The notes: generated by a model not told the origin, from the letters alone. A stretch of 64,000 nucleotides of DNA from a virus (IMGVR_UViG_3300035698_019136:35573-99572); one strand, 5' to 3'. Positions 1-64,000 are shown, counted from the stretch's first letter. Numbers and translations: made by a program.

Positions 1-169
1 ACTATGATATTTTATGGGCAAAAGGAGTAATAGAATGTTTAGGAGTAGAAGTAAATATTCTAGTTCCTAATTGGTGGTGGCAGTATAATTGTTGGTCATT
101 TGTTTGGAAGTGTTGGGGAATTGATAGCCCTCATAATACTTTTCCTGATGATGTGGTAAATAGTCCAGA

Positions 170-370
170 TTGGGAGATTATAGGAGTTTACTAATGTATA
201 GATGGTCAGATACAGAAAAGTTTTTTTCACTAAAACCAAACAGCTGGATTTGCTATTGCTGTGGATTTATTATTCCTATAAGAGAGCAATGCCCTAAATG
301 TTTTAGTGTGATGGTCGATTTACAAGGAAGGGCAACTACTGTTGTTCGTTTATCAGGAAAACTAATATAA
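170..370 (+). CDS. hypothetical small Cys-rich protein (CxxC pairs)
   Basis: ORF in six-frame track with two CxxC-like pairs. No recognisable family. Confidence 0.3.
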   Translation: MGDYRSLLMYRWSDTEKFFSLKPNSWICYCCGFIIPIREQCPKCFSVMVDLQGRATTVVRLSGKLI

Positions 371-388
371 AGAAAGGATATAAAAGAT

Positions 389-676
389 ATGCAAGTATAT
401 AGTACATCAATTCCAACATTGATTTGTTCTGTTTGTAAGAAAGAAGTAGAGTTTGGTCCTAATGACTATTATGGATATTGGAATAGAACGGAAACTTGTT
501 CTAAGGAATGTGAAAGAAAGTCTATTAAATGGGGGGAAGCTAAGAGGAAGATAGATAGTTTCTTCAGCTTTTTAACTGAGGGTCAATACAGTCTTTTAGT
601 ATTAATTGCGAGTCTCCAAAATGATTTGTATAAAGAGGCTATAATAGAAAGATTAAAGGTAGGATATAAAAAGTGA
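389..676 (+). CDS. hypothetical Cys-rich zinc-ribbon-like protein
   Basis: ORF with CSVCKK...CSKEC motifs and a preceding AG-rich RBS. Confidence 0.35.
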   Translation: MQVYSTSIPTLICSVCKKEVEFGPNDYYGYWNRTETCSKECERKSIKWGEAKRKIDSFFSFLTEGQYSLLVLIASLQNDLYKEAIIERLKVGYKK

Positions 677-1014
677 TAACAAGAAGACAGTTTATAAAGA
701 AAACAGGAGCTTTAGCTTTATTAGCTGGATTTTTTAAATTTCCTTTAGATGCAATAGCTAAAAGTAGGACTATACGAACTGCTGTTGCTCCTTCTCCCTC
801 AGCTTCTGAAAGTCCAAGTGCAAGCCCTTCAGCTTCAGTCTTACTTAGTAATAATGCACATGTAGGGGATATGATGGTTTTAGATGAATGTGGGAGGGTA
901 AGAAAATATAAAAGAACAGAGAGGAAACCGTTGTTTGGGTATGCTATTGAAGATTCTAAAATTATAAATGGGAAACCTATGGTAAAAGTTCTATTTTTGG
1001 GGGGCATAAAATGA
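673..1014 (+). CDS. twin-arginine (Tat) signal peptide protein with PSPSAS low-complexity linker
   Basis: N-terminus MITRRQFIKKTGALALLAGFF...AIA is a textbook Tat signal (RRxFIK, h-region, AxA). The ORF overlaps the next gene by ATGA. Confidence 0.45.
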   Translation: MITRRQFIKKTGALALLAGFFKFPLDAIAKSRTIRTAVAPSPSASESPSASPSASVLLSNNAHVGDMMVLDECGRVRKYKRTERKPLFGYAIEDSKIINGKPMVKVLFLGGIK

Positions 1015-1892
1015 AAAATTTTGCAGTTATTGGATTAGGTTTTATATCTCTAAGACATATTAGAGCAATTAAAGATATAGGGGGCAGAATAGTTTGTGTT
1101 TGTGATATAGATGAAAATAAAAAGAACATAGTTCCGCTTTGTTATGATATTAGGAATATCTATGGATTTGTTTTTATCCCTGCTTTTTATCAGGATTGGA
1201 AAAAGATGATGAAGAGCAGGGTATTCGAAAGAGTAGATTATGTAGTTATTCTTACTCCTAATCATCTTCATTTTGAGATGATAAAAGAAGCTAGGAAGAG
1301 AGGGAAAAAAGTTATTTGTGAAAAACCTTTGGTTACTTCCATAGATGAGTTAGCTGTTTTGGTAGATGATAATGAGATATATGCTACATTGCAACTTAGA
1401 TATGGGTGTCCGATTATAAAAAAGAATAGACATCCTAGTTTCAATGAGATTTGGATGAACATAGAAGTTCACAGGGGAGATTGGTATTATAAAAGTTGGA
1501 AGGTGAATAAGGAATTGTCTGGGGGGTTATTGTTTAATATAGGGATTCATTATTTTGATTTGCTTCTTAGTGAATTTCGGGATTTAAAGATAACAGAGAT
1601 AAGCAGATATGATAATAGAAAAATAGAAGGGATATTAGAATGTACAGAAGCAAGAATAAAGTGGAGACTTAGAATTGATGCACCTATTAGAGAACAAAAA
1701 AGAGAAATAATATTTAGAGGGAAAGAGCCTATAGATTTAACTCGTTTTAGTTATGGAAAGACTGAAGTGGAGTTTGCGAATTTACATACTAAAGTTTATG
1801 AGGATATTATGAAGGGGAAGGGGATTAGACCTAAAGATTTAATGAGGGTTACTAAATTGGCAGCTGAAATGACTGAGGAGAGCAGAAGATGA
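1011..1892 (+). CDS. Gfo/Idh/MocA-family NAD(P)-dependent oxidoreductase
   Basis: N-terminal Rossmann motif VIGLGFIS. The family motif ILTPNHLHFEMIKEARKRGKKVICEKPL (xTPNxxH...CEKPL) is also present. Confidence 0.7.
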   Translation: MKNFAVIGLGFISLRHIRAIKDIGGRIVCVCDIDENKKNIVPLCYDIRNIYGFVFIPAFYQDWKKMMKSRVFERVDYVVILTPNHLHFEMIKEARKRGKKVICEKPLVTSIDELAVLVDDNEIYATLQLRYGCPIIKKNRHPSFNEIWMNIEVHRGDWYYKSWKVNKELSGGLLFNIGIHYFDLLLSEFRDLKITEISRYDNRKIEGILECTEARIKWRLRIDAPIREQKREIIFRGKEPIDLTRFSYGKTEVEFANLHTKVYEDIMKGKGIRPKDLMRVTKLAAEMTEESRR

Positions 1893-2086
1893 TAAAATGC
1901 ATGGATTGTTTTCATTGTAAAAGAAAGAATAAAATGACTTACTGTAAGGAGGAAGGATGGTTCCCTGATATGATGGGAGGAAAATTTTCATTTCTTCCTA
2001 ATCCAGATAGTGTAATTAAAAAAGAGTTAGAAAGGTTGTTAGGAGAAGATTTTGAGTGTGGTGAATTTCTAAGTATGGATGATTAG
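1889..2086 (+). CDS. hypothetical small Cys-rich protein
   Basis: ORF with CMDCFHC...C motif, start overlapping the previous stop. Confidence 0.3.
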   Translation: MIKCMDCFHCKRKNKMTYCKEEGWFPDMMGGKFSFLPNPDSVIKKELERLLGEDFECGEFLSMDD

Positions 2087-2088
2087 TT

Positions 2089-2289
2089 ATGAAAATGATA
2101 TGTAAAAATTGTCAAGAATTATTTCCAGAGGAAGAAATGATAAAGATGTCTCAACATGATTATGAAATGAAGACACAGAAAGAAGGACAAATAATAAGCT
2201 ATTCTTTATATGATACTGCTAGATATTGCAATTATGTAGCTATTTGTGAAAATTGCTATAAAAGATTAGGCAAATGGAACAAACAATAG
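2089..2289 (+). CDS. hypothetical small Cys-rich protein
   Basis: ORF with CKNC...CENC pairs. Confidence 0.3.
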   Translation: MKMICKNCQELFPEEEMIKMSQHDYEMKTQKEGQIISYSLYDTARYCNYVAICENCYKRLGKWNKQ

Positions 2290-2416
2290 AAGAAAAAGAA
2301 GATGAAGTGGCATTTAATGTTACTCTGTATAGAGATAATGAAGAAGATGTTAAAATATGGAATAATATAGTAGAAAATATTAAAAATTTGTATGATATAG
2401 TGATGGAGAAGGTAAA

Positions 2417-3343
2417 ATGAAATTATTATTAGTTAGCGATCTACATTTAATGGGCAGAACTCCAGTTTCTAGGAAAGATAATTTTCCTGATACTCAGTAT
2501 GGAAAAATGGAAGAAATTAATGAGACAGCAGAAGCAGCTGGAGCTACAGTTCTTCAGGCAGGAGATTTTTTTGATTCTTTCAATCCTTCATTTGGGTTAG
2601 TAAGAAGATATATAGATTTACTTGCTACAGGGGATATAAATTGTTGTAATTGGGAAGTAATTTTAGGCCAGCATGATATGTATATGTGGAATCTTGATTC
2701 GGTAGATAGGACTCCTTTGGCTGTCATGGAATCAGCTGGGGCTGTGAGAATTATAAGAGATAAAAAAAGTTATAGTCATAAAAATACTATGATATATGGG
2801 TGCTCTTGGGGCCAGGAAATTCCAGAGCTAGATAAAAATTATGATGGTTGTAATATATTAGTAATACATAGAAATATAGGAGATAAAGCACTATTCCCAG
2901 GACATGAATTGATTAGCCCTAAAAGATTCCTAAATAAATTTAAGGGGTGGGATTTAGTGTTGTGTGGGGATTATCATTTTCCTTTCGAATATAAATTAGG
3001 CAATTCTTTGATAATCAATACTGGAGTTATCTGTAGGAAATCGATAGTAGAAAAGGATGTGGAACCTTCTGTGGTATTGTATGATACAGACACAGGAGAG
3101 CATGAGTGGGTCAAATTAGCTTGTGGGGACGATGTATTTAGAGAAAGGGGTGAAGTTACAGGTAAGACGTTTGTTGATGATCCTAGTATGCTTGAATTTG
3201 TAGAAGGGATTCAATTGGCAGATACTTCTGAGATATCGTTTAAAGCCAATGTATTGAGAGTTATGGAGAGAGATGTTGTACCAAAGGAAGTAAAAGAATT
3301 GGCTATAGATGTGTTGAATAATATAAAGGAACATAGGAAATAG
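2417..3343 (+). CDS. calcineurin-like metallophosphoesterase (SbcD/Mre11-like nuclease candidate)
   Basis: Motifs LLVSDLHL (D-x-H), GDFFDS (GDxxD), GQHD (GNHD-like) and GDYH in the canonical order. Confidence 0.65.
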   Translation: MKLLLVSDLHLMGRTPVSRKDNFPDTQYGKMEEINETAEAAGATVLQAGDFFDSFNPSFGLVRRYIDLLATGDINCCNWEVILGQHDMYMWNLDSVDRTPLAVMESAGAVRIIRDKKSYSHKNTMIYGCSWGQEIPELDKNYDGCNILVIHRNIGDKALFPGHELISPKRFLNKFKGWDLVLCGDYHFPFEYKLGNSLIINTGVICRKSIVEKDVEPSVVLYDTDTGEHEWVKLACGDDVFRERGEVTGKTFVDDPSMLEFVEGIQLADTSEISFKANVLRVMERDVVPKEVKELAIDVLNNIKEHRK

Positions 3344-3380
3344 ATTGTCCAGTCTATACTATATAAAAGGAGGTGATGGA

Positions 3381-3851
3381 ATGAAAAGAATTAGTTTGTT
3401 AATAGTAGCGATTTTGTTTTTGTTGGTTAGTGTTGTATCAGCTCAGATGGTTACTCTCCCTCAAGAACCTCCAATCCAGGTATCTACTCCACAAGTAGAG
3501 GATGGTTATATTGCTATAGCATGGATTGCGAATTCTGAGACTGATTTGGGCGGTTATATTGTAGGGTATTCATTAGGGGGTACTGGGTATGTTTATGGTG
3601 TTGGACAAACTTTTGATGTGGGGGATACTACTGAAGCTACCTTTGTTGATTTCCCTCCAGCAGTTTGGGCATTGATGGCAATTGCAGAACAAGAGGTATG
3701 GATAGCGTTGTATGCATATGATCAAGCCGCAGGTATTCCCGATAGTACATATCAAGATGGAGATAATATTAGTGGGGCTAGTGATTCAGTATCCATTTAT
3801 TTTTTCGTAGACCAAGCACCCCTTGCTACGCAAGGAGTGTATACAAAGTAA
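3381..3851 (+). CDS. secreted protein with N-terminal signal peptide (FN3-like)
   Basis: In-frame ATG at 3381 is preceded by AAGGAGG. The start MKRISLLIVAILFLLVSVVSAQ is signal-peptide-like. The six-frame ORF begins at 3345. Confidence 0.45.
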   Translation: MKRISLLIVAILFLLVSVVSAQMVTLPQEPPIQVSTPQVEDGYIAIAWIANSETDLGGYIVGYSLGGTGYVYGVGQTFDVGDTTEATFVDFPPAVWALMAIAEQEVWIALYAYDQAAGIPDSTYQDGDNISGASDSVSIYFFVDQAPLATQGVYTK

Positions 3852-3934
3852 TTGGATTAATGTGCGACTTTTTCAAAAAATGTTTTGGTAAATAAAATTA
3901 GACTGGACAATCTAAATTTTAATAGGGGGAAGTA

Positions 3935-4195
3935 ATGAGTGAAAAGGATTTAAAAAGAATAGAGAGAGATATAAAAGTAATAAAGGAAGAGACGGCAGAA
4001 AAGAAGCAGAGTAGAGATAAGTTGAAGGGTAAATTACAAGCACTTATGGATAGATTGGAAAATGAATTTGATTTGAAATCATTAGAGGGTGCAGACAAAG
4101 AAATTAAATATTTAGAAGAAGAATTGGAAGCATTGGAAAAGGAGTGTACTTCTAAATATAAAAGATTAATGACTAAAGTTGAGGAGATGGGATAA
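3935..4195 (+). CDS. hypothetical coiled-coil protein
   Basis: ORF with K/E-rich heptad-like sequence and a GGGGAAG RBS. Confidence 0.35.
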   Translation: MSEKDLKRIERDIKVIKEETAEKKQSRDKLKGKLQALMDRLENEFDLKSLEGADKEIKYLEEELEALEKECTSKYKRLMTKVEEMG

Positions 4196-4209
4196 ATGGG
4201 AAAATATCA

Positions 4210-4503
4210 ATGGGTTATTATTTTAGTTATAATGGCTATACATTTTTAATGGACAAAGAGTTGATAATAAATAGTGATAATTGGGTTAGTTGTATGTGGG
4301 GATATCCAACCCCAGAAAATATTGGGATACCAGAATTTGTAGTTAAAGGAATAGCAATAAAGGAGTTGGTTTATGCTGATTGGCACCCGACATGTCCCTA
4401 TGTCATTGTTAAAGATTATGAAGATAACTATTGGGGTAGTTATTTTACGGGGAGTGAAATGGTGCCGAAGGATGGATGCTTAAATGGACAAAGAACTGAT
4501 TGA
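4210..4503 (+). CDS. hypothetical protein
   Basis: ORF in track with no recognisable motif. Confidence 0.3.
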   Translation: MGYYFSYNGYTFLMDKELIINSDNWVSCMWGYPTPENIGIPEFVVKGIAIKELVYADWHPTCPYVIVKDYEDNYWGSYFTGSEMVPKDGCLNGQRTD

Positions 4504-4659
4504 GAAGTTTGAGAAAAAATTTAGCAAGTCCTTTCAATATCCGAGCAGAAGGTCATTATTAGAGTTCCTTAAAAAAGAAGGCTACGTCATAGTTAAGAAA
4601 GAGGATGCAATGCAAAATGGAGGAATGTTGACACCTAAAGAATTGGGGTTGGTGTAGCA

Positions 4660-5076
4660 ATGGACAAAAGTAAAACTCACATAGCTATGGCCGATTGTCC
4701 TGAGATCCAGGATAGGTGGGAACCTGAAGATGGGGATTGGGGATATTCTATAAGAGGTGGTGTTCAGTGTATACATGAGGGAACCATTTTATTGGGAGAG
4801 TTACTGTCAAGGCTGAAACACGATTTTATTTACCTTCCTAGCCAACGCCAGTATCAGGATATGATTAATTGGAAGACTAATTATACTATTTCTATGTGGG
4901 ATTCATCGGCAGAAGGGATAATACAAAGGTTGCATATGGAAGTAGAATTTTGTGGTGAAACTGTTTATTATTTTCTTGCCGATACAGTGGAACAACTCTG
5001 GTGTAAATTCTATATGAAGGACACTCATAACAAGACATGGAGTGGTGAAAAATGGACAAAAGTAAAACTCACATAG
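4660..5076 (+). CDS. hypothetical protein, tandem paralog A (MDKSKTHIAMADCPEIQ...)
   Basis: Shares its N-terminus (MDKSKTHIAMA-C-EIQD-WE) and C-terminus (NKTW-GEKWTK) with the next ORF. Confidence 0.4.
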   Translation: MDKSKTHIAMADCPEIQDRWEPEDGDWGYSIRGGVQCIHEGTILLGELLSRLKHDFIYLPSQRQYQDMINWKTNYTISMWDSSAEGIIQRLHMEVEFCGETVYYFLADTVEQLWCKFYMKDTHNKTWSGEKWTKVKLT

Positions 5077-5435
5077 CTATGGCCAATTGCTCTGAGATCC
5101 AGGATGGGTGGGAACTAAAGTGGGGTGATTTTGTGTGGAGGAAGGAAGAGGGTGGTGGGGTAATAGTTCTAATGACCTCTAATTATCTGGAAGATTATGG
5201 CTTCCTCCCCCGCCAAGACCAGTATTGGGATATGGTTGCAGATTCTCTCAACTGTATTCACGAAAGAGGCCATTGGTGTCAAGATTGCCATGAAGAAGTA
5301 GGTAGGTTTATGAGAAGTGATCACCCGTCGATACTTAATTTATTAATAAAAAATGATCATCTAACAAGAGAAACAGTTTTATGTGCTTTCTATATGAGAA
5401 ACAAGACATGGGACGGAGAGAAGTGGACAAAGTAA
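5052..5435 (+). CDS. hypothetical protein, tandem paralog B
   Basis: Paralog of 4660-5076. Its start codon overlaps the 3' end of paralog A. Confidence 0.4.
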   Translation: MDKSKTHIAMANCSEIQDGWELKWGDFVWRKEEGGGVIVLMTSNYLEDYGFLPRQDQYWDMVADSLNCIHERGHWCQDCHEEVGRFMRSDHPSILNLLIKNDHLTRETVLCAFYMRNKTWDGEKWTK

Positions 5436-5604
5436 CTGACATTCCTACTAAGTTGATGCTGGCATATAGAATGCGTTTGCAATATACGCCAAGACTGTTA
5501 ATCCCACAAACTATAGGGGGGATAAAACAATCCAGAGAAGAATTATGGGCAATGCGTATGAATTTATATTTATTTGATGAAAGTCATGGGGATAAAGGTA
5601 CGGT

Positions 5605-5805
5605 ATGGATAAATTCATAGAAGGGCTAGTTACACCATATATACTTATTATTCAGTATATAAGTAAAGATATTTCTTTATTAGGATGTTATCAATTAGGA
5701 TTTTTTATTGGCATAATATTGATATCATTACCAATTGTGGCATTAATTTTTTTGTTTAATTATTTAATGAATAAAATAGAATGGGATCAAAGATCTGGCA
5801 TATAG
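5605..5805 (+). CDS. small membrane protein
   Basis: Long hydrophobic stretches (ILIIQYI..., IILISLPIVALIFLF). Confidence 0.3.
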   Translation: MDKFIEGLVTPYILIIQYISKDISLLGCYQLGFFIGIILISLPIVALIFLFNYLMNKIEWDQRSGI

Positions 5806-6092
5806 GACACTCAGTTACCCTTCCTTCCTCCTTATTTAATAATTATATGAGAGAAATGGGAGATTGCACAGTAAATTCTAATAGTGAGAAATTTGTAGGA
5901 TTCCATATAACGAAAAAGTATGAGGGCAGAGTAATTTCAGATAACGATTGTATGTCTGCTTACGCTGCTTCTTTTCAGTGTCCTTATTGTAGAAAAACAG
6001 TTAGATTTATTTATGATATATATGATGGGCTACAAAAAGCAAAGGTTCGATGTGATAGGTGTGAGTCAGTTCCATATATAGTTAGTTTATAA
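5781..6092 (+). CDS. Cys-rich zinc-finger-like protein
   Basis: CPYCRK...CDRC pairs. Confidence 0.3.
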   Translation: MGSKIWHIGHSVTLPSSLFNNYMREMGDCTVNSNSEKFVGFHITKKYEGRVISDNDCMSAYAASFQCPYCRKTVRFIYDIYDGLQKAKVRCDRCESVPYIVSL

Positions 6093-6106
6093 TGGGAAGG
6101 AGAGAA

Positions 6107-6709
6107 ATGGATTTAGTTCAATGGGCTCAAAAGACTCAGGGATATGTAGAAGGTCTTGAGAAGACAATTAAAGAGCTTCATACAGATATCTTAGAATGTC
6201 AGAATCAAAGTGCTCTATATTCCCAGGTTAGGGATTTGTTTGCTTCAGTAGGGAAGGCTACTCAGGAACAGCTTATTGGGTATTTTGAGAAATTAGGAAC
6301 TTCGATGCTTCAAACTATTTATGGGGAGGAATATAGATTTGTTTTAAAATTTGAGATGAAGAGAAATAAAAGTGAATGTGCCCCCAAAGTATGGAAGGGA
6401 GATTTAGAGTTAGATTTAAAGGATGATACTGGGGTAGGTGTAGTAGATGTTCTTTCATTTGCTATGAGGTTAGCTGTTTGGTCATTAAGCAGACCGAGGA
6501 CAGAGCCTGTGTTTATATTAGATGAGCCATTTAAGTATGTATCAGAGGATAAATTAAAGTTAGTAGGGAATGCTTTGCAAGAACTAGTAGAGACATTAGG
6601 TGTACAAATTATCATGGTGTCTCATGATGAAGAATTAATAGAAGCTGCGAATACAGCTCATAGGGTAATAATACATGATGGGATAAGTGAAGTAAGGAGG
6701 GAAAGATGA
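6107..6709 (+). CDS. SMC/Rad50/ABC-type ATPase C-terminal-domain protein (orphan half)
   Basis: C-terminus carries Walker B FILDEP and the H-loop QIIMVSHD. No Walker A is present. ATG at 6107 follows GGAAGGAGAG. The six-frame ORF begins at 6092. Confidence 0.5.
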   Translation: MDLVQWAQKTQGYVEGLEKTIKELHTDILECQNQSALYSQVRDLFASVGKATQEQLIGYFEKLGTSMLQTIYGEEYRFVLKFEMKRNKSECAPKVWKGDLELDLKDDTGVGVVDVLSFAMRLAVWSLSRPRTEPVFILDEPFKYVSEDKLKLVGNALQELVETLGVQIIMVSHDEELIEAANTAHRVIIHDGISEVRRER

Positions 6710-6888
6710 TATATCAAATACTTTTTTTTCTGGTTTTTGGGGTAGGATTAGGGGGATTGGCAGCTGCTTTTACCACTGCTGATTATGCTGGGGAGAAAGC
6801 AGCTAGTTCTTGGGGATTTGTGGTTGTTACAATTTTGGGGGTTCTAGCGTTTTTTGGAGGATTTTTTAATTGTCTTATAGGAGGTTAA
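6706..6888 (+). CDS. small membrane protein
   Basis: Two hydrophobic helices; ATGA overlap with the upstream gene. Confidence 0.35.
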   Translation: MIYQILFFLVFGVGLGGLAAAFTTADYAGEKAASSWGFVVVTILGVLAFFGGFFNCLIGG

Positions 6889-6889
6889 A

Positions 6890-7135
6890 ATGAGCAAAGA
6901 AAAATATTTTAAAATTTATATAAATGAAGATGGGGATATAAGGATAAATGAATATTCTAAGGTTGAATTATTAGAATTAATCAATGAATGTGTTGAAGAT
7001 GGGGATGATATAGAATATAAAAAAACGATAAATGATAATGACCCTATGTATTGGGGCAGAAGCTGCTTGATTATAAAAGGAGAAATAATTATACCAGAAG
7101 TAAAGGAAGTAATCAAAGAATATGATATTCAGTAA
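6890..7135 (+). CDS. hypothetical protein
   Basis: ORF with RBS GGAGG upstream. Confidence 0.3.
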   Translation: MSKEKYFKIYINEDGDIRINEYSKVELLELINECVEDGDDIEYKKTINDNDPMYWGRSCLIIKGEIIIPEVKEVIKEYDIQ

Positions 7136-7145
7136 AGAGGGAAAG

Positions 7146-7580
7146 ATGAAAGAGATAGATAAAATACGTCAAATATTTGAAGATAGAAAGGAATTATTTA
7201 CAAAAAAGAATGAGAACTATGGGAATTCATTTAGAAAGACTGGGCAGATATTGAAGGTTATTTTTGAAGAGCCTGTAAAATTGGATACTGAAGATGATTA
7301 TGTGGCATTTGGTTTAATAGTAAGGAAATTAGATAAGATAGTGAGATATTGCAATCTAAGATTTACAGGGGAAAAAGACAAAGTGGGGGAATCGATAAAG
7401 GATACAATAGGAGATGATGGAGTATATTCGTTTATTTTACAAGGAGTAGAGGAGAGAAAGGAAAAGCAAATGATACCACCTATTTATAGTTGGGTATGCA
7501 GCAAAGGGCATAGGGTAGAAGGATGGGTAACTGAGTGTCCTATATGCCAGAAATTATTAAATAAGGAGGAAGGAAAATGA
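7146..7580 (+). CDS. hypothetical protein with C-terminal zinc ribbon
   Basis: C-terminal motif CSKGH...CPIC. ATG at 7146 follows GAGGGAAAG. Confidence 0.35.
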   Translation: MKEIDKIRQIFEDRKELFTKKNENYGNSFRKTGQILKVIFEEPVKLDTEDDYVAFGLIVRKLDKIVRYCNLRFTGEKDKVGESIKDTIGDDGVYSFILQGVEERKEKQMIPPIYSWVCSKGHRVEGWVTECPICQKLLNKEEGK

Positions 7581-7870
7581 GGATGACATTAAAAGAATGG
7601 AAAGAGGGGGCTAGAAAAGGTATATCAGGATATATGGTATGGGATATACTTGGGGATTGGGAAGAAGATAGAGAGAAAATAAAGGGTGTGGCATGGGCAT
7701 TCAAGGAAATGATAGAGCATACAGATCAGGATCTGTTTAAGAATGGTGTGGAATATATGGGGCAAGACGAAGGTTCTATAAAAGGATGGGAATATTTTAA
7801 AAAGATAAGTGATTTATATAAAGAATTGTTTGATGAATATGAAAATCCAGAATTGTTGGAGAAGAAATGA
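7577..7870 (+). CDS. hypothetical protein
   Basis: ORF with ATGA overlap. Confidence 0.3.
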   Translation: MRMTLKEWKEGARKGISGYMVWDILGDWEEDREKIKGVAWAFKEMIEHTDQDLFKNGVEYMGQDEGSIKGWEYFKKISDLYKELFDEYENPELLEKK

Positions 7871-8238
7871 GAAAGAAATATGAGAAAAGAAATAAAAGAA
7901 CAATAGATGTTTATAATGATTTAGCAGAAATGGCAGGCTCAAAGGTAGCTTTAGAGATGTATAGACGATTTAATGGAGAAATAGTTGTTTTTAGCCACAA
8001 AAAGCACACTTCATTTTATGAGAGTCTGGAAGAGTTGGCTGGGAAAGATATTAAAAAGGAATTCCAAGAAAAATATAAAGGAACTCAACGATATATAGGG
8101 TTTGGGATATTAGAAAGGAAAATGAGGAATGAGGAGATAAAAGAGCTTTTTGATGGAACTAATACACTTGATTTGGCTAAACGATTTAATTTGTCTTCAG
8201 CCATGATAGGAGTGGTAGTTAAAGGAAAATATGACTAG
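7867..8238 (+). CDS. putative DNA-binding protein with C-terminal helix-turn-helix
   Basis: C-terminal segment TNTLDLAKRFNLSSAMIGVV resembles an HTH. Confidence 0.3.
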   Translation: MRKKYEKRNKRTIDVYNDLAEMAGSKVALEMYRRFNGEIVVFSHKKHTSFYESLEELAGKDIKKEFQEKYKGTQRYIGFGILERKMRNEEIKELFDGTNTLDLAKRFNLSSAMIGVVVKGKYD

Positions 8239-8285
8239 AAACTATACTTTTTACTTAATTTATTGTATAATATAGGAAGAAAGTT

Positions 8286-8648
8286 ATGGAAAAACCTATT
8301 ATAGAAGTTCATGATTTAATATTAGATAAACGCAAATTTGAGTTAAAAAGTGATATTGCCAGGTGGGAAAGACTCAAGCAATATGAAGAAACACTTGAAG
8401 AATTGATGAAAGAGTTGAGAAAGAGAATAGATGATGGGAAAGCAGGAACTCCAGATGTTCAAAGAATAATTACTAATGTAAGGGCAATAGAAGATTTTAT
8501 GGATCAAAAGAAAAAAGAGATTGTAAATTCTGATACAGATTATAAGAGATTAGTAGCTTATCTGAAGTCAAAATATCCAGAAGATTTGAAGAGAATGAAG
8601 ATAAGAATAGAGGGGAATCTTACTCATAAGGGAATTATAGTGAAATAG
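8286..8648 (+). CDS. hypothetical protein (positional candidate for small terminase subunit)
   Basis: 120-aa charged protein directly upstream of the large terminase. The call is positional only. Confidence 0.25.
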   Translation: MEKPIIEVHDLILDKRKFELKSDIARWERLKQYEETLEELMKELRKRIDDGKAGTPDVQRIITNVRAIEDFMDQKKKEIVNSDTDYKRLVAYLKSKYPEDLKRMKIRIEGNLTHKGIIVK

Positions 8649-8890
8649 ATGTTATATAATAACCTAGATTATGAATGTGATTATTGTGGCAAAGCTTGTG
8701 ACGGTACAACAAGCACAGAATGTGGTGATGTGTGCTGTTCTGAAGAATGTATGATTGAATATCTTAATGATATAGTTGCAAGTAGTCGCTAAATAGAAAT
8801 AGCAGAAAAGAGAATAAAAAGTGTTATGAAAAGACTAATATAAAGGAGAGTGGATATGTACTGAAAATTACATTAGAAGCACAAAGAGGA

Positions 8891-10495
8891 GTGAATCAGA
8901 TACTTACTAGTTATGCTATAGTGTGTGATGCACTGGATGAATCAGAAGCTGTAAGGGATATCAATGTTTTTTGTAATAAGATACTTAAAGATGAGAAAGG
9001 TAAGGTTGTTGAGCAAGGAGATATTCATGCTGCCTGGCATGCTCATATTAAATACTGCTGGGACAGGGGGTTACACCCTATTATTCTTGCGCCCTGGGGA
9101 CATGGTAAATCGGTTCAGATAGTCATTGGGTTCCCATTATTTTGGTTAGGGGCTCACCCAGAAGAAAGAGTAAAAATAATATGTAATTCAGATGAGAACG
9201 CAAAGGCTAGGGTCACAGCAGTTGCGAGATACATAGAACATGATCAAGAATACAGAAAGTTTTTTCCACAAGTAAGGAAAGATGAGAATGAAAGCTGGAC
9301 AAAGCATGAGATATTTATCGAAAGACCTCCTGGAGTTATGTCTGTTGATGCTTCTTTACAGGCTAAAGGAGTATTTAGCACAGGTATTGGTGGGAGAATA
9401 GATTTGGCATTGTTTGACGATATAGTAGACAGGAGAAATGCAATAGAACAGCCTGAGTTAAGAAAGAAACTTCCTAATACATTTCAGGATACTTGGATGT
9501 CAAGACTAGAGCCACAAGGACATACTGTATATATAGGAACTCCTTGGCATAAGGACGATAATACTCATGTTATTATGAAAGATCCTAATTTTTGTACTAT
9601 AAAACAGGAAATATCAGAGGACTTTGGGAGAATTAAAACATCATTATTGAATGTGCCAGATGATGAACATCCTTTATATAAGATGTATCGAAAGAGTTCA
9701 GATGGAAATTCCGATTATACTAATCTTCCTTTATGGTCTAAGAAATGGGACAAGAAAACATTAATTAGAATATGTGGGAAGACAGCTACATCTAAGAGGT
9801 CATTTCAATTTGGTTTTAGGTTAAAGCCTCTTACTGATACAGATTTGATGTATCCTAGTTTTAAGAAATGTATAAGGTATGGATTAGCTCCCAAAGATGT
9901 GGTAGGAAAAGATTGGCTGTATTATACCGGAGTAGATTTATCGACTAAGACAAGAGCTGGGAATGTGATATTTACGTTGGGTCATAATCCTTCAAAGAAT
10001 ATAAAGGTTCCAGTAGATATAAGAAAGGGAGCTTGGACTTCTCCTCAAGTTGCCCATGAATTATCTGAAGTAGATAGGATATGGTCTCCAGAGATATTCA
10101 CAGTAGAAACAAATTCTATGCAAACGACATTGGTTGAGTGGATACAAGAAGAATCGGGGCAGTATAAGTTTTGGGATAGAATTGTTAGTTATCAGACTCA
10201 AGGGGATGTTAAAAGAGCTGAAGACGGATTGCCAGCAATGGAAGTAGAGTTTTCTAATGGGGGTTGGCAGATACTTATAGAGGAAGAGCATGATATAACT
10301 TGCGATTGTGGGTGGTGTACTTGGATAAGTGAAATGAATAGTCATCCATTTGCAGATAATATGGATACAATTATGGCTAGTTGGTTTGCTAGAGAAGGAT
10401 GCAAGATGGGGATAGCAGAAGAGTATTATGAGGAGTGGATCAATCCAGCAGAAGCTGGAATATTTGAAGTTCCATTAGATGATTTTGAGGGGTAA
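8891..10495 (+). CDS. terL: terminase large subunit
   Basis: Walker A-like LAPWGHGKS and Walker B LALFDDIVD in the N-terminal ATPase. The acidic C-terminal nuclease-like region includes TVETNSMQ. GTG start follows AGAGGA. Confidence 0.8.
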   Translation: MNQILTSYAIVCDALDESEAVRDINVFCNKILKDEKGKVVEQGDIHAAWHAHIKYCWDRGLHPIILAPWGHGKSVQIVIGFPLFWLGAHPEERVKIICNSDENAKARVTAVARYIEHDQEYRKFFPQVRKDENESWTKHEIFIERPPGVMSVDASLQAKGVFSTGIGGRIDLALFDDIVDRRNAIEQPELRKKLPNTFQDTWMSRLEPQGHTVYIGTPWHKDDNTHVIMKDPNFCTIKQEISEDFGRIKTSLLNVPDDEHPLYKMYRKSSDGNSDYTNLPLWSKKWDKKTLIRICGKTATSKRSFQFGFRLKPLTDTDLMYPSFKKCIRYGLAPKDVVGKDWLYYTGVDLSTKTRAGNVIFTLGHNPSKNIKVPVDIRKGAWTSPQVAHELSEVDRIWSPEIFTVETNSMQTTLVEWIQEESGQYKFWDRIVSYQTQGDVKRAEDGLPAMEVEFSNGGWQILIEEEHDITCDCGWCTWISEMNSHPFADNMDTIMASWFAREGCKMGIAEEYYEEWINPAEAGIFEVPLDDFEG

Positions 10496-10500
10496 TAATT

Positions 10501-10761
10501 ATGGATGATTGGGGAAAAGTAAAATATTTTTTTATTATTTTTGGGATATGTTTTTTGCTTAGTTGCAATAATGATGCAGAATTAAGAATTCTACATAAGA
10601 CTGCTGATTTAGGATTCAGTAAAGGTGTAAATGTGGGAATGAAAGCAGTGATGGACAGACTAGATAAAAAGAAGGATTGGGATGTTATAGAAAGGGAGCA
10701 AGAGATGTGTAGGCAAAATATGCACATTGAATTAGATAAGATAATATGGACAAAGAACTAA
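10501..10761 (+). CDS. putative lipoprotein (signal peptide with lipobox-like LLSC)
   Basis: N-terminus MDDWGKVKYFFIIFGICFLLSCNN. Confidence 0.35.
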   Translation: MDDWGKVKYFFIIFGICFLLSCNNDAELRILHKTADLGFSKGVNVGMKAVMDRLDKKKDWDVIEREQEMCRQNMHIELDKIIWTKN

Positions 10762-11064
10762 TTGAGAAGATGACTGACGAAGAGTGGGTATTGGAGCATG
10801 TAATGGGAAGAGCAAAAAGAATACGAGATATAAAAAAGTGTTCTTTCTATTTGTGGTTTAAGGAATTAGAGAAAGATAAAAATGCTGTCAAAAGAATTAA
10901 TAAAAAGAAGATTTAAGATACTAAAAGCTGAAGATATTTTTAGTCAAAAGAATATTGATAAAAGTATGACGTTTGAAAAGTTTTTAGAAATAAGAAAGAA
11001 TAGCATGAAATTTGTACCAATAGAAGATTTTATAAATAATGAAAGATATGGAGGTGAATAATAA

Positions 11065-12585
11065 TTGATAGGATTAGAAATAATACAGACGAAGTATAAA
11101 ATATGGCGTGAACAGGAAAGGTTAGAGTTAAGATCAATTGAATTAGCAAAGAAACAATTGGATGAGGCTGCTACTTATGCTCAAAGAGATGATGATGCTG
11201 GTTGGGACATGCTTTCTTCTGCTTCGAGGAGTAATATAGGGGATGTTTTATCAGAAGACTCTTCAGATGCTTCAAGAACTCAAAGTAGGAAGTTTGCAAG
11301 ATGGAATCCTCATGCTAGAGGTATATTGAGAAATCTAGTAAAGTTTGTTATAGGTAGAGGATTAACATTTGCCCCTAAGTTCCCTAAAGAAGTTTCTGAT
11401 AAAGTTAAGAAGCAGTGGATGGATCATTGGGATAAGTGGGTGAAGGCTGAGAAGTTTTTAAAGAAACAGAAAGAATGTATTCGCAGGTTGACTAGAGATG
11501 GGGAATTCTTTTTGGAGATGATTGATAATTTAAAAAGTGGGTTCCCTAAAATTAGATTTTTAGAGCCTGGTAGGATTAAGAATCCTGCTGGATATGTTGA
11601 TGGGAAGTTAAATGGCAAGGTTTTAGCAGGGAATCTTTCTTATGGTATTGAAACATCTAAGAAAGATATTGAAAAGGTGCTTTACTATTATTATTGTAAT
11701 GATGATGGGACACTAAAAAGAAGAATATCTGCTAAGAATATAATACATAAAAAGCTCTTTGCAGATAGTGATAGGAAAAGAGGATTTCCATTTCTTGAAA
11801 CTCTGTTATTTGATTTAAAGTCTTATAGAGAGTGGTTAAAAGATAGAATTATATTGAATAAGATTAGAACAGCTATAGCTTTGGTTAGGGAAGTTCAACC
11901 TGGAGTAGGAACAAAGTCTCAGATAAAAAGTCTTAGAGATGCTACAAAGGCTACAATTCCAGGAACAAAGTCTACTAAACTTCAAGTTCCAGAAGCAGGG
12001 ACTATGCTAACATCTAAAGGATTTACATATAAGTTTCTCACTCCTAATTTAGCGGCTGAAGATAGTGCTCATGATGGTAGACATATCTTATTAAATATAG
12101 CAGCTGGGGCAGGTCTTGCTGAGTATATGGTAACAGGAGATGCTAGTAATGCAAATTATAGTTCTTCTATGGTAGCAGAAAGTCCGGCAGTAAAAGAGTT
12201 TGAGGACATCCAAGATGAATCTAAGGATGCTTATATAGAGATATGGGATAGGGTTATGGCTAATGCAAAGAAATCATCCAAAGATGTTCCTGATATGGAT
12301 GCTCCTACTTGTGATTTAACTTTCCCAGTTCTTATAGCAAGGGATATCAAGAAGGAAGCTGATGCTTTTACAGGATTGCATCAAGAAAGAATACAGTCAA
12401 GAAAAACAGCTAGAGGAAAATTAGGATTAAATAATGAGATAGAAGATAAGAATTTTGAGGATGAACTAAATGATGAAATGGAATGGAATGCTGTTATAAA
12501 TCCTGAGCCAGAAAAAGAGCCGGAAGAAAAACCAAAAAAAGAAGAGCCTAAAAAGAAAAAGCCAAAAGGTAATGAGGAAGAGTAA
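11065..12585 (+). CDS. portal protein
   Basis: 506 aa, immediately downstream of terL, with a K/E-rich C-terminal tail. The internal segment LNIAAGAGLAEYMVTGD is portal-like. TTG start. Confidence 0.7.
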   Translation: MIGLEIIQTKYKIWREQERLELRSIELAKKQLDEAATYAQRDDDAGWDMLSSASRSNIGDVLSEDSSDASRTQSRKFARWNPHARGILRNLVKFVIGRGLTFAPKFPKEVSDKVKKQWMDHWDKWVKAEKFLKKQKECIRRLTRDGEFFLEMIDNLKSGFPKIRFLEPGRIKNPAGYVDGKLNGKVLAGNLSYGIETSKKDIEKVLYYYYCNDDGTLKRRISAKNIIHKKLFADSDRKRGFPFLETLLFDLKSYREWLKDRIILNKIRTAIALVREVQPGVGTKSQIKSLRDATKATIPGTKSTKLQVPEAGTMLTSKGFTYKFLTPNLAAEDSAHDGRHILLNIAAGAGLAEYMVTGDASNANYSSSMVAESPAVKEFEDIQDESKDAYIEIWDRVMANAKKSSKDVPDMDAPTCDLTFPVLIARDIKKEADAFTGLHQERIQSRKTARGKLGLNNEIEDKNFEDELNDEMEWNAVINPEPEKEPEEKPKKEEPKKKKPKGNEEE

Positions 12586-12770
12586 TGGAGAATAAGTTAA
12601 AGTTACTAGAGGTTATAGTCAATGAGAAAGATTTTAATTGTCAGTCGATCCTGGATGTGAGTTAATGAAATGGCGTATGGTATGCAGGGATAAAAAAGGG
12701 GTAAAAACAGAAGTTATTTTGAATGCTAAAACAGGAGAGATAGAGGAGGAAGAGTAATGGGGGTGAGAAT

Positions 12771-13085
12771 ATGAGCAGTACGATGTTTGTGATTATAATG
12801 TTTTTGTTTTGGCTTGTACCAGCAGCAGTGTTTGGGCAGTGGTGGCTTTTTGCAGTCTTTATGATTTTTGGAATTGTTTTTGGAATTGTGGAGTTAGTAT
12901 GCTCAAAGGTTACTGGTGATAGTGTATCACAGATATTCTGGGAATGGTCAGTGTATAACATGAAAAAGGCTTGGATACTTTTGGGTTGTATGTTGATTGG
13001 ATGGTTGATGCTTTTGTACCACTTGGGGGAAAAGATGATATCTCCAGAGAACATGGAACAGCTTCATAGAATACTAATAGGGTAA
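12771..13085 (+). CDS. membrane protein (about 3 TM helices)
   Basis: Highly hydrophobic ORF between the portal and head morphogenesis genes. Confidence 0.35.
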   Translation: MSSTMFVIIMFLFWLVPAAVFGQWWLFAVFMIFGIVFGIVELVCSKVTGDSVSQIFWEWSVYNMKKAWILLGCMLIGWLMLLYHLGEKMISPENMEQLHRILIG

Positions 13086-13088
13086 ATA

Positions 13089-14174
13089 ATGCCTAAAGAT
13101 GTAAATCAACAGATATTAGATAGCATTCTCAGACATCTGCACTTTGTTAGAGCATATGAGAATCATATTTTGAAGAGTGAGATCCTTCCTATTCTTGTGA
13201 AAGCCAAGAAGGATATGCTGAAGAAGTATAATGATTTTGGCAAGAGAATAGGAAGGAAGAATCTCAATAGATTGACAAAGCAAGAAAGAGCAATGCTGGG
13301 TGTAAAGATGAGAGAGCTTGATGGGCTTATTAAGGTGGCAAACAGTAAGATATCAGGTGTAATGGATAAGAGACTTCTTCCTTTTGCTAAGTCAGAGGAG
13401 AAACTTTATCGTGGACTTATTTCAGATGCATTTCCTATTAGTCTTGGATTGAATAGACTTCCATTAGAGCAGTTGAAAAAATTAGTAGATGAACCATTGG
13501 GGGGACATAAGTATGCTGATAGATTGAAGAAGAATTATGGGGATGCTGTAGCAACAATGAAAACAGAAATTGGTGCTGGGATACTGAAGGGTGAGAGTAT
13601 GGTTCAAGTAAGGAATAGACTTATTGGAGTAGGGAAAGGAATGGGGGGGAAAGTAGGATTATTGATAGGGGACAGAGCTATAATGATAGCACGTAGTGAA
13701 ATTATGAGAGTGTCTAATGCTGTTAATGATCAGATTTATCGTGCGAATCAGGATATACTTAAAGGAGTTCAATGGGTTGCAACATTGGACTCCCGTACGT
13801 GCCCCCAATGCTCAATTCTTGATGGCAATGTGTATGATTATAGCAAAGGGGAAAGAGCACCTATAAGACCTCTTCATGTTTTTTGCCGTTGTGTTGTAGT
13901 AGGAATAACCAAGTCATGGAAAGAGTTAGGGGATGATAGCAAGATGGCAAAGCAGATGGATAAATTAGATCCAGGCTTACGAGCTACTATGTCAGGATAT
14001 GTTCCTGCTAAAGTGAAATATCCTACATGGTTTAATGCTCAGCCGGACAGTTTTAAAAGAAAAGTATTAGGCCCAGGTAGATTTGCATTGTATAAGAGTA
14101 AGGGATTATCTTACAATAGAATGGTTAAGAACGGTAGATGGATCACATTAAAGGATTTAGCTAAACTAAGATAA
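13089..14174 (+). CDS. head morphogenesis protein, SPP1 gp7 / Mu F family
   Basis: Hallmark motif ATLDSRTCPQCSILDGNVYD (D-x-RTC...C...DG). Position after the portal is typical. Confidence 0.75.
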   Translation: MPKDVNQQILDSILRHLHFVRAYENHILKSEILPILVKAKKDMLKKYNDFGKRIGRKNLNRLTKQERAMLGVKMRELDGLIKVANSKISGVMDKRLLPFAKSEEKLYRGLISDAFPISLGLNRLPLEQLKKLVDEPLGGHKYADRLKKNYGDAVATMKTEIGAGILKGESMVQVRNRLIGVGKGMGGKVGLLIGDRAIMIARSEIMRVSNAVNDQIYRANQDILKGVQWVATLDSRTCPQCSILDGNVYDYSKGERAPIRPLHVFCRCVVVGITKSWKELGDDSKMAKQMDKLDPGLRATMSGYVPAKVKYPTWFNAQPDSFKRKVLGPGRFALYKSKGLSYNRMVKNGRWITLKDLAKLR

Positions 14175-14319
14175 AAGGAGGATATATGGAATGTCATCAA
14201 GTTGTTTGTAAAGAACGAAAGGAAAGATCGGATAAGCTATATGATTTAGCATGTGAAATGTTGAGAGCTATTTTGCTTAATGGGGATATATCTGAGTTTG
14301 GGGAAGAGGACTGTGAGCG

Positions 14320-14526
14320 TTGGAGAATAGAACTATCAAAATTAAAAGGAGAATAAAGATGGAATGTTCTAAGTGTGGAATGGAAAATGAAGAAGATAGT
14401 TTTAATAAGATGTTTCAAGAGATTGGTATAGAAGTTGTTTGTTGTGAGGAAGAAATATGTGTTGTTAAGGAAGGTAAATGTAAATACTGTGGAGGGGAAC
14501 TATCAAAATTAAAAGAGGGGGGTTAG
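14320..14526 (+). CDS. small Cys-rich protein
   Basis: CSKCGMEN...CKYCGG pairs. Confidence 0.3.
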   Translation: MENRTIKIKRRIKMECSKCGMENEEDSFNKMFQEIGIEVVCCEEEICVVKEGKCKYCGGELSKLKEGG

Positions 14527-14676
14527 CATGATTTGGGATTTAATAGTTTGTTTAATGTTGATTTTGTTATTTATATATACTAGGATAGAGGATAGGAGAA
14601 TGAGGAAATATTTGATTAAAGTAATTAAAGATGCTGAAGAAAAAACAAAAAAATACAACAAAGAAGGAGAATAAGA

Positions 14677-15225
14677 ATGGCTAAAGAAAAAAAACAGAAA
14701 CCAATATTGAAGAAGAACTTCACTCATTACACTCAGATACCAAAGTCAATAAGGGATAGGAAAATAAATGACTTGGATCTTGCTAATGAATGGAATCAGA
14801 ATCTCCAAAAGGGTAGAGAAAATGGAGTTATGGAAGAATCCTACCCATGGATTATATGGTTTATAAAGTATTTTTGGAGTATAGCAGAGGGAAAATGGGT
14901 ATCAAGAGATCCATCAAAAGCTTTTTATCGAGAAAATCAAAGGCTTGCATTAGAAGAGATATTTCTTGTATTAAGTTTATTGGTTACTCGAAGAAATAAA
15001 TGTGGCAGTGATTTTATCCAGACTCTAATAGATATGTTAAAGAAGATAAAAATCAATGCCATAGAAATGGAAAGCACAATAGAAGTTAAAGAAATAGTAA
15101 AGGGAGAAGAAAATGGCCAAACAAAAGAAGAAAAAGGAAGTGAAAGTGAAGGAATTTACCCAGAAGGAGGAAATTCAGTTTCTGTTACACCCAGAAGAGA
15201 CCAAGATAAAGATGGAGACAAATGA
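14677..15225 (+). CDS. hypothetical protein
   Basis: ORF with AAGGAG RBS. Confidence 0.35.
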   Translation: MAKEKKQKPILKKNFTHYTQIPKSIRDRKINDLDLANEWNQNLQKGRENGVMEESYPWIIWFIKYFWSIAEGKWVSRDPSKAFYRENQRLALEEIFLVLSLLVTRRNKCGSDFIQTLIDMLKKIKINAIEMESTIEVKEIVKGEENGQTKEEKGSESEGIYPEGGNSVSVTPRRDQDKDGDK

Positions 15226-15250
15226 TGTATTATTCCGATTAGGGGATTTT

Positions 15251-15403
15251 ATGATGGGAACAGTTAGGTCAGAGTGGGATATAAAGATATTAAATAAATA
15301 CAAGGACATAATAGAAGAGGCAATTAGTAAATTAGAAGATTGTAAAAAGGTGGATGGGTTTGAAGACTTTCTAGGTAATTTAGAAAAAGGGATTATGCAC
15401 TAA
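15251..15403 (+). CDS. hypothetical small protein (alternative: longer ORF from 15113 overlapping the upstream gene)
   Basis: In-frame ATG after AGGGGA. The longer 15113 ORF overlaps 14677-15225 by 113 nt in another frame. Confidence 0.25.
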   Translation: MMGTVRSEWDIKILNKYKDIIEEAISKLEDCKKVDGFEDFLGNLEKGIMH

Positions 15404-15405
15404 TA

Positions 15406-15765
15406 GTGGATAAGAAATGCAAGCTCTGCCAAAGGAACTTTAGGGAAAAAGAGATTAAGTATGAAGTACTGTTGGATGTATTTAGTTCCTGTGATATATG
15501 CAAGCCTATTAAAAAAAAGTTTGAAGGAAAATCTATACTTATATACAGGATAAGTGAAAGGGTTTATTATAGGAAAGAAAAGGCTATGTTATGTGAGACT
15601 TGTGTAGAGGCTGCTTCTGTAGAAGAGGTACTTAGTTTTGGAAAAAAGATTAAAAGATCGGATTATACAGTTCTAAGTGAGGGGAAAGGATATGATATAG
15701 AAGAAGTTTCAGTAGTAAAAGGCATAGACTATGAAGAAGATAATGGAGAAGACGATGCTTACTAG
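15406..15765 (+). CDS. Cys-rich protein
   Basis: CKLCQ...CDIC...CETC motifs. Confidence 0.35.
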   Translation: MDKKCKLCQRNFREKEIKYEVLLDVFSSCDICKPIKKKFEGKSILIYRISERVYYRKEKAMLCETCVEAASVEEVLSFGKKIKRSDYTVLSEGKGYDIEEVSVVKGIDYEEDNGEDDAY

Positions 15766-15852
15766 AGTAATAAGAGTAAAGTGTTTATGGTGTGGGAAGA
15801 CATTAGATAACAGAAACAATGATAGACAGGTTGTAAATTTTTGCCGTAAAGA

Positions 15853-16050
15853 ATGCAAAAAGAAATACAAACAACAAGAAAGAAGGAGAAAATAATGGAA
15901 ATATTGGCAAAGATGACTACAAATATAGAAACCCCTATAGATATATCAATTAGAAGTGGTACGCTTAGTTATAGATTAATAGTAGATGGGAAGGTATATT
16001 GGATTGAAAAAGGAGAATGGGAAAAATTAACCAGAATAAAGGAGGAATAG
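15853..16050 (+). CDS. hypothetical small protein
   Basis: ORF in track. Confidence 0.3.
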   Translation: MQKEIQTTRKKEKIMEILAKMTTNIETPIDISIRSGTLSYRLIVDGKVYWIEKGEWEKLTRIKEE

Positions 16051-16054
16051 CATT

Positions 16055-16216
16055 ATGACAATGCAAGAAGAAATGACATTAGTAGGAAAGATATTAGAGG
16101 TAACAAAGGATGTAGATGTAAAGAGATTACCAAAGTTATTTGGTATGTGCGTAGTATACAGAACAACTCAGAATTTGGAAAAGAAAATAGAATTTCCTAA
16201 AATTCCTATAAAGTAA
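16055..16216 (+). CDS. hypothetical small protein ending KIEFPKIPIK
   Basis: 53-codon ORF not in the track (below 60 aa). Its C-terminal peptide and 3' sequence are repeated at the end of the next gene. Confidence 0.3.
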   Translation: MTMQEEMTLVGKILEVTKDVDVKRLPKLFGMCVVYRTTQNLEKKIEFPKIPIK

Positions 16217-16226
16217 GGAGGTAAAA

Positions 16227-16673
16227 ATGTGTTTATATACAGTAAGGAGATCCTGCTATGAGATCAAAGGAAATGTTCATTGTTCAGATTGTCCTGATAA
16301 GATTATAAAAGGGTATCAGGTAAGGTGGTGGAAGAGAATAAAAGATGAGAAGGTAGTGTATGCAGGAAGATACCATCATAATCCAATGTTAGAAATAGGA
16401 GAATGGGAGAGTTCCTGCAATGGGCAGACATATATGCGATCCTGGCCAAGGGAGCAACCTTATCCTTTAGGATATCATATTTATGGGAATAAAAGAGATG
16501 CAATAAAGGAATGGGATAAAATGGGAGTGATAGTAGCTGTTATAGGAAAAGAGTTAGTAGCAGTTGGAAAGAACAAGGAAAGTGACAGAGGATTAACTTA
16601 TATTTGTAAAAAGATGAAAATAGTTAAAGAGATTAAAGGTAAAATAGAATTCCCTAAAATTCCTACAAAGTAA
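16227..16673 (+). CDS. hypothetical protein ending KIEFPKIPTK
   Basis: ORF in track with AAGGAGG RBS. Confidence 0.4.
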   Translation: MCLYTVRRSCYEIKGNVHCSDCPDKIIKGYQVRWWKRIKDEKVVYAGRYHHNPMLEIGEWESSCNGQTYMRSWPREQPYPLGYHIYGNKRDAIKEWDKMGVIVAVIGKELVAVGKNKESDRGLTYICKKMKIVKEIKGKIEFPKIPTK

Positions 16674-16674
16674 G

Positions 16675-16818
16675 GAATTATCCTATCGTTTTTAGTTTCG
16701 GAATTATCCTATCGTTTTTAGTTTCGGAATTATCCTATCGTTTTTAGTTTCGGAATTATCCTATCGTTTTTAGTTTCGGAATTATCCTATCGTTTTTAGT
16801 TTCGGAATTATCCTATCT
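16675..16818. repeat. tandem direct repeat, 26-bp unit GGAATTATCCTATCGTTTTTAGTTTC x5.5 (iteron-like)
   Basis: Five perfect head-to-tail copies plus a partial copy are read directly. Shorter CATACCTAT repeats and an A9 run follow. Confidence 0.9.
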
Positions 16819-16834
16819 ATATCATACCTATTAG

Positions 16835-16851
16835 ACCTATCATACCTATCA
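16835..16851. repeat. inverted-repeat arm ACCTATCATACCTATCA (partner at 23091-23107)
   Basis: Read directly; part of the CATACCTAT short-repeat tract. Confidence 0.8.
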
Positions 16852-17026
16852 TACCTATTGATACCTATCAAAAAAAAATACAAAAAAGTTTGATAATAAA
16901 ACTGGGCATATTACCGGTGATTATGTAAACTAACTACATAAAATAATAGTTTAAGTGCATGTTATTATTATAATAATAGGTGTTTTAGTGTGTCATATTA
17001 TTGGCACTTTCGCCAGAATATTGACA

Positions 17027-17055
17027 TTGACATAACATATTGGTATTATTATAAT
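17027..17055 (+). promoter_or_regulatory. consensus sigma-A promoter TTGACA-17 nt-TATAAT (tandem TTGACATTGACA -35)
   Basis: Exact -35 and -10 hexamers with 17-nt spacing are read in the sequence. Confidence 0.55.
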
Positions 17056-17157
17056 AATTGGGATTTATTGGTTAGGTGTCTATATTTTGACAAGTTCATA
17101 AAGTGAACACACTATTTAAAGTCTAAAAACAAGGTTTTATTTTGGCATGATGATCGC

Positions 17158-17165
17158 TGTATAAT
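17158..17165 (+). promoter_or_regulatory. extended -10 element TGTATAAT upstream of the first small early gene
   Basis: TGnTATAAT lies about 40 nt upstream of the 17208 ATG. Confidence 0.4.
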
Positions 17166-17207
17166 AGGGTTCTACTAACATAAACCTACAAAACAGGGGG
17201 AGAAATT

Positions 17208-17585
17208 ATGATTTATATAACAAACACATTTTCACCGTTAATGCTTAAAGATAAAGAAAATAACAATTTCAAGGGAAAAGAATATTCTTTAGAAGAGATT
17301 CAGGATTATATTGAATCTCTTTATGAGGATGGTAATCCAGAGGATATTGTTTCGGCAATATCACATGAGGTTACTGTCCCTTTGATCAATACCCTATTGG
17401 ACTTGCAATTAAAGTTTAATAGGGTATCTTTAGCTCTGGAACCGAATGATGTAGTACTTTGCATTATTCCCAAGTTCAGAGCCGAAAAGGCTAGAGAATT
17501 TACAAAAGAGGAGGTCGAACAGGCTGGTGTAAGATGTTTTAAGATTGTAATAGTAGCTAGTAAAATATATGTAAATTTTATATAA
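17208..17585 (+). CDS. hypothetical protein
   Basis: ORF with GGGGGAG RBS; first gene after the noncoding hub. Confidence 0.4.
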   Translation: MIYITNTFSPLMLKDKENNNFKGKEYSLEEIQDYIESLYEDGNPEDIVSAISHEVTVPLINTLLDLQLKFNRVSLALEPNDVVLCIIPKFRAEKAREFTKEEVEQAGVRCFKIVIVASKIYVNFI

Positions 17586-17610
17586 ACCATAAAACAGGGA
17601 GATAAAAAAA
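17583..17610 (+). promoter_or_regulatory. conserved intergenic cassette TAAACCATAAAACAGGGAG (stop + SD)
   Basis: One of about 14 near-identical elements between small genes. Confidence 0.5.
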
Positions 17611-17784
17611 ATGGATAAATTAGATAGGAAAATAGAGTGCATATTTATAGGTAAAGGATCTTGTGATTCCTGCGGGGAGTGTGAAAAAACAATAGAGGAA
17701 GATCTAGGAAGAAAAATTGATATAGGAAGTAAAGAGGAAGTGGACAAGTTAAGTAGAAATGAACTTTATAATTTATTAACATAA
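17611..17784 (+). CDS. small Cys-rich protein (CDSCGEC)
   Basis: 57-aa ORF not in the track, directly after the cassette. Confidence 0.35.
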   Translation: MDKLDRKIECIFIGKGSCDSCGECEKTIEEDLGRKIDIGSKEEVDKLSRNELYNLLT

Positions 17785-17814
17785 CCCCTCCCCAGAGGGA
17801 AAAGGAGCCAACAA

Positions 17815-18006
17815 ATGGCATATCAAAAAGAAGTAAAAAACATCGATGAAGTGTTGGAAATATTAAAAAAGATAGGAGTGAAATATTTAACAGTTAATAA
17901 AATAGATAATTCCATGTTTTGGCATGGCATAGCATTTTATGGGCCTGATAGTTTCCAAGTTGCATACTATGACGAAGAGAAAGAAATTATAAATATAAAA
18001 GCTTGA
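17815..18006 (+). CDS. hypothetical small protein
   Basis: ORF with AAGGAG RBS. Confidence 0.35.
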   Translation: MAYQKEVKNIDEVLEILKKIGVKYLTVNKIDNSMFWHGIAFYGPDSFQVAYYDEEKEIINIKA

Positions 18007-18228
18007 CAAAAAAACAGTACTATGATTAAGTAAACTTAAACCATAAAAAATAGGGAGATTAAAACTATTAAAAAAACAGGAGAAAAGATAATAGGTAGAA
18101 TAAATGGCAAGAGAGCAAAACTTTCTAAAAAGAGATGGTTAAAATTAATGGATAATAAGAATAACCATATTAGTTTTAAAGAAGATTAAATAAACTTAAA
18201 CCATAAAAAATAGGGAGGGCAAAAAGTA

Positions 18229-18327
18229 ATGAGATTATCAAGAGTTATAAAGATTTTAGGGAATAGAAGACGGTCACAGTTCGGAGTGAGAAAAAGACGG
18301 AAAAGAGTTAAAGGAAGAAAAAAATAA
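18229..18327 (+). CDS. tiny highly basic protein (32 aa, R/K-rich)
   Basis: ORF after a perfect copy of the cassette TAAACTTAAACCATAAAAAATAGGGAGG. Confidence 0.25.
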   Translation: MRLSRVIKILGNRRRSQFGVRKRRKRVKGRKK

Positions 18328-18359
18328 TATAAACTTATAAAAATAGGAGATATAAGACT

Positions 18360-18935
18360 ATGGAAACTACTGATATAAAAAAACTAAAAGAAGTAAGCAA
18401 GGCATCAGCAACTAGAATACAAAACAATGGAATACTAGAAAATGTATATATTGATACAAATAAAACTCTAGTCAACAATAATATAGTAGATAGTGGACCA
18501 GGCGAAGCACTAGCTATAGGATGCGATGGACATATATTAGCTATGACGTCCATTGAGGTTGAAATTAATGGCAGTAGTAATGTCCAGATTCCAGCAGTAT
18601 TATTGGGAAAGTTTAAAGAGAGTAAAAATGGGGCAAATAACATAAGCATAACCCCGGATGACACTCGGCCGAATGATAGGAAAATTAGTATATTAAATAA
18701 AGAAGGCTGTCGGACTATACCATTAGATTATTTCGGAGAGTTTCCAGATTATGAAAAGGCAGTACCATCAGCTGATGGAGTTGTAAAAATTGGGTTAAAT
18801 GTTACTGTATTGAAAAAACTTCTCAGTTGCTTTAGCAAAGATGAAGTTATAACATTGTATGTCAAGGATGAGAGATCCCCGGTGTTAGTTACCGGGCAAG
18901 AAAAAACTGGTGTTATAATGCCTTGTAAAATATAA
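18360..18935 (+). CDS. hypothetical protein
   Basis: 191-aa ORF after the cassette TAAACTTATAAAAATAGGAGA. Confidence 0.4.
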   Translation: METTDIKKLKEVSKASATRIQNNGILENVYIDTNKTLVNNNIVDSGPGEALAIGCDGHILAMTSIEVEINGSSNVQIPAVLLGKFKESKNGANNISITPDDTRPNDRKISILNKEGCRTIPLDYFGEFPDYEKAVPSADGVVKIGLNVTVLKKLLSCFSKDEVITLYVKDERSPVLVTGQEKTGVIMPCKI

Positions 18936-18959
18936 ACTTATAAAAATAGGAGAGAGATT
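18933..18959 (+). promoter_or_regulatory. conserved intergenic cassette TAAACTTATAAAAATAGGAGAGAGATT
   Basis: The identical element recurs at 19399-19424. Confidence 0.5.
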
Positions 18960-19400
18960 ATGGACAAAGTAATAAATATAGGGAAACAATCAACATATGG
19001 TGGCAGGAAATATAATGTATACTGTCATATAAAGTACAATGCTTGCAGGTTATCAATTTCAGGAGTGGAAGGACCTCTAATAAGTGGAAGAGCTTTGGGT
19101 AGTTGCGGGCAAATTATAGACGGTTGCTATTGGGATATAATTGAGCTAGACAAGGACTGGACTCCTAACATGCTAAAGAATTTCCTGGAAATATGGGATA
19201 AATGGCATTTAAACGATATGCATGCTGAATGTGAGCATCAAGAGGCGTTAGGAATTACATGTAGAACAGATCCTTGTGCAACTTGTCCTGTTTGTGGTTA
19301 TAAGTTAGGTAGTGGATGGACTGTCAGAGAAGTTCCTCAAGATGTAATTGACTTTCTCTTTTCCCTTCCTCTATCAACTAAAACACCAGATTGGTTTTAA
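18960..19400 (+). CDS. Cys-rich protein
   Basis: Multiple Cys/His: CHIKYNAC, CGQIIDGC, CATCPVCGYK. Confidence 0.4.
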   Translation: MDKVINIGKQSTYGGRKYNVYCHIKYNACRLSISGVEGPLISGRALGSCGQIIDGCYWDIIELDKDWTPNMLKNFLEIWDKWHLNDMHAECEHQEALGITCRTDPCATCPVCGYKLGSGWTVREVPQDVIDFLFSLPLSTKTPDWF

Positions 19401-19424
19401 ACTTATAAAAATAGGAGAGAGATC

Positions 19425-19601
19425 ATGAAATGGAAATTGACATATTATGAGTGGTATTTAAGAGAATCAGCAACAATTTACTTGTCAAGCAAAGGAGGAG
19501 TACTGAAGTTTATTGAGGAAAAGGGAGAGGGGCAAATAATGTCGTATACTGAGGTGGATGGAGATATAGAACCTTATGAATTCCAAAAAGAGGAGATATA
19601 A
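19425..19601 (+). CDS. hypothetical small protein
   Basis: 58-aa ORF after the cassette; not in the track. Confidence 0.3.
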   Translation: MKWKLTYYEWYLRESATIYLSSKGGVLKFIEEKGEGQIMSYTEVDGDIEPYEFQKEEI

Positions 19602-19604
19602 ATA

Positions 19605-20273
19605 ATGATTGATATAGATAACTTAGTTATCGAGGTCACAAGACGATGCAATATGTTATGTCCTCATTGTTTGAGGGGAGATCAACAGGAGAAAGATATA
19701 TCTTTTGAGGTATTACAAAAGATAGCTGACACGTTTGGTTATATTTCCACTATTGCATTTACTGGAGGGGAACCTTCTCTCAACTCCTGGGCAATAGATA
19801 AATTTATTGATTTATGCCGAAGTCAAGAAGTCGGTATAGGTAGCTTCTATATTGCTACTAATGGCAAAAAATATTCAGATAGATTTTTAAAATCATTAAT
19901 GAATCTATGGATATACTGTGATGATAACGAAGTAAGTCAAGTTACAGTGTCAAGATCGGACTTTCACGAAGATCAAGACGAAAGAGAAATCGAGAAAATC
20001 AAATGTTTTCGATTTGTAGATGAAAGAGAAAACCTCACAGAAAAGTATTTAATTGCCGAGGGTAGAGCGTTAGATAACTTTTATTGTAGAATAAATCGGG
20101 AACCTGATAAATTCGAGATAGAAGATGACCAGATTATTGGTGGTTCGCTATATATAACAGTTGATGGTGATATTATACCAGGCTGTGATTTTAGCTATGA
20201 TAGGATGGAGGAGGAAAAGGTAGGTAATATTTTAAAAGATGATATTATGGAAGTATTACCAATAGAAAACTAA
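19605..20273 (+). CDS. radical SAM enzyme (small, about 220 aa; NrdG/QueE-size class)
   Basis: CNMLCPHC (CxxxCxxC) near the N-terminus and a glycine-rich FTGGEPSL SAM-binding motif. Confidence 0.7.
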   Translation: MIDIDNLVIEVTRRCNMLCPHCLRGDQQEKDISFEVLQKIADTFGYISTIAFTGGEPSLNSWAIDKFIDLCRSQEVGIGSFYIATNGKKYSDRFLKSLMNLWIYCDDNEVSQVTVSRSDFHEDQDEREIEKIKCFRFVDERENLTEKYLIAEGRALDNFYCRINREPDKFEIEDDQIIGGSLYITVDGDIIPGCDFSYDRMEEEKVGNILKDDIMEVLPIEN

Positions 20274-20299
20274 ACCATAAAACAAGGGAGGTATAAATC
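20271..20299 (+). promoter_or_regulatory. conserved intergenic cassette TAAACCATAAAACAAGGGAGG
   Basis: Starts with the stop codon of the radical SAM gene. Confidence 0.5.
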
Positions 20300-20911
20300 A
20301 TGAGACAAGAAACAATTAATTTATACAAATTTGATGAATTATTAAAAGAATCTCAAGAGAAAGTTCTGGAAAGAATGGCCGATATCAATGTGGATTTCAA
20401 CTGGTGGGATTTCGAGGATGCAGAAACAATAGGATCTATAATGGGGATTGAAATAGATGACATTTATTTCAATGGGTTTGGTTCCCAGGGAGATGGGGCT
20501 TATTTTGAAGGGAATTATGAATATAGAAAAGGAAGTGTGAAAAAATTAAAGGCTTATGCTCCTGTAGATAGGGAATTACATAGAATCGTTGAAAGTCTTT
20601 TCAAATTGCAGAAAAGTAATCGATATAGGTTGCAAGCAATAATTAAACACAAAGGACATTTTCACAATGAAAATAGTACAGAAATAGAAGTATATCAATA
20701 TCAGGATAGTTATGGAGATCAATTCCTTATAAGATCGGGGCATTTTTCTTGTAATTATGAAGAGTTAAGAGAGCTGCTGCGGGATTTTATGCGATGGATA
20801 TATAAGCAGCTAGAAAAACAATATGAATATTTGACAAGCAAGGAAGGTATCATTGAAACGATAAAATCTAATGGTTATGAATTCCAGGCCAATGGCACTT
20901 TAGGCTATTAA
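20300..20911 (+). CDS. hypothetical protein
   Basis: 203-aa ORF. Confidence 0.4.
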   Translation: MRQETINLYKFDELLKESQEKVLERMADINVDFNWWDFEDAETIGSIMGIEIDDIYFNGFGSQGDGAYFEGNYEYRKGSVKKLKAYAPVDRELHRIVESLFKLQKSNRYRLQAIIKHKGHFHNENSTEIEVYQYQDSYGDQFLIRSGHFSCNYEELRELLRDFMRWIYKQLEKQYEYLTSKEGIIETIKSNGYEFQANGTLGY

Positions 20912-20935
20912 ACCATAAAACAAGGGGAGTATATT
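20909..20935 (+). promoter_or_regulatory. conserved intergenic cassette TAAACCATAAAACAAGGGGAG
   Basis: Same element as at 17583 and 20271. Confidence 0.5.
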
Positions 20936-21205
20936 ATGGGAAAGCAGACGTTTAGAGAGGGTGAGGCCTCACATTTTAATTCCTTGATAGGGCCGTGGGT
21001 TGAAAAGAACGGGTTAAAAGTAGATTGGAAGTTTAGAGAAGGAAGAGGAAGATGGAACAAGGGTAAAACAATAAGCTATTTTGTTATAACAGGGAAAGAT
21101 TATTATGGGGAATGGGGAAGTGATGCAATTGTAGAATTGAACGGGTTAGTAAATTCTTTCGGTGTTGATTATAGAGTAATAGGAAATTCTGTAATAGTGG
21201 AGTAA
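20936..21205 (+). CDS. hypothetical protein
   Basis: 89-aa ORF. Confidence 0.35.
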   Translation: MGKQTFREGEASHFNSLIGPWVEKNGLKVDWKFREGRGRWNKGKTISYFVITGKDYYGEWGSDAIVELNGLVNSFGVDYRVIGNSVIVE

Positions 21206-21237
21206 AGCCTAACTAAAAACAAGGGGAGGATAAGATC
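21206..21237 (+). promoter_or_regulatory. cassette variant CTAACTAAAAACAAGGGGAGGATAAGATC
   Basis: Variant family shared with 21403-21429. Confidence 0.45.
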
Positions 21238-21405
21238 ATGGATATAATCAACAAAACAGCACGTTATATATACTCATTTTATGGCAGTCAAGATTATGGA
21301 GAAAAGGTTAGTGAATATAGTAGTCTATTGGCTTTTATAATAAATGAGAGGGAGGACATAATTAAAAAAGTGTTGACATATACAATTGAACAATATAACA
21401 TCTAA
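21238..21405 (+). CDS. hypothetical small protein
   Basis: 55-aa ORF not in the track. Confidence 0.3.
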   Translation: MDIINKTARYIYSFYGSQDYGEKVSEYSSLLAFIINEREDIIKKVLTYTIEQYNI

Positions 21406-21429
21406 TTAAAAACAAGGGGGGATAAGATT

Positions 21430-21750
21430 ATGAAAAAACAAGAATATAAAGACTACCAAGAGAAAGTAAGCAAGTTTTTTAAACGTGAAGGGATCAACAA
21501 TCTATCTCTTGCAGTGTCAGAAGATGACACAATTTGTCCAGGTTGTGATAATGAGCAAAGCTTTGAGCCTTCATTTAGTTATTGGCCTTGCGATTGCTGT
21601 AATAGGGATCTTGGAGGCGATCGTTATCACTGCTCTGGTTATAACCCGGAAACTGAAGAGATTTATTGTTATTATGTATGCCCAGATTGTCTATATTATG
21701 CTGAGTACGGGATGCTTGATGATATGACTATGATGGAAATGGAAGAATAA
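21430..21750 (+). CDS. Cys-rich protein (MKKQEY...)
   Basis: CPGCDN...CDCCN...CPDC motifs. Confidence 0.4.
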   Translation: MKKQEYKDYQEKVSKFFKREGINNLSLAVSEDDTICPGCDNEQSFEPSFSYWPCDCCNRDLGGDRYHCSGYNPETEEIYCYYVCPDCLYYAEYGMLDDMTMMEMEE

Positions 21751-21779
21751 CTAACTAAAAGGAAAGGGAGGACAAGATT
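21748..21779 (+). promoter_or_regulatory. cassette variant TAACTAACTAAAAGGAAAGGGAGGACAAGATT
   Basis: Repeated almost exactly at 21942-21975. Confidence 0.45.
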
Positions 21780-21941
21780 ATGACATTAGTACAATTCATA
21801 AGGGAGAATAGAGAAGAGATTGACAAGGGGATTAAAAGGGTAGTACCTAACTGTAAGTTGAATGATGGAGAAAGGAGGGAATGGGTGATGAATGACGAAG
21901 GACTCTATAATTGGGCAAGAAGTGAGGGAGTGAAGATATAG
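21780..21941 (+). CDS. hypothetical small protein
   Basis: 53-aa ORF not in the track. Confidence 0.3.
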   Translation: MTLVQFIRENREEIDKGIKRVVPNCKLNDGERREWVMNDEGLYNWARSEGVKI

Positions 21942-21975
21942 GGTAACTAACTAAAAGGAAAGGGAGGATAAGATT

Positions 21976-22143
21976 ATGAAAAAACAAGAATGGAATAAAG
22001 AATTCGAGCCAAACGAAATTGACCTAGAGGAAATTGCACATGCAATAACTGAAGAGTGTACAAGTGGTCGCTTGGATTGTGAGGGAAGGTATATTTATTG
22101 GGAATTAAAAATGAATACTTGGACTAAAGAGGAAGGGAAATAA
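21976..22143 (+). CDS. hypothetical small protein (MKKQEW..., CxxxxxxC)
   Basis: 55-aa ORF with the same MKKQE start as 21430. Confidence 0.3.
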   Translation: MKKQEWNKEFEPNEIDLEEIAHAITEECTSGRLDCEGRYIYWELKMNTWTKEEGK

Positions 22144-22594
22144 AGATAAGCAGTATAGAAAAAGTTCTTTACTATTTGTTAAAAATACTATATAATAGAT
22201 ATATAGGGTATAGAACAAGAGAACATAATACAAATATTAAAATGTATGAATAGAGGAGGTATAAAATGAAGTAGAACAAAGCTAAGAAGTATTGGGGAAT
22301 AGAATGTATATAGGAGTGCTAGAATTAAGTTTTTAGCACTCTTATTTGTTGATATGTGCTATATAGGCGATAAAATAAATTATAGACTATAGAGGGAGAG
22401 TATGGAGTCATGACTTGATAAGAGTCAAGATATAATATATAATAGATATATAGAGTGCAAAAATACAGGGTATTATAATAAGAGTAGAGGACAACATGAA
22501 CAGAAAAATGAGCGAACTTCTTAAACCTTTTTTAAACAAAGGCTCTAATAAGAGTATTATAGCACTACAATGATACTACAATAGGAGTGTAATA

Positions 22595-22795
22595 ATGGGT
22601 AGATCAATAAAGGGTAATTGGGAATACAAGGGAGACAGAGAAGTATACACAAACAGGGTACTACACTATATTTTAACTAATGGCCTACAACTAAGTGATT
22701 TCCTCAGAGATATAAAGTATAAGGGTGTCATATTACCAGACAAATTAGTTACGGGCCTTTATGAGAGATTGACAGCTAATCCACTAAATGAATAG
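22595..22795 (+). CDS. hypothetical protein, tandem paralog 1 (WEYKGDRE-YTNRV-HYI)
   Basis: About 70% identical to the next ORF. Confidence 0.4.
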   Translation: MGRSIKGNWEYKGDREVYTNRVLHYILTNGLQLSDFLRDIKYKGVILPDKLVTGLYERLTANPLNE

Positions 22796-23012
22796 GAGTG
22801 CAATAATGGGGAAACCAAAAGAGAAAATACATAAGAGTGACTGGGAATACAAGGGAGATAGGGAAGAGTATACAAACAGGGTTATGCATTATATTATAGC
22901 TAATGGCTTGCAATTAGGGAAGTTCTTAGCTGATATAGAATATAAGGGTATTATATTGCCAGACAAATTGATCAAGGGTATCAAGGCCAGGCTATCATCT
23001 AACCCTTTATAA
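22788..23012 (+). CDS. hypothetical protein, tandem paralog 2
   Basis: Paralog of 22595-22795; also shares the upstream AATAGGAGTG(T/C)AATAATGG. Confidence 0.4.
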   Translation: MNRSAIMGKPKEKIHKSDWEYKGDREEYTNRVMHYIIANGLQLGKFLADIEYKGIILPDKLIKGIKARLSSNPL

Positions 23013-23085
23013 ATTCCAGGTCTCTCAGGCTCCTGGTCTCTCAGGCTCCAAGTCTTGCGGGACGGGCAAAGTCTGGAGGACTGAG
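23013..23085 (+). other. GC-rich structured element with direct repeat GGTCTCTCAGGCTCC x2 (terminator/RNA element candidate)
   Basis: A locally GC-rich segment in an AT-rich genome, immediately after the paralog pair. Confidence 0.35.
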
Positions 23086-23090
23086 AGGTA

Positions 23091-23107
23091 TTGATAGGTA
23101 TGATAGG
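23091..23107. repeat. inverted-repeat arm TGATAGGTATGATAGGT (partner at 16835-16851)
   Basis: Exact reverse complement of ACCTATCATACCTATCA at 16835-16851. Confidence 0.8.
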
Positions 23108-23510
23108 TAGCCCTACCCTAGTGGAAAAAATTAATTTTTTTGTAGTGGTTCAGTACCTAGCTCTTAATTATAACCAAATTTTTAGGCCATTTTCTATAAG
23201 TACATGAGATTATTAGACTTTTATGCCTCACAAAAACTTAATAGATTCATAGGAGATAAGTTATGATAGCACCAGGAATAATAGTAGCGATATTAGTAAC
23301 AGTGATAGGAATAGCAATGATAGTTGCATTTAATAAAGAATAGAAAAGAGGTTGTATAAATGAGTATAGTTAGTAAAAAAGTGTGGGGTTTTTTGGACTT
23401 TGGGTATAGATAAGTATAGTTGAGTATAAGAACTAGTAAAAAAACATCAGTTTGCTATAAAAAACAGTCTTAAATATGTAATTTTATTAAATAAAAAGGG
23501 GTGATACAAA

Positions 23511-24599
23511 TTGAGAAAATATAAGAACCATGAAGACATTAGAGAGTACTTCAAAGGTTGCATTGATGAGAACACTAAGATAGATAAAAACATGGGAATG
23601 GTGTGGGGCATATGTGCATTCAGGCCAGAAAGCTTAAATAACAGAATATACAAGCCCAAAGCTGTTAATGCGATAAAAAGTTTAATGGATGGATGTAAAT
23701 GTTTTATGGATCATGGAGATTGTTTTTCAGGCCAAAGTCTGGAGAACTTAACCGGAATATTGCACAAGCCAAGAAAGCATAATGGAGGTATTTACGCAGA
23801 TCTTGAGATATTAGATAATGCAAAATGCAGGAATATGTTTTTTGAGATGGCAGAAAATCATCCTTCCTCTACGGGATTTTCGATATCTGCCAGAGGAGTA
23901 TTTGCAGAAGAAAAGGATGATCAAGGCAGAGAGCAAGTAGAAGATATTACAAATCTTTGGAGTACTGACTGGGTAGATTCCCCGGCCACTACTTCTGGTA
24001 TGTTTGAAAAAAAAGAAACCAATATAAATAAAAACTCAGGAGGTGATACAAGAATGGATAAGATATTAATGTATTTAGAAGGCAAAATTAAAGTGAAAGG
24101 TTTGACTGAGGATGGCCAAGAGCAAGCGGTCATTAAGTATATAGAGGACTTGGAAGAATCTGACTATACCATTAATGAGTCTTTGAAATCTGTTAAAGAA
24201 GATAATGAGTCTTTAAAGGCAGAGAATGCTAAAATTACAAAAGAGTTTGGAGATACTAAAGATAAGCTGATTACAGCTACAGGTAAACTTCAAATTCACG
24301 AAGATGAAAATACTAAAAAAGAAACTCTAAAAAGTAGAAAAGAGTTGATTGCAAAAGTATTAGTAGAAGAGAAATTAGAAATTAAAGAGATTTCTGAAAA
24401 AATGAATAAAATATTCCATAGTTTTTCAGAGGCAGAAGCTGAAGATCAGATTCGGGAATTGGTTAAGCTGCAAAAGACTAAACTGAATCCTGATATGGAT
24501 AACGGTGATGAACATATAAATGAGTCAAATTCTGGAGATAAAAAGAAATTGACTGACGAGGAAGCTAGACTAAAACTCCAGGAAGCTTTAGAATACTAA
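23511..24599 (+). CDS. prohead protease (HK97 S78-like) fused to coiled-coil scaffold-like domain
   Basis: N-terminal motifs FMDHGD, HPSSTGFSISARG and LWSTDWVDSPA resemble the His/Ser/EVSLV-PA motifs. The C-terminal half is a K/E-rich coiled coil. The gene sits just upstream of the capsid gene. Confidence 0.5.
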   Translation: MRKYKNHEDIREYFKGCIDENTKIDKNMGMVWGICAFRPESLNNRIYKPKAVNAIKSLMDGCKCFMDHGDCFSGQSLENLTGILHKPRKHNGGIYADLEILDNAKCRNMFFEMAENHPSSTGFSISARGVFAEEKDDQGREQVEDITNLWSTDWVDSPATTSGMFEKKETNINKNSGGDTRMDKILMYLEGKIKVKGLTEDGQEQAVIKYIEDLEESDYTINESLKSVKEDNESLKAENAKITKEFGDTKDKLITATGKLQIHEDENTKKETLKSRKELIAKVLVEEKLEIKEISEKMNKIFHSFSEAEAEDQIRELVKLQKTKLNPDMDNGDEHINESNSGDKKKLTDEEARLKLQEALEY

Positions 24600-24640
24600 G
24601 CTCTTGGGTTATAATATATTTGAGGAGGTGTTAAAAAATA

Positions 24641-25192
24641 ATGAGTAAAGGAAATAAAACAGGTAAGAATACTTATTTGCGAGGAAACACCGAGCAAGTG
24701 ACTGTTCCTGTGGATACAGAAAAAACAAATGAAGCTGATGAAATTGCTATCGGTGATATGGTGTATCTTAATAGAGCACTGAGAACCGCTTCAGCTAATC
24801 GTTATAAAGCTCGTCCTATGTCTCATTTAGTGGCTGCTAGTATTGATGATCGAGGAGCCCATTTCTTGGGAGTATCAATGGATCAGTCTAAAGATGGTGA
24901 CAGTGACGAGATTCTGGTTTATACCAATGGGGTGTTTGAGTTTGATCTAGATTCCAGTTCGACTGTGTATGTAGGTGAGCCTGCTCAGCTCCAGGTTGCT
25001 GGTGAGGGTGATGGTTCTACTTCTTTAGATTGCTTTCATACTTTACCTACAGTTACTATTCCTACTGGTGCTGGTAGGGTTATAGGTACAGTAGTTAAAT
25101 ATGGTACTTCTCAGACAACTGCTGAAGTAGCGATTCACAGTAATATAATGCATGGTTCCTATGATTCTAATTATTATGGGGATACTGGTTAA
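24641..25192 (+). CDS. hypothetical structural protein (decoration/scaffold candidate), Ser/Thr/Gly-rich
   Basis: Lies between the protease/scaffold and major capsid genes. Confidence 0.35.
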   Translation: MSKGNKTGKNTYLRGNTEQVTVPVDTEKTNEADEIAIGDMVYLNRALRTASANRYKARPMSHLVAASIDDRGAHFLGVSMDQSKDGDSDEILVYTNGVFEFDLDSSSTVYVGEPAQLQVAGEGDGSTSLDCFHTLPTVTIPTGAGRVIGTVVKYGTSQTTAEVAIHSNIMHGSYDSNYYGDTG

Positions 25193-25230
25193 ATAATATT
25201 TTAAATTAATATACTGGAGGTGACAAAAGA

Positions 25231-26271
25231 ATGAAAGAGATTTTCGAAGCTGGAATGGATTTTAATCAGCTGAAAAGAAAGGTTCAAGAGATTGGTGATC
25301 CCGATCAAGCTTGTAAGGTTATTATAGAAGATATCAATTCGGGCAAACTTCCTGTGAATAAATGTTCTATCAGGGATATGTTTGAAGCGTTGACTACTTC
25401 TACTTTTCCCAAGGCTGTAGGTGCTCTTATTAATAAGAGTGTTATGTCCGGTTATGATTCTGTTGATACTATTGGTGATCAGTTAGTAGAAATTGTTCCG
25501 AGTAATAAGATGACTGAGACAGTTGTTGGTTTTGATGAGGTTGATACTCCTGATATCGTATTGGAAGGTATGCCTTATGGAGAAACTGGATTCGGTGAAA
25601 AATATGTAACCATGAAGAACATCAAACGTGGTCGTATTATATCTATTACTGAGGAAACAATTAAATTTGACCAGACAGGTCAGGTTATTCAGAAAGCTAA
25701 ATTAATCGGTGAAAAGTCCGCATTGAAAAGAGAGCAACTGATTGTTGAGGGTGTTATTGATAAAAATAGTACTGTCTATAAACCTGGTGGTATTGCCACA
25801 GCATTGTACCGAACAGGTACTCCTGCGAATAGTGTTACTACAGTTCTTGGTGAGGCTGGATTGGATGCTGTTGAGGCTTTAGTTGCTGCTATGACAGATG
25901 GTAATGGTGATAAGATTATGATAAATCAGGGTAATATGATAATCCTTACTGGACAAACATTGAAGAGACAGGCATGGGAACTTATGAATTCCCCTATGAC
26001 TTCTGAATCTGCTGATGGAGCGAAGAGTTATTTCAAGGGTATGTATACTCAGAAATATTCTCCGTTTATAACCAGTGCGACTAATTATTTTATCGGTGAT
26101 TTCAAAAAGGATTTTTGGTGGACTGAAGTTTATCCACTGCAACTCATGAAAAGAAAGATGATCGATACAGATGAGGGTTTTAAAAGGGATATTATTGCTC
26201 AGTTTAAAGCAAGATTTTATGGTACGATAGGCGCTGTTGATTATAAACATAGTTTTAAGGGCGGTGCTTAA
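25231..26271 (+). CDS. major capsid protein (HK97-fold candidate)
   Basis: 346 aa, downstream of the protease/scaffold, followed by a terminator-like hairpin. The composition is typical of a major capsid protein. Confidence 0.55.
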   Translation: MKEIFEAGMDFNQLKRKVQEIGDPDQACKVIIEDINSGKLPVNKCSIRDMFEALTTSTFPKAVGALINKSVMSGYDSVDTIGDQLVEIVPSNKMTETVVGFDEVDTPDIVLEGMPYGETGFGEKYVTMKNIKRGRIISITEETIKFDQTGQVIQKAKLIGEKSALKREQLIVEGVIDKNSTVYKPGGIATALYRTGTPANSVTTVLGEAGLDAVEALVAAMTDGNGDKIMINQGNMIILTGQTLKRQAWELMNSPMTSESADGAKSYFKGMYTQKYSPFITSATNYFIGDFKKDFWWTEVYPLQLMKRKMIDTDEGFKRDIIAQFKARFYGTIGAVDYKHSFKGGA

Positions 26272-26281
26272 TATATAAATC

Positions 26282-26330
26282 CTGAGATGGGGTGTGAGAA
26301 GGCTTTCCCGTTTCTCTCCCCTCCATCTCT
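26282..26330 (+). terminator. imperfect inverted repeat GAGATGGGG...CCCCTCCATCTC after the capsid gene
   Basis: GC-rich dyad directly after the stop codon, followed by a T-rich tract. Confidence 0.35.
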
Positions 26331-26366
26331 CCTCCCTTTATTTAATACTTAGGAGGTGAATGAGGA

Positions 26367-26726
26367 ATGGGAAGAGGAACGAAACATAGATATGGAGTTA
26401 AGAATATGTATTCTTATGCTTCACAAGATGTAGGCAGAGTTCTAAGCTGGGCAGCTGGAACTGTTGCTGTAACAGGTTCAAGAGATGTTGATACGGGTTT
26501 GACACTACTTGTTTCAGGAGGAGCTAATGTAGCTAATATTAACAAATTACTTTATGGCACTCATGCTCCTTTTTTTGCATCAGTTAGAATACCTAAACCA
26601 GCAGGTCCAACTCCACATGCTTCTAAAGGAGCTGGATTTATGAAGATTATATGTAATACTTCGACAGCTTCTGTTGAAGCCGAAACTGCTGCTTCTGTTG
26701 ATTGGCATGCTATTGGTGAAAAATAA
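26367..26726 (+). CDS. hypothetical protein (Gly/Ala/Thr-rich)
   Basis: ORF with AGGAGG RBS. Confidence 0.35.
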   Translation: MGRGTKHRYGVKNMYSYASQDVGRVLSWAAGTVAVTGSRDVDTGLTLLVSGGANVANINKLLYGTHAPFFASVRIPKPAGPTPHASKGAGFMKIICNTSTASVEAETAASVDWHAIGEK

Positions 26727-26850
26727 TAAAAACTAGAGTTATGAATCTAATTAAAAATATGAAAAAGGAATACTATAAAATCTATTTGCTCCCTTACAAC
26801 GGGCTGGTGAAAGAATATAGTATTCCTTTTTTATTAAAAAGGAATCTAAA

Positions 26851-27231
26851 ATGAAAACAATATGTGTAGTACATTCAAGAGGTTTAAGAGATAAGGCAAT
26901 TAGATTTGCAGAGGAATTACGGAATGATGATGGGTTAGTATGTGTATTAAGTAAGAAAGTTAAGATCAAAGATAGTAATGGAAAGTTTCTTTCAGAATTA
27001 GATATAATAAGTCAAAAAATAGAGGTGATATCAGGATCTGATGAAATTCAGATATTGTGGGATGGGGAATGCTCAGAAGTTCCATTGATGGTTGGAGCAG
27101 CATTGGCTTTAAAGAAAAAAGTGAGCACTTCTTATGTAGCACCTGTTAGCGTGAAAAAGTATCTATGGGAAACTAGAGTAAGGAAGGAGAAAAATAATGA
27201 GGTATCAAGAGCTTCTAAAAAAGATAGCTGA
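26851..27231 (+). CDS. hypothetical protein
   Basis: 126-aa ORF. Confidence 0.3.
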   Translation: MKTICVVHSRGLRDKAIRFAEELRNDDGLVCVLSKKVKIKDSNGKFLSELDIISQKIEVISGSDEIQILWDGECSEVPLMVGAALALKKKVSTSYVAPVSVKKYLWETRVRKEKNNEVSRASKKDS

Positions 27232-27910
27232 TTCTAAATGGGAAACAGCTACTCTATTCAGTTACCAACAAATCAGTCCAGATAAAAATGTAATAGCTAT
27301 TAGGCATGATATAGATGATAAAGTAGATGTTGCTAAAAAAATGGCTTTATTAGAGCATGATATGAATATATATTCTACTTATTTTCTTCTAACTACCCAT
27401 CCTTATTATGAGGAAGGGATATATTATGCAAATTATTTATACCAGTTGGGTCATGAAGTGGGGTTACATCTTGATTTGGCTATTGTGTCCGCTGTTGGGA
27501 AATTGAATGCTCACCAGTATATAATGGATAAACTTTTAGAATTAGGAAAAATGGATATTGAGGTAAAAGGGGTGTCTTCTCATGGTTCTGAATTGGCGAG
27601 GGTGATGAAATTTAAAGGGTGGCAATATTTTTATGACTATGCTGAAAGAGAATATGCTATTCATTTTGAAGATGAGAAAGGGGGGTTTTTAACTCTTACT
27701 ATGGGGATTCATCCTCTAGCGGAGTATGGATTAACTTATGAGGCTATTAAATTAGAGAAACCTAATTATATTAGTGATTCTCATGGGGAAATAAGGATAA
27801 ATAGAGATTTAAAAGATCCTCCGAATACTGAGGAGGAACTATTTGATTTTATAGAGAATGGGACTGGTAAGACTATAATGTTACTCCATCCACAATATTA
27901 TGAGGTATAG
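27197..27910 (+). CDS. hypothetical protein, possible carbohydrate esterase/deacetylase-like
   Basis: IAIRHDIDD and HxxxxH patterns give only a weak resemblance. Confidence 0.25.
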   Translation: MRYQELLKKIADSKWETATLFSYQQISPDKNVIAIRHDIDDKVDVAKKMALLEHDMNIYSTYFLLTTHPYYEEGIYYANYLYQLGHEVGLHLDLAIVSAVGKLNAHQYIMDKLLELGKMDIEVKGVSSHGSELARVMKFKGWQYFYDYAEREYAIHFEDEKGGFLTLTMGIHPLAEYGLTYEAIKLEKPNYISDSHGEIRINRDLKDPPNTEEELFDFIENGTGKTIMLLHPQYYEV

Positions 27911-27912
27911 TT

Positions 27913-28149
27913 ATGAGATTTATGATATCATATGGAGAAGGAGAGCCTCTAATAGAGCAGTATTGGGAAAGAACATATGAATTTTATACAAATGAAGATC
28001 CTGAAGCTTATGGCATTACTTGGGAAGAGGCTAGAAGGGAAGTAGGAGATTGGCATAGAAAAAAAGCAGAGGAATGGGATATTAAAAAAGAAGAAGAATA
28101 TTTCATAGGTCCCATTGTAAAAATTGAAGAACTCCTGTACCAGATTTAG
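27913..28149 (+). CDS. hypothetical small acidic protein
   Basis: ORF lying between two copies of a 45-bp direct repeat. Confidence 0.3.
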   Translation: MRFMISYGEGEPLIEQYWERTYEFYTNEDPEAYGITWEEARREVGDWHRKKAEEWDIKKEEEYFIGPIVKIEELLYQI

Positions 28150-28229
28150 GTATTTCTATAAATGATCCCAGAGCAGAAGATTTGGTAAGACTATAATGTT
28201 ATTCCATCCACAATATTATGAGGTGTAAA

Positions 28230-28397
28230 ATGAACGAAAGAAATAGAGGCGGTAGAATGGGGGGTAATAGAAGAGGAGCTGGACCAGGAGGAAAATGTGT
28301 TTGTCCTTCTTGTGGGCATATTGCAACTCATAGCATAGGAATTCCTTGTTATCAGATGTCGTGCCCAAAGTGTGGAGCATCTATGGTAAGAGCATAG
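28230..28397 (+). CDS. small Gly/Arg-rich zinc-ribbon protein
   Basis: [15 protein letters not shown] then CVCPSCGH...CPKCG. 55 aa; not in the track. Confidence 0.3.
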
Positions 28398-28398
28398 A

Positions 28399-28632
28399 AT
28401 GGATTGGATAGCTGGAATATTAGAATTAGCAGGTTTATGGAAGATAGGGGATAAGAGAGCTTGGGGGTTTTTATTGTGTATAGCTGGTGGACTTTGTTGG
28501 ATTACATATGTCATTTTGAATGGGCATACTTATGGATTGTTAGTTGTAGTTATTCCAGCTTTATTTATTAATGTAAGAAACTATACTAAATGGAGGCGTG
28601 ATGAAAAAATGGGAAATAAGATACCAAGATAA
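28399..28632 (+). CDS. small membrane protein
   Basis: Three hydrophobic helices. Confidence 0.3.
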   Translation: MDWIAGILELAGLWKIGDKRAWGFLLCIAGGLCWITYVILNGHTYGLLVVVIPALFINVRNYTKWRRDEKMGNKIPR

Positions 28633-29209
28633 TAGAGAAAAGTTAAAAACAGGAGATATAGTTCTTTTTGGGGGCAAAAGTAAAATAAGTGGGATTATAA
28701 AGTATCTTACTAGAAGTAAGTGGTCTCATATAGGAATGGTCTATCGTCCTACTCCTGATTTAGTTTTGTTATGGGAATCTTCTAATTGTGGTAGTTTAGC
28801 AGATATTGAAAAAGGGAAGTCAAAAAATGGGGTGAAACTTGTGCCACTAAGCGAAAGAATAGAATCTTATGATGGGAGTATATCAGTTAGATTTCTTTCT
28901 ACTACAATAACTGGAGAAATGTTTCATAAGTTACAATCTTTCCGAGAAGAAGTAAAAGGAAGACCCTATGAAAAAAAAGCAATAGAGTTACTCAAATCAG
29001 TTTATGATGGAATTTGGGGGCTTAACGAGGAGGATCCATCTTCTTTTTTCTGTAGTGAATTGTTTGCTGAATCTTGGCAGAGAATGGGGCTACTTTCAGA
29101 GGAGTCTCCCTCAAATGAGTTTACCCCAAAAGATTTTGAAGAAGGTGGGATTGTAGAAAATCTACTATTAGCAGGCAATATAAGTGAGGAGGTAAAAATA
29201 AAATTATGA
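28598..29209 (+). CDS. permuted papain-fold (YiiX/NlpC-P60-like) hydrolase candidate
   Basis: GDIVLF...SHIGMV followed much later by FCSELF, a His-then-Cys order. Confidence 0.35.
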   Translation: MMKKWEIRYQDNREKLKTGDIVLFGGKSKISGIIKYLTRSKWSHIGMVYRPTPDLVLLWESSNCGSLADIEKGKSKNGVKLVPLSERIESYDGSISVRFLSTTITGEMFHKLQSFREEVKGRPYEKKAIELLKSVYDGIWGLNEEDPSSFFCSELFAESWQRMGLLSEESPSNEFTPKDFEEGGIVENLLLAGNISEEVKIKL

Positions 29210-30243
29210 AAATAGGGATAGTTGCTTGGGCAGCATGTGTAAGATGTATAAAAGAGTGTAGGATGTTAGCAGCAAAAGGACATGAGTTATATTTATTTGC
29301 TAATTTTCCTCCTCAGATATCTTCTGATATTGATCAAGATGATATATTTTTTCATCAAACTTTTTTTAATTCTCCTAAGATGCTTTTTGATAGAATAAAA
29401 GGATTGGATTTTTTAGATTTAATTCATGTTCATAATGAACCTTCATGGCCTGCTAATATAGCTAAAAATGCAGGATTCAAAGTAGTTTTAGATGCCCATG
29501 ATTTAAATATAGTTCGTTTTGGCTGGAAAAAAGCATTAGAGATGGGAGGGGATGATGTAAATGCTATAGGAGAATCAGATGGACTTATAGTTCCTTGCAA
29601 TAAGTACATAGATATCATAGAAGAGCAGGGTACTTTAAGAATACCCACATTAGAATTGTTGTCCTATGCTAATGAGGAAGATTTTACTGAAAATAAAAAT
29701 GATATAGGAGGGATTGTATATCAAGGCAGTATTTATGAACCTAAACCTGATCATCCATATTCTTATAGACTTTATGACAAAGTAGCGAAAGAGTTATTGG
29801 ATATGGAAATTCCATTTCATATATATCCAGGAAGAGGTTATGAGAAAGAGATGCCATTTTATAAAGAATTAGGATGCCATACTTACAAGACTCAAGATTA
29901 TAATAAATTATTGAAGCAATTAGGGAGACATGATTGGGGGTTTTGTGGAAGTCCTATAAAGCATCGTCAATGGGATAATACTTTTAGCAACAAACTTTTT
30001 GATTCTATAGCTGCTGGAATACCTTCTTTTATCTATCAAGCAGAAGCTACAGAAAAAAGATTTGGATTAAGGGGGATTGGGCCAGTAGTAGAAGAATTGG
30101 GTGATATAAAAGAATATATGGAAACAAAAGGGAAAAGAGAAGATTGTAGGAATGAGATAATGGACAGGAGAAGGAAAGAATGGACGATGGAGAGTCAGTA
30201 TGACAGTCTGATGGATCTTTATAATAAGGTGTTAAGTAGATAA
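29206..30243 (+). CDS. putative GT-B glycosyltransferase (paralog of 57412-58506)
   Basis: Starts MKIGIV. Shares HVHNEP...DAHDLNIVRFG with the 57412 gene. Confidence 0.45.
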   Translation: MKIGIVAWAACVRCIKECRMLAAKGHELYLFANFPPQISSDIDQDDIFFHQTFFNSPKMLFDRIKGLDFLDLIHVHNEPSWPANIAKNAGFKVVLDAHDLNIVRFGWKKALEMGGDDVNAIGESDGLIVPCNKYIDIIEEQGTLRIPTLELLSYANEEDFTENKNDIGGIVYQGSIYEPKPDHPYSYRLYDKVAKELLDMEIPFHIYPGRGYEKEMPFYKELGCHTYKTQDYNKLLKQLGRHDWGFCGSPIKHRQWDNTFSNKLFDSIAAGIPSFIYQAEATEKRFGLRGIGPVVEELGDIKEYMETKGKREDCRNEIMDRRRKEWTMESQYDSLMDLYNKVLSR

Positions 30244-30574
30244 AAAACGGAATGTCCTATTTTAAGGTAGAGGTATATAGTATTATGGCAAACAGCATAT
30301 TCTATTTTTATTTTATTTTTGTAATATCAATCATAGCGGCATTTGTGGGGGGGGCAGAATGCGGTTGTTATGTAATATTGGGGGGAATATGGTATAAGCT
30401 ATATTTTAGTCCAAAAGCTAATTAGGAGGACACCATAAGGACCATAGCAATAATTATTCCAATTGGTTGATTTCATTATTAAAATATAATTTGAAACATT
30501 GAAAATCCCCCAAAAAGCAACATTTAGGACTAGTTGAGGACCATGGGAAACTTGAATATATTATTAAGTAAAAA

Positions 30575-30790
30575 ATGCACTACCATAAACTAGGACATTC
30601 CGATAAAAAAATCAAGAATATAAATGATTTACCTATGTCAGTAGTGATTTTGATATTATTGGGTTATGTTATAGGTATTATATTTTTGGCAGCATATTTT
30701 ATTGCCGTGCTACACATAAATTGTTTGTATATAATACCAGTAATGGTAGTTATTAACTGTTTTGTTGATGGGTTTTTTGTGAGGTTATGA
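30575..30790 (+). CDS. small membrane protein
   Basis: Hydrophobic ORF. Confidence 0.25.
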   Translation: MHYHKLGHSDKKIKNINDLPMSVVILILLGYVIGIIFLAAYFIAVLHINCLYIIPVMVVINCFVDGFFVRL

Positions 30791-30984
30791 TGGGTGCGAA
30801 TAAAAAATATAAGAGTTTATACATTTGTGGTAAGTGTGGCGAAGATTTCAGTAAGCACTGGAACAGAGATAAACTTATGAAAAAAGTAGTGCTTGCTGGT
30901 CGTGCCGATATTTTATGTTGGACTTGCCGATGTGTTATGGAAGACGAGCTTGAAGATATTGCTAAAAGATCCCTATTAATTTAA
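30787..30984 (+). CDS. small Cys-rich protein
   Basis: CGKCGE...CWTCRC. Confidence 0.3.
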   Translation: MMGANKKYKSLYICGKCGEDFSKHWNRDKLMKKVVLAGRADILCWTCRCVMEDELEDIAKRSLLI

Positions 30985-31016
30985 ATTTTAGTATTTCTAT
31001 AGCAGATAAAAAGTAA

Positions 31017-31706
31017 ATGATTAAAGTAGATATTGGCAAAGAATGCACAGATGAGTATTGCAAGAAGGCAGTAGAGTCTATAAGTGGAATTCTCAATAGA
31101 GATTACGATGCCTGGGGACTCCCTACAATTCTTCAAATATCAGAAGGGACTACACCTATAAGCTACTTTAAAGAAGTCTTAGATTGTAAGACTAGAAATA
31201 TGATAAGAAAACCATCAAAATATAATATATTTTTTCGACAGGTAAAGAAAAACTTGGTTTTAAAGCAAGTGCATGAGATTAATACATCTTCTTTATTTAG
31301 GCAAGGAAGAATAATGAGTGAAGGGTATAGAAAATTTCCAAAGTATACTAAGTATGAAAGAAATTGTGATAAACATTACTGGCAATTTTATGGAGCTTTT
31401 AGTGAAGAGGGGAAATTTGATAGATTAATAGCTTACATATCTGTTTTAACATATAAAGAGTTGATTCTTGTTAGCCAGATTCTTGGTCACGCTGATTACT
31501 TAAAAACAGGGGTGATGAACTTCCTACTTTATTGGACTATTGTGGATATTATGAATTGGAATTCCTATGTTAAATATATTCAGTATGGTTTTTGGGGGTC
31601 AGGGGAAGATGGTCTAAGGCATTTCAAAAAGTCTATGGGGTTTAAGCCAATGGACATAAGAGAAGGTGAACACAGGGTTAGAAGGTATGATAGGTTTAAT
31701 AGGTAG
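31017..31706 (+). CDS. FemAB/CelD-like GNAT-fold acyl/aminoacyl-transferase candidate
   Basis: C-terminal LRHFKKSMGFKP matches the L-x-FKK-x-GF motif of FemAB/BioF2-like GNATs. Confidence 0.4.
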   Translation: MIKVDIGKECTDEYCKKAVESISGILNRDYDAWGLPTILQISEGTTPISYFKEVLDCKTRNMIRKPSKYNIFFRQVKKNLVLKQVHEINTSSLFRQGRIMSEGYRKFPKYTKYERNCDKHYWQFYGAFSEEGKFDRLIAYISVLTYKELILVSQILGHADYLKTGVMNFLLYWTIVDIMNWNSYVKYIQYGFWGSGEDGLRHFKKSMGFKPMDIREGEHRVRRYDRFNR

Positions 31707-31724
31707 TGGGAAAAATAGGTTAAT

Positions 31725-32285
31725 ATGAATCTTTGGGCATTATTAGCTGACTTTATTCGAACATGGATAGTTAATTTAGTTCCTAGACCCTTCATTGTAA
31801 GAAAAACACATGGGGCGGTGAAGTTTGTAAGGGGCAAGAAGATAATAGAATTAAACTCTGGATTTTATTTTTATTGGCCTTTTATTACAGAAATAGAAGT
31901 TATACCTATTGTTAGACAAACTATTAGGTTGCCTACCCAATGTTTAATGGATGTAGATGACCATTCTATAATAGTTGGAGCTGTTTTAGTTTATGAAATA
32001 GAGGATGTAGTAAAGGCATTATCTGAGGTCTATGAAATTGACGAAGCTATAGAAGATATATCACTTGCTACTATTAAGTGTTTTATTGTGGGGAAAAGAG
32101 TTAGGGGAATATCGGAAAAGTTTATAGAGATAGATAAGGAATTAACCCAATCTATCAGGGGCAAATTAAAGCCTTTAGGCGTTAAGGTAAAGAATGTTTA
32201 TTTATCTGATTGTTCAGAAACTATGGTATTAAAAAATTATGGGGAAAAATTTAAATTATATAGTGATGAAAGGTTAGAAATATGA
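31725..32285 (+). CDS. SPFH/band-7 domain protein
   Basis: The pattern IPIVRQTIRLP...VDDHSIIVGAVLVYEIEDVVKA matches the SPFH core. Confidence 0.45.
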   Translation: MNLWALLADFIRTWIVNLVPRPFIVRKTHGAVKFVRGKKIIELNSGFYFYWPFITEIEVIPIVRQTIRLPTQCLMDVDDHSIIVGAVLVYEIEDVVKALSEVYEIDEAIEDISLATIKCFIVGKRVRGISEKFIEIDKELTQSIRGKLKPLGVKVKNVYLSDCSETMVLKNYGEKFKLYSDERLEI

Positions 32286-33163
32286 AAGTAATTTTTGATG
32301 TTGGAGAAATTGGGTGGTCTTTGCTTCATAGAGCACACATAGCATGGTTAGAAGGATATGATACATTAGAAGATGTTAAAGTATTTACTTTAAAGGAAAG
32401 AACAAGATTTTATGATAATTATATTCCAGAGAATAATATTATTACAGATCTTCCTGAAGAGATGTATTCAGCTAATTTGGTGAGGAATTCATTCCTTTAT
32501 AATAATGGTCCTCCTATATTAGATATGTTCAGGAAATGTGATATAGATTCAGATGATGTTATTCATGGGTGGAAGAATTTAGATTGGAAGTCTGCTGATT
32601 GTTATAAAGATAAAATGGTATTCGAGCCTTTTGATTCTCGTTTGGTGAACATGGAAGAGTATGATGAAAAGATGTTAAATTTAGATCCTAAGAAACCTAA
32701 TATTGTTTTGATGCCAAGATTTAAAATAGGAGATCCATATACTGAACAGCGGAATTGGGGGGTAAAAAATTGGAAGACTCTTTATAGTATGATTATAGAT
32801 AAGATAGATTGCAATGTGATTATAGTTGGGAGATATGGGCAAAGTTATTATTTGAAGGAGATTAAGGGCAGGTCTTTGAATCTTATATCAGACGATCCAT
32901 TTCCTATGATGCTTGAGGCTTTGAATAATCCTAATTCTGTTTTGGCTGTGAGTTCTCAGTCTTTTGGGGGCAAGTTAGCTTTATTGCAGAATGTAGATAC
33001 TATTATGTGGGGGCATCAGAAACAAAGACACAAAGTGGATGAGAATTGGAGTTCTAAAGAAGGAGTAAGATGTATATTTTTTGAGGATATAAAATACAAT
33101 ATTGATCCTACAACAATTTTTACGACAATAGATGTTTATATAAAGGGGGTAAGTCATGAGTAA
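32282..33163 (+). CDS. putative glycosyltransferase (GT9/heptosyltransferase-like)
   Basis: The central segment PNIVLMP...NWKTL...VIIVG gives a weak resemblance. Confidence 0.3.
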   Translation: MKVIFDVGEIGWSLLHRAHIAWLEGYDTLEDVKVFTLKERTRFYDNYIPENNIITDLPEEMYSANLVRNSFLYNNGPPILDMFRKCDIDSDDVIHGWKNLDWKSADCYKDKMVFEPFDSRLVNMEEYDEKMLNLDPKKPNIVLMPRFKIGDPYTEQRNWGVKNWKTLYSMIIDKIDCNVIIVGRYGQSYYLKEIKGRSLNLISDDPFPMMLEALNNPNSVLAVSSQSFGGKLALLQNVDTIMWGHQKQRHKVDENWSSKEGVRCIFFEDIKYNIDPTTIFTTIDVYIKGVSHE

Positions 33164-33356
33164 AGTTTATTGCAGTGAATGTAGGCATTATAGTTCTTCT
33201 TCTGATCCATTTGAAGGTTGGGATACTGGAGAAGAGACATGTACATCACCATCAAATCTGCAAGGCACTTATTTATCCCCTAAACAAATACCTATATATA
33301 CTTGTGAAAAGAGGAATAGGGATAATAAGTGTGCTTGGTTTTCAAAAAGGCGTTAA
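33156..33356 (+). CDS. small Cys-rich protein
   Basis: CSECRH...C...C. Confidence 0.3.
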   Translation: MSKVYCSECRHYSSSSDPFEGWDTGEETCTSPSNLQGTYLSPKQIPIYTCEKRNRDNKCAWFSKRR

Positions 33357-33359
33357 AAA

Positions 33360-33614
33360 ATGGCTCTTAGAAGATATTGTGAAACACCATTGAATAGATG
33401 GCGTCATTGTGAAGCAGCATGGGAGGAATGTTTGGATCAAATAACTCGTAAGTGTGATCATAGAGGAGAAGTAATAGAAGTAACAGAAGGTGATTGTTTT
33501 GGAAGAGTTCTGAGTTGTCAGGATGAGCCTATGGAAAAAAATTGTAAAAATATAATAGAAACTACTACTTTGACTTGTCTTTGTTGTGGGAATAAAGTTT
33601 ATAGAAGGAGGTGA
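33360..33614 (+). CDS. small Cys-rich protein (RYCET...PMEKNC-NIIE family)
   Basis: Paralog of 33983-34318. Confidence 0.35.
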   Translation: MALRRYCETPLNRWRHCEAAWEECLDQITRKCDHRGEVIEVTEGDCFGRVLSCQDEPMEKNCKNIIETTTLTCLCCGNKVYRRR

Positions 33615-33841
33615 GACAAATGGGCGATGAATTTTCATATCCAAAGGATTGGAAAAAGCAAGAAAAAACAGATTGTAATATAGTAGGAAAAATTACTTTT
33701 ACTCCTAATAATACGGGGTGGATTTGTCCAAAATGTGGGAGAGTGCATTCTCCATCTACTCTACAGTGTTTTTTTTGTGTGGGGAAGAAAAAGAGAATAT
33801 ATGATGGAACTATAATAAAAGACATAAAAGAAAATGAGTAA
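33611..33841 (+). CDS. small zinc-ribbon protein
   Basis: CPKCGRVH...CFFC. Confidence 0.3.
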   Translation: MRQMGDEFSYPKDWKKQEKTDCNIVGKITFTPNNTGWICPKCGRVHSPSTLQCFFCVGKKKRIYDGTIIKDIKENE

Positions 33842-33984
33842 TAAGATAATTTGCATTTATTGCAGAACTGAATTCGAAGATAGACAATCTTTTGAAAACC
33901 ACATGTTATTGTTTCATCAAGATAAGGTCAAGTTAATAAATGCTTTTTATAGAAGAATGGCAGGAGAAAGGGAGGAAGAAAAAT
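33835..33984 (+). CDS. small C2H2-like zinc finger protein
   Basis: CIYCRTEFEDRQSFENHMLLFH (CxxC...HxxxxH). 49 aa; not in the track. Confidence 0.3.
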
Positions 33985-34318
33985 GAGAAAAAGATATTGT
34001 GAGACAATTTTGCAAAAGTGGTATTCCTGTAATTCAGGATTTGGTAGTTATTACTTAGGGGGAAAAGATGGGGCTATGATTTCTAAAGGCTGTAGGGATA
34101 TGCCTATGGAAAAAAATTGTAGTAATATAATAGAAGAAAATGATATATGTTGCCCCACTTGTGGAAGTCCAATGAAAGATGATGACATTAAACATCCTAA
34201 TTTTCCTTGGGTTACTATAGAGATATTTCTGGTATATTTGATCCAAATTTTAAATGGGAGAAAGAATAATGAAAATAGGGATTATATGTACAGGCAGCAA
34301 TCCAGTTCCTCCAGATAA
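33983..34318 (+). CDS. small Cys-rich protein (RYCET family paralog)
   Basis: Shares RYCET and PMEKNCSNIIE with 33360. Its 3' end overlaps the next gene. Confidence 0.3.
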   Translation: MRKRYCETILQKWYSCNSGFGSYYLGGKDGAMISKGCRDMPMEKNCSNIIEENDICCPTCGSPMKDDDIKHPNFPWVTIEIFLVYLIQILNGRKNNENRDYMYRQQSSSSR

Positions 34319-35351
34319 TTACGGAGGAACACAGATGGTAAATTGGGAGACTGCCGAAGGATTATTAGAATGGGGGCATGAGGTTACTTTATTTGCTCCT
34401 CCTGGAAGTGAGAGCAATGCCAAGATAGTAGAGATAAAAGAGGGGTGGGGGTATAAAAATGAAAAGTATAATTTTGAAGAACATTTAATATACTATATTG
34501 ATAAGTTAGAGGTTCTTATAGATACAACAGCTTATGGATTGACAGGACGTATAACTCCTAAGTTTCCTTATGTTGCAAGAATGGGGGGAGACCCAGAAAA
34601 GAATTATTGTAGAAATTTTGAAAGGAATATAATATTCCCTTCTGTTCATCATGCTCAATTTCATTCTCAAAATGATTGTGCTTGTGGGATAAAAAGAAGA
34701 AAAATATATGGGGGTTTAGCTCAAGATTTTATAAAGGCTGTTGTTGTTCCGAAACCTATTTGTTACAGGCATTCTTTTGAAACTTTAGATCCTTTAGAGT
34801 ATACTGATTTAAATACTAGGCTTGCTTATAATAAGGATAGTTATTATTTATATATAGGATTAATTGCAAGCCATAAGGGGACTGATTTAGCAGTAGAGTT
34901 TGGGAATAAAATGGGGATAAAGACGCTTATAGCAGGACCACATGATTTGTCTCCTTATTTTGATAATGTAATAAGACCAAAACTTTCCTATAAAGTTTCG
35001 TATATAGGAGAAGTAGATAATTTAGAAAAATGGGAATTGATGAAGAATGCTAAAGCTGTTATTTTTACTTCTACTTGTGAAGAAGGAGATCCTAATGTTC
35101 CAAAAGAGGCTTTACTAATGGGCACTCCTGTAATTGCTTTGGATGGAACAGTATCAGAGATAGTAGAGGATGGGAAGACAGGATTAATATGTAAGTCTGT
35201 AGATGAGATGGTGGATAGGTGTTTTAATGTCAATTATATTGATCCAGAAGAATGTAGAAGAAGTGTATTAGAAAAGTTTGGAAGAGAGAAATATATAGAA
35301 AAAACAATAAATCTTTTACAGAAAGCTATAGCAGGGGATGAATGGATATAG
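34269..35351 (+). CDS. GT4-family (GT-B) glycosyltransferase
   Basis: N-terminus MKIGIICTGSNPVPP-NYGG and the C-terminal E-x7-E region EGDPNVPKEALLMGTPVIA. ATG at 34269 follows GGGAGAAAG. The six-frame ORF begins at 34254. Confidence 0.75.
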   Translation: MKIGIICTGSNPVPPDNYGGTQMVNWETAEGLLEWGHEVTLFAPPGSESNAKIVEIKEGWGYKNEKYNFEEHLIYYIDKLEVLIDTTAYGLTGRITPKFPYVARMGGDPEKNYCRNFERNIIFPSVHHAQFHSQNDCACGIKRRKIYGGLAQDFIKAVVVPKPICYRHSFETLDPLEYTDLNTRLAYNKDSYYLYIGLIASHKGTDLAVEFGNKMGIKTLIAGPHDLSPYFDNVIRPKLSYKVSYIGEVDNLEKWELMKNAKAVIFTSTCEEGDPNVPKEALLMGTPVIALDGTVSEIVEDGKTGLICKSVDEMVDRCFNVNYIDPEECRRSVLEKFGREKYIEKTINLLQKAIAGDEWI

Positions 35352-36190
35352 TTTGTATAACAGCAGAACATTATGATATTCTAACAGAAGTTATAATAGA
35401 GGGGATTAGATGTACTGAACATAGTATTAAAGTCAATAATAAAGAATTTTTAGCTGAAGCTGATTTAATTTTAATGTTTTTATCTATGGAACGAAAAAAT
35501 GAACCTTTATTGAATTATATAGTGCAGAATAAATGGGAAAAGAAAACAGCAATAATAGATGATGAAGATAGATTAGAATTAATAGAGCCTGGAGCTGTAG
35601 GGGTATTTAGGATTTATTTTAAAAGAGAATTATATATTGAGGATATTAGAAAAAATATAAAACCAATGCCTTTTGGAGCAATGAAAGCTTATTTTAAATA
35701 CAAAGGGAAGGTGGATAATAAATACAGTGTAATTTGTTCAATGGCTACAGGAACAAATTTAAGAAGATTGAAAATAGAAGAAGCTGTAAGATCATTAGGT
35801 ATTCAGAATTCTATGGTGGGAAGAATTGGGAGAGCAAATGCTTGTACTCCATCTACTCATGAATTAAAACAAATATATTATAAAAGTTTAGCTGAAAGTA
35901 AAATAGGAGTTTCATATTATGGTTCAGGATATGAGACAGCTAGATTTTGGGAAATACCGGCTAGTGGTGCTTTATTGTTATCTCCTCCTATTAAAATACA
36001 GATTCCTAATCCTCCTGTAGCGGGAATTCATTTTGTGTCTTACAATAATGAAGAAGAGTTAAAAGATAAAATAAAGTATTATTTAGAAAATGAACAAGAA
36101 AGAGCACTTATAGCAAAGCAAGGGTATGAATATGTATTAAAATATCATACATCAAAAGAAAGAGCTAAATACTTATTAGGAGTGATATAA
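35342..36190 (+). CDS. CgeB-like glycosyltransferase (Glyco_trans_1_2-type C-terminal domain)
   Basis: C-terminal region KIGVSYYGSGYETARFWEIPASGALLLS...YLENEQERALIAKQGYEYVLKYHT. Confidence 0.45.
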   Translation: MDIVCITAEHYDILTEVIIEGIRCTEHSIKVNNKEFLAEADLILMFLSMERKNEPLLNYIVQNKWEKKTAIIDDEDRLELIEPGAVGVFRIYFKRELYIEDIRKNIKPMPFGAMKAYFKYKGKVDNKYSVICSMATGTNLRRLKIEEAVRSLGIQNSMVGRIGRANACTPSTHELKQIYYKSLAESKIGVSYYGSGYETARFWEIPASGALLLSPPIKIQIPNPPVAGIHFVSYNNEEELKDKIKYYLENEQERALIAKQGYEYVLKYHTSKERAKYLLGVI

Positions 36191-36194
36191 GAAT

Positions 36195-36884
36195 ATGAAA
36201 CGTCTTAAAACAAGAACTACTGAAAATGAGGATGGTATTTTTACATACCTTTCTTTTGATCGTATAAGTAAGCATTTAGTAAATGGTAGATGGGCGGGGG
36301 AGATTTTAGATTTATATAAAAAATTAGTAAAGGAGGGGGACAATGTTATTGATTGTGGAGCTTATATAGGAGTTCACACTGTTGCTTTGTCAAAAATTGT
36401 AGGGGATAATGGGATGGTTTGTTCATTTGAACCTCATAGAATATATCATCAATTATTGTGTTCTAATGTAATTAAGAATGGTTTAGCTAATGTAAGAGCT
36501 TTTAATATGGGATTGGGGGCATATAAAGAAAAGAGTAAAATTACTTCAAGAGATATATTTGCTACTACAGACACTCATTATAGTCATAGTGCTATTGTTG
36601 AAGATAGAAATAAAGAAGGGGAGGTTGTATATATAGAAACTTTAGATAATTTAGATTTACCAAAGATTTCTTTAATAAAGATAGATGTAGAGGGGTATGA
36701 GTTAAATGTAATAAAAGGAGGGTTGAAAACTATAGAACGTGATTCTCCTCTTATACTTTTTGAATACAATAGACAAACATCGAGATTTAATTATACCAAA
36801 GAGGATTTATTTGGGTATTTAGAGGGATTGAATTATTATATTGTCCAATTTGATCAAGATAATTATTTAGGGACAAGAGTATAA
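36195..36884 (+). CDS. FkbM-family SAM-dependent methyltransferase
   Basis: NVIDCGAYIG...VCSFEP...LxxN...NV pattern. Confidence 0.6.
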   Translation: MKRLKTRTTENEDGIFTYLSFDRISKHLVNGRWAGEILDLYKKLVKEGDNVIDCGAYIGVHTVALSKIVGDNGMVCSFEPHRIYHQLLCSNVIKNGLANVRAFNMGLGAYKEKSKITSRDIFATTDTHYSHSAIVEDRNKEGEVVYIETLDNLDLPKISLIKIDVEGYELNVIKGGLKTIERDSPLILFEYNRQTSRFNYTKEDLFGYLEGLNYYIVQFDQDNYLGTRV

Positions 36885-36885
36885 A

Positions 36886-37821
36886 ATGAAAATAGCATTC
36901 CATTCAAATCAATTATGTGAACGTGGGACAGAAGTAGCTATGTATGATTATGCTAAATATAATGAAGAAATATTAGGTAATGAGTCTATTATTATTTCCA
37001 ATTACAATAAGGATTTAAAGGCTTTTTCTAAATTTAAAGAAAGATTTACAGAAGTTTGGGGTTATATTGATTTTAGTCTTGTTGAAAAAATGATAAAAAA
37101 AGAAAAGGTTGATATATTTTATGCTATTAAAAGAGGACGTAAGGATGGAATAGGGATTATGTGTTGCAAGACTGTAATTCATTGCGTATTTGAAATTACA
37201 GAACCTCATGGGGATGTTTATGCTGCTGTTGGGGATCAGTTATCACAAGGGAAGGTCCCCGTAGTTCCCCATATGGTAGATATTCCATTCCATAATAAGA
37301 ATATGAGAAGAAAACTAAAAATTCCAAAAGATGCTGTAGTATTTGGAAGACATGGGGGAATAGGGGATTTTAATATAGACTTTGTGAAAGATGAAATAAA
37401 AAACATACTTAGTAAACGAAAGGATGTATATTTTTTATTTTTAAATACAAGAGAATTCTTTAATCATGATAGAATAATATATCTTCCTTTTATTTTAGAC
37501 TTGAGTGAAAAAGTTAAATTTATTAATACCTGTGATGCAATGATTCATGCAAAACATAGGGGGGAGACTTTTGGATTAACAGTAGGTGAATTTTCTGTTA
37601 GAAATAAACCTGTTATTACTTGGGGTGGATCAAGAGAAATTGAACATTTAAATTTATTAGGAGAAAAAGCTATTGTTTATTCCAATGCTTCTCAATTATA
37701 TAAAATTTTTATGGATTTTGATAGAAATTGGAGCAGTAAGCAGAATTGGGATGTATACAGTAAAAAATATAATTCTAACAAAGTAATGGAAATATTTAAG
37801 AGAGTATTTATAGATGAGTGA
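36886..37821 (+). CDS. putative GT-B glycosyltransferase
   Basis: C-terminal HRGETFGLTVGEFSVRNKPVI is E-x7-E-like. Confidence 0.4.
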   Translation: MKIAFHSNQLCERGTEVAMYDYAKYNEEILGNESIIISNYNKDLKAFSKFKERFTEVWGYIDFSLVEKMIKKEKVDIFYAIKRGRKDGIGIMCCKTVIHCVFEITEPHGDVYAAVGDQLSQGKVPVVPHMVDIPFHNKNMRRKLKIPKDAVVFGRHGGIGDFNIDFVKDEIKNILSKRKDVYFLFLNTREFFNHDRIIYLPFILDLSEKVKFINTCDAMIHAKHRGETFGLTVGEFSVRNKPVITWGGSREIEHLNLLGEKAIVYSNASQLYKIFMDFDRNWSSKQNWDVYSKKYNSNKVMEIFKRVFIDE

Positions 37822-38512
37822 GAATGAAGAGGAATTAAGGGATATAAGTTTTATAATTGGAGATCTTTTAGCAAGTGATAAGAAAATTTTAATGCTAGTA
37901 GCTCATCCAGATGATGAAGTATTATTTGGAGGGGGGATACTTTTAACTTATGCTCAAGGGAAGAGTAATTGGATTGTTACTAGTTGTTGTGTACCATTTT
38001 ATCCTGAATCTTATAATTGGGATAGTAAGTTAAATAAATATAGACATTTTGAAGAGATATGTAAAAAGTTGGGTGTAAGCTGGAAATGTTTAGGTATTCC
38101 CCATGCTAAATTTTCTGGGGATGAGATATTATGGGAAAGTATTCAAAATATGCTAATACGAAATCAAATACATGGTGCATACACAGGAATTTTGTACTAT
38201 TTAAATAAGCTTTCACCGGATGTAATTATAACCCATAATATGTATGGGGAATATCGAAACCCAGTTCATTCTTTAGTAAATGCTGTAGTTAGAATGTATA
38301 AAGGGATTTTAGCTCCAGAAACAGTTATTTTGTCTTTTGCTGCTCATAAAGAAGATATTGCTTCTAATCCCCATTTTGTATTAGAACTTGATGAAAATAT
38401 TTATAATAAGAAAATAGAATTACTAAGTATGTACAAAGGGAAGGGAAACACTTTAAAGAAATATGGGATTGCTCATTGTAAAAAGGAGGCTCTTTGGTTT
38501 GAAGATTATTAA
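37814..38512 (+). CDS. PIG-L/LmbE-family N-acetylglucosaminyl deacetylase
   Basis: Hallmark VAHPDDEVLFGGG motif. Confidence 0.7.
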   Translation: MSENEEELRDISFIIGDLLASDKKILMLVAHPDDEVLFGGGILLTYAQGKSNWIVTSCCVPFYPESYNWDSKLNKYRHFEEICKKLGVSWKCLGIPHAKFSGDEILWESIQNMLIRNQIHGAYTGILYYLNKLSPDVIITHNMYGEYRNPVHSLVNAVVRMYKGILAPETVILSFAAHKEDIASNPHFVLELDENIYNKKIELLSMYKGKGNTLKKYGIAHCKKEALWFEDY

Positions 38513-38528
38513 AGCTCCTATACAGAAA

Positions 38529-39407
38529 ATGAAAGAAGATTGGGAAGAGCTAATAAATAAGGCTGCTAGTAAAAATCCATTTGTTGATTACCCCTGGCTC
38601 AGTGTCATTACTTTACATCCTGATGTTCATCAATCTTATGTATGGATAGGATATATTGACAAAGAACCTGCAATGGGATTTCCTATATCAATTTCTAAAT
38701 ATAAAGGTGATTATTCGGATATCTTAATGGAAGAAGGGTTAGATGCAGATTTAGCATATAAATTAGGTTGTATAATATTAAAAGAGGAAATAGCAACAGA
38801 TTTCCCACAAGGAAGCTTTTTTAAATATGATTCTCATTTTGTATCTATTAACAAATCTATGTTTACTTTAAATACCAATAAAGGGACTTGGGATATTAAA
38901 TTACCTAAATCTTTTGAAGAATATATGAGCAGATTTAAAGGGAAAAAAAGATATAATATGAAAAGAGAATTCAAACAGCTTGAAGATAATCATAAAGTAG
39001 AAATTATTCCTAAAGCAGATTTAAAGTATATGGATTGGTTTTTTAAATTACATGAAGCTAGATGGGGGAGAAGATGGTCTACAGGAGCAATGAGATTTTT
39101 TTTAGAAGAATATGCAAAAGCTTTGGGGGATAAATTATGGTTAGGTATGATGAAAATAGATGATGTCCCAGCTTGTATGATTTTTTGCATGGAATGTGAG
39201 AATAAACTATATGCGAGTATAAGTGGATATGATGAGAAGTATGGAAAATATAGTATTGGGATAAAGACTCATCTTGGAATAATAGAATCAGCTATTTCTC
39301 AAGGAATTACAGAATATGATTTAATGAAAGGGGATACTTCCTATAAGAAGACATTAGGAGGAATAAAAAGGGAAAGATATTATTGGAAGAGAGATGTATA
39401 TGCCTAA
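38529..39407 (+). CDS. CelD/BioF2-like GNAT-fold acetyltransferase (Acetyltransf_6-type)
   Basis: LHEARW...ISGYDEKY...YDLMKGDTSYKKTLGG. The six-frame ORF begins at 38463 and overlaps the previous gene. Confidence 0.55.
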   Translation: MKEDWEELINKAASKNPFVDYPWLSVITLHPDVHQSYVWIGYIDKEPAMGFPISISKYKGDYSDILMEEGLDADLAYKLGCIILKEEIATDFPQGSFFKYDSHFVSINKSMFTLNTNKGTWDIKLPKSFEEYMSRFKGKKRYNMKREFKQLEDNHKVEIIPKADLKYMDWFFKLHEARWGRRWSTGAMRFFLEEYAKALGDKLWLGMMKIDDVPACMIFCMECENKLYASISGYDEKYGKYSIGIKTHLGIIESAISQGITEYDLMKGDTSYKKTLGGIKRERYYWKRDVYA

Positions 39408-40056
39408 AATGGATTTAACTCAAGAAGAAGTAAAGAAAATGAAAGAAACTTATTCCCAAATAGAAGAAGTAAGGGGCAGAGAATGGGAAATTAAGAATGA
39501 GGGAATAATTAGATCAGCAATAAACCAGATTGCTTTTGCTGTTTTTCCTATGCTAGATAAAGTTGGGCCATACAAATCTGTATTAGATTTAGGATGTGGT
39601 TCAGGCACATTTTTTAAAACTTATTTTTCTATAGCATCAAAGAAGGTATTCAAACAGGGAGTAGATATGTGTGAAATGGTAATAAATAAAGATAGAAAAG
39701 AACTCCCTAATTGTGTTTTTATTTCTGATGATATTCCCCATTATATAGAATTAGAAAGTTCTGATAGTTTTGATTTAGTTACAGCTTTTGGAGTAATTCA
39801 GCATATACCAAAAGAAGAAGTTCGCTCAAAGATATATAAAGAAATGTTTAGAGTAAGTAATAAATATGTTTGTGTAGCTAATTATAGGGGATGGAAAAGC
39901 AAGGATAAGTTTTTTAAATCAAGTAAGAGTGGGGAGAGATTATTTGCATCTGAGCAAACAAAGATAGATTTTATTGAGAATTTAGAAACATATGGCAAAT
40001 TAATCAGTTATATTAGTATTTATGGAATTAATGTAGCTTTAATGGAAAAAAAATGA
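39394..40056 (+). CDS. class I SAM-dependent methyltransferase
   Basis: Motif I VLDLGCGSGTF, plus a post-I acidic residue and a motif II-like DLV. Confidence 0.65.
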   Translation: MYMPKMDLTQEEVKKMKETYSQIEEVRGREWEIKNEGIIRSAINQIAFAVFPMLDKVGPYKSVLDLGCGSGTFFKTYFSIASKKVFKQGVDMCEMVINKDRKELPNCVFISDDIPHYIELESSDSFDLVTAFGVIQHIPKEEVRSKIYKEMFRVSNKYVCVANYRGWKSKDKFFKSSKSGERLFASEQTKIDFIENLETYGKLISYISIYGINVALMEKK

Positions 40057-41342
40057 AAAAAATAGTATTAATAATTCCCCCATCTCCGTGGTTAATATCA
40101 GATACAGATTTTCCCATGCTTGGGATATTATATATTTCGGCAAATCTTAAACATAATGGGATTGAAGTAGATGTATGTGATTTAGCAGGTATCCCAGAAT
40201 CTAATTGGAGAATACCAGTTGGGGATGTATATGGTATAACAGGAACTTTCCCTAATTTCCCTTGTATGAAAAGCATAGCGGAGCATCTAAAGAAAAGAGA
40301 TAATAAAGCGTTTGTTATAGTTGGGGGGGTTCATGCTACAACCTTCCCAGAGCATATTATGAAATATTCTTGTTTTGATGCTTGTATAAGGGGCGAGGGG
40401 GAAGATTCTTTATTAGATTTTATGTGGGATTTTCCTTTTGATATGATTGGAGGACTTGTGTATAGAAAAGATGGGGAAATTATATACTCTTTGGATGATA
40501 ATAGAATTGAAGATATAAATTACCTTCCATTTCCTGATAGAAAAGCATTAGATTTTTATAAGTATATACCTGAAGATATATTCAGTTATTTGATGGGGGA
40601 ATGCAGATCAGCAACACTTATTACTTCTAGAGGATGTCCATTTGATTGTGCTTTTTGTGCTTCATGCAAAATTTGGAAAAGAGAGGTATCTTATTTTGAT
40701 ATTGATTATATTATGGAAGAAATTAAGTATTTGAAAAAAAAATACGGAATTAAATTATTCCATATTGTTGATGATTCTTTTGTTTTAAATAAAAATAGAG
40801 TATTAGAATTTTGCAGCAAGATAGCTGATTTGGGAGTTTATTGGGATTGTTTGAACAGGGTGGATTTAGTACAAGAAGATGTAATAAAAGCTATGAAAGA
40901 AGCTGGGTGTATTCAAATGACATTTGGATTTGAATCTGGGTCAAATAAAATATTAGAGAAAATGAATAAAAAAGCAAATATAGAAGATGCTTTTTCAGCA
41001 ATAGATATTGTAAATAGACAAGAAATGAAAATTAGAGGTCAGATGATTTTAGGTTTCCCAGGTGAAACAGAACAAACAGTAAATGAAACAATAGATTTTA
41101 TTCAAAAAGCTAAAGAAGTAACAAAGTTTGGGTTACATATATTTCAACCTTACCCAGGATGTGATGTTTGGAATAACCCAGAAAAGTATAATTGGAAAAT
41201 AGATAAAGAAAATATAAATTTTGATTTGTTTCACACTATAGGAAAACCTGGGGCTAAATTAACTGATAATATTAAATTAGAGGGGTGGTACAATAAAGTT
41301 AAAGAAGTTATCAAAAACAGAAGTATAGATTGGAGGAGATAA
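40053..41342 (+). CDS. B12-binding domain radical SAM enzyme
   Basis: N-terminal B12-binding-like region (KIVLIIPPSPW...VIVGGVHAT), then LITSRGCPFDCAFCAS (CxxxCxxC). Confidence 0.8.
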   Translation: MKKIVLIIPPSPWLISDTDFPMLGILYISANLKHNGIEVDVCDLAGIPESNWRIPVGDVYGITGTFPNFPCMKSIAEHLKKRDNKAFVIVGGVHATTFPEHIMKYSCFDACIRGEGEDSLLDFMWDFPFDMIGGLVYRKDGEIIYSLDDNRIEDINYLPFPDRKALDFYKYIPEDIFSYLMGECRSATLITSRGCPFDCAFCASCKIWKREVSYFDIDYIMEEIKYLKKKYGIKLFHIVDDSFVLNKNRVLEFCSKIADLGVYWDCLNRVDLVQEDVIKAMKEAGCIQMTFGFESGSNKILEKMNKKANIEDAFSAIDIVNRQEMKIRGQMILGFPGETEQTVNETIDFIQKAKEVTKFGLHIFQPYPGCDVWNNPEKYNWKIDKENINFDLFHTIGKPGAKLTDNIKLEGWYNKVKEVIKNRSIDWRR

Positions 41343-42238
41343 TGAAAAAGGCTTATTTTTATGTTAATAAAGGATACAAAACTAATACCTCAAGTTCTCA
41401 CCCTATTAGTTTTATAGGAGAAGGGTTAAAAAAACATTCTCCTTATTTTGATATATTTTATGGGGCAAAAATATTAAGCGATGAAGATATTAGGGAAATA
41501 GAACAAAAAGCTTTTGTTTTTATATCATATCAGGGAAATCAGATTCAACAATTAGAAGGGAAAGTAAAGGCTGTTAATTTTATAACTACTGTGGAAGAGT
41601 GCAGTAAGAAATATTATAAAAATACTTCTGTGCCATCTATTAATATGTCAAGGTATTCAGCTAATTGGTATAAAAAGGTATATGGCAGAGATGGGGAATT
41701 GTTGCGAATAGGGGTAGACACAGAGATCTTTCCATATAAAGAAAAGGTGGCAAAAAGAAAACCAAAATTTGGTATGGTATATAATATGGGTGTTGCCCAT
41801 AGAAAAGGAACAGGTATTATTGTAGAGCTAATAAAAAAAGGTATAAATATAGTAGCTGCTGTTGGGGATATAACAGGGAAGAGTGCATTTTCTCATGATC
41901 GTCTTTATAATTATTATCAAGGTATAGATTGTTTAATCATTAATGCACCAGATAATAAAGGAAGGGAAACTGGAAGTGCATGTGGAATAGAGGCTGGATC
42001 TTGTGGAACTACTGTTATAACTACCCCTGTGGGATTAGGAGAAGAAGCAATAGAAAATGGTAAAACAGGATTTATAATTAAAAACAATCAGGAAATAATA
42101 GATATTTGTACTAGGTATGAGGACAATGAAGAGCTTATAGTTATGGGGAAAAAATATTCTGAACATATCAGAAAAGAATGTAGTTGGAAGAACAGAATAA
42201 AAGATTGGGATAATTTTGTATTGGAGTACAAGGAATAA
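41342..42238 (+). CDS. putative GT-B glycosyltransferase (C-terminal domain)
   Basis: CGIEAGSCGTTVITTPVGLGEEAIENGKTGFI resembles a GT4 C-terminus. The six-frame ORF begins at 41330. Confidence 0.4.
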   Translation: MKKAYFYVNKGYKTNTSSSHPISFIGEGLKKHSPYFDIFYGAKILSDEDIREIEQKAFVFISYQGNQIQQLEGKVKAVNFITTVEECSKKYYKNTSVPSINMSRYSANWYKKVYGRDGELLRIGVDTEIFPYKEKVAKRKPKFGMVYNMGVAHRKGTGIIVELIKKGINIVAAVGDITGKSAFSHDRLYNYYQGIDCLIINAPDNKGRETGSACGIEAGSCGTTVITTPVGLGEEAIENGKTGFIIKNNQEIIDICTRYEDNEELIVMGKKYSEHIRKECSWKNRIKDWDNFVLEYKE

Positions 42239-43455
42239 TGAAAATATTATTAGTGAATCCTCCTTTTAGTAGATTTTTTGGATTAGAACAAGACTATGTT
42301 CCATTGTCCCTTTTAGCTGTAGGGTCAGCATTAAGTGCAGATGGATATGATGTAGTTGTTAAAAATTTAGAAGTTGACCCAAAATCAGGATATCGTGGGT
42401 ATAGTAGTAGAATCAAGGATTATAATAATTACATAGATGGGGTTTATAATGATGACCATCCTATCTGGAAAGAATTTAGGGAAGTTCTTCAGAAAGAAGC
42501 TCCAGATAAAGTGGGGATTTCAATCTTAAATGTCAAATACAAATCAGCTAAGAAATTGATATCTATCGTAAATGAATTTGGTATAAAGATTATGGTTGGA
42601 GGGTTTCATCCCACCCTGAATGAATTTATATATGGCGAAGAAATAGAAATTAATAAGGGGGAATTTGAGTGGGAATCAGGAAGAATTCAAAATTTAGATA
42701 GTTTATCATTCCCGGATTATGATATTTTAATTGATAAATATTCTCCAAATGGCTATGCCCATTTAGTTACTTCTAGGGGATGCGCTTTTAATTGTAGATT
42801 TTGTGCTTCGAGTGCGATGTGGGGAAGAAAAGTTACATTTAAATCGGTTGATAGAATATTAGAAGAAATGAGAGATATTGAGAATAGGTTCCATAGTGAT
42901 TATTTTACTTTTTGGGATGAGACATTCACAGTTAATAGAAAACGTATTTTAGAATTTTGTTCAAGATATAATCTATCAGCTGATTGGAGCTGTGAAACAA
43001 GAGCTGATTCTATAGATTCTGAATTAGTAAAAGCTATGAAAGATTCTGGGTGTGTTCAAATGGGAGTGGGAATTGAATCTGGAGTAGATAGAATATTAGA
43101 TTATATAGAAAAAGGAGAGTCGATAAAACAATTTGAACAAGCCTCTATAATTTTAAATAATAGGAAAATGAATTGGAAGGCATATTTTATTGCTGGATTC
43201 CCAGAAGAAACGGAGGAAGATATTTTGACTTCTTTAAATTTTATCAAATCATTATCACCAACTAAGATAGTGTTAAGCATATTTACTCCATATCAAGGAA
43301 CTTCTTTATTTGAAGAATGCTGTATAGATGAGGATGAAATTAGATATTCTCATCAAAGTCCTTACAATTATTTCTCAAAAAAGATAGAAAGAAATAGATT
43401 TAAAGAATTGATATCAAGTATTTCAAAGGAGATAGATATTTATAATGGAAATTGA
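42238..43455 (+). CDS. B12-binding domain radical SAM enzyme (second copy)
   Basis: MKILLVNPPF...MVGGFHPT then LVTSRGCAFNCRFCAS. Paralogous architecture to 40053. Confidence 0.8.
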   Translation: MKILLVNPPFSRFFGLEQDYVPLSLLAVGSALSADGYDVVVKNLEVDPKSGYRGYSSRIKDYNNYIDGVYNDDHPIWKEFREVLQKEAPDKVGISILNVKYKSAKKLISIVNEFGIKIMVGGFHPTLNEFIYGEEIEINKGEFEWESGRIQNLDSLSFPDYDILIDKYSPNGYAHLVTSRGCAFNCRFCASSAMWGRKVTFKSVDRILEEMRDIENRFHSDYFTFWDETFTVNRKRILEFCSRYNLSADWSCETRADSIDSELVKAMKDSGCVQMGVGIESGVDRILDYIEKGESIKQFEQASIILNNRKMNWKAYFIAGFPEETEEDILTSLNFIKSLSPTKIVLSIFTPYQGTSLFEECCIDEDEIRYSHQSPYNYFSKKIERNRFKELISSISKEIDIYNGN

Positions 43456-44446
43456 TTATTTAGTAGTTGGGGCTGGAATAACAGGATGTACGGTAGCAAG
43501 GGCAATAGCAGATACTCTAGGGGATGTTCTTATTGTAGATCAAAGGGATCACATAGGGGGGAATTGCTATGATTACTATAATAATGATGGAATATTAGTT
43601 CATAAATATGGGGTTCATTTGTTTCATACTGACAATAAAAAAGTATGGGATTTTTTAAGTAGATTTACTGATTGGAATTTTTATCAGCATAAAGCTGTGA
43701 GTTATGCTGAGGGAAAGTTATGGCCGTTTCCTCCCACTAAATCAGTTCTTCAAGAATTAGGGGGGGAAGCCTATGCGGAACTTACTTTTTATCATGGATA
43801 CAATAAAAAGATGTGGAATAAAAGATTTCAAGATATTCCAGTATCTATAAAAAATAGAGCTAAAATGAAATATAATGAGGATGAAAGATATTTTAATAAT
43901 AAATATCAAGGTCTTCCTCTTTATGGGTATACAAAGATGTTTAATAAGATGTTATCATTTAAAGGTATAAGATGGCTTTTAAATACGGATTACAGGGATG
44001 TATGGGGTTTGTTTAATAAAGCAAAGAAGGTGATATGGACAGGGGGAATAGATGATTTATGTGGTTATATATATGGGAAACTTCCCTATCGTTCATTAAT
44101 ATTTAAACATAGAACATATGATAAAGAGTTTCATCAAGAAGCATTGGCTATAAGTTACCCAAATGATAATGAATTTATACGAACAATAGAAATAAAGCAT
44201 GGTACAGGTCAACGCCACCATAAGACTACAGTGATTTATGAATATCCTACAAATATTGGAATTCCATTATATCCAGATATAACAAATAGAAAGGGTTTGG
44301 AATTGTATGATAAATATAAAAACCGAGTACTTGAGATTTGGGGGGATAAGATAATTTTGTTAGGTAGATTAGCAGAATATAAATATATTAATATGGATAC
44401 AGCAGTAGAAAATGCTTTAAATTCTATAGAAAAAGAGGTTTCATAA
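43445..44446 (+). CDS. glf: UDP-galactopyranose mutase
   Basis: DYLVVGAGITGC FAD motif, VLIVDQRDHIGGNCYD and GILVHKYGVHLFHT are all near-consensus UGM blocks. Confidence 0.85.
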   Translation: MEIDYLVVGAGITGCTVARAIADTLGDVLIVDQRDHIGGNCYDYYNNDGILVHKYGVHLFHTDNKKVWDFLSRFTDWNFYQHKAVSYAEGKLWPFPPTKSVLQELGGEAYAELTFYHGYNKKMWNKRFQDIPVSIKNRAKMKYNEDERYFNNKYQGLPLYGYTKMFNKMLSFKGIRWLLNTDYRDVWGLFNKAKKVIWTGGIDDLCGYIYGKLPYRSLIFKHRTYDKEFHQEALAISYPNDNEFIRTIEIKHGTGQRHHKTTVIYEYPTNIGIPLYPDITNRKGLELYDKYKNRVLEIWGDKIILLGRLAEYKYINMDTAVENALNSIEKEVS

Positions 44447-44448
44447 AG

Positions 44449-45138
44449 ATGGATATTAATGCCTCTATGATATTAGAGAAGTTTAATTCTGATAAATGGC
44501 AATTTAGAACTTTGAGCTTATTGGGAGCAATCAGAGATTGTTATGGGACTAATTTTGAAGGGGTCAAGGTATTAGAGGTTGGGTGTGGATTAAATTTTAT
44601 TGGTTGGGAGCTATTTAAACAGGGTGCTGATGTTGTTTTTTCTGATGCTAGAGAAGAGTACCTTAAAATAATAAAACTTAGATGTGATAAAGCAAAAACA
44701 ATTAGAGCTGATTTGGATAAAGGATTTAATTTTGGTCCAGAATTTGATCTAATTCTACATATAGGCACTTTGTATCATTTAAAGAATCCTGCTAAGGCTT
44801 TAAATGAAGTGTGTGAGTCTATGAAAAGTGGAGCACATTTATTTTTGGAAACTGAGTGGTGCAATTCGATGGATGAGACTTTGTTTGTTTGCAGAATAGA
44901 AGAAGGATGTAACAAGGCATATAATAATGTAGGATGTAGACCTTCTTATGCTATGGTGGAGTCTATTTTGAAAAAGAATAATATGAAATTTATAAGAATA
45001 GCAGATGAAAAATATAATTATTGCGATATGATTCATAATAACAATCCTGAAAAGTTAGGGCCAGATGAAAATGGTATGACTACTATAAAAATTTCAAATG
45101 ATAGGTATAGGGGGATTTGGTATGGGAAAAAACTTTAA
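44449..45138 (+). CDS. SAM-dependent methyltransferase candidate
   Basis: VLEVGCGLNFIG motif I-like, with DLILHIG downstream. Confidence 0.45.
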   Translation: MDINASMILEKFNSDKWQFRTLSLLGAIRDCYGTNFEGVKVLEVGCGLNFIGWELFKQGADVVFSDAREEYLKIIKLRCDKAKTIRADLDKGFNFGPEFDLILHIGTLYHLKNPAKALNEVCESMKSGAHLFLETEWCNSMDETLFVCRIEEGCNKAYNNVGCRPSYAMVESILKKNNMKFIRIADEKYNYCDMIHNNNPEKLGPDENGMTTIKISNDRYRGIWYGKKL

Positions 45139-45688
45139 AAGAGGACTTCTAGTAGTAAGAAATAATGGATTGCAACATCTTCAAAAAGTAATAGATAGAA
45201 TATTAGTAATAGAAAGTTTGACTATTAGTACTATTCTTCAGATTAAATGGAAAGAAGAAGATGTAGACCAGAATGTAAGAGGCTTATATGGACATATAGG
45301 GGATGAAATTATTATACAGAAGATTATAGATATGCAAGGGGTATGTATGGTAGCTATTATACTTTTAGATTCTAAACCTGACCCTTATCGACATTCATGC
45401 AGTATTTGTGGAAAGAAAACAGGGGAGGAACGATTAGATAATATGAATGTAAATAGAATCAAAGATGATATGAGAGTTCAGTATGGAAATATTATTCATT
45501 CTGCTGATACAGAAGAAAAGGCTTTGGAAGAAATAATTAAATTTGGTGGGGGACATTCAATGATGCTTGCTGAAATGAAACCTAAATTTGGAACATTTTT
45601 GAATACAACTTTTAGTTGTGACGGAATATTAGAACAATTAAATACTATGGAAAGTGGGGCGAAAGTATGGATACCACCAAACAAATAA
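45122..45688 (+). CDS. hypothetical protein
   Basis: ORF. ATG at 45122 follows GGGGGA. The six-frame ORF begins at 45098. Confidence 0.3.
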   Translation: MGKNFKRGLLVVRNNGLQHLQKVIDRILVIESLTISTILQIKWKEEDVDQNVRGLYGHIGDEIIIQKIIDMQGVCMVAIILLDSKPDPYRHSCSICGKKTGEERLDNMNVNRIKDDMRVQYGNIIHSADTEEKALEEIIKFGGGHSMMLAEMKPKFGTFLNTTFSCDGILEQLNTMESGAKVWIPPNK

Positions 45689-46326
45689 TAAACAGTTCTC
45701 GATATATTAATCAGGAAGTAATTCCTGGGAATGGGCATTCACCTTATACTGGATATACTGTATTCAGAGCTTACGATAAAGAAGAAGGGAAACAAGTTGT
45801 AATAAAAAGTGGAGGCTCTCCTAATACAGAGCATAGAAGTATAATGTCTGAGTATGAGATTCTTCGCAGGATTAATTATCCAGGAATAATTAAGGTAATA
45901 GGTTTTGGGTTTGATAGGCACACCAGTTATTTTATAATGGAGAATCATGAATTAGGAGGAAGGCGGAGTAGATGGAGAGAATTATTTAAAGAAATGTCAG
46001 AAGAAGAACTTCGTCAATTTTGCATGATTATGATAAAAACATTAGATAAACTTCGGGAAATAGATATGATCAATGAAGATGTGGAGTTAGCTAACATCGT
46101 AGCAAGTAAAGTTGATAGACCAGTACTCATAGATTTTGGAAGAGCTAAATACAAAGAGTATACTAGAATGGAATTATTGACAGCATTACATCCAGATAAT
46201 AATACAAGAATAAATGCTTGGGTTAGGGAGCTTTGTGGTATAGGGGGTAAATATGCAGAAGAAGGTGTTATACATAAAAAGGTTGATGGGATAATGCGAT
46301 TTTTATTACGGGAATGGAGAAATTAA
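45667..46326 (+). CDS. protein-kinase-fold protein (Kdo/WaaP/RIO-like small kinase candidate)
   Basis: VVIKSGG (VAIK-like Lys), NEDVELANIV (catalytic-loop-like) and LIDFGRA (DFG) in the canonical order. Confidence 0.5.
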   Translation: MDTTKQIINSSRYINQEVIPGNGHSPYTGYTVFRAYDKEEGKQVVIKSGGSPNTEHRSIMSEYEILRRINYPGIIKVIGFGFDRHTSYFIMENHELGGRRSRWRELFKEMSEEELRQFCMIMIKTLDKLREIDMINEDVELANIVASKVDRPVLIDFGRAKYKEYTRMELLTALHPDNNTRINAWVRELCGIGGKYAEEGVIHKKVDGIMRFLLREWRN

Positions 46327-46913
46327 TGGATAAAGAACATTCAGAAGAAATTTATAATATGATAGGGGTTAAACCTCCTATTGAAATGCATGGGTGTATA
46401 AAACCAGATGAAGGGCTATTATTGTATGATGTTATACTTAATTTTCAACCTGAATATATTATAGAAACAGGCAGTGGGGTCTCCACATTTTTTATTCTGA
46501 AGGCTTTGCAAATATTAGGTAAAGGGTCTTTGGTTTCTATAGATAAATTTATATTTGGTAAGCAACCATATTATCAGGATGGGGATTATAGTAATAGAGA
46601 AAAATGGATATTGCCTATTATAAAAGATAAATTTAGCGATGTAGATTGGACTTTTATAGCTAATAAAGATTCAGCAGAGTATTTAGAAGCTAATTCTGAT
46701 TTACCTGTAGATTTATTTTTCCATGATTCCTGCCATGAATTAGTTCATATAAGAAGAGAATGGTTGACAGTAAAAGATAAAACAAGAATATTTGTAGCTC
46801 ATAATTCAAATGGGAAAAAATGCTCCTCATTTTATTTTGGGGAAGAATTCACAAAAGAATTTAATTTACTAGGAGGGAAAGGAACATTAGGAGTATGGGA
46901 AAAAAAACATTAA
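46314..46913 (+). CDS. class I methyltransferase-like protein (CmcI/Methyltransf_24-like)
   Basis: IIETGSGVSTFFIL motif. Confidence 0.4.
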   Translation: MEKLMDKEHSEEIYNMIGVKPPIEMHGCIKPDEGLLLYDVILNFQPEYIIETGSGVSTFFILKALQILGKGSLVSIDKFIFGKQPYYQDGDYSNREKWILPIIKDKFSDVDWTFIANKDSAEYLEANSDLPVDLFFHDSCHELVHIRREWLTVKDKTRIFVAHNSNGKKCSSFYFGEEFTKEFNLLGGKGTLGVWEKKH

Positions 46914-47560
46914 TAATAGGAGCACCAAGAAGTGGGACATTATATATTGCTCATTTAATGCATAGAATAGGAATAGATATTAAACATGAAGATATGGGGA
47001 AGGATGGAATGGTAGATTGGGAAGCTACTTTTTGGGATAAAAAGCCTCCTTATGTACCAACATTACAAAATATGTTTGTATCAGATTTTGATATAGTATT
47101 TCATCAAACAAGATATCCTATTCCGACAATAGAATCTATGCATATTATTAATAAAAGGAATTGGGGTAAAGCGAGAGCTTGCGTAAAAGAAATGAATGAG
47201 AAAGATTCTTTGTTATTGTCTTGTATGAAATTTTATTATTACTATAATTTGAAAGCTGGGGAAATAGCTAGGTATCAATATAAAATAGAAGATATAAATA
47301 ATGTTATAATTTCTATGTTGAGATTAATGGAATATAAATTAAGTTCTAGAGTAGAAAATAAACTCCATGAATTTATTTCTAAGAGTTCAACTATTATACA
47401 TAGTTTAAGACATATAAGATTTAAAGAGAAGGACAAACCTCAGTATGGGGAAGTTACTTGGGGGTCAATGGAACAAGAAGATTTTGAATTAGCAAGGAAA
47501 ATAAAAGTAATGGCTAGAAATTATGGGTATATTATTGGGGAAAAACAAAATGAAAAATAA
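46895..47560 (+). CDS. sulfotransferase-domain protein candidate
   Basis: N-terminal LIIGAPRSGT resembles the 5'-PSB loop (PKSGTT) of sulfotransferases. Confidence 0.45.
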   Translation: MGKKTLIIGAPRSGTLYIAHLMHRIGIDIKHEDMGKDGMVDWEATFWDKKPPYVPTLQNMFVSDFDIVFHQTRYPIPTIESMHIINKRNWGKARACVKEMNEKDSLLLSCMKFYYYYNLKAGEIARYQYKIEDINNVIISMLRLMEYKLSSRVENKLHEFISKSSTIIHSLRHIRFKEKDKPQYGEVTWGSMEQEDFELARKIKVMARNYGYIIGEKQNEK

Positions 47561-48476
47561 GGAGAAACTTTTAATTGTTTGGTTAGGAGAATTTGGGTGG
47601 GAATTTATCTCTTTTATTCCCATGTTAAAAGAATATCTCAAATCTAATTTTTTAGATCGGGAAATATTGGTCGCTTCTTATAGAGGAAGGGAGATTTTGT
47701 ATAGAGGTATTTATGATAAATTTATCCCTATAGATTTAACTGAAGAAGAAGCAAACAGTATAAATGTTGGGAGATTAAATAATTTCTGGTTGCCAAATAA
47801 GGAGTATGATAGTAAATCAAGACCTGAAAAACTATTCCATTTGCAAGTTGGTAGAAATATATGTTTAAGAATAATAGAAAGTTTAGAATGGGGGGAGAAT
47901 GATAAAATATTTACATTGCATGGACTTCAAAATAGAAAATATATAGATTCAGGAAGAGGAATTTTTGAGCATGTTAAAAGTTCTAATTTTAGTATAGAAG
48001 ATGACAAAATAAAAAATGGGGAATATATAGTATTATTTCCTAGAGATTTGTCAGGAGAAGTGAATAGCACTATAAAGGTATATATGAAAGAAGTATGGGA
48101 GGGAATAGTAGAATTGCTAATTTCTTCTGGTCTTGATGTATATTATTATTCCCATAACACAGCTGGAAAAGCTTTTTATGATATAAAACAGGCTAAAAAA
48201 ATTAATGATCTTCCTCAGCACACTAAAGATAATTCAGTTGATTTACAGTTTTATTTAGCTAAACATGCTAAATGTATTTTAGGATCACAAACAGGGGCAT
48301 TTCATATGGGAGTATTTGCTCCTGCTAAGAAGATGGTGGGGTTTTATTATTCTGGTGGATTTATGGATTTACCTTGGGTATGGAAATTAATAGATAAAGA
48401 TAAAGTGAGATTATTTGATTTTAGTTATGATTCTAATGTAGTATTAAATTTAATAAAAAAGGAAGTAATAGAATGA
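47523..48476 (+). CDS. hypothetical protein
   Basis: 317-aa ORF in the island with no recognised motif. Confidence 0.3.
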   Translation: MGILLGKNKMKNKEKLLIVWLGEFGWEFISFIPMLKEYLKSNFLDREILVASYRGREILYRGIYDKFIPIDLTEEEANSINVGRLNNFWLPNKEYDSKSRPEKLFHLQVGRNICLRIIESLEWGENDKIFTLHGLQNRKYIDSGRGIFEHVKSSNFSIEDDKIKNGEYIVLFPRDLSGEVNSTIKVYMKEVWEGIVELLISSGLDVYYYSHNTAGKAFYDIKQAKKINDLPQHTKDNSVDLQFYLAKHAKCILGSQTGAFHMGVFAPAKKMVGFYYSGGFMDLPWVWKLIDKDKVRLFDFSYDSNVVLNLIKKEVIE

Positions 48477-49105
48477 AAACTATAACAGATGAATTTCATG
48501 GAATATTTTATAATTCAAAAACCACCTGGGAACAAACATATTGGAAAGGGATTAGAATATTAAAAAATCCTTTGGATTTATGGGTATTCCAAGAAATTAT
48601 TTGGAAGACAAGACCTGATTTAATTATAGAGACAGGGACAGGAATTGGAGGGAGTTCTTTTTTCTTTTTAGATATTATGAAAGGTTATGGGGGAGGGAAA
48701 GTTATTACAATAGATATTCAACCAAGATATGTATTTGACAATGCCATAAAATTTATACAGGGGTCTTCTATTTCAGAGGAAGTAATTAAGCAAGTAAAAG
48801 AATTAATATCGGATTATAGAAACTCTAAAATAATGGTAGTTTTAGATTCACGACATGAACAACCTCATGTTTTAAAAGAATTAGAATTATACAGTCCTTT
48901 TGTTTCTAAAGAATGTTATTTAGTAGTAGAAGATTCTAATATTAAAGGACATCCTATATTACCAAAAATAAAAGAAGAGGGTGGGCCATGGGAAGCAATT
49001 CAAGAATTTATGAAAAAAAATCAAGATTTTATTATAGATAAGTATTGTGAAAGATATATGTTATCTTTTAATCCTAATGGGTATTTAAAAAAAGTGGGGG
49101 AGTAG
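48473..49105 (+). CDS. CmcI-family (cephalosporin hydroxylase / rhamnosyl O-methyltransferase-like) SAM methyltransferase
   Basis: LIIETGTGIGGSSFFF and VITIDI motifs. Confidence 0.55.
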   Translation: MKTITDEFHGIFYNSKTTWEQTYWKGIRILKNPLDLWVFQEIIWKTRPDLIIETGTGIGGSSFFFLDIMKGYGGGKVITIDIQPRYVFDNAIKFIQGSSISEEVIKQVKELISDYRNSKIMVVLDSRHEQPHVLKELELYSPFVSKECYLVVEDSNIKGHPILPKIKEEGGPWEAIQEFMKKNQDFIIDKYCERYMLSFNPNGYLKKVGE

Positions 49106-49167
49106 CTTAATGGAAAGCCCCGAATTGTATCGGGAAGTTGCAGGTTCGAATCCTGCCTCCTCCACCA
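49096..49167 (+). tRNA. tRNA (anticodon region ATTGTAT: UGU/Thr if canonical) with atypical anticodon arm
   Basis: Hand-folded. The 7-bp acceptor stem GGGGGAG/CTCCTCC includes one G-T pair, followed by discriminator A and an encoded CCA. D stem GCTT/AAGC. T arm GCAGG-TTCGAAT-CCTGC. Confidence 0.65.
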
Positions 49168-49186
49168 AAATAAATAGGAGGTTAAA

Positions 49187-50080
49187 ATGAGAATATTAGT
49201 TGTTATGGCCACACACAATGAAGTTGATTTCATCGATAAAAATTTAAGAACTCTTTTGCCTTATGTGGATAAAATAGCAGTTTCTACCACTAATCATTTA
49301 ACTGGATATAATTCTACTGATGGAACAGAGCAGAAGTTAGAGTATTTCATGGATACTGAAGATAAAGAACATAAGATAATATACAGAGACCCTAAAAAAT
49401 ATTTAGAATATATTAGTGTAAGCAATGTCTATGATAAAAATGAAGCTGTTTTAAAAACTGATTTAATGGTCATGATGGACCCAGAAGAAGGGGATTGGAT
49501 ATGGGTTGTAGATGCAGATGAATTTTATAGTGAATGGCAATTAGAAAGATTAAGAAGTAGATATTTATTAAATCACCAAGCTCTTCAGTATAATAAGCAT
49601 TGTCTAATGGTATCGGCTATGGTGTTTGCTTATAATACAAGTAATTTTTATTTTTCTAGGCATGGAAGATTTTTTAGATATAAAAAAGGGTCTTATTTTA
49701 ATTTGGCTAATCATTTTACATGGGATGGAGGGGAGCCTGTGTATGGGGATAAGTATGGTTGGGAGATACCTCATTCATATTTAAATATGTATCATATGAG
49801 GTATGTACGAAGTTCAATAGATAGATTAAGAAATAGATATGTGTATAGACAGGACAAAGCAGGTATGAAGAAATTAAAGTGGTTTGACGAAGTTTTTATG
49901 CATTACCCAATAAATCATATAGAAGCTATGGGAAGAAATGAGGAATTATGTGGAGCAAGAGTTTTTGATTCTCCTTTAGGAGGGGAACTCCGTTCTATAA
50001 TAGATCCCCATTTACCAAATGAATTAAAAAATTTAGACATAAATTTATGGAAAAAAATTAGAGAGGAGAAAAAATGGTAA
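49187..50080 (+). CDS. GT2-like (GT-A) glycosyltransferase candidate
   Basis: MRILVVMATHNE... with a DxD-like VVDADEFY. Confidence 0.45.
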   Translation: MRILVVMATHNEVDFIDKNLRTLLPYVDKIAVSTTNHLTGYNSTDGTEQKLEYFMDTEDKEHKIIYRDPKKYLEYISVSNVYDKNEAVLKTDLMVMMDPEEGDWIWVVDADEFYSEWQLERLRSRYLLNHQALQYNKHCLMVSAMVFAYNTSNFYFSRHGRFFRYKKGSYFNLANHFTWDGGEPVYGDKYGWEIPHSYLNMYHMRYVRSSIDRLRNRYVYRQDKAGMKKLKWFDEVFMHYPINHIEAMGRNEELCGARVFDSPLGGELRSIIDPHLPNELKNLDINLWKKIREEKKW

Positions 50081-50346
50081 GAACAAAATCTCAAATACTA
50101 ATAAAAGCAACAGTGAAATTCAAGAAAGAGAGAATAGAAATATTAGAAAGTAATATTCTTGATAGTTTAAAAGAAATAGAAAAAACAAAAAAAACAATTG
50201 GTGAACTTAACTATTTAGATAGTAGAGATAAACAAGTTTTGGAAGCACATATAATAAGTAGAAAAGGATATATAAATATTTGTATGGATAAAATAATAAG
50301 AATAGAGAAGGAGGAGATAAAAAATGAAAATAGCATTACTGAGTGA
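50074..50346 (+). CDS. small coiled-coil protein
   Basis: K/E-rich ORF. Confidence 0.3.
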   Translation: MVRTKSQILIKATVKFKKERIEILESNILDSLKEIEKTKKTIGELNYLDSRDKQVLEAHIISRKGYINICMDKIIRIEKEEIKNENSITE

Positions 50347-51223
50347 TTACCCATCACAACCTACAAAGACTTTGGCAGATAATATAAAAAAGCATAGTAA
50401 ACATGAAGTAGTATTATATCATAGATTTGCTAATATTGAGAGAATAGAAGCTGACGTAATATATTATTTTAATATATTAGATGTTCTTCTTCATGATGAA
50501 GCTTATGAGCAGATAAAAAAAACAGGTAAGAAAATATGTAGCACAGTTCATAGTTGGAGATATATTCATCATAATGATTTGGTGCAGAAAATGGAGTGGA
50601 TAAAAGATAAAATATTTGTTCTAAGTGCGGTGAATAAAGAGTTGTTAAAAAATATGAAGTTTGACGGTAAAAAAATGATAACTCATACAGCTCCAGATGA
50701 TAGATTTTTTAGAGAAGTTGAACCTGTTTCTACTAAAGGAAAATTAAAAGTGGGGTATGTAGGAACATTTAGAGTTTGTAAAAGGTATGAAGTAGTTTTG
50801 AAGCCTGTGCTGGAAAAATTAGATTCTATTTTGGAAGTAACGATTTATGGCAATGCAGGTGATACTATTCCTCATATTCGAATGGTTCAAGCATATAATG
50901 GTATGGATGTTCTTTTAATGCCTAGCAGAGATGAGGGGTGTTCTTTACCACCGCTAGAAGCTGCTTTATGTGGAAGAGCTACTTTGGGAACAGATTGTGG
51001 AGCATTAAAGGAGATATTTTCATCTCAAAGTTCTTTTCTTTTTCCTAGCATAGATGAAGAGGGTTCTTCTAAAGCATTATTTGAAGAAGCGTTAGTAGAT
51101 TTATATAGTCATAGGATGGATGCTATGGTAAAAGGAAAATGGGCGAAAGATATAATTCATAATACTTGGACTTGGGAAAAGAAAATAAAACAATATGACA
51201 CTATGTTTGAGGAAACGATATGA
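50324..51223 (+). CDS. GT4-like glycosyltransferase
   Basis: DVLLMPSRDEGCSLPPLEAALCGRATLGTDCGALKE (E-x7-E region). Confidence 0.55.
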   Translation: MKIALLSDYPSQPTKTLADNIKKHSKHEVVLYHRFANIERIEADVIYYFNILDVLLHDEAYEQIKKTGKKICSTVHSWRYIHHNDLVQKMEWIKDKIFVLSAVNKELLKNMKFDGKKMITHTAPDDRFFREVEPVSTKGKLKVGYVGTFRVCKRYEVVLKPVLEKLDSILEVTIYGNAGDTIPHIRMVQAYNGMDVLLMPSRDEGCSLPPLEAALCGRATLGTDCGALKEIFSSQSSFLFPSIDEEGSSKALFEEALVDLYSHRMDAMVKGKWAKDIIHNTWTWEKKIKQYDTMFEETI

Positions 51224-51714
51224 ATGAAGTAGAGAGAGCTTTAAAGACTATTCAAAAACCAGATATGAATCCAAAGTGCGCTGATTTTATAAGGGATTAT
51301 GTGAAAAAGTATAATGTAAGGAATGTTTTAGAATTTGGTTCAGGTGGTTCTACTAAGTTATTTGAGTCTTTGAATTGTTTAGTAATTTCAGTTGAGCATA
51401 ATCCCACATATTATTTGGCAGTTCGGGAATTATGCAAATCAATCAGGGTATTTCCTATATTAGCAGTAGATTCAAAATCTTATTTTATAATGACTAAATT
51501 GATAAAGGATATGGATTTGGTATTTATAGATGGGATATTGAGAGAAGATATTATGGGAATGATGGTAGAAACTACTTCTAATTGGGATACGGTTATGGTT
51601 CATGATTCTGAAAGAAAAGAGTACCAACCTTATTTTAAAGGGTTTAAACGAATGGGGTGTAATATTATAGAATCGGGGGTTAATTTATTCGTATGCCAAA
51701 AGAAAAAAAAGTAA
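51220..51714 (+). CDS. methyltransferase-like protein
   Basis: VLEFGSGGSTKLF motif I-like and VFIDG. Confidence 0.4.
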   Translation: MNEVERALKTIQKPDMNPKCADFIRDYVKKYNVRNVLEFGSGGSTKLFESLNCLVISVEHNPTYYLAVRELCKSIRVFPILAVDSKSYFIMTKLIKDMDLVFIDGILREDIMGMMVETTSNWDTVMVHDSERKEYQPYFKGFKRMGCNIIESGVNLFVCQKKKK

Positions 51715-51862
51715 AAAAAATTAATCACAATTCGATATTTAGTCAGTTAGTAGGTGATGAAAGAAAGAAGAAAAATTTACGTGCTGTGCTAAAGCAGTTT
51801 GATAAATCATTAGATGATTATAGTTATTTATGGAGTGGTAAAAAACATTTATAGGAGGAAAT

Positions 51863-52957
51863 ATGAAAGAGTTAAGCCCATACAAGATTTTTAATTTTTC
51901 AGATAGTATAGATCAGATTAGATTTTTTGGGGATGGTTCACCAATATCAGCTGAAATTGACCCCATTAATTCTTGCAATCATCACTGTAAATTATGTTCA
52001 GATGGGAAAGCTACCCATGGGGGGGATAAGATGTCTTTGGAGGCAGCTACATCGATTATGACCCAATTAAAGGAAATGGGGGTAAAGAGTGTACTGTTTA
52101 AGGGTGGAGGGGAACCAACTTTGCATCCAGATTTTTCTTATTTTATTGAAGAGGCTTATGGGCAAGGATTTGAAATAGGAATGCTTACAAATGGTTCTTG
52201 TCTTAGTGAAGAAATAATAAGAGACTATATAGTTCCATATTGTTCATATATAAGAATTTCGTTAGATGCGGTAAATAGCAAAGGACATAGAGAATGGCAC
52301 AGGTCTAAATTTCCCTATGATTGGAATAGAATTATATATTATATAAATAATTTGGTTTGGGAGAAAGATCTCCAAGAAAAGCCTATAAAAATAGGAATTA
52401 ATATACTGTATGATCATACAACTTGTTATAATATGTCTGAGGGAGTTGCTTTAGGGGATGCTTTGGGTGTAGATATACTTTCATTCAGAAGAGCATTTAT
52501 AGAGCAATATGGACATTCAGAAAATAAATGGACACCAGAGTTATTAGAATTAGAGGAAGAAATAAAAAAAACAACAAAAGAATTAGTAAAAGATAAACAG
52601 ATATTGGATGGAATGAAAATGCATGTTATGTTTGATGCTAGTAGAGGAACAGAGATTGGCAATATGGCAGAAAAGGCTTTACCTAAATGTTTGGCTACCC
52701 CACTATTTGCTATTATATGTGCTGATCAAAAAGTATATCCTTGTTGTGATTTAAGGTATATGGAAGAATACTGTTATGGGGATTTAAAAACTCAGACTTT
52801 TGAAGAGATATGGAAAAGTGATAGGAGAAAAGAGATATTAAATAAATTAGTGATCCCAAAGAAATGTTTTAAGTATTGCACTCATAGATTTCAATACTAT
52901 AATGAAATTTTAAATTACTTAGATGACCCAGATAAACCACATGGAGGATTGCTATGA
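51863..52957 (+). CDS. radical SAM enzyme with SPASM/twitch-like Cys-rich C-terminal domain
   Basis: INSCNHHCKLC (CxxxCxxC) and FKGGGEPTLHP. The C-terminal segment CADQKVYPCCDL...C...C is Cys-rich. Confidence 0.7.
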   Translation: MKELSPYKIFNFSDSIDQIRFFGDGSPISAEIDPINSCNHHCKLCSDGKATHGGDKMSLEAATSIMTQLKEMGVKSVLFKGGGEPTLHPDFSYFIEEAYGQGFEIGMLTNGSCLSEEIIRDYIVPYCSYIRISLDAVNSKGHREWHRSKFPYDWNRIIYYINNLVWEKDLQEKPIKIGINILYDHTTCYNMSEGVALGDALGVDILSFRRAFIEQYGHSENKWTPELLELEEEIKKTTKELVKDKQILDGMKMHVMFDASRGTEIGNMAEKALPKCLATPLFAIICADQKVYPCCDLRYMEEYCYGDLKTQTFEEIWKSDRRKEILNKLVIPKKCFKYCTHRFQYYNEILNYLDDPDKPHGGLL

Positions 52958-53547
52958 AAGTTAGAATAAAGGAAGATAATATAATGAATCTTACTTGGCA
53001 CACATTAAAAGGAGATATGAAAGATCATTTAATAATGCTTTATGCTATAGCAGTAGGAATCCAGGCAAAAGAGATTGTTGAAGTGGGGGCAGGGGCAAGT
53101 ACTAAATATTTAACAAGTGCTGCTATTAAAACAAATGGGCATGTTACTACTATAGATATGGATAAAACATTTGAGGGATATGCAGAAATAGATCGTTGGA
53201 CTTTTTGGAATGGGGATTCAACAAAATTAGATTATTCATATTTTGAGACTCATCCAATAGATTTATTATTTATAGATGGGGATCATAGATATGGAATAGC
53301 AAAAATTGATTTTGAAAGACTTGGGAAGTATGTAAGAAAAAATGGATTTATTTGTTTTCATGATACTTTATATCCTATTAATAGTCCTTATGTGGCTGGG
53401 AAAGATTTTCCAAATGAGGATAAGCATTATGCCGCACCAGCAAAAGTTTTTTATAATGCTATTAAATCAGGTAAATATGAAGGGGTCATGTTCACATATT
53501 GCAATGGTTTAGGAGTTCTTAGAAAAATTATGGGGGAAGAGAAATGA
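52954..53547 (+). CDS. class I SAM methyltransferase (O-MTase/Methyltransf_24-like)
   Basis: IVEVGAGASTKYL then LLFIDGDHRY. Confidence 0.5.
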   Translation: MKVRIKEDNIMNLTWHTLKGDMKDHLIMLYAIAVGIQAKEIVEVGAGASTKYLTSAAIKTNGHVTTIDMDKTFEGYAEIDRWTFWNGDSTKLDYSYFETHPIDLLFIDGDHRYGIAKIDFERLGKYVRKNGFICFHDTLYPINSPYVAGKDFPNEDKHYAAPAKVFYNAIKSGKYEGVMFTYCNGLGVLRKIMGEEK

Positions 53548-54266
53548 AATTAGGAATAGCAATGAATGTTTATAATAAAGTAGATGATGTGGGGAGAAAT
53601 TGTTATCTTTGGAAAAAGAAATTTAAGACAGAAACGGTGATATCAGTATTTAGTAATGGTGTAAATTTTAAACCTTACGCAGAAGCTATGGAGTATTATG
53701 GATTTAAACCACAAGCTCCGAATGGGAAAAGAGCTGAAACTCCTTTGACAGTGATGGATGCTGCTAGACCTCTTTTAAATAGAAAGGATTTAGATTTTAT
53801 TCTTTGGATGCACTCTGATTATTTTTATCTTAATGAGGAAGTATTATTAAAGAAATTAGAGGAAATAAAAGATAAAAAATTAATGGGTGGGGCTCATTTA
53901 GATTGTCCTTGGTGTAAAGATGGTTCAGAATTCTATGGTATAAAAAGGACGATGGGGGATGTGAGAGCTGTATCAGCATATTGTGTAATTCTTACTCCTG
54001 AATTTATGAGAGAATATGATTTTGTTAATATGGAACCTTTTAAATCTATTCCAGGAACTAATACTCAAGATGGGGGTACGGCAGATACTTGGACATCTTA
54101 TTTTTATAAGGTACTTGGGGAAAGTTGGCAGGATATGATTTTAGATTTTCCGAAGCATGGTCCAGATGAAACAATAAGTGAAAATTCATGGTTTCCTGAT
54201 GTGCATATGATTCATACACATGTAGAAGACAGAGATAAATATATCTTATCAAATGATTGGAGGTAA
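53544..54266 (+). CDS. hypothetical protein
   Basis: ORF in island. Confidence 0.3.
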   Translation: MKLGIAMNVYNKVDDVGRNCYLWKKKFKTETVISVFSNGVNFKPYAEAMEYYGFKPQAPNGKRAETPLTVMDAARPLLNRKDLDFILWMHSDYFYLNEEVLLKKLEEIKDKKLMGGAHLDCPWCKDGSEFYGIKRTMGDVRAVSAYCVILTPEFMREYDFVNMEPFKSIPGTNTQDGGTADTWTSYFYKVLGESWQDMILDFPKHGPDETISENSWFPDVHMIHTHVEDRDKYILSNDWR

Positions 54267-54269
54267 AAG

Positions 54270-55046
54270 GTGAAAATAATTTCGATAATAGCAGGGTATG
54301 AAAATGCAGATGTACTTCCATTTGCAGCACAGATACCATTGGAGATATCAGAGAGAGTAATATTTGTGGATGGAATTAGACCTGTTATTAAGAGGGAGAA
54401 TCCTAGAATAGAATGGTTTAAACACACTGATAAATCTTATAGTCAAGATGGGACTGCGAGAATGTGCAAGAAATTAGGAATTGATTATATTCATTCAAAT
54501 CAGCCTCTTTATAATGGAGAAAAGATTCGGCATGGATTAAACTTTTATAAAGAAGATTATAAAGCTTATTTGTATTTAGAAGCAGATGAGGCATTAGAAC
54601 CTGATGATAAAGATTTAATAGTAGATTATATAGAGAAAGCTAAGGCTAGATTTAGTTCTTTTGATTTAATACAGCTTTGGAAAGATTATACAGGGTTTAA
54701 AGTTTCTTTTTCTTGTTCAAAATTAGTTTCAGATTTAGATTACAAATTCTCTGTTAGAGATGAGGGACATAATGCGGGGGAGGTCATAAGGATAGCTTTT
54801 AATAATGTTATACCCGCTAGAATGTATCATCTCCATATGTTTAGAGAGAAAGCATTGAAGAGGGTATATAATATTGAAGGGGAGGATACTTGGAGAGGAG
54901 GGGGAGATGGAGGAGGCTTAAAAATTGATAAAGCTAAATTCAAGTTGGATAGAACTAAGTTTTTAGATGATATTTATAGTACTTTGGAGATTCAAGATAA
55001 AGAAGATTTAAATGAAAAGATAAATACATATGTGGGGGAGTTATGA
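54270..55046 (+). CDS. hypothetical protein (possible GT-A-like)
   Basis: GTG start after GGAGGTAAAAG; weak DxD-like EADE. Confidence 0.3.
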   Translation: MKIISIIAGYENADVLPFAAQIPLEISERVIFVDGIRPVIKRENPRIEWFKHTDKSYSQDGTARMCKKLGIDYIHSNQPLYNGEKIRHGLNFYKEDYKAYLYLEADEALEPDDKDLIVDYIEKAKARFSSFDLIQLWKDYTGFKVSFSCSKLVSDLDYKFSVRDEGHNAGEVIRIAFNNVIPARMYHLHMFREKALKRVYNIEGEDTWRGGGDGGGLKIDKAKFKLDRTKFLDDIYSTLEIQDKEDLNEKINTYVGEL

Positions 55047-55630
55047 GAAATTTAATTTTAGTTCCTCATCAAGATGATGAGATGGTTGGTTGTTATTCTC
55101 TTATGAAATTATTGGGGGGAGAGGTGTCAGTAGCAGTGGTTTTTAAAGGTGGGGGGCAACCAAAAGATGAAGTATTAGATGAGGAAAGGTTATTTCATTT
55201 AAGATGTCAAGAAACTATGGATGCTTGTAGGGAGTTAGGAGTAAAGGAGTATGATTTTTTGTCTATTCCTAGAGGAACAAAGTTTAATGAAGTTAAAAGT
55301 TTAGTTAGAGATTATTTGAAATGGAAAAAACCTGTAAATATATTTACTACATATCCTTATGATAATCATCAAGAGCATATGATTTTGGGTAAGATTATTA
55401 AACAATTAACTAAAAAATATCAGAGAGCATATGGATTTATAGTTCAAACTGATTACCTTAAAGATTTTGCAAGTCAGCATTACCCAGATATTCGATTTAA
55501 ATTGAATACAAGTGAATTAGGAGAAAGACAACGGTTAATATGTATGTACAAAACTCAGTCTCATTTTTTACCTAATATTATAAAAAGACCTGAATATGAA
55601 TTTGAAAGGTATTGGAGGATAACTAAATGA
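55043..55630 (+). CDS. PIG-L/LmbE-like deacetylase (second copy)
   Basis: LILVPHQDDEMVG matches the xHPDDE signature. Confidence 0.55.
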   Translation: MRNLILVPHQDDEMVGCYSLMKLLGGEVSVAVVFKGGGQPKDEVLDEERLFHLRCQETMDACRELGVKEYDFLSIPRGTKFNEVKSLVRDYLKWKKPVNIFTTYPYDNHQEHMILGKIIKQLTKKYQRAYGFIVQTDYLKDFASQHYPDIRFKLNTSELGERQRLICMYKTQSHFLPNIIKRPEYEFERYWRITK

Positions 55631-55802
55631 GCCATAAAGGAGAAATATATGAATATAAGCAGGATGCTGAGGATTATTCCTTTAATTGTTGCCCAGTATG
55701 TGATGAACGATTATGGGTTGGTTCTGTGATTCATTATTATAGTTGCAGTAAATGTGGATTAATATTTAAAGCAATAGAATACAAAATGAAATTGGAGGTC
55801 CA

Positions 55803-56579
55803 ATGAGCCATACAGTATCATTTGCAATTCCTATAGCTCCCAGATGTAGAATAGATTATTGGGACAAGGCTATGGATAATCTGAATAGAACATTAAATTC
55901 TATAGAGAATCAGACTTCAGATTCTTATAAAATATACTTGATAAAATATTATGATACAAATGATAAGCTAAGATTAGATAAAAAGTATAAAAATCTTTCA
56001 ATTTTAAATGTGTCTACTTTACATGAGTTTTCAGAAGATAAGGATGACAAAACGAAACTGGCTTTGCAGATGCATTATAAAGATGGGGGAATATATTTCT
56101 TTAGACTTGATTGGGACGATCTAGTACATCAAGGATTAGTAGAGCATATTGAAGAAAATCCTTATACTCATGGGTGGATGATAGCTCAAGGGTATTTTTA
56201 TAGACCTTCTGATAATGCAGTTATCCCCTTTGATAATTATTGGGCGCAGTGTGGCAGTTCATATGCGATAAACTATAGTGATATTGAATGCAGATTTGGG
56301 CCTATTGAAGGATTCCACCATCAAAAAATTCCTATGTTTCGAAAGAATTTAGGGAAGCCGTTGAAAATTGTCCCCTTTTTTGCTGGAATGTATACAGTTC
56401 ATGGAGATAATATTAGCACACCTAAACACGAAAGAATATTGAAAGATGTTGCTTGGATGCCTATACAAGCAATAGAAGGGCTGGCTAAGACTTTTGGATT
56501 GACAAAAGACTATGATGATTCATTTAAGAAAAAAGCGTTAGCAGATTATATAAAATATTATCAGATAAAAGGAGGATAA
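55803..56579 (+). CDS. hypothetical protein
   Basis: ORF in island. Confidence 0.3.
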   Translation: MSHTVSFAIPIAPRCRIDYWDKAMDNLNRTLNSIENQTSDSYKIYLIKYYDTNDKLRLDKKYKNLSILNVSTLHEFSEDKDDKTKLALQMHYKDGGIYFFRLDWDDLVHQGLVEHIEENPYTHGWMIAQGYFYRPSDNAVIPFDNYWAQCGSSYAINYSDIECRFGPIEGFHHQKIPMFRKNLGKPLKIVPFFAGMYTVHGDNISTPKHERILKDVAWMPIQAIEGLAKTFGLTKDYDDSFKKKALADYIKYYQIKGG

Positions 56580-56584
56580 TTAGT

Positions 56585-57415
56585 ATGAGCAAAGTAGATA
56601 TAATAATCCCAACATATAATAGATTAGAATTTTTAAAGAATTGTACGAGAAGTCTTTGGTACAAAACAAAAATAGATTATAGATTATTTATAATAGATGA
56701 TTGTAGTAATGATGGAACAGCAGAATGGCTAGCTAATTTAAATCATCCTAAATTGGAGACTGTAGTATTAAATAAAAAGAGAAGAGGACTTACATACAAT
56801 TTTGATGCTTTGTATGATTTTGTACAGAACATGAATTGGTACTATGGGTCTGAATCTGAGTATCTTTGTTTATTACAAGATGATACAGAAATAATGGCAG
56901 AAGGATGGTTAAATAAATTAATTTGTTGGTATACAGAGTTGCAAGAAACTTCTCATCATAGAATTGGTTTTTTTTCAGGCCATCATGCTCCTGAACATCC
57001 TACTATTGAAGAATATTCTATTGCCAAAATTAAAAAATCCATGCGGGCTACTAATATAATTGCTACGTGGTCTCACTGGAAAAGTATAGGAAAAGTACCA
57101 AGATTACAGCCAAATGGAAGTGAGAGGGGCTTTCCCTCAGCTCCCTATGTCCCTAAATGGGGGGAAGAAAATAAGGGGGTAGGCTTTGCTACGACATATG
57201 ATCCTAAGAAGAGAGGGCAAGGTTCAAATTTAGACATTTTTTTAACTGGCTGTCAGAGTCAAGGAAAAGTAGTAGATATGGGGAGAACAACAGAGAAAAG
57301 TAACTACCACCAGGGTATGGTCTGTATGGTAATTCCAGGACTTGTGAAGCATATGGCATGGAAAAAAGAAGATTCACTTTGGGAGAACACTAACATAGAA
57401 CAGGAGGTAGAATGA
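56585..57415 (+). CDS. GT2-family (GT-A) glycosyltransferase
   Basis: VDIIIPTYNRLEFL...LFIIDDCSNDGT, the classic GT2 N-terminus. Confidence 0.75.
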   Translation: MSKVDIIIPTYNRLEFLKNCTRSLWYKTKIDYRLFIIDDCSNDGTAEWLANLNHPKLETVVLNKKRRGLTYNFDALYDFVQNMNWYYGSESEYLCLLQDDTEIMAEGWLNKLICWYTELQETSHHRIGFFSGHHAPEHPTIEEYSIAKIKKSMRATNIIATWSHWKSIGKVPRLQPNGSERGFPSAPYVPKWGEENKGVGFATTYDPKKRGQGSNLDIFLTGCQSQGKVVDMGRTTEKSNYHQGMVCMVIPGLVKHMAWKKEDSLWENTNIEQEVE

Positions 57416-58506
57416 AAGATTTAATTAAGGATTACGAACTGGTAAAAGAAGATTTAATTTTAACAAAGGGATCAAAAGTAAAAATAGACCCCAAAAAACC
57501 TACTATTATGTTTGTAGGATGGCATACTTGTATTAGAGCAATAAAGGAGGCAACTGTTCTAGCTAAATTGGGATATCGAATAGGGCTAATTACTAATAGA
57601 ATTCCTGATAATACTGATATGTTTGACAAAGTGTATTGCTATCAAGGGGATGTGCAGTTAAAAAAGGAATTAAAGGATGCTGAAGGGGAATATGATATAT
57701 TTCACGTTCATAATGAACCGAATGCTCTTATGATCAGAACGGCAGAAGTAGTAAAGAAGAAACCTATTATTTTTGATATCCACGATTTAAATATTTTACG
57801 AAAAGGACATTGTAGAGAGGATGAGATTTTAGCTATTTCAAGGTCTGATGCTATGGTTCATGTATCTGAACATATTTCAGATTTTATAGTGGATTTATAT
57901 GATTATAAAAAGCCTTCTATTACAATAGCTTCCAGATGCCCTATAGATTTTCAAATAGAAGATAAAGGAGATCCTAGAGCAGACGTAGTATATGAAGGGG
58001 GATTGAGATTACCGGAAGATTTGCAGGATTTCAGTTACCGAGATATATTTCCAATATGTTATGCTTTTACACAACAGGGTTTTAGGTTCCATTACTATGG
58101 ATATATGGATAACCAGATTGCTACTAAGTACGCAGATTGTGGGATGATTATGCAAGGAGGGCGGAAATATAAGAGTTTATTGAAAGCTTTAGCTAAATTC
58201 AAATGGGGATGGTCTGGATTTATCCAAGATCCTCCTAAAAGACATATTCGTTGGGCACTTACAAATAAATTCTGGGAGTATATAAACTGTGGAACTCCGG
58301 TATTAGTGTATAACACTGAAACTCAAGCAGAAATAGTGGAGAAATACAAAATTGGTATAGTTATAAGAGGGTTAAAGGGTTTAAAGGAGCAGATAGAGGC
58401 TTATGATTGGGATGAACTCCATGATAATGTATTGAAAAATAGGAATAAGCTGGCAATGGATAACAATATTCAGCCACTTGTAGATTTATATGAGAAATTG
58501 AGATAA
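57412..58506 (+). CDS. putative GT-B glycosyltransferase (paralog of 29206-30243)
   Basis: FHVHNEPNALMIRTAEVV...IFDIHDLNILRKG is shared with the 29206 gene. Confidence 0.45.
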   Translation: MKDLIKDYELVKEDLILTKGSKVKIDPKKPTIMFVGWHTCIRAIKEATVLAKLGYRIGLITNRIPDNTDMFDKVYCYQGDVQLKKELKDAEGEYDIFHVHNEPNALMIRTAEVVKKKPIIFDIHDLNILRKGHCREDEILAISRSDAMVHVSEHISDFIVDLYDYKKPSITIASRCPIDFQIEDKGDPRADVVYEGGLRLPEDLQDFSYRDIFPICYAFTQQGFRFHYYGYMDNQIATKYADCGMIMQGGRKYKSLLKALAKFKWGWSGFIQDPPKRHIRWALTNKFWEYINCGTPVLVYNTETQAEIVEKYKIGIVIRGLKGLKEQIEAYDWDELHDNVLKNRNKLAMDNNIQPLVDLYEKLR

Positions 58507-58587
58507 GATTGAAGAGACCTTAGTATACTTTGAGGGGGAATAGGGGTATAATATAAGGTATAGAATTGTTTAAATTAAGGAAGGGAT

Positions 58588-60591
58588 TTGATGAATAGGA
58601 ACACTATTAAAATTTATATCATTTGGATTATATTAGTATTATCCTCGTTTCTAGCCAGAAGTGGGCATTGTGCTACTTATTATGTAGATTATTCAAGTGG
58701 TAGTAATAGCTCAAACGGATTGACCGAATCAACCGCTTGGAAAACACTTGATTATATGGACGACCAGGCATATACACCTGGCGATAATATAAACCTGAAA
58801 AAAGGTGAGGAGTGGAGGGAGACATTAACAGTACCTTCAACCGGGGATGCCACAGGACGAATTACTATTGGAACATACGATACAGGTGCAGACCCTATTA
58901 TAAATGGTGCTGATATAATGACTGGTTGGACACAACTTTTGGATGAAGATATTTGGTATACTCCAACGGCTACCAGTGCCGAGGTTGTTATCTTTGATAC
59001 GGATGAAGTAGGTAGTGATCGTACTGGTGAGATTGTAAGTGGAACATCTGCAAGTACAATCCTAGTGGCTGAGTATGATTGGTCATACAGTGATGGTGAT
59101 GATGCTTTATATATCTACTCTGAACAAGACCCCGACAACAGTACAACCTATGCTGCAACTGTGGAGGCCTCACAAAGAATTTATGGTATTCTATTTAATA
59201 AGAGAATGGATTTTATAACCATTGATGGGATTCATCTGAAAAATCATGGAGGACTTCACTCAAGACATGCCCTAACTATAAACGTGGGTCGACCTGGTGC
59301 TATTGGTGAATACTGGGCGGATGCTCCATATTCTACTGATAATATTATTAGAAATTGTACCTTTACAAACAACAAGGCAGCAATATGTGTGCTAAATGCC
59401 ATTGCCGGAACTGGTGGTGATAGGTGGTTAATAGAAAACAATACCATTGTTGGGATTCCGAATAGAGGCGGGAATCGAGCAGTTGAATATTCTACGGGGA
59501 TTTATCTTGGAGGTGCTAGTAACATGACTATTTCTAATAATACAATGTCCTATTTGTGGAAGAGTATTCTTACTGTTTATTATGGGAGCTATATTACTAT
59601 AGACAATAATGACGTGTCTCATTATGGTGAATTAGGCATAGATATGCCCCAAGTTGGTGGTGATTATTTTACTGTTACCAACAATACGTTACGGTACCCA
59701 GAAATGAATTGGGATGCTATTCAAGTAGCACCAAGAGCCAGCCCTCAACATGTACTCTTTTCTGGCAATAAGTTTTATCAGGAAGGGAGTTCTTTTGGTG
59801 ATAGTGCGTTTATTATAGATATGTTTGATGATGGGAAAGCAACGATAATTGATAATTACGTTGAAGGCGTCCATTGCTTTGGGATGTGGGTACTTGGTGG
59901 TGATGGTCATACTATAAGTAGAAATCGCTTTAAGGATTGCGGATACGATTGTTATTCTGGAGCACTTTGGACAGAAGGAGTAATGGCAATAGTTAGTAGA
60001 AGTTGGATAGGTAGTGATCGCATGGCATCGAACCATGTAGTATCATATAACATATTGGATAATTGCTCTAGGGGCATTTATCTGGACGAAAGTATTGTTG
60101 GTACTCCATCAGGGCATAAATTTTACAACAACGTAATCAAGGTTAAGGCTGAATCGCCAGGGGTGAGTATTTATGATTTTGGATTTAAAATAAATGGTAC
60201 TTTCTCTGATACCGAGTTTAAAAATAACATTATTTATGACAATGGAGGAACAACCTATTTTGTGGTTGTAATTTCAGGGGCAGAAACAGGATTTGATTCA
60301 GATAACAATTTATTCTACGGTGACTCTGAGTGGTTATGGGTAGCAGATGGGACAGATACTACCTTAGCAGAATGGCAAGCTGGCTCAGGTGGTGATGCCG
60401 ACTCCAAATTTAAAGACCCACTATTCAAAGACCCAAGTTTTCAGTTGAGTCGATGGAGTCCGGCTATTGATAAAGGAATATATATAAAAGGATTAGATTT
60501 AGATTTCATAGGACGAAGAATTGATAAATTAAGACCTGATATTGGGCCTTATGAATTTATAAAACCACAACAATATGATGAGGAGGATTGA
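58588..60591 (+). CDS. secreted right-handed parallel beta-helix (pectin-lyase-fold) protein
   Basis: Signal-peptide-like N-terminus then ATYYVDYSSGSNSSNG. Repeated IxNNTI/SNNT beta-helix rungs. Confidence 0.6.
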   Translation: MMNRNTIKIYIIWIILVLSSFLARSGHCATYYVDYSSGSNSSNGLTESTAWKTLDYMDDQAYTPGDNINLKKGEEWRETLTVPSTGDATGRITIGTYDTGADPIINGADIMTGWTQLLDEDIWYTPTATSAEVVIFDTDEVGSDRTGEIVSGTSASTILVAEYDWSYSDGDDALYIYSEQDPDNSTTYAATVEASQRIYGILFNKRMDFITIDGIHLKNHGGLHSRHALTINVGRPGAIGEYWADAPYSTDNIIRNCTFTNNKAAICVLNAIAGTGGDRWLIENNTIVGIPNRGGNRAVEYSTGIYLGGASNMTISNNTMSYLWKSILTVYYGSYITIDNNDVSHYGELGIDMPQVGGDYFTVTNNTLRYPEMNWDAIQVAPRASPQHVLFSGNKFYQEGSSFGDSAFIIDMFDDGKATIIDNYVEGVHCFGMWVLGGDGHTISRNRFKDCGYDCYSGALWTEGVMAIVSRSWIGSDRMASNHVVSYNILDNCSRGIYLDESIVGTPSGHKFYNNVIKVKAESPGVSIYDFGFKINGTFSDTEFKNNIIYDNGGTTYFVVVISGAETGFDSDNNLFYGDSEWLWVADGTDTTLAEWQAGSGGDADSKFKDPLFKDPSFQLSRWSPAIDKGIYIKGLDLDFIGRRIDKLRPDIGPYEFIKPQQYDEED

Positions 60592-61031
60592 AGATGAAAA
60601 AATTGTTTTTAAGTATGTTAGTTGTAGCACTATTAAGTTTCCCTGTTTATGCTAAGGATACAATTCATATTCTTACATTTAGTATAGATGATGTAGGAAC
60701 AGGAGCTGATTCAGCAAAAACCGCTTTGCGGATACCTGCAAAACAATGTAAAATGATATTATTGACAGGAGGAATGGAGCAAGGAGAATCAGGGACAAGC
60801 TATGATTTACATCTGTATAGTGATAATGTTGCTGCTACAGAGCAGGAGGATATTATATATCCAATAAATAATGTGACTACAGGATATTACAATGATGTTA
60901 TTCCTCAAATGATTCGTTCTAATGCTACTTCAGGAAATTATATTTATTGGAAGATTACAAATGATGGAAATGAATCGGATTATTCATTCGAAATGCATCT
61001 TATTCCGTGGCCATCTGTAACTTATCCATAA
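60588..61031 (+). CDS. secreted protein with signal peptide
   Basis: MKKLFLSMLVVALLSFPVYAKD. Confidence 0.4.
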   Translation: MKMKKLFLSMLVVALLSFPVYAKDTIHILTFSIDDVGTGADSAKTALRIPAKQCKMILLTGGMEQGESGTSYDLHLYSDNVAATEQEDIIYPINNVTTGYYNDVIPQMIRSNATSGNYIYWKITNDGNESDYSFEMHLIPWPSVTYP

Positions 61032-61045
61032 GGAAGTGATTTTAA

Positions 61046-61432
61046 ATGTCTTTTTCGTACAACTCAGATAGTCCTACAAAAAGGGATAAACTCAGGTATC
61101 TTTTAGGGGATACTAATCGAGAGCAATATATCAATGAAGATTCTGAATTGAATATGGCTTTATCTCAAAATGATAATAATATCAATATGGCTGCTGCATT
61201 TTGTTGTAGAGCAATAGCAATGAGTAGAATAAAAGTAGCGATGGTAGTCAAATTGATGGATGATATATCTATAGATAAATCCAAGATCCCGGCTTTGTAT
61301 ATGAAGTTAGCTAGTACATTTGAGTCTGGTGAGAGAAATGAACCTGTAGAATATTGGGATTCAGCAGATGTGAATGTAGATAGTCTAGGGGTTGACTGGT
61401 CGGAATATATTTCTGATAATGAGCTGCTATGA
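61046..61432 (+). CDS. hypothetical protein (possible head-tail connector)
   Basis: Call from position only. Confidence 0.25.
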   Translation: MSFSYNSDSPTKRDKLRYLLGDTNREQYINEDSELNMALSQNDNNINMAAAFCCRAIAMSRIKVAMVVKLMDDISIDKSKIPALYMKLASTFESGERNEPVEYWDSADVNVDSLGVDWSEYISDNELL

Positions 61433-62112
61433 ATTATTGTTTAGAGTGTGGCAAAGAAGTTAAATTAAAAACTACAAAATTATGTAGAAGTTGTAGACAA
61501 AAAGGAACTAGAAATCATGCTTATAAAGGAATAAGAGCTTATTGTAAAATTTGTGGAGTAGAATTATCTAAAATTTCATATACTCGATGTGTTAAACATT
61601 CATATACTAAAGAAAGAAGAAAAAAACAAGTTTTGAATACTATAAGAATACATACAGGAAAAAAACGTTCAGAAGAAACTAAAATGAAATTGAAAGAAGC
61701 ATGGAATACAAGACGATTAACTCCTGTAAGTGAAGAAACTAGAAAAAAATTAAGTATTGCTCATAAAGGAGAAAAAAATTATTGGTATGGACGAAAGGGG
61801 GGGTGCACTCCTAACTGGCTAGGCGGGAAATCTTTTGAGCCTTATGGATTAGAATTTAATGATGAATTAAGGGAGGAAGTAAGAGAACGAGATAATCACA
61901 CTTGTCAGTTATGTAACAAAAAGAAAGAAGAAAATAACCAAAAATTGAGTATTCATCATATTGATTATGATAAAAAGAATAATAAGGAAAAGAATTTAAT
62001 TACTTTATGCAATTCTTGTCATTCAAAAACAAATTTTCAACGGGCTTTTTGGTTGGGGTTTTTATTAGGAGCAATAAATGCGAGATACAACTATAGATTT
62101 ATTAACAGCTAA
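61429..62112 (+). CDS. HNH homing endonuclease with NUMOD3 motifs and N-terminal zinc ribbons
   Basis: CLECGK...CRSCR and CKICG...C zinc ribbons. NUMOD3-like HTGKKRSEETKMKL and IAHKGEKNYWYGRKG. HNH core HTCQLCN...HHIDYD...N...CNSCH. Confidence 0.65.
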   Translation: MNYCLECGKEVKLKTTKLCRSCRQKGTRNHAYKGIRAYCKICGVELSKISYTRCVKHSYTKERRKKQVLNTIRIHTGKKRSEETKMKLKEAWNTRRLTPVSEETRKKLSIAHKGEKNYWYGRKGGCTPNWLGGKSFEPYGLEFNDELREEVRERDNHTCQLCNKKKEENNQKLSIHHIDYDKKNNKEKNLITLCNSCHSKTNFQRAFWLGFLLGAINARYNYRFINS

Positions 62113-62695
62113 TGATATATTAAATATTAAATCTGACATGTCAGATTTAATTAATGATCCCCAGTTTCGAGTTTCGATAATTCTAGGAAAGAAAGCAGAA
62201 GGTTCGTATGCTCCGAGTACGGGAGTGAAAACAGAAACATGGACAAGAGATATTCTTTACGCTATACGGGGAAATCCTTTTAGAGAGCATAATCTTGAAG
62301 GGGCTTTCGAAGTAGGAGATATTATATTTTTAGTCAGATATGATGATTATATAGACGATTTAGGAGTAGAGGTAGATATAGGGGATCAGTTGTTAGAACT
62401 TAGATATGCTACGGGAACGGCAGATGTTATCAAAGATTCAACCGCTGTCACAGGAAATGGAACAAGTTGGCTTATAAATGTAGGAAAAGGAGATTATTTT
62501 AGGTTAAAATATGAAACTGATTTTTATGGAATTAGTGCTATAGCATCCAATACTTCAATTACATTAGCATCAAATTATACAAATGCCACTAAAACAGGAT
62601 ATCCTTATGAAGTATATCTGAGATGGCAGATTATTAATGTTATACCAGACCCATTGAATGTATTGAGAAAAATGCATTGTAGAAGAGTGATGTAG
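62078..62695 (+). CDS. hypothetical protein (structural/neck candidate)
   Basis: ORF. Confidence 0.3.
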   Translation: MRDTTIDLLTANDILNIKSDMSDLINDPQFRVSIILGKKAEGSYAPSTGVKTETWTRDILYAIRGNPFREHNLEGAFEVGDIIFLVRYDDYIDDLGVEVDIGDQLLELRYATGTADVIKDSTAVTGNGTSWLINVGKGDYFRLKYETDFYGISAIASNTSITLASNYTNATKTGYPYEVYLRWQIINVIPDPLNVLRKMHCRRVM

Positions 62696-62709
62696 GAGAT
62701 GGTGCTCTA

Positions 62710-63213
62710 GTGTCCAAGGATTTGATGACAGTAAAGATGGAGACAAAACATTTTAACAAATTTGTAAAAAAGTTTGTTAAACAATCTAGTCTTGGTACTG
62801 AAATTATAATTAGAAAAATAGCTTTAGATTTACTGAGAAGAATTATTATGAAAAATCCTGTAGATACAGGGAGGTCAAGAGCAGGATGGTACGCATCTAT
62901 GATAGGTTTGAAAGGCCAATGGAAGGATGAGGGAAGAGACCCAGCCCAACAGACTGTAGGAAAGATAAAAGGAAGATTTGTAAATCATTTAAAAGGATAC
63001 AATAATAAATATGTAACTTTAATTAATGGAATTTATTATACTTTATATTTGGAATATGGAAGTTCAAAGCAAGCTTCAGCAGGATTTGTAAGAGTTGCAA
63101 TGCGTGAAATGCAAGGAACATTACCAAAAGAAATAATGAGAAAATACAAAATAATATGGGATAAAGAATCAGGCAAAGTAAAAGCATTATCAAAAATAAG
63201 GGTAGTGAAATAA
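62710..63213 (+). CDS. HK97 gp10-family head-tail joining protein candidate
   Basis: PVDTGRSRAGWY resembles the VDTGxLRxS motif of this family. Confidence 0.45.
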   Translation: MSKDLMTVKMETKHFNKFVKKFVKQSSLGTEIIIRKIALDLLRRIIMKNPVDTGRSRAGWYASMIGLKGQWKDEGRDPAQQTVGKIKGRFVNHLKGYNNKYVTLINGIYYTLYLEYGSSKQASAGFVRVAMREMQGTLPKEIMRKYKIIWDKESGKVKALSKIRVVK

Positions 63214-63696
63214 ATGGCTTTAAAAGCAAGCGGGAAAATGGAAAATGTGAAAGCATCACTTGAGACTTATCTGTATGCTAATCTTGTTACTACAGAAAGT
63301 CTTAAAGTAGATTGGGCTGGGGGACAAGGAATAGACACAGAGAATGAAAATGAGTGGGTAATGCCTAATATATTAATAGGGGGAAAAGATTATCTAAGAC
63401 AAGTAACAAGCACTACTAAAGGTAATAATGTAGATTTCATTTTGAATATAAATATATTTTTGAGGAAAGGTTCTACTACTAATTATCATAGACTCGCAGA
63501 ATTGCGGGATATTGTAGCAAATTATTTTCAGGAGGATCAATTAATTGCTTTTACTGATTATAAAACTACGGGGAATCCCAGGATAGGTAGTTTTATAGTA
63601 CGAGAGATAATGACAGATCAAGAGATTCCATCAATAGAAAAAAAACTTTTTCAATGGAATTTTTCTCCCAGACTTGTGGGGATAATGGAGCATTAA
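63214..63696 (+). CDS. hypothetical protein (tail/neck candidate)
   Basis: ORF immediately after the gp10-like gene. Confidence 0.3.
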   Translation: MALKASGKMENVKASLETYLYANLVTTESLKVDWAGGQGIDTENENEWVMPNILIGGKDYLRQVTSTTKGNNVDFILNINIFLRKGSTTNYHRLAELRDIVANYFQEDQLIAFTDYKTTGNPRIGSFIVREIMTDQEIPSIEKKLFQWNFSPRLVGIMEH

Positions 63697-63706
63697 TATG
63701 AATTAT

Positions 63707-64000
63707 TGTTTAGATTGTGGGAAAAAAGTGAAAGGGGCTAGATGTAGAACTTGTAATAATAAATCTAGAACAGGTGCTAATCATCCGATGTTTGGGAAAA
63801 AGCATTCAGAGGAATCTAAGAAACAAATTATAAGGACATTGAAAAAAAGATATGAAACAGAAGATCATAAACTAAAAGGAAGAAAGCAAAGTAAAGAGCA
63901 CATACAAAAACGATTTGAAACTATGAAGTTTGATGATGCTTACAGAGAAAAAATGAGTATCATTAGTAGAAGAACTTATTATGAAGGAAAAGTAGATAAA
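63707..64000 (+). CDS. NUMOD3-containing homing endonuclease paralog (partial, runs off the window)
   Basis: MNYCLDCGKKV...CRTCNN zinc ribbon and GKKHSEESKKQI NUMOD3 motif. The N-terminus parallels 61429. Confidence 0.5.

Follow-up and report, generated by a model that had tools for sequence, protein, structure and literature searches.

In mycobacteriophages, glycosyltransferase (GT) genes adjoin capsid and tail genes, and to our knowledge no radical SAM enzymes are known from the glycosylation systems of mycobacteriophages, chloroviruses or mimiviruses; our search of the literature likewise found none in phage or giant-virus glycosylation systems. Mycobacteriophage capsid and tail-tube subunits are reported to bear glycans (Freeman et al., 2023, as cited in PMC12619734), which, according to work cited in the same source, serve as a shield. 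Sugar-acting cobalamin-dependent radical SAM C-methyltransferases include GenK, GenD1/GntE, Fms7, MoeK5 and Fom3 (PMC12931638). In the same review, AprD4 is presented as a sugar 1,2-diol dehydratase with a Rossmann-like domain that is free of cobalamin, and readers are cautioned that genuine B12 enzymes and AprD4-like proteins fall into the same clusters; the position of W76 in TokK is noted there to be lower-axial and hydrophobic in radical methylases (PMC12931638). Here we describe a viral locus that encodes three radical SAM enzymes, rSAM-A, rSAM-B and rSAM-C, within a large set of glycan genes. On balance, we favour the view that all three are functional glycan tailors in a virus-encoded cytoplasmic glycosylation pathway, most likely one that decorates virion proteins.

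A glycosylation island between virion genes

We analysed a 64-kb stretch of DNA (the window) from an uncultivated tailed virus, which we call novel, carrying genes for terminase, portal, head morphogenesis, major-capsid-like, neck and tail-fibre-like proteins. Between the head and the neck/tail genes, Pfam scans delineated an island of co-directional, closely spaced genes for soluble enzymes (29206..58506, + strand; about 29 kb and about 35 genes), flanked on the left by a capsid-like gene (25231-26271) and on the right by tail-fibre-like and Neck1 genes (62078-63213). Its GC content is 0.29-0.33, compared with 0.33-0.38 in the head module. The island encodes approximately nine GTs, at least seven SAM methyltransferases, one UDP-galactopyranose mutase (UGM), two PIG-L de-N-acetylases, a FemAB/GNAT-like acyltransferase, a kinase-like protein and the three radical SAM enzymes, and no transmembrane segments were predicted in any island enzyme. 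This content, bracketed by virion genes, agrees with the preliminary description of the region as a viral glycosylation locus.

The genes for rSAM-A and rSAM-B lie in a single run of overlapping ORFs on the + strand, in the order methyltransferase, rSAM-A, GT, rSAM-B, UGM, methyltransferase. Preceding this run on the same strand are a PIG-L family de-N-acetylase (37814..38512; Pfam PIG-L, 6e-11) and a FemAB-like/GNAT acyl- or aminoacyl-transferase (38463..39407; Acetyltransf_6, 3.2e-23; FemAB_like, 1e-8). The first gene of the run encodes a class I SAM methyltransferase (39394..40056; Methyltransf_31/25/11) and its stop codon overlaps the start of rSAM-A (40053..41342). A GT was said to separate the two radical SAM genes, and the intervening ORF (41330..42238), which is translationally coupled to both, indeed encodes a GT-B type glycosyltransferase with a GT1/GT4-like C-terminal half; this half is covered by Glycos_transf_1 (4.8e-8; 33.2 bits against a cutoff of 26.4), and Glyco_trans_1_4 also matches (2e-6). 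The end of rSAM-B (42238..43455) overlaps by 11 nt a gene of the UDP-galactopyranose mutase family (pyranose/furanose mutase; 43445..44446; GLF, 2.5e-51; NAD_binding_8, 1e-18), whose product scores 277.5 bits against TIGR00031, for which the cutoff is 303.75. The last gene of the run (44449..45138) encodes a class I SAM methyltransferase (Methyltransf_23/11/9-like) that co-occurs with rSAM-A orthologues, since 34%-identical homologues adjoin them in two other loci (L001 and L003). Also on the + strand are genes for a protein with a protein-kinase fold, perhaps a kinase of sugars or proteins (45667..46326; Pkinase, 3e-12), and rSAM-C (51863..52957), and a second PIG-L copy is located at 55043-55630 (PIG-L, 1.9e-15). 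The related island L003 also gives a weak Pkinase match.

rSAM-A and rSAM-B represent two old subfamilies

All three radical SAM ORFs of the preliminary description are present, and the motif SRGC-x-F-x-C-x-FCAS that it assigned to two of them is exact, occurring as TSRGCPFDCAFCAS in rSAM-A (429 aa) and as TSRGCAFNCRFCAS in rSAM-B (405 aa). The CxxxCxxC cluster cysteines (C195/C199/C202 in rSAM-A and C182/C186/C189 in rSAM-B) are invariant in alignments of 30 and 27 homologues, respectively, as is the GGxH(A/P)T Rossmann motif, so the motifs reflect conserved enzymes rather than chance. The B12-binding-like N-termini proposed for both proteins are supported by Pfam matches above the cutoff of 32.1 bits, by a Rossmann N-domain in both AF2 models (pLDDT 91.6 for rSAM-A and 89.4 for rSAM-B) and by a class-B architecture in Foldseek searches, in which the models gave full-length matches to five cobalamin-bound radical SAM structures, including MgmA/QCMT, TsrM, OxsB, CysS and TokK.

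In rSAM-A, a cobalamin-type Rossmann N-domain (approximately residues 1-125) is followed by a TIM-barrel core, with Pfam scores of 51.1 bits for B12-binding (residues 18-120) and 84.9 bits for Radical_SAM. Its model matched MgmA (7e-26, TM 0.70/0.72) and, with the highest TM of 0.77, AprD4; TsrM, OxsB, CysS and TokK were also matched. Searched on its own, the N-domain profile retrieves the cobalamin domains of CysS (1e-5), TokK (6e-5) and 4Q37 (2e-3), and HMM alignment pairs it with those of TokK, CysS, QCMT and 4Q37, with a GG(P)H motif in common. The invariant Pro67 aligns with TokK W76. Taken from sequence and model comparisons, the prediction that rSAM-A binds cobalamin is well supported.

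The case for rSAM-B, a class-B-like radical SAM enzyme, is weaker. Its B12-binding score (34.4 bits) is marginal and several orthologues have no Pfam B12-binding match at all, although Radical_SAM scores 77.1 bits. The Rossmann N-domain is interrupted by a two-helix insertion (residues 55-87, about 30 residues) and matches none of the solved cobalamin domains in sequence, but it is homologous to the N-domain of rSAM-A (hhalign probability 96.5%), and the near-invariant Val99 aligns with TokK W76. Foldseek places AprD4 first (TM 0.72), followed by MgmA (9e-19) and CysS. Cobalamin binding by rSAM-B is therefore predicted with less confidence than for rSAM-A, its best structural match being the B12-independent AprD4.

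The two proteins were initially called paralogous, which stands in the sense of distant homology but not of local duplication: they are only 31% identical to each other, and nearer orthologues occur in other viral contigs (52% and 62% identity for rSAM-A and rSAM-B, respectively), so that they represent two old subfamilies. For rSAM-A, 2511 homologues were found, the best being the 52% match. Orthologues of rSAM-B (50-62% identical) form a tight orthogroup confined, with few exceptions, to viral or virus-like contigs; among 185,579 species genomes there were only two (54% and 43% identity), plus one 32% relative, and both orthologues lie on MAG contigs, one of them virus-like.

Judged by curated cutoffs, neither protein qualifies for a named family (HpnJ, BchE, ApyD, PhpK, QCMT or AprD4); every named NCBIfam model scores far below its cutoff, and profile-HMM classification assigned the two to no non-glycan family. 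The best NCBIfam model is that of the RiPP enzyme ApyD (164 bits, cutoff 750), followed for both proteins by HpnJ (154 and 119 bits for rSAM-A and rSAM-B, cutoff 578), which is also the top model for several rSAM-B relatives; BchE gave 137 and 111 bits (cutoff 481), TIGR04014 (QCMT) 114 and 82 bits (cutoff 360) and NF033070 (AprD4) 93-95 bits (cutoff 500). Since no family cutoff is reached, the reaction of either enzyme is not transferable by homology; the candidates are C-methylation, dehydration and rearrangement. The radical SAM enzymes of the island represent new subfamilies within a known enzyme class, and the biological context in which they occur is new as well.

rSAM-C carries a twitch-like C-terminal domain

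rSAM-C (364 aa) contains the motif CNHHCKLC, with cluster cysteines C38/C42/C45, and matches Radical_SAM (57.4 bits) and SPASM (34.2 bits, cutoff 21.5) in Pfam. Its earlier assignment as a SPASM enzyme is borne out by the CxxxCxxC motif, the Cys-rich C-terminus and the Pfam match. However, only four to five of the seven C-terminal cysteines are conserved in the family alignment (C276, C294, C295, C335 and C339), placing the domain nearer to a one-cluster 'twitch' than to a full SPASM domain, and rSAM-C thus looks twitch-like with one auxiliary cluster. Profile matches in the PDB are led by the peptide maturase SkfB and include DesII (2.5e-16), BlsE (4e-16), CteB, viperins, anSME, MoaA and BtrN (4e-12), whereas no named NCBIfam cutoff was reached (best 79 bits, cutoff 380). 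The closest homologue (47% identical) is flanked by GT2 genes in another locus (L099), and a distant one is fused to a cytidylyltransferase inside a nonulosonic-acid cluster.

Relatives occur beside glycan genes in many viruses

The preliminary description regarded such chemistry as rare in viral glycosylation. This holds for described systems but not for metagenomic viruses, where relatives are encoded on at least 495 IMG/VR contigs. Most of the neighbouring genes encode glycosyltransferases, methyltransferases or sugar-nucleotide enzymes, and dozens of other viral loci place orthologues or relatives among GTs, methyltransferases, UGM, epimerases/dehydratases, aminotransferases and pyruvyl transferases, which strengthens the link to glycans first drawn from this island. 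Genes adjoining the orthologues elsewhere encode GLF, GT2/10/11/25, DegT, SDR epimerases, UDP-GlcNAc 2-epimerase, UDP-glucose dehydrogenase and sulfotransferases. GT2 ranks first and class-I methyltransferase models next in Pfam tallies of neighbours, both in 14 loci (130 neighbours) and in 40 more distant ones (149 neighbours). A UGM homologue lies immediately beside a class-B radical SAM gene in seven independent loci (the window and six others), covering three radical SAM subfamilies. No GT was seen near the rSAM-A orthologues of L001. Among 50,697 GenBank phage records, cultured phages yielded no orthologue of rSAM-A or rSAM-B and only three weak matches, and we found no paper that joins radical SAM, cobalamin and galactofuranose. 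The three intact enzymes belong to uncharacterised, largely virus-borne families, and their occurrence beside sugar-nucleotide genes in many viral contigs suggests that viruses use radical chemistry on glycans.

Proposed pathway and alternative explanations

The functional evidence throughout is guilt by association, and we regard a glycan-tailoring role for the three radical SAM enzymes as probable. In the pathway that we propose, host UDP-sugars would enter the island enzymes and the viral UGM, judged by homology, would convert UDP-Galp into UDP-Galf. The approximately nine soluble GTs would then assemble a glycan on a soluble acceptor, probably a virion protein, as the island has no membrane component and lies between capsid and neck/tail genes. 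From their family memberships, the PIG-L enzymes would remove N-acetyl groups, the FemAB-like enzyme would re-acylate and the class-I methyltransferases, of which there are at least seven, would carry out O- or N-methylation. The [4Fe-4S] cluster of rSAM-A would cleave SAM to the 5'-deoxyadenosyl radical, which would take hydrogen from an unactivated sugar carbon, and this carbon would be methylated from methylcobalamin held in the N-terminal Rossmann domain, as in GenK/Fom3/TokK-type chemistry; by analogy, C-methylation is a serious candidate for the specific reaction of rSAM-A, though we place it somewhat short of an even chance. The substrate of rSAM-B may be a nucleotide sugar or a furanosyl residue that the neighbouring mutase either produces or consumes, with rSAM-B acting either as a second cobalamin-dependent C-methylase or as an AprD4-like cobalamin-independent radical dehydratase/isomerase. 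Finally, rSAM-C might resemble BtrN or DesII and, with the help of its one auxiliary cluster, act on a sugar or sugar nucleotide by oxidation, epimerisation or dehydration.

It is unlikely, though worth serious attention, that rSAM-A, rSAM-B or both (rSAM-B being the stronger case) work without cobalamin, as AprD4 does, and dehydrate or isomerise sugars by radical chemistry; their products would then be nucleotide-linked deoxy- or keto-sugars instead of C-methyl sugars, and the Rossmann domain would be a mere structural remnant. AprD4 is the top PDB sequence match of both proteins (E about 1e-23), but the alignment spans the barrel only: neither viral N-domain aligns with AprD4 by HMM, and that of rSAM-A instead fits solved cobalamin domains. 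It is also the top Foldseek match of rSAM-B and the match of highest TM for rSAM-A, it is equally compact (about 450 aa, lacking the C-terminal domain that TokK and CysS have), and its relatives are reported to co-cluster with true B12 enzymes; its dedicated NCBIfam model, on the other hand, scores far below cutoff. The inserted, unmatched N-domain of rSAM-B is consistent with an AprD4-like enzyme. SDR reductases or epimerases that adjoin rSAM-B orthologues in L004-L006 could reduce a keto product, whereas Pfam scans found no SDR-type reductase candidate among the island genes of the window.

Viral DNA, rather than virion proteins, as the target is considerably less probable. The island, radical SAM enzymes included, might hypermodify viral DNA, with glycans on hydroxymethylated bases and radical tailoring that would evade host nucleases. 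Hypermodification of DNA with a range of glycans has been reported for GTs of viral origin (Pyle et al., 2024, as cited in PMC12619734), and the island enzymes are all soluble. An rSAM-B orthologue (L005) is flanked by genes for ThyX, a thymidylate/deoxynucleoside kinase and an RNase T-like exonuclease, and the best of the weak cultured-phage matches, Streptomyces phage SF3 gp36, adjoins thymidylate kinase and NUDIX genes, contexts that may point to modification of DNA or nucleotides in certain lineages. However, no base hydroxymethylase or DNA-modification gene was seen within the 64-kb window, and the island lies within the structural module rather than the replication module. Moreover, approximately nine GTs, two de-N-acetylases and an acyltransferase imply a glycan far bigger than any known to us on DNA.

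More doubtful still is modification of a peptide or protein, by RiPP-like or MCR-like C-methylation of, for example, capsid or tail proteins, with proximity to glycan genes being coincidental. ApyD as the best NCBIfam model, the protein glutamine C-methyltransferase QCMT/MgmA as the closest solved cobalamin enzyme and SkfB as the top PDB match of rSAM-C would fit such a role, but the ApyD and QCMT scores are far below the family cutoffs, neither a gene resembling a precursor peptide nor a RiPP recognition element was seen, and chance poorly explains the adjacency of UGM, DegT, epimerase and GT genes across three radical SAM subfamilies and dozens of loci. Lastly, that the enzymes are auxiliary metabolic BchE-like anaerobic cyclases is highly improbable: several homologues carry the JGI label 'anaerobic magnesium-protoporphyrin IX monomethyl ester cyclase' and viral 'bchE' has been treated as an auxiliary metabolic gene (PMC13452462), but the BchE scores lie well below cutoff, no tetrapyrrole gene is nearby and the consistently glycan-related neighbourhood is a strong argument against.

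Comparison with known systems

Known enzymes comparable to rSAM-A and rSAM-B include the sugar methylases of the GenK, GenD1/GntE, Fms7, MoeK5 and Fom3 group. By description, not by sequence, rSAM-A and rSAM-B resemble these in having a cobalamin-type Rossmann N-domain followed by a CxxxCxxC barrel, in being embedded among GTs and other sugar-tailoring enzymes, and in that the residue aligned with TokK W76 is hydrophobic. They differ in being viral rather than part of actinomycete antibiotic pathways, in their compact size (405-429 aa) and separate subfamilies, and in that methyl transfer is only predicted. Of the solved structures with bound cobalamin, the closest is that of MgmA/QCMT (PDB 9CCB), which C-methylates a glutamine of methyl-coenzyme M reductase; it has a similarly compact two-domain size (417-450 aa) and the GG motif region in common. 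Identity is, however, approximately 20%, and the substrate of QCMT, a glutamine in a methanogen protein, has no connection with glycans.

AprD4 of apramycin biosynthesis (PDB 6FD2) has the same size and domain order (TM 0.72-0.77) and acts on a sugar, paromamine, but its partner is the reductase AprD3, for which no SDR-type candidate was found in the island. Its N-domain, unlike that predicted for rSAM-A, is cobalamin-free (PMC12931638), and the viral N-domains do not align with it by HMM.

The GT, PIG-L, acyltransferase, methyltransferase and rSAM-A genes of the window resemble the order of the HpnJ pathway. In this pathway of hopanoid cyclitol-ether formation, a GT and a deacetylase precede the class-B radical SAM enzyme HpnJ, which has a glucosamine substrate and whose chemistry is, as far as we know, known from genetics only. 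The window, however, has no hopanoid genes, and the deacetylase family may differ. rSAM-C shares a CxxxCxxC core, a C-terminal Cys domain and glycan-gene neighbours with BtrN, DesII and BlsE, which act on sugars or sugar nucleotides, but differs from them in its top match to SkfB and in its four to five conserved auxiliary cysteines. As in the glycan machineries of mycobacteriophages, chloroviruses and mimiviruses, the GTs and methyltransferases are soluble and virus-encoded; the present island is far larger than those systems and includes three radical SAM enzymes and a UGM.

A glycosylation island within the structural module

The window forms part of a tailed virus genome with a GC content of approximately 32%, in which every credible gene lies on the + strand and the GC skew is persistently strong (+0.25 to +0.53 in 2-kb windows), never switching over the 64 kb. 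The head-side gene for the large terminase (8891-10495, + strand) is accompanied by genes encoding a portal (11065-12585, +), a head-morphogenesis protein (13089-14174, +) and an HK97-type capsid-like protein (25231-26271, +), while a tail-fibre-like protein (62078-62695, +) and a Neck1/tail-completion protein (62710-63213, +) are encoded at the other end. Flanked by the head genes and the neck/tail genes is the glycosylation island, approximately 35 tightly packed genes at ~29.2-58.5 kb. Its position between the capsid-like gene and the 62078-63213 genes corresponds to the mycobacteriophage type of arrangement, with glycosyltransferase (GT) genes within the structural module. The GC content of the island (0.29-0.33) is slightly below that of the head module (0.33-0.38).

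Pfam analysis assigned to the island approximately nine GTs of the GT1/GT4 and GT2 types, at least seven SAM methyltransferases (MTs), including FkbM-type and CmcI/rhamnosyl-O-MT-type enzymes, a UDP-galactopyranose mutase homologue (UGM homologue), two PIG-L de-N-acetylases, a FemAB-like acyltransferase, a protein-kinase-fold protein and three radical SAM enzymes; relaxed Pfam scans of the eight unannotated island ORFs yielded nothing usable. No transmembrane segments were predicted in any island enzyme. A role in making a lipid-linked or host-surface polysaccharide is disfavoured, since the island encodes no Wzx-, Wzy-, PGT- or OST-like protein or other membrane protein.

Several further genes in and around the island merit description. 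The protein-kinase-fold protein (45667-46326, +; Pkinase 3e-12), which has a weak Pkinase counterpart in a related island on a viral contig (L003 17518-18036), could be a kinase acting either on sugars (WaaP/KdkA-like) or on proteins. An unannotated 221-aa protein (46895-47560, +), for which no Pfam match was found even at E = 5, starts with IIGAPRSGT, which we take to resemble the PAPS-binding loop of sulfotransferases; sulfotransferase genes are present in the related islands L003 and L004. The sole sizeable intergenic gap in the island is occupied by a tRNA gene (49096-49167, +; Rfam 53.8 bits against a gathering score of 29) with canonical acceptor, D and T arms, an encoded 3' CCA and an anticodon loop of 6 nt (AUUGUA) rather than 7, to which ARAGORN assigned no anticodon. 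Directly after the last GT of the island is a gene for a 667-aa right-handed beta-helix protein (58588-60591, +; Beta_helix 2e-20, NosD-like, with a hydrophobic N-terminal segment), which could be a tailspike/depolymerase or a glycan-binding fibre, and the neck/tail genes a short way downstream of the island are interrupted by an HNH/NUMOD3 homing-endonuclease-like gene (61429-62112, +). Outside the island, among the head-module genes, lies a gene for a small (222-aa) radical SAM protein, the fourth in the window (19605-20273, +), with a CNMLCPHC motif, a Pfam Radical_SAM match at 6e-9 and a weakly SPASM-like C-terminus.

Identity and family placement of rSAM-A and rSAM-B

The preliminary description had placed two motif-bearing radical SAM ORFs on either side of a GT, together with a third radical SAM enzyme, and our analysis bears this out. 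The first, rSAM-A (40053-41342, 429 aa), bears TSRGCPFDCAFCAS, the second, rSAM-B (42238-43455, 405 aa), bears TSRGCAFNCRFCAS, and the intervening ORF encodes a GT-B type glycosyltransferase. Membership of the radical SAM superfamily is defined by a CxxxCxxC motif ([4Fe-4S]) in a full or partial TIM barrel, with a Pfam PF04055 gathering score of 29.5 bits; the scores are 84.9 bits for rSAM-A, 77.1 for rSAM-B and 57.4 for the third enzyme, rSAM-C (51863-52957). The motif cysteines are invariant in the family alignments of all three and the barrel was recovered in the AlphaFold2 models of rSAM-A and rSAM-B. These are intact, conserved enzymes.

From 39394 to 45138, the genes are arranged in the order MT, rSAM-A, GT, rSAM-B, UGM homologue and MT, and since neighbouring ORFs overlap or abut, they constitute one translationally coupled, operon-like block. 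Glf enzymes are recognised by a GLF domain combined with an FAD-binding Rossmann domain, with a TIGR00031 cutoff of 303.75 bits. The UGM homologue (43445-44446) scores 174.7 bits for Pfam GLF, 67.8 bits for NAD_binding_8 and 277.5 bits for TIGR00031, just under the cutoff. As judged from its sequence it is a member of the mutase family, the substrate of which would be UDP-Gal or another NDP-pyranose.

rSAM-A and rSAM-B share 31% identity over 379 residues. Searches with rSAM-A recovered 2511 homologues at E ≤ 1e-10, the best of which is 52% identical, and rSAM-B belongs to a tight orthogroup of ~415-aa proteins that are 50-62% identical. As each enzyme has far closer relatives elsewhere, they represent two old subfamilies joined in the island, and we reject an origin by local duplication, given 31% mutual identity versus 52% and 62% to orthologues elsewhere. 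The rSAM-B orthogroup is small (approximately five 50%-identity clusters among 1.84 billion cluster representatives searched) and falls inside a vast radiation of uncharacterised ~495-aa proteins, with 12,987 representatives at E ≤ 1e-30, none of which reached an NCBIfam cutoff.

The preliminary description had called for profile-HMM classification, which places both enzymes below the curated whole-protein NCBIfam cutoff of every named class-B equivalog (HpnJ, BchE, ApyD, PhpK/Sden_1168, QCMT, BzaD, HpnR, ladderane rSAM and TsrM). The best named models, ApyD, HpnJ, the P-methyltransferases, BchE and QCMT, give scores that are 15-30% of their cutoffs: for ApyD (cutoff 750 bits) 164 bits with rSAM-A and 130 with rSAM-B, and for HpnJ (cutoff 578 bits) 154 and 119 bits, respectively. 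Automatic annotation mislabels class-B relatives as BchE or YgiQ. Among the relatives, one rSAM-B orthologue (P0233, 693 aa) is interrupted by an intein (PF14890), so that the profile matches two stretches, and six proteins of 1433-2331 aa (P0368, P0388, P0408, P0431, P0484 and P0485), in which the rSAM-B profile matches between one and four stretches, appear to be multi-module fusions built from class-B radical SAM domains.

Cobalamin binding and the comparison with AprD4

The class-B architecture, in which a Rossmann-type cobalamin-binding domain (PF02310, cutoff 32.1 bits) is N-terminal to the radical SAM barrel, had been proposed for both enzymes. In rSAM-A this domain scores 51.1 bits, whereas rSAM-B is marginal at 34.4 bits and several of its orthologues have no match. 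Both AlphaFold2 models are of high confidence (pLDDT 91.6 for rSAM-A and 89.4 for rSAM-B), with full-length Foldseek matches in the PDB to the cobalamin-bound enzymes MgmA/QCMT, TsrM, OxsB, CysS and TokK; rSAM-A has class-B architecture and rSAM-B probably does so too. The highest TM score for rSAM-A (0.77) and the top match for rSAM-B (0.72) are nevertheless to AprD4. This enzyme, which dehydrates a sugar 1,2-diol, binds no cobalamin in its Rossmann-like domain and has been cited as a caution in this regard (PMC12931638). Since AprD4 has the class-B fold yet binds no cobalamin, B12 dependence is not settled by the fold alone.

Profile comparisons distinguish the two enzymes. The N-terminal domain of the whole-family rSAM-A profile aligns to QCMT, OxsB, TokK, CysS, TsrM and the isolated B12 domain 4Q37, while the HMM alignment to AprD4 (6FD2) begins only at profile position 145, which corresponds to the barrel. 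When restricted to the N-terminal domain, the rSAM-A profile still finds CysS (1e-5), TokK (6e-5) and 4Q37 (2e-3), and in its alignment the lower-axial residue of TokK, Trp76, pairs with Pro67, which is invariant in family A. Radical methylases have a hydrophobic residue at this position, and TsrM and OxsB a polar one (PMC12931638). The N-terminal domain profile of rSAM-B gave nothing significant against the PDB and matched no solved cobalamin domain; the rSAM-B model has two extra helices inserted at residues 55-87. This domain is homologous to that of rSAM-A (hhalign probability 96.5%), and hhalign locates the near-invariant Val99 of rSAM-B at the lower-axial position, which led us to drop an OxsB-like polar residue (Asn98 or Lys100) as a candidate.

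Neither enzyme falls in the AprD4 family, as defined by at least 500 bits for NF033070 and an N-terminal domain without cobalamin: the scores are 94.9 bits (rSAM-A) and 93.1 bits (rSAM-B), over the barrel only. AprD4-type chemistry in place of C-methylation is the alternative that survives best, although we judge it unlikely. On the profile matches and modelled fold, rSAM-A likely binds cobalamin; rSAM-B may also do so, on weaker evidence.

Glycan biosynthesis genes recur beside class-B radical SAM enzymes

The recurrent glycan-gene neighbourhood of these enzymes is the strongest new result of the analysis. In scans of IMG/VR, relatives were detected with the rSAM-A profile in at least 495 viral contigs, and the rSAM-B profile identified 11 loci. 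On a viral contig with a portal gene (L003), genes for a GT2, a class-B radical SAM enzyme of a third subfamily (7149-8417), a GLF protein, an MT and an rSAM-A orthologue occur in this order, with a sulfotransferase, a UDP-glucose dehydrogenase, a GT and a kinase-like gene further along. Locus L004 contains GT10, an rSAM-B orthologue, GLF, GT2 and GT10, followed by another radical SAM gene and GT2, and two more class-B genes are nearby on the same 175-kb contig, which also carries L013. In L005 the rSAM-B orthologue precedes a DegT aminotransferase and an SDR, in L006 it follows FnlA-like and UDP-GlcNAc-2-epimerase-like genes, and in four of five further rSAM-B loci it is preceded by GT25 or GT2 and followed by a gene for a small class-I methyltransferase.

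Among 130 neighbours of 14 orthologue loci, the leading Pfam families were GT2 (11), class-I MTs (8), further radical SAM enzymes (5) and GLF (4), with GT11, FkbM, Gly_transf_sug, Caps_synth, RGP and UDP-glucose dehydrogenase also represented. A similar tally of 40 more distant viral loci, covering 149 genes within two positions of the radical SAM gene, was led by GT2 (14), MTs, polysaccharide pyruvyl transferase (6), epimerase/dehydratases (5) and radical SAM enzymes (5), together with GT1, carbamoyltransferase and NTP-transferase. A UGM homologue directly adjoins a class-B radical SAM gene in the window and in L003, L004, L014, L015, L020 and L023, that is, in seven independent loci involving three radical SAM subfamilies. 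The interpretation in the preliminary description is thus supported in part: the association with glycan biosynthesis is strengthened by these neighbourhoods, while C-methylation is a candidate reaction and cobalamin dependence of rSAM-B a possibility.

On the contig shared by L013 and L066 (IMGVR_UViG_3300022217_000003, 175,779 bp), the class-B radical SAM genes within ~15 kb of glycan genes number at least four: the rSAM-B orthologue, one encoding a 504-aa enzyme and two adjacent genes at L066 9953-12831. In addition, rSAM-A orthologues in L001, L003 and L020 are directly followed and overlapped by a gene for a ~230-243-aa protein lacking a Pfam match (11289-12020, 11314-12009 and 11268-11948, respectively; 41-45% mutual identity). 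This conserved protein has no counterpart in the window, where a GT is encoded at that position.

Distribution beyond uncultivated viruses

In 185,579 species-representative genomes, rSAM-B orthologues occur on just two MAG contigs, one of them clearly virus-like, and tblastn of rSAM-A and rSAM-B against 50,697 GenBank phages found only gp36 of Streptomyces phage SF3 (a distant relative at 27% identity, best match) and two faecal contigs. This rarity confines the rSAM-B orthogroup essentially to uncultivated viruses, and the GenBank phage result leaves no cultured model. The virus itself is uncultivated. The island gave no megablast match to the same 50,697 phages, the capsid protein has no relative in IMG/VR and none of the window proteins is present in a 15-billion-protein collection. 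MAG contigs bearing orthologues are labelled Methanosarcinales, Woesearchaeota and Omnitrophota, which are mere hints to host or lineage. An alternative, that the island hypermodifies viral DNA, deserves attention because one rSAM-B orthologue adjoins genes for ThyX, a nucleotide kinase and an exonuclease, and SF3 gp36 adjoins thymidylate kinase and NUDIX genes. We consider DNA hypermodification improbable.

rSAM-C and related SPASM proteins

The third enzyme, rSAM-C, has the motif CNHHCKLC and matches the SPASM domain (PF13186, 34.2 bits versus a cutoff of 21.5), as anticipated in the preliminary description. SPASM enzymes are further defined by a seven-cysteine pattern that binds two auxiliary clusters, whereas in 23 rSAM-C homologues the three core cysteines are kept and only four to five are conserved at the C-terminus (C276, C294, C295, C335 and C339), which fits a single auxiliary cluster, as in twitch-like domains, despite the SPASM match.

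The closest homologue (47% identity) is located among GT2 genes, an MT and another SPASM protein, and in a bacterial cluster of the nonulosonic-acid/flagellin-glycosylation type a distantly related homologue forms a single protein with a cytidylyltransferase. This fusion of CTP_transf_3 to a radical SAM/SPASM enzyme (P0358, L101 1750-3480) is accompanied by FlgM, two DegT aminotransferases, a PseB-like SDR, an MT, a second radical SAM/SPASM enzyme and NeuB, which suggests radical tailoring of nonulosonic acids. A 33% identical homologue is found in a nine-gene run on a 62-kb contig (L100 3036-13147, JGI 3300042261), where eight of the nine genes encode radical SAM enzymes (one B12-binding, several SPASM) and the flanks look cellular (enolase, homoserine transsuccinylase). 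The family profile of rSAM-C matches SkfB, DesII, BlsE, CteB, viperins, anSME, MoaA and BtrN, and action on a sugar or sugar nucleotide is plausible; that the radical SAM enzymes of the island instead modify proteins or RiPPs seems to us highly improbable alongside the company that their homologues keep.

A model for radical tailoring of a virion glycan

We propose that the island enzymes work in the cytoplasm, where they assemble a glycan, probably attached to virion proteins, and tailor it heavily. rSAM-A would carry out cobalamin-dependent radical C-methylation of a sugar carbon. rSAM-B would use what the adjacent mutase consumes or produces, and would be either another C-methylase or a dehydratase/isomerase resembling AprD4. 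rSAM-C would oxidise, epimerise or dehydrate a sugar. That rSAM-A and rSAM-B are bchE-type auxiliary metabolic genes can practically be discounted, BchE being one of the models that neither enzyme approaches.

More broadly, environmental tailed viruses, whose hosts could be anaerobic archaea or uncultured bacteria, may encode a large repertoire, as yet wholly uncharacterised, of radical SAM enzymes for glycan tailoring, including an rSAM-B and pyranose/furanose mutase pair that could make a sugar new to glycans, such as a C-methyl-branched, deoxygenated or HpnJ/OxsB-like ring-rearranged furanose on the virion; we advance this idea tentatively. If virion glycans are tailored in this way, viruses would be a large untapped source of radical carbohydrate chemistry, as none of the relatives on at least 495 IMG/VR contigs has been characterised, and the recurring radical SAM-UGM pair would provide a concrete substrate hypothesis, UDP-Galf or a related furanose. 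Furthermore, the labelling of such genes as 'bchE' or 'YgiQ' auxiliary metabolic genes, which is common in viromics, would need correction, and virion production would draw on iron-sulfur, SAM and probably cobalamin supplied by the host.

Neither class-B radical SAM enzymes nor their action on sugars in antibiotic pathways is new. Our searches for literature on radical SAM enzymes combined with phage glycosylation or with galactofuranose found nothing relevant, and the conserved, largely virus-borne class-B subfamilies in viral glycosylation islands and the recurrent radical SAM-UGM pairing are undescribed in the literature searched. To our knowledge, radical SAM chemistry on sugars has so far been encountered almost solely in antibiotic pathways, and the viral glycosylation systems described in chloroviruses, mimiviruses and mycobacteriophages employ conventional GTs and SAM methyltransferases.
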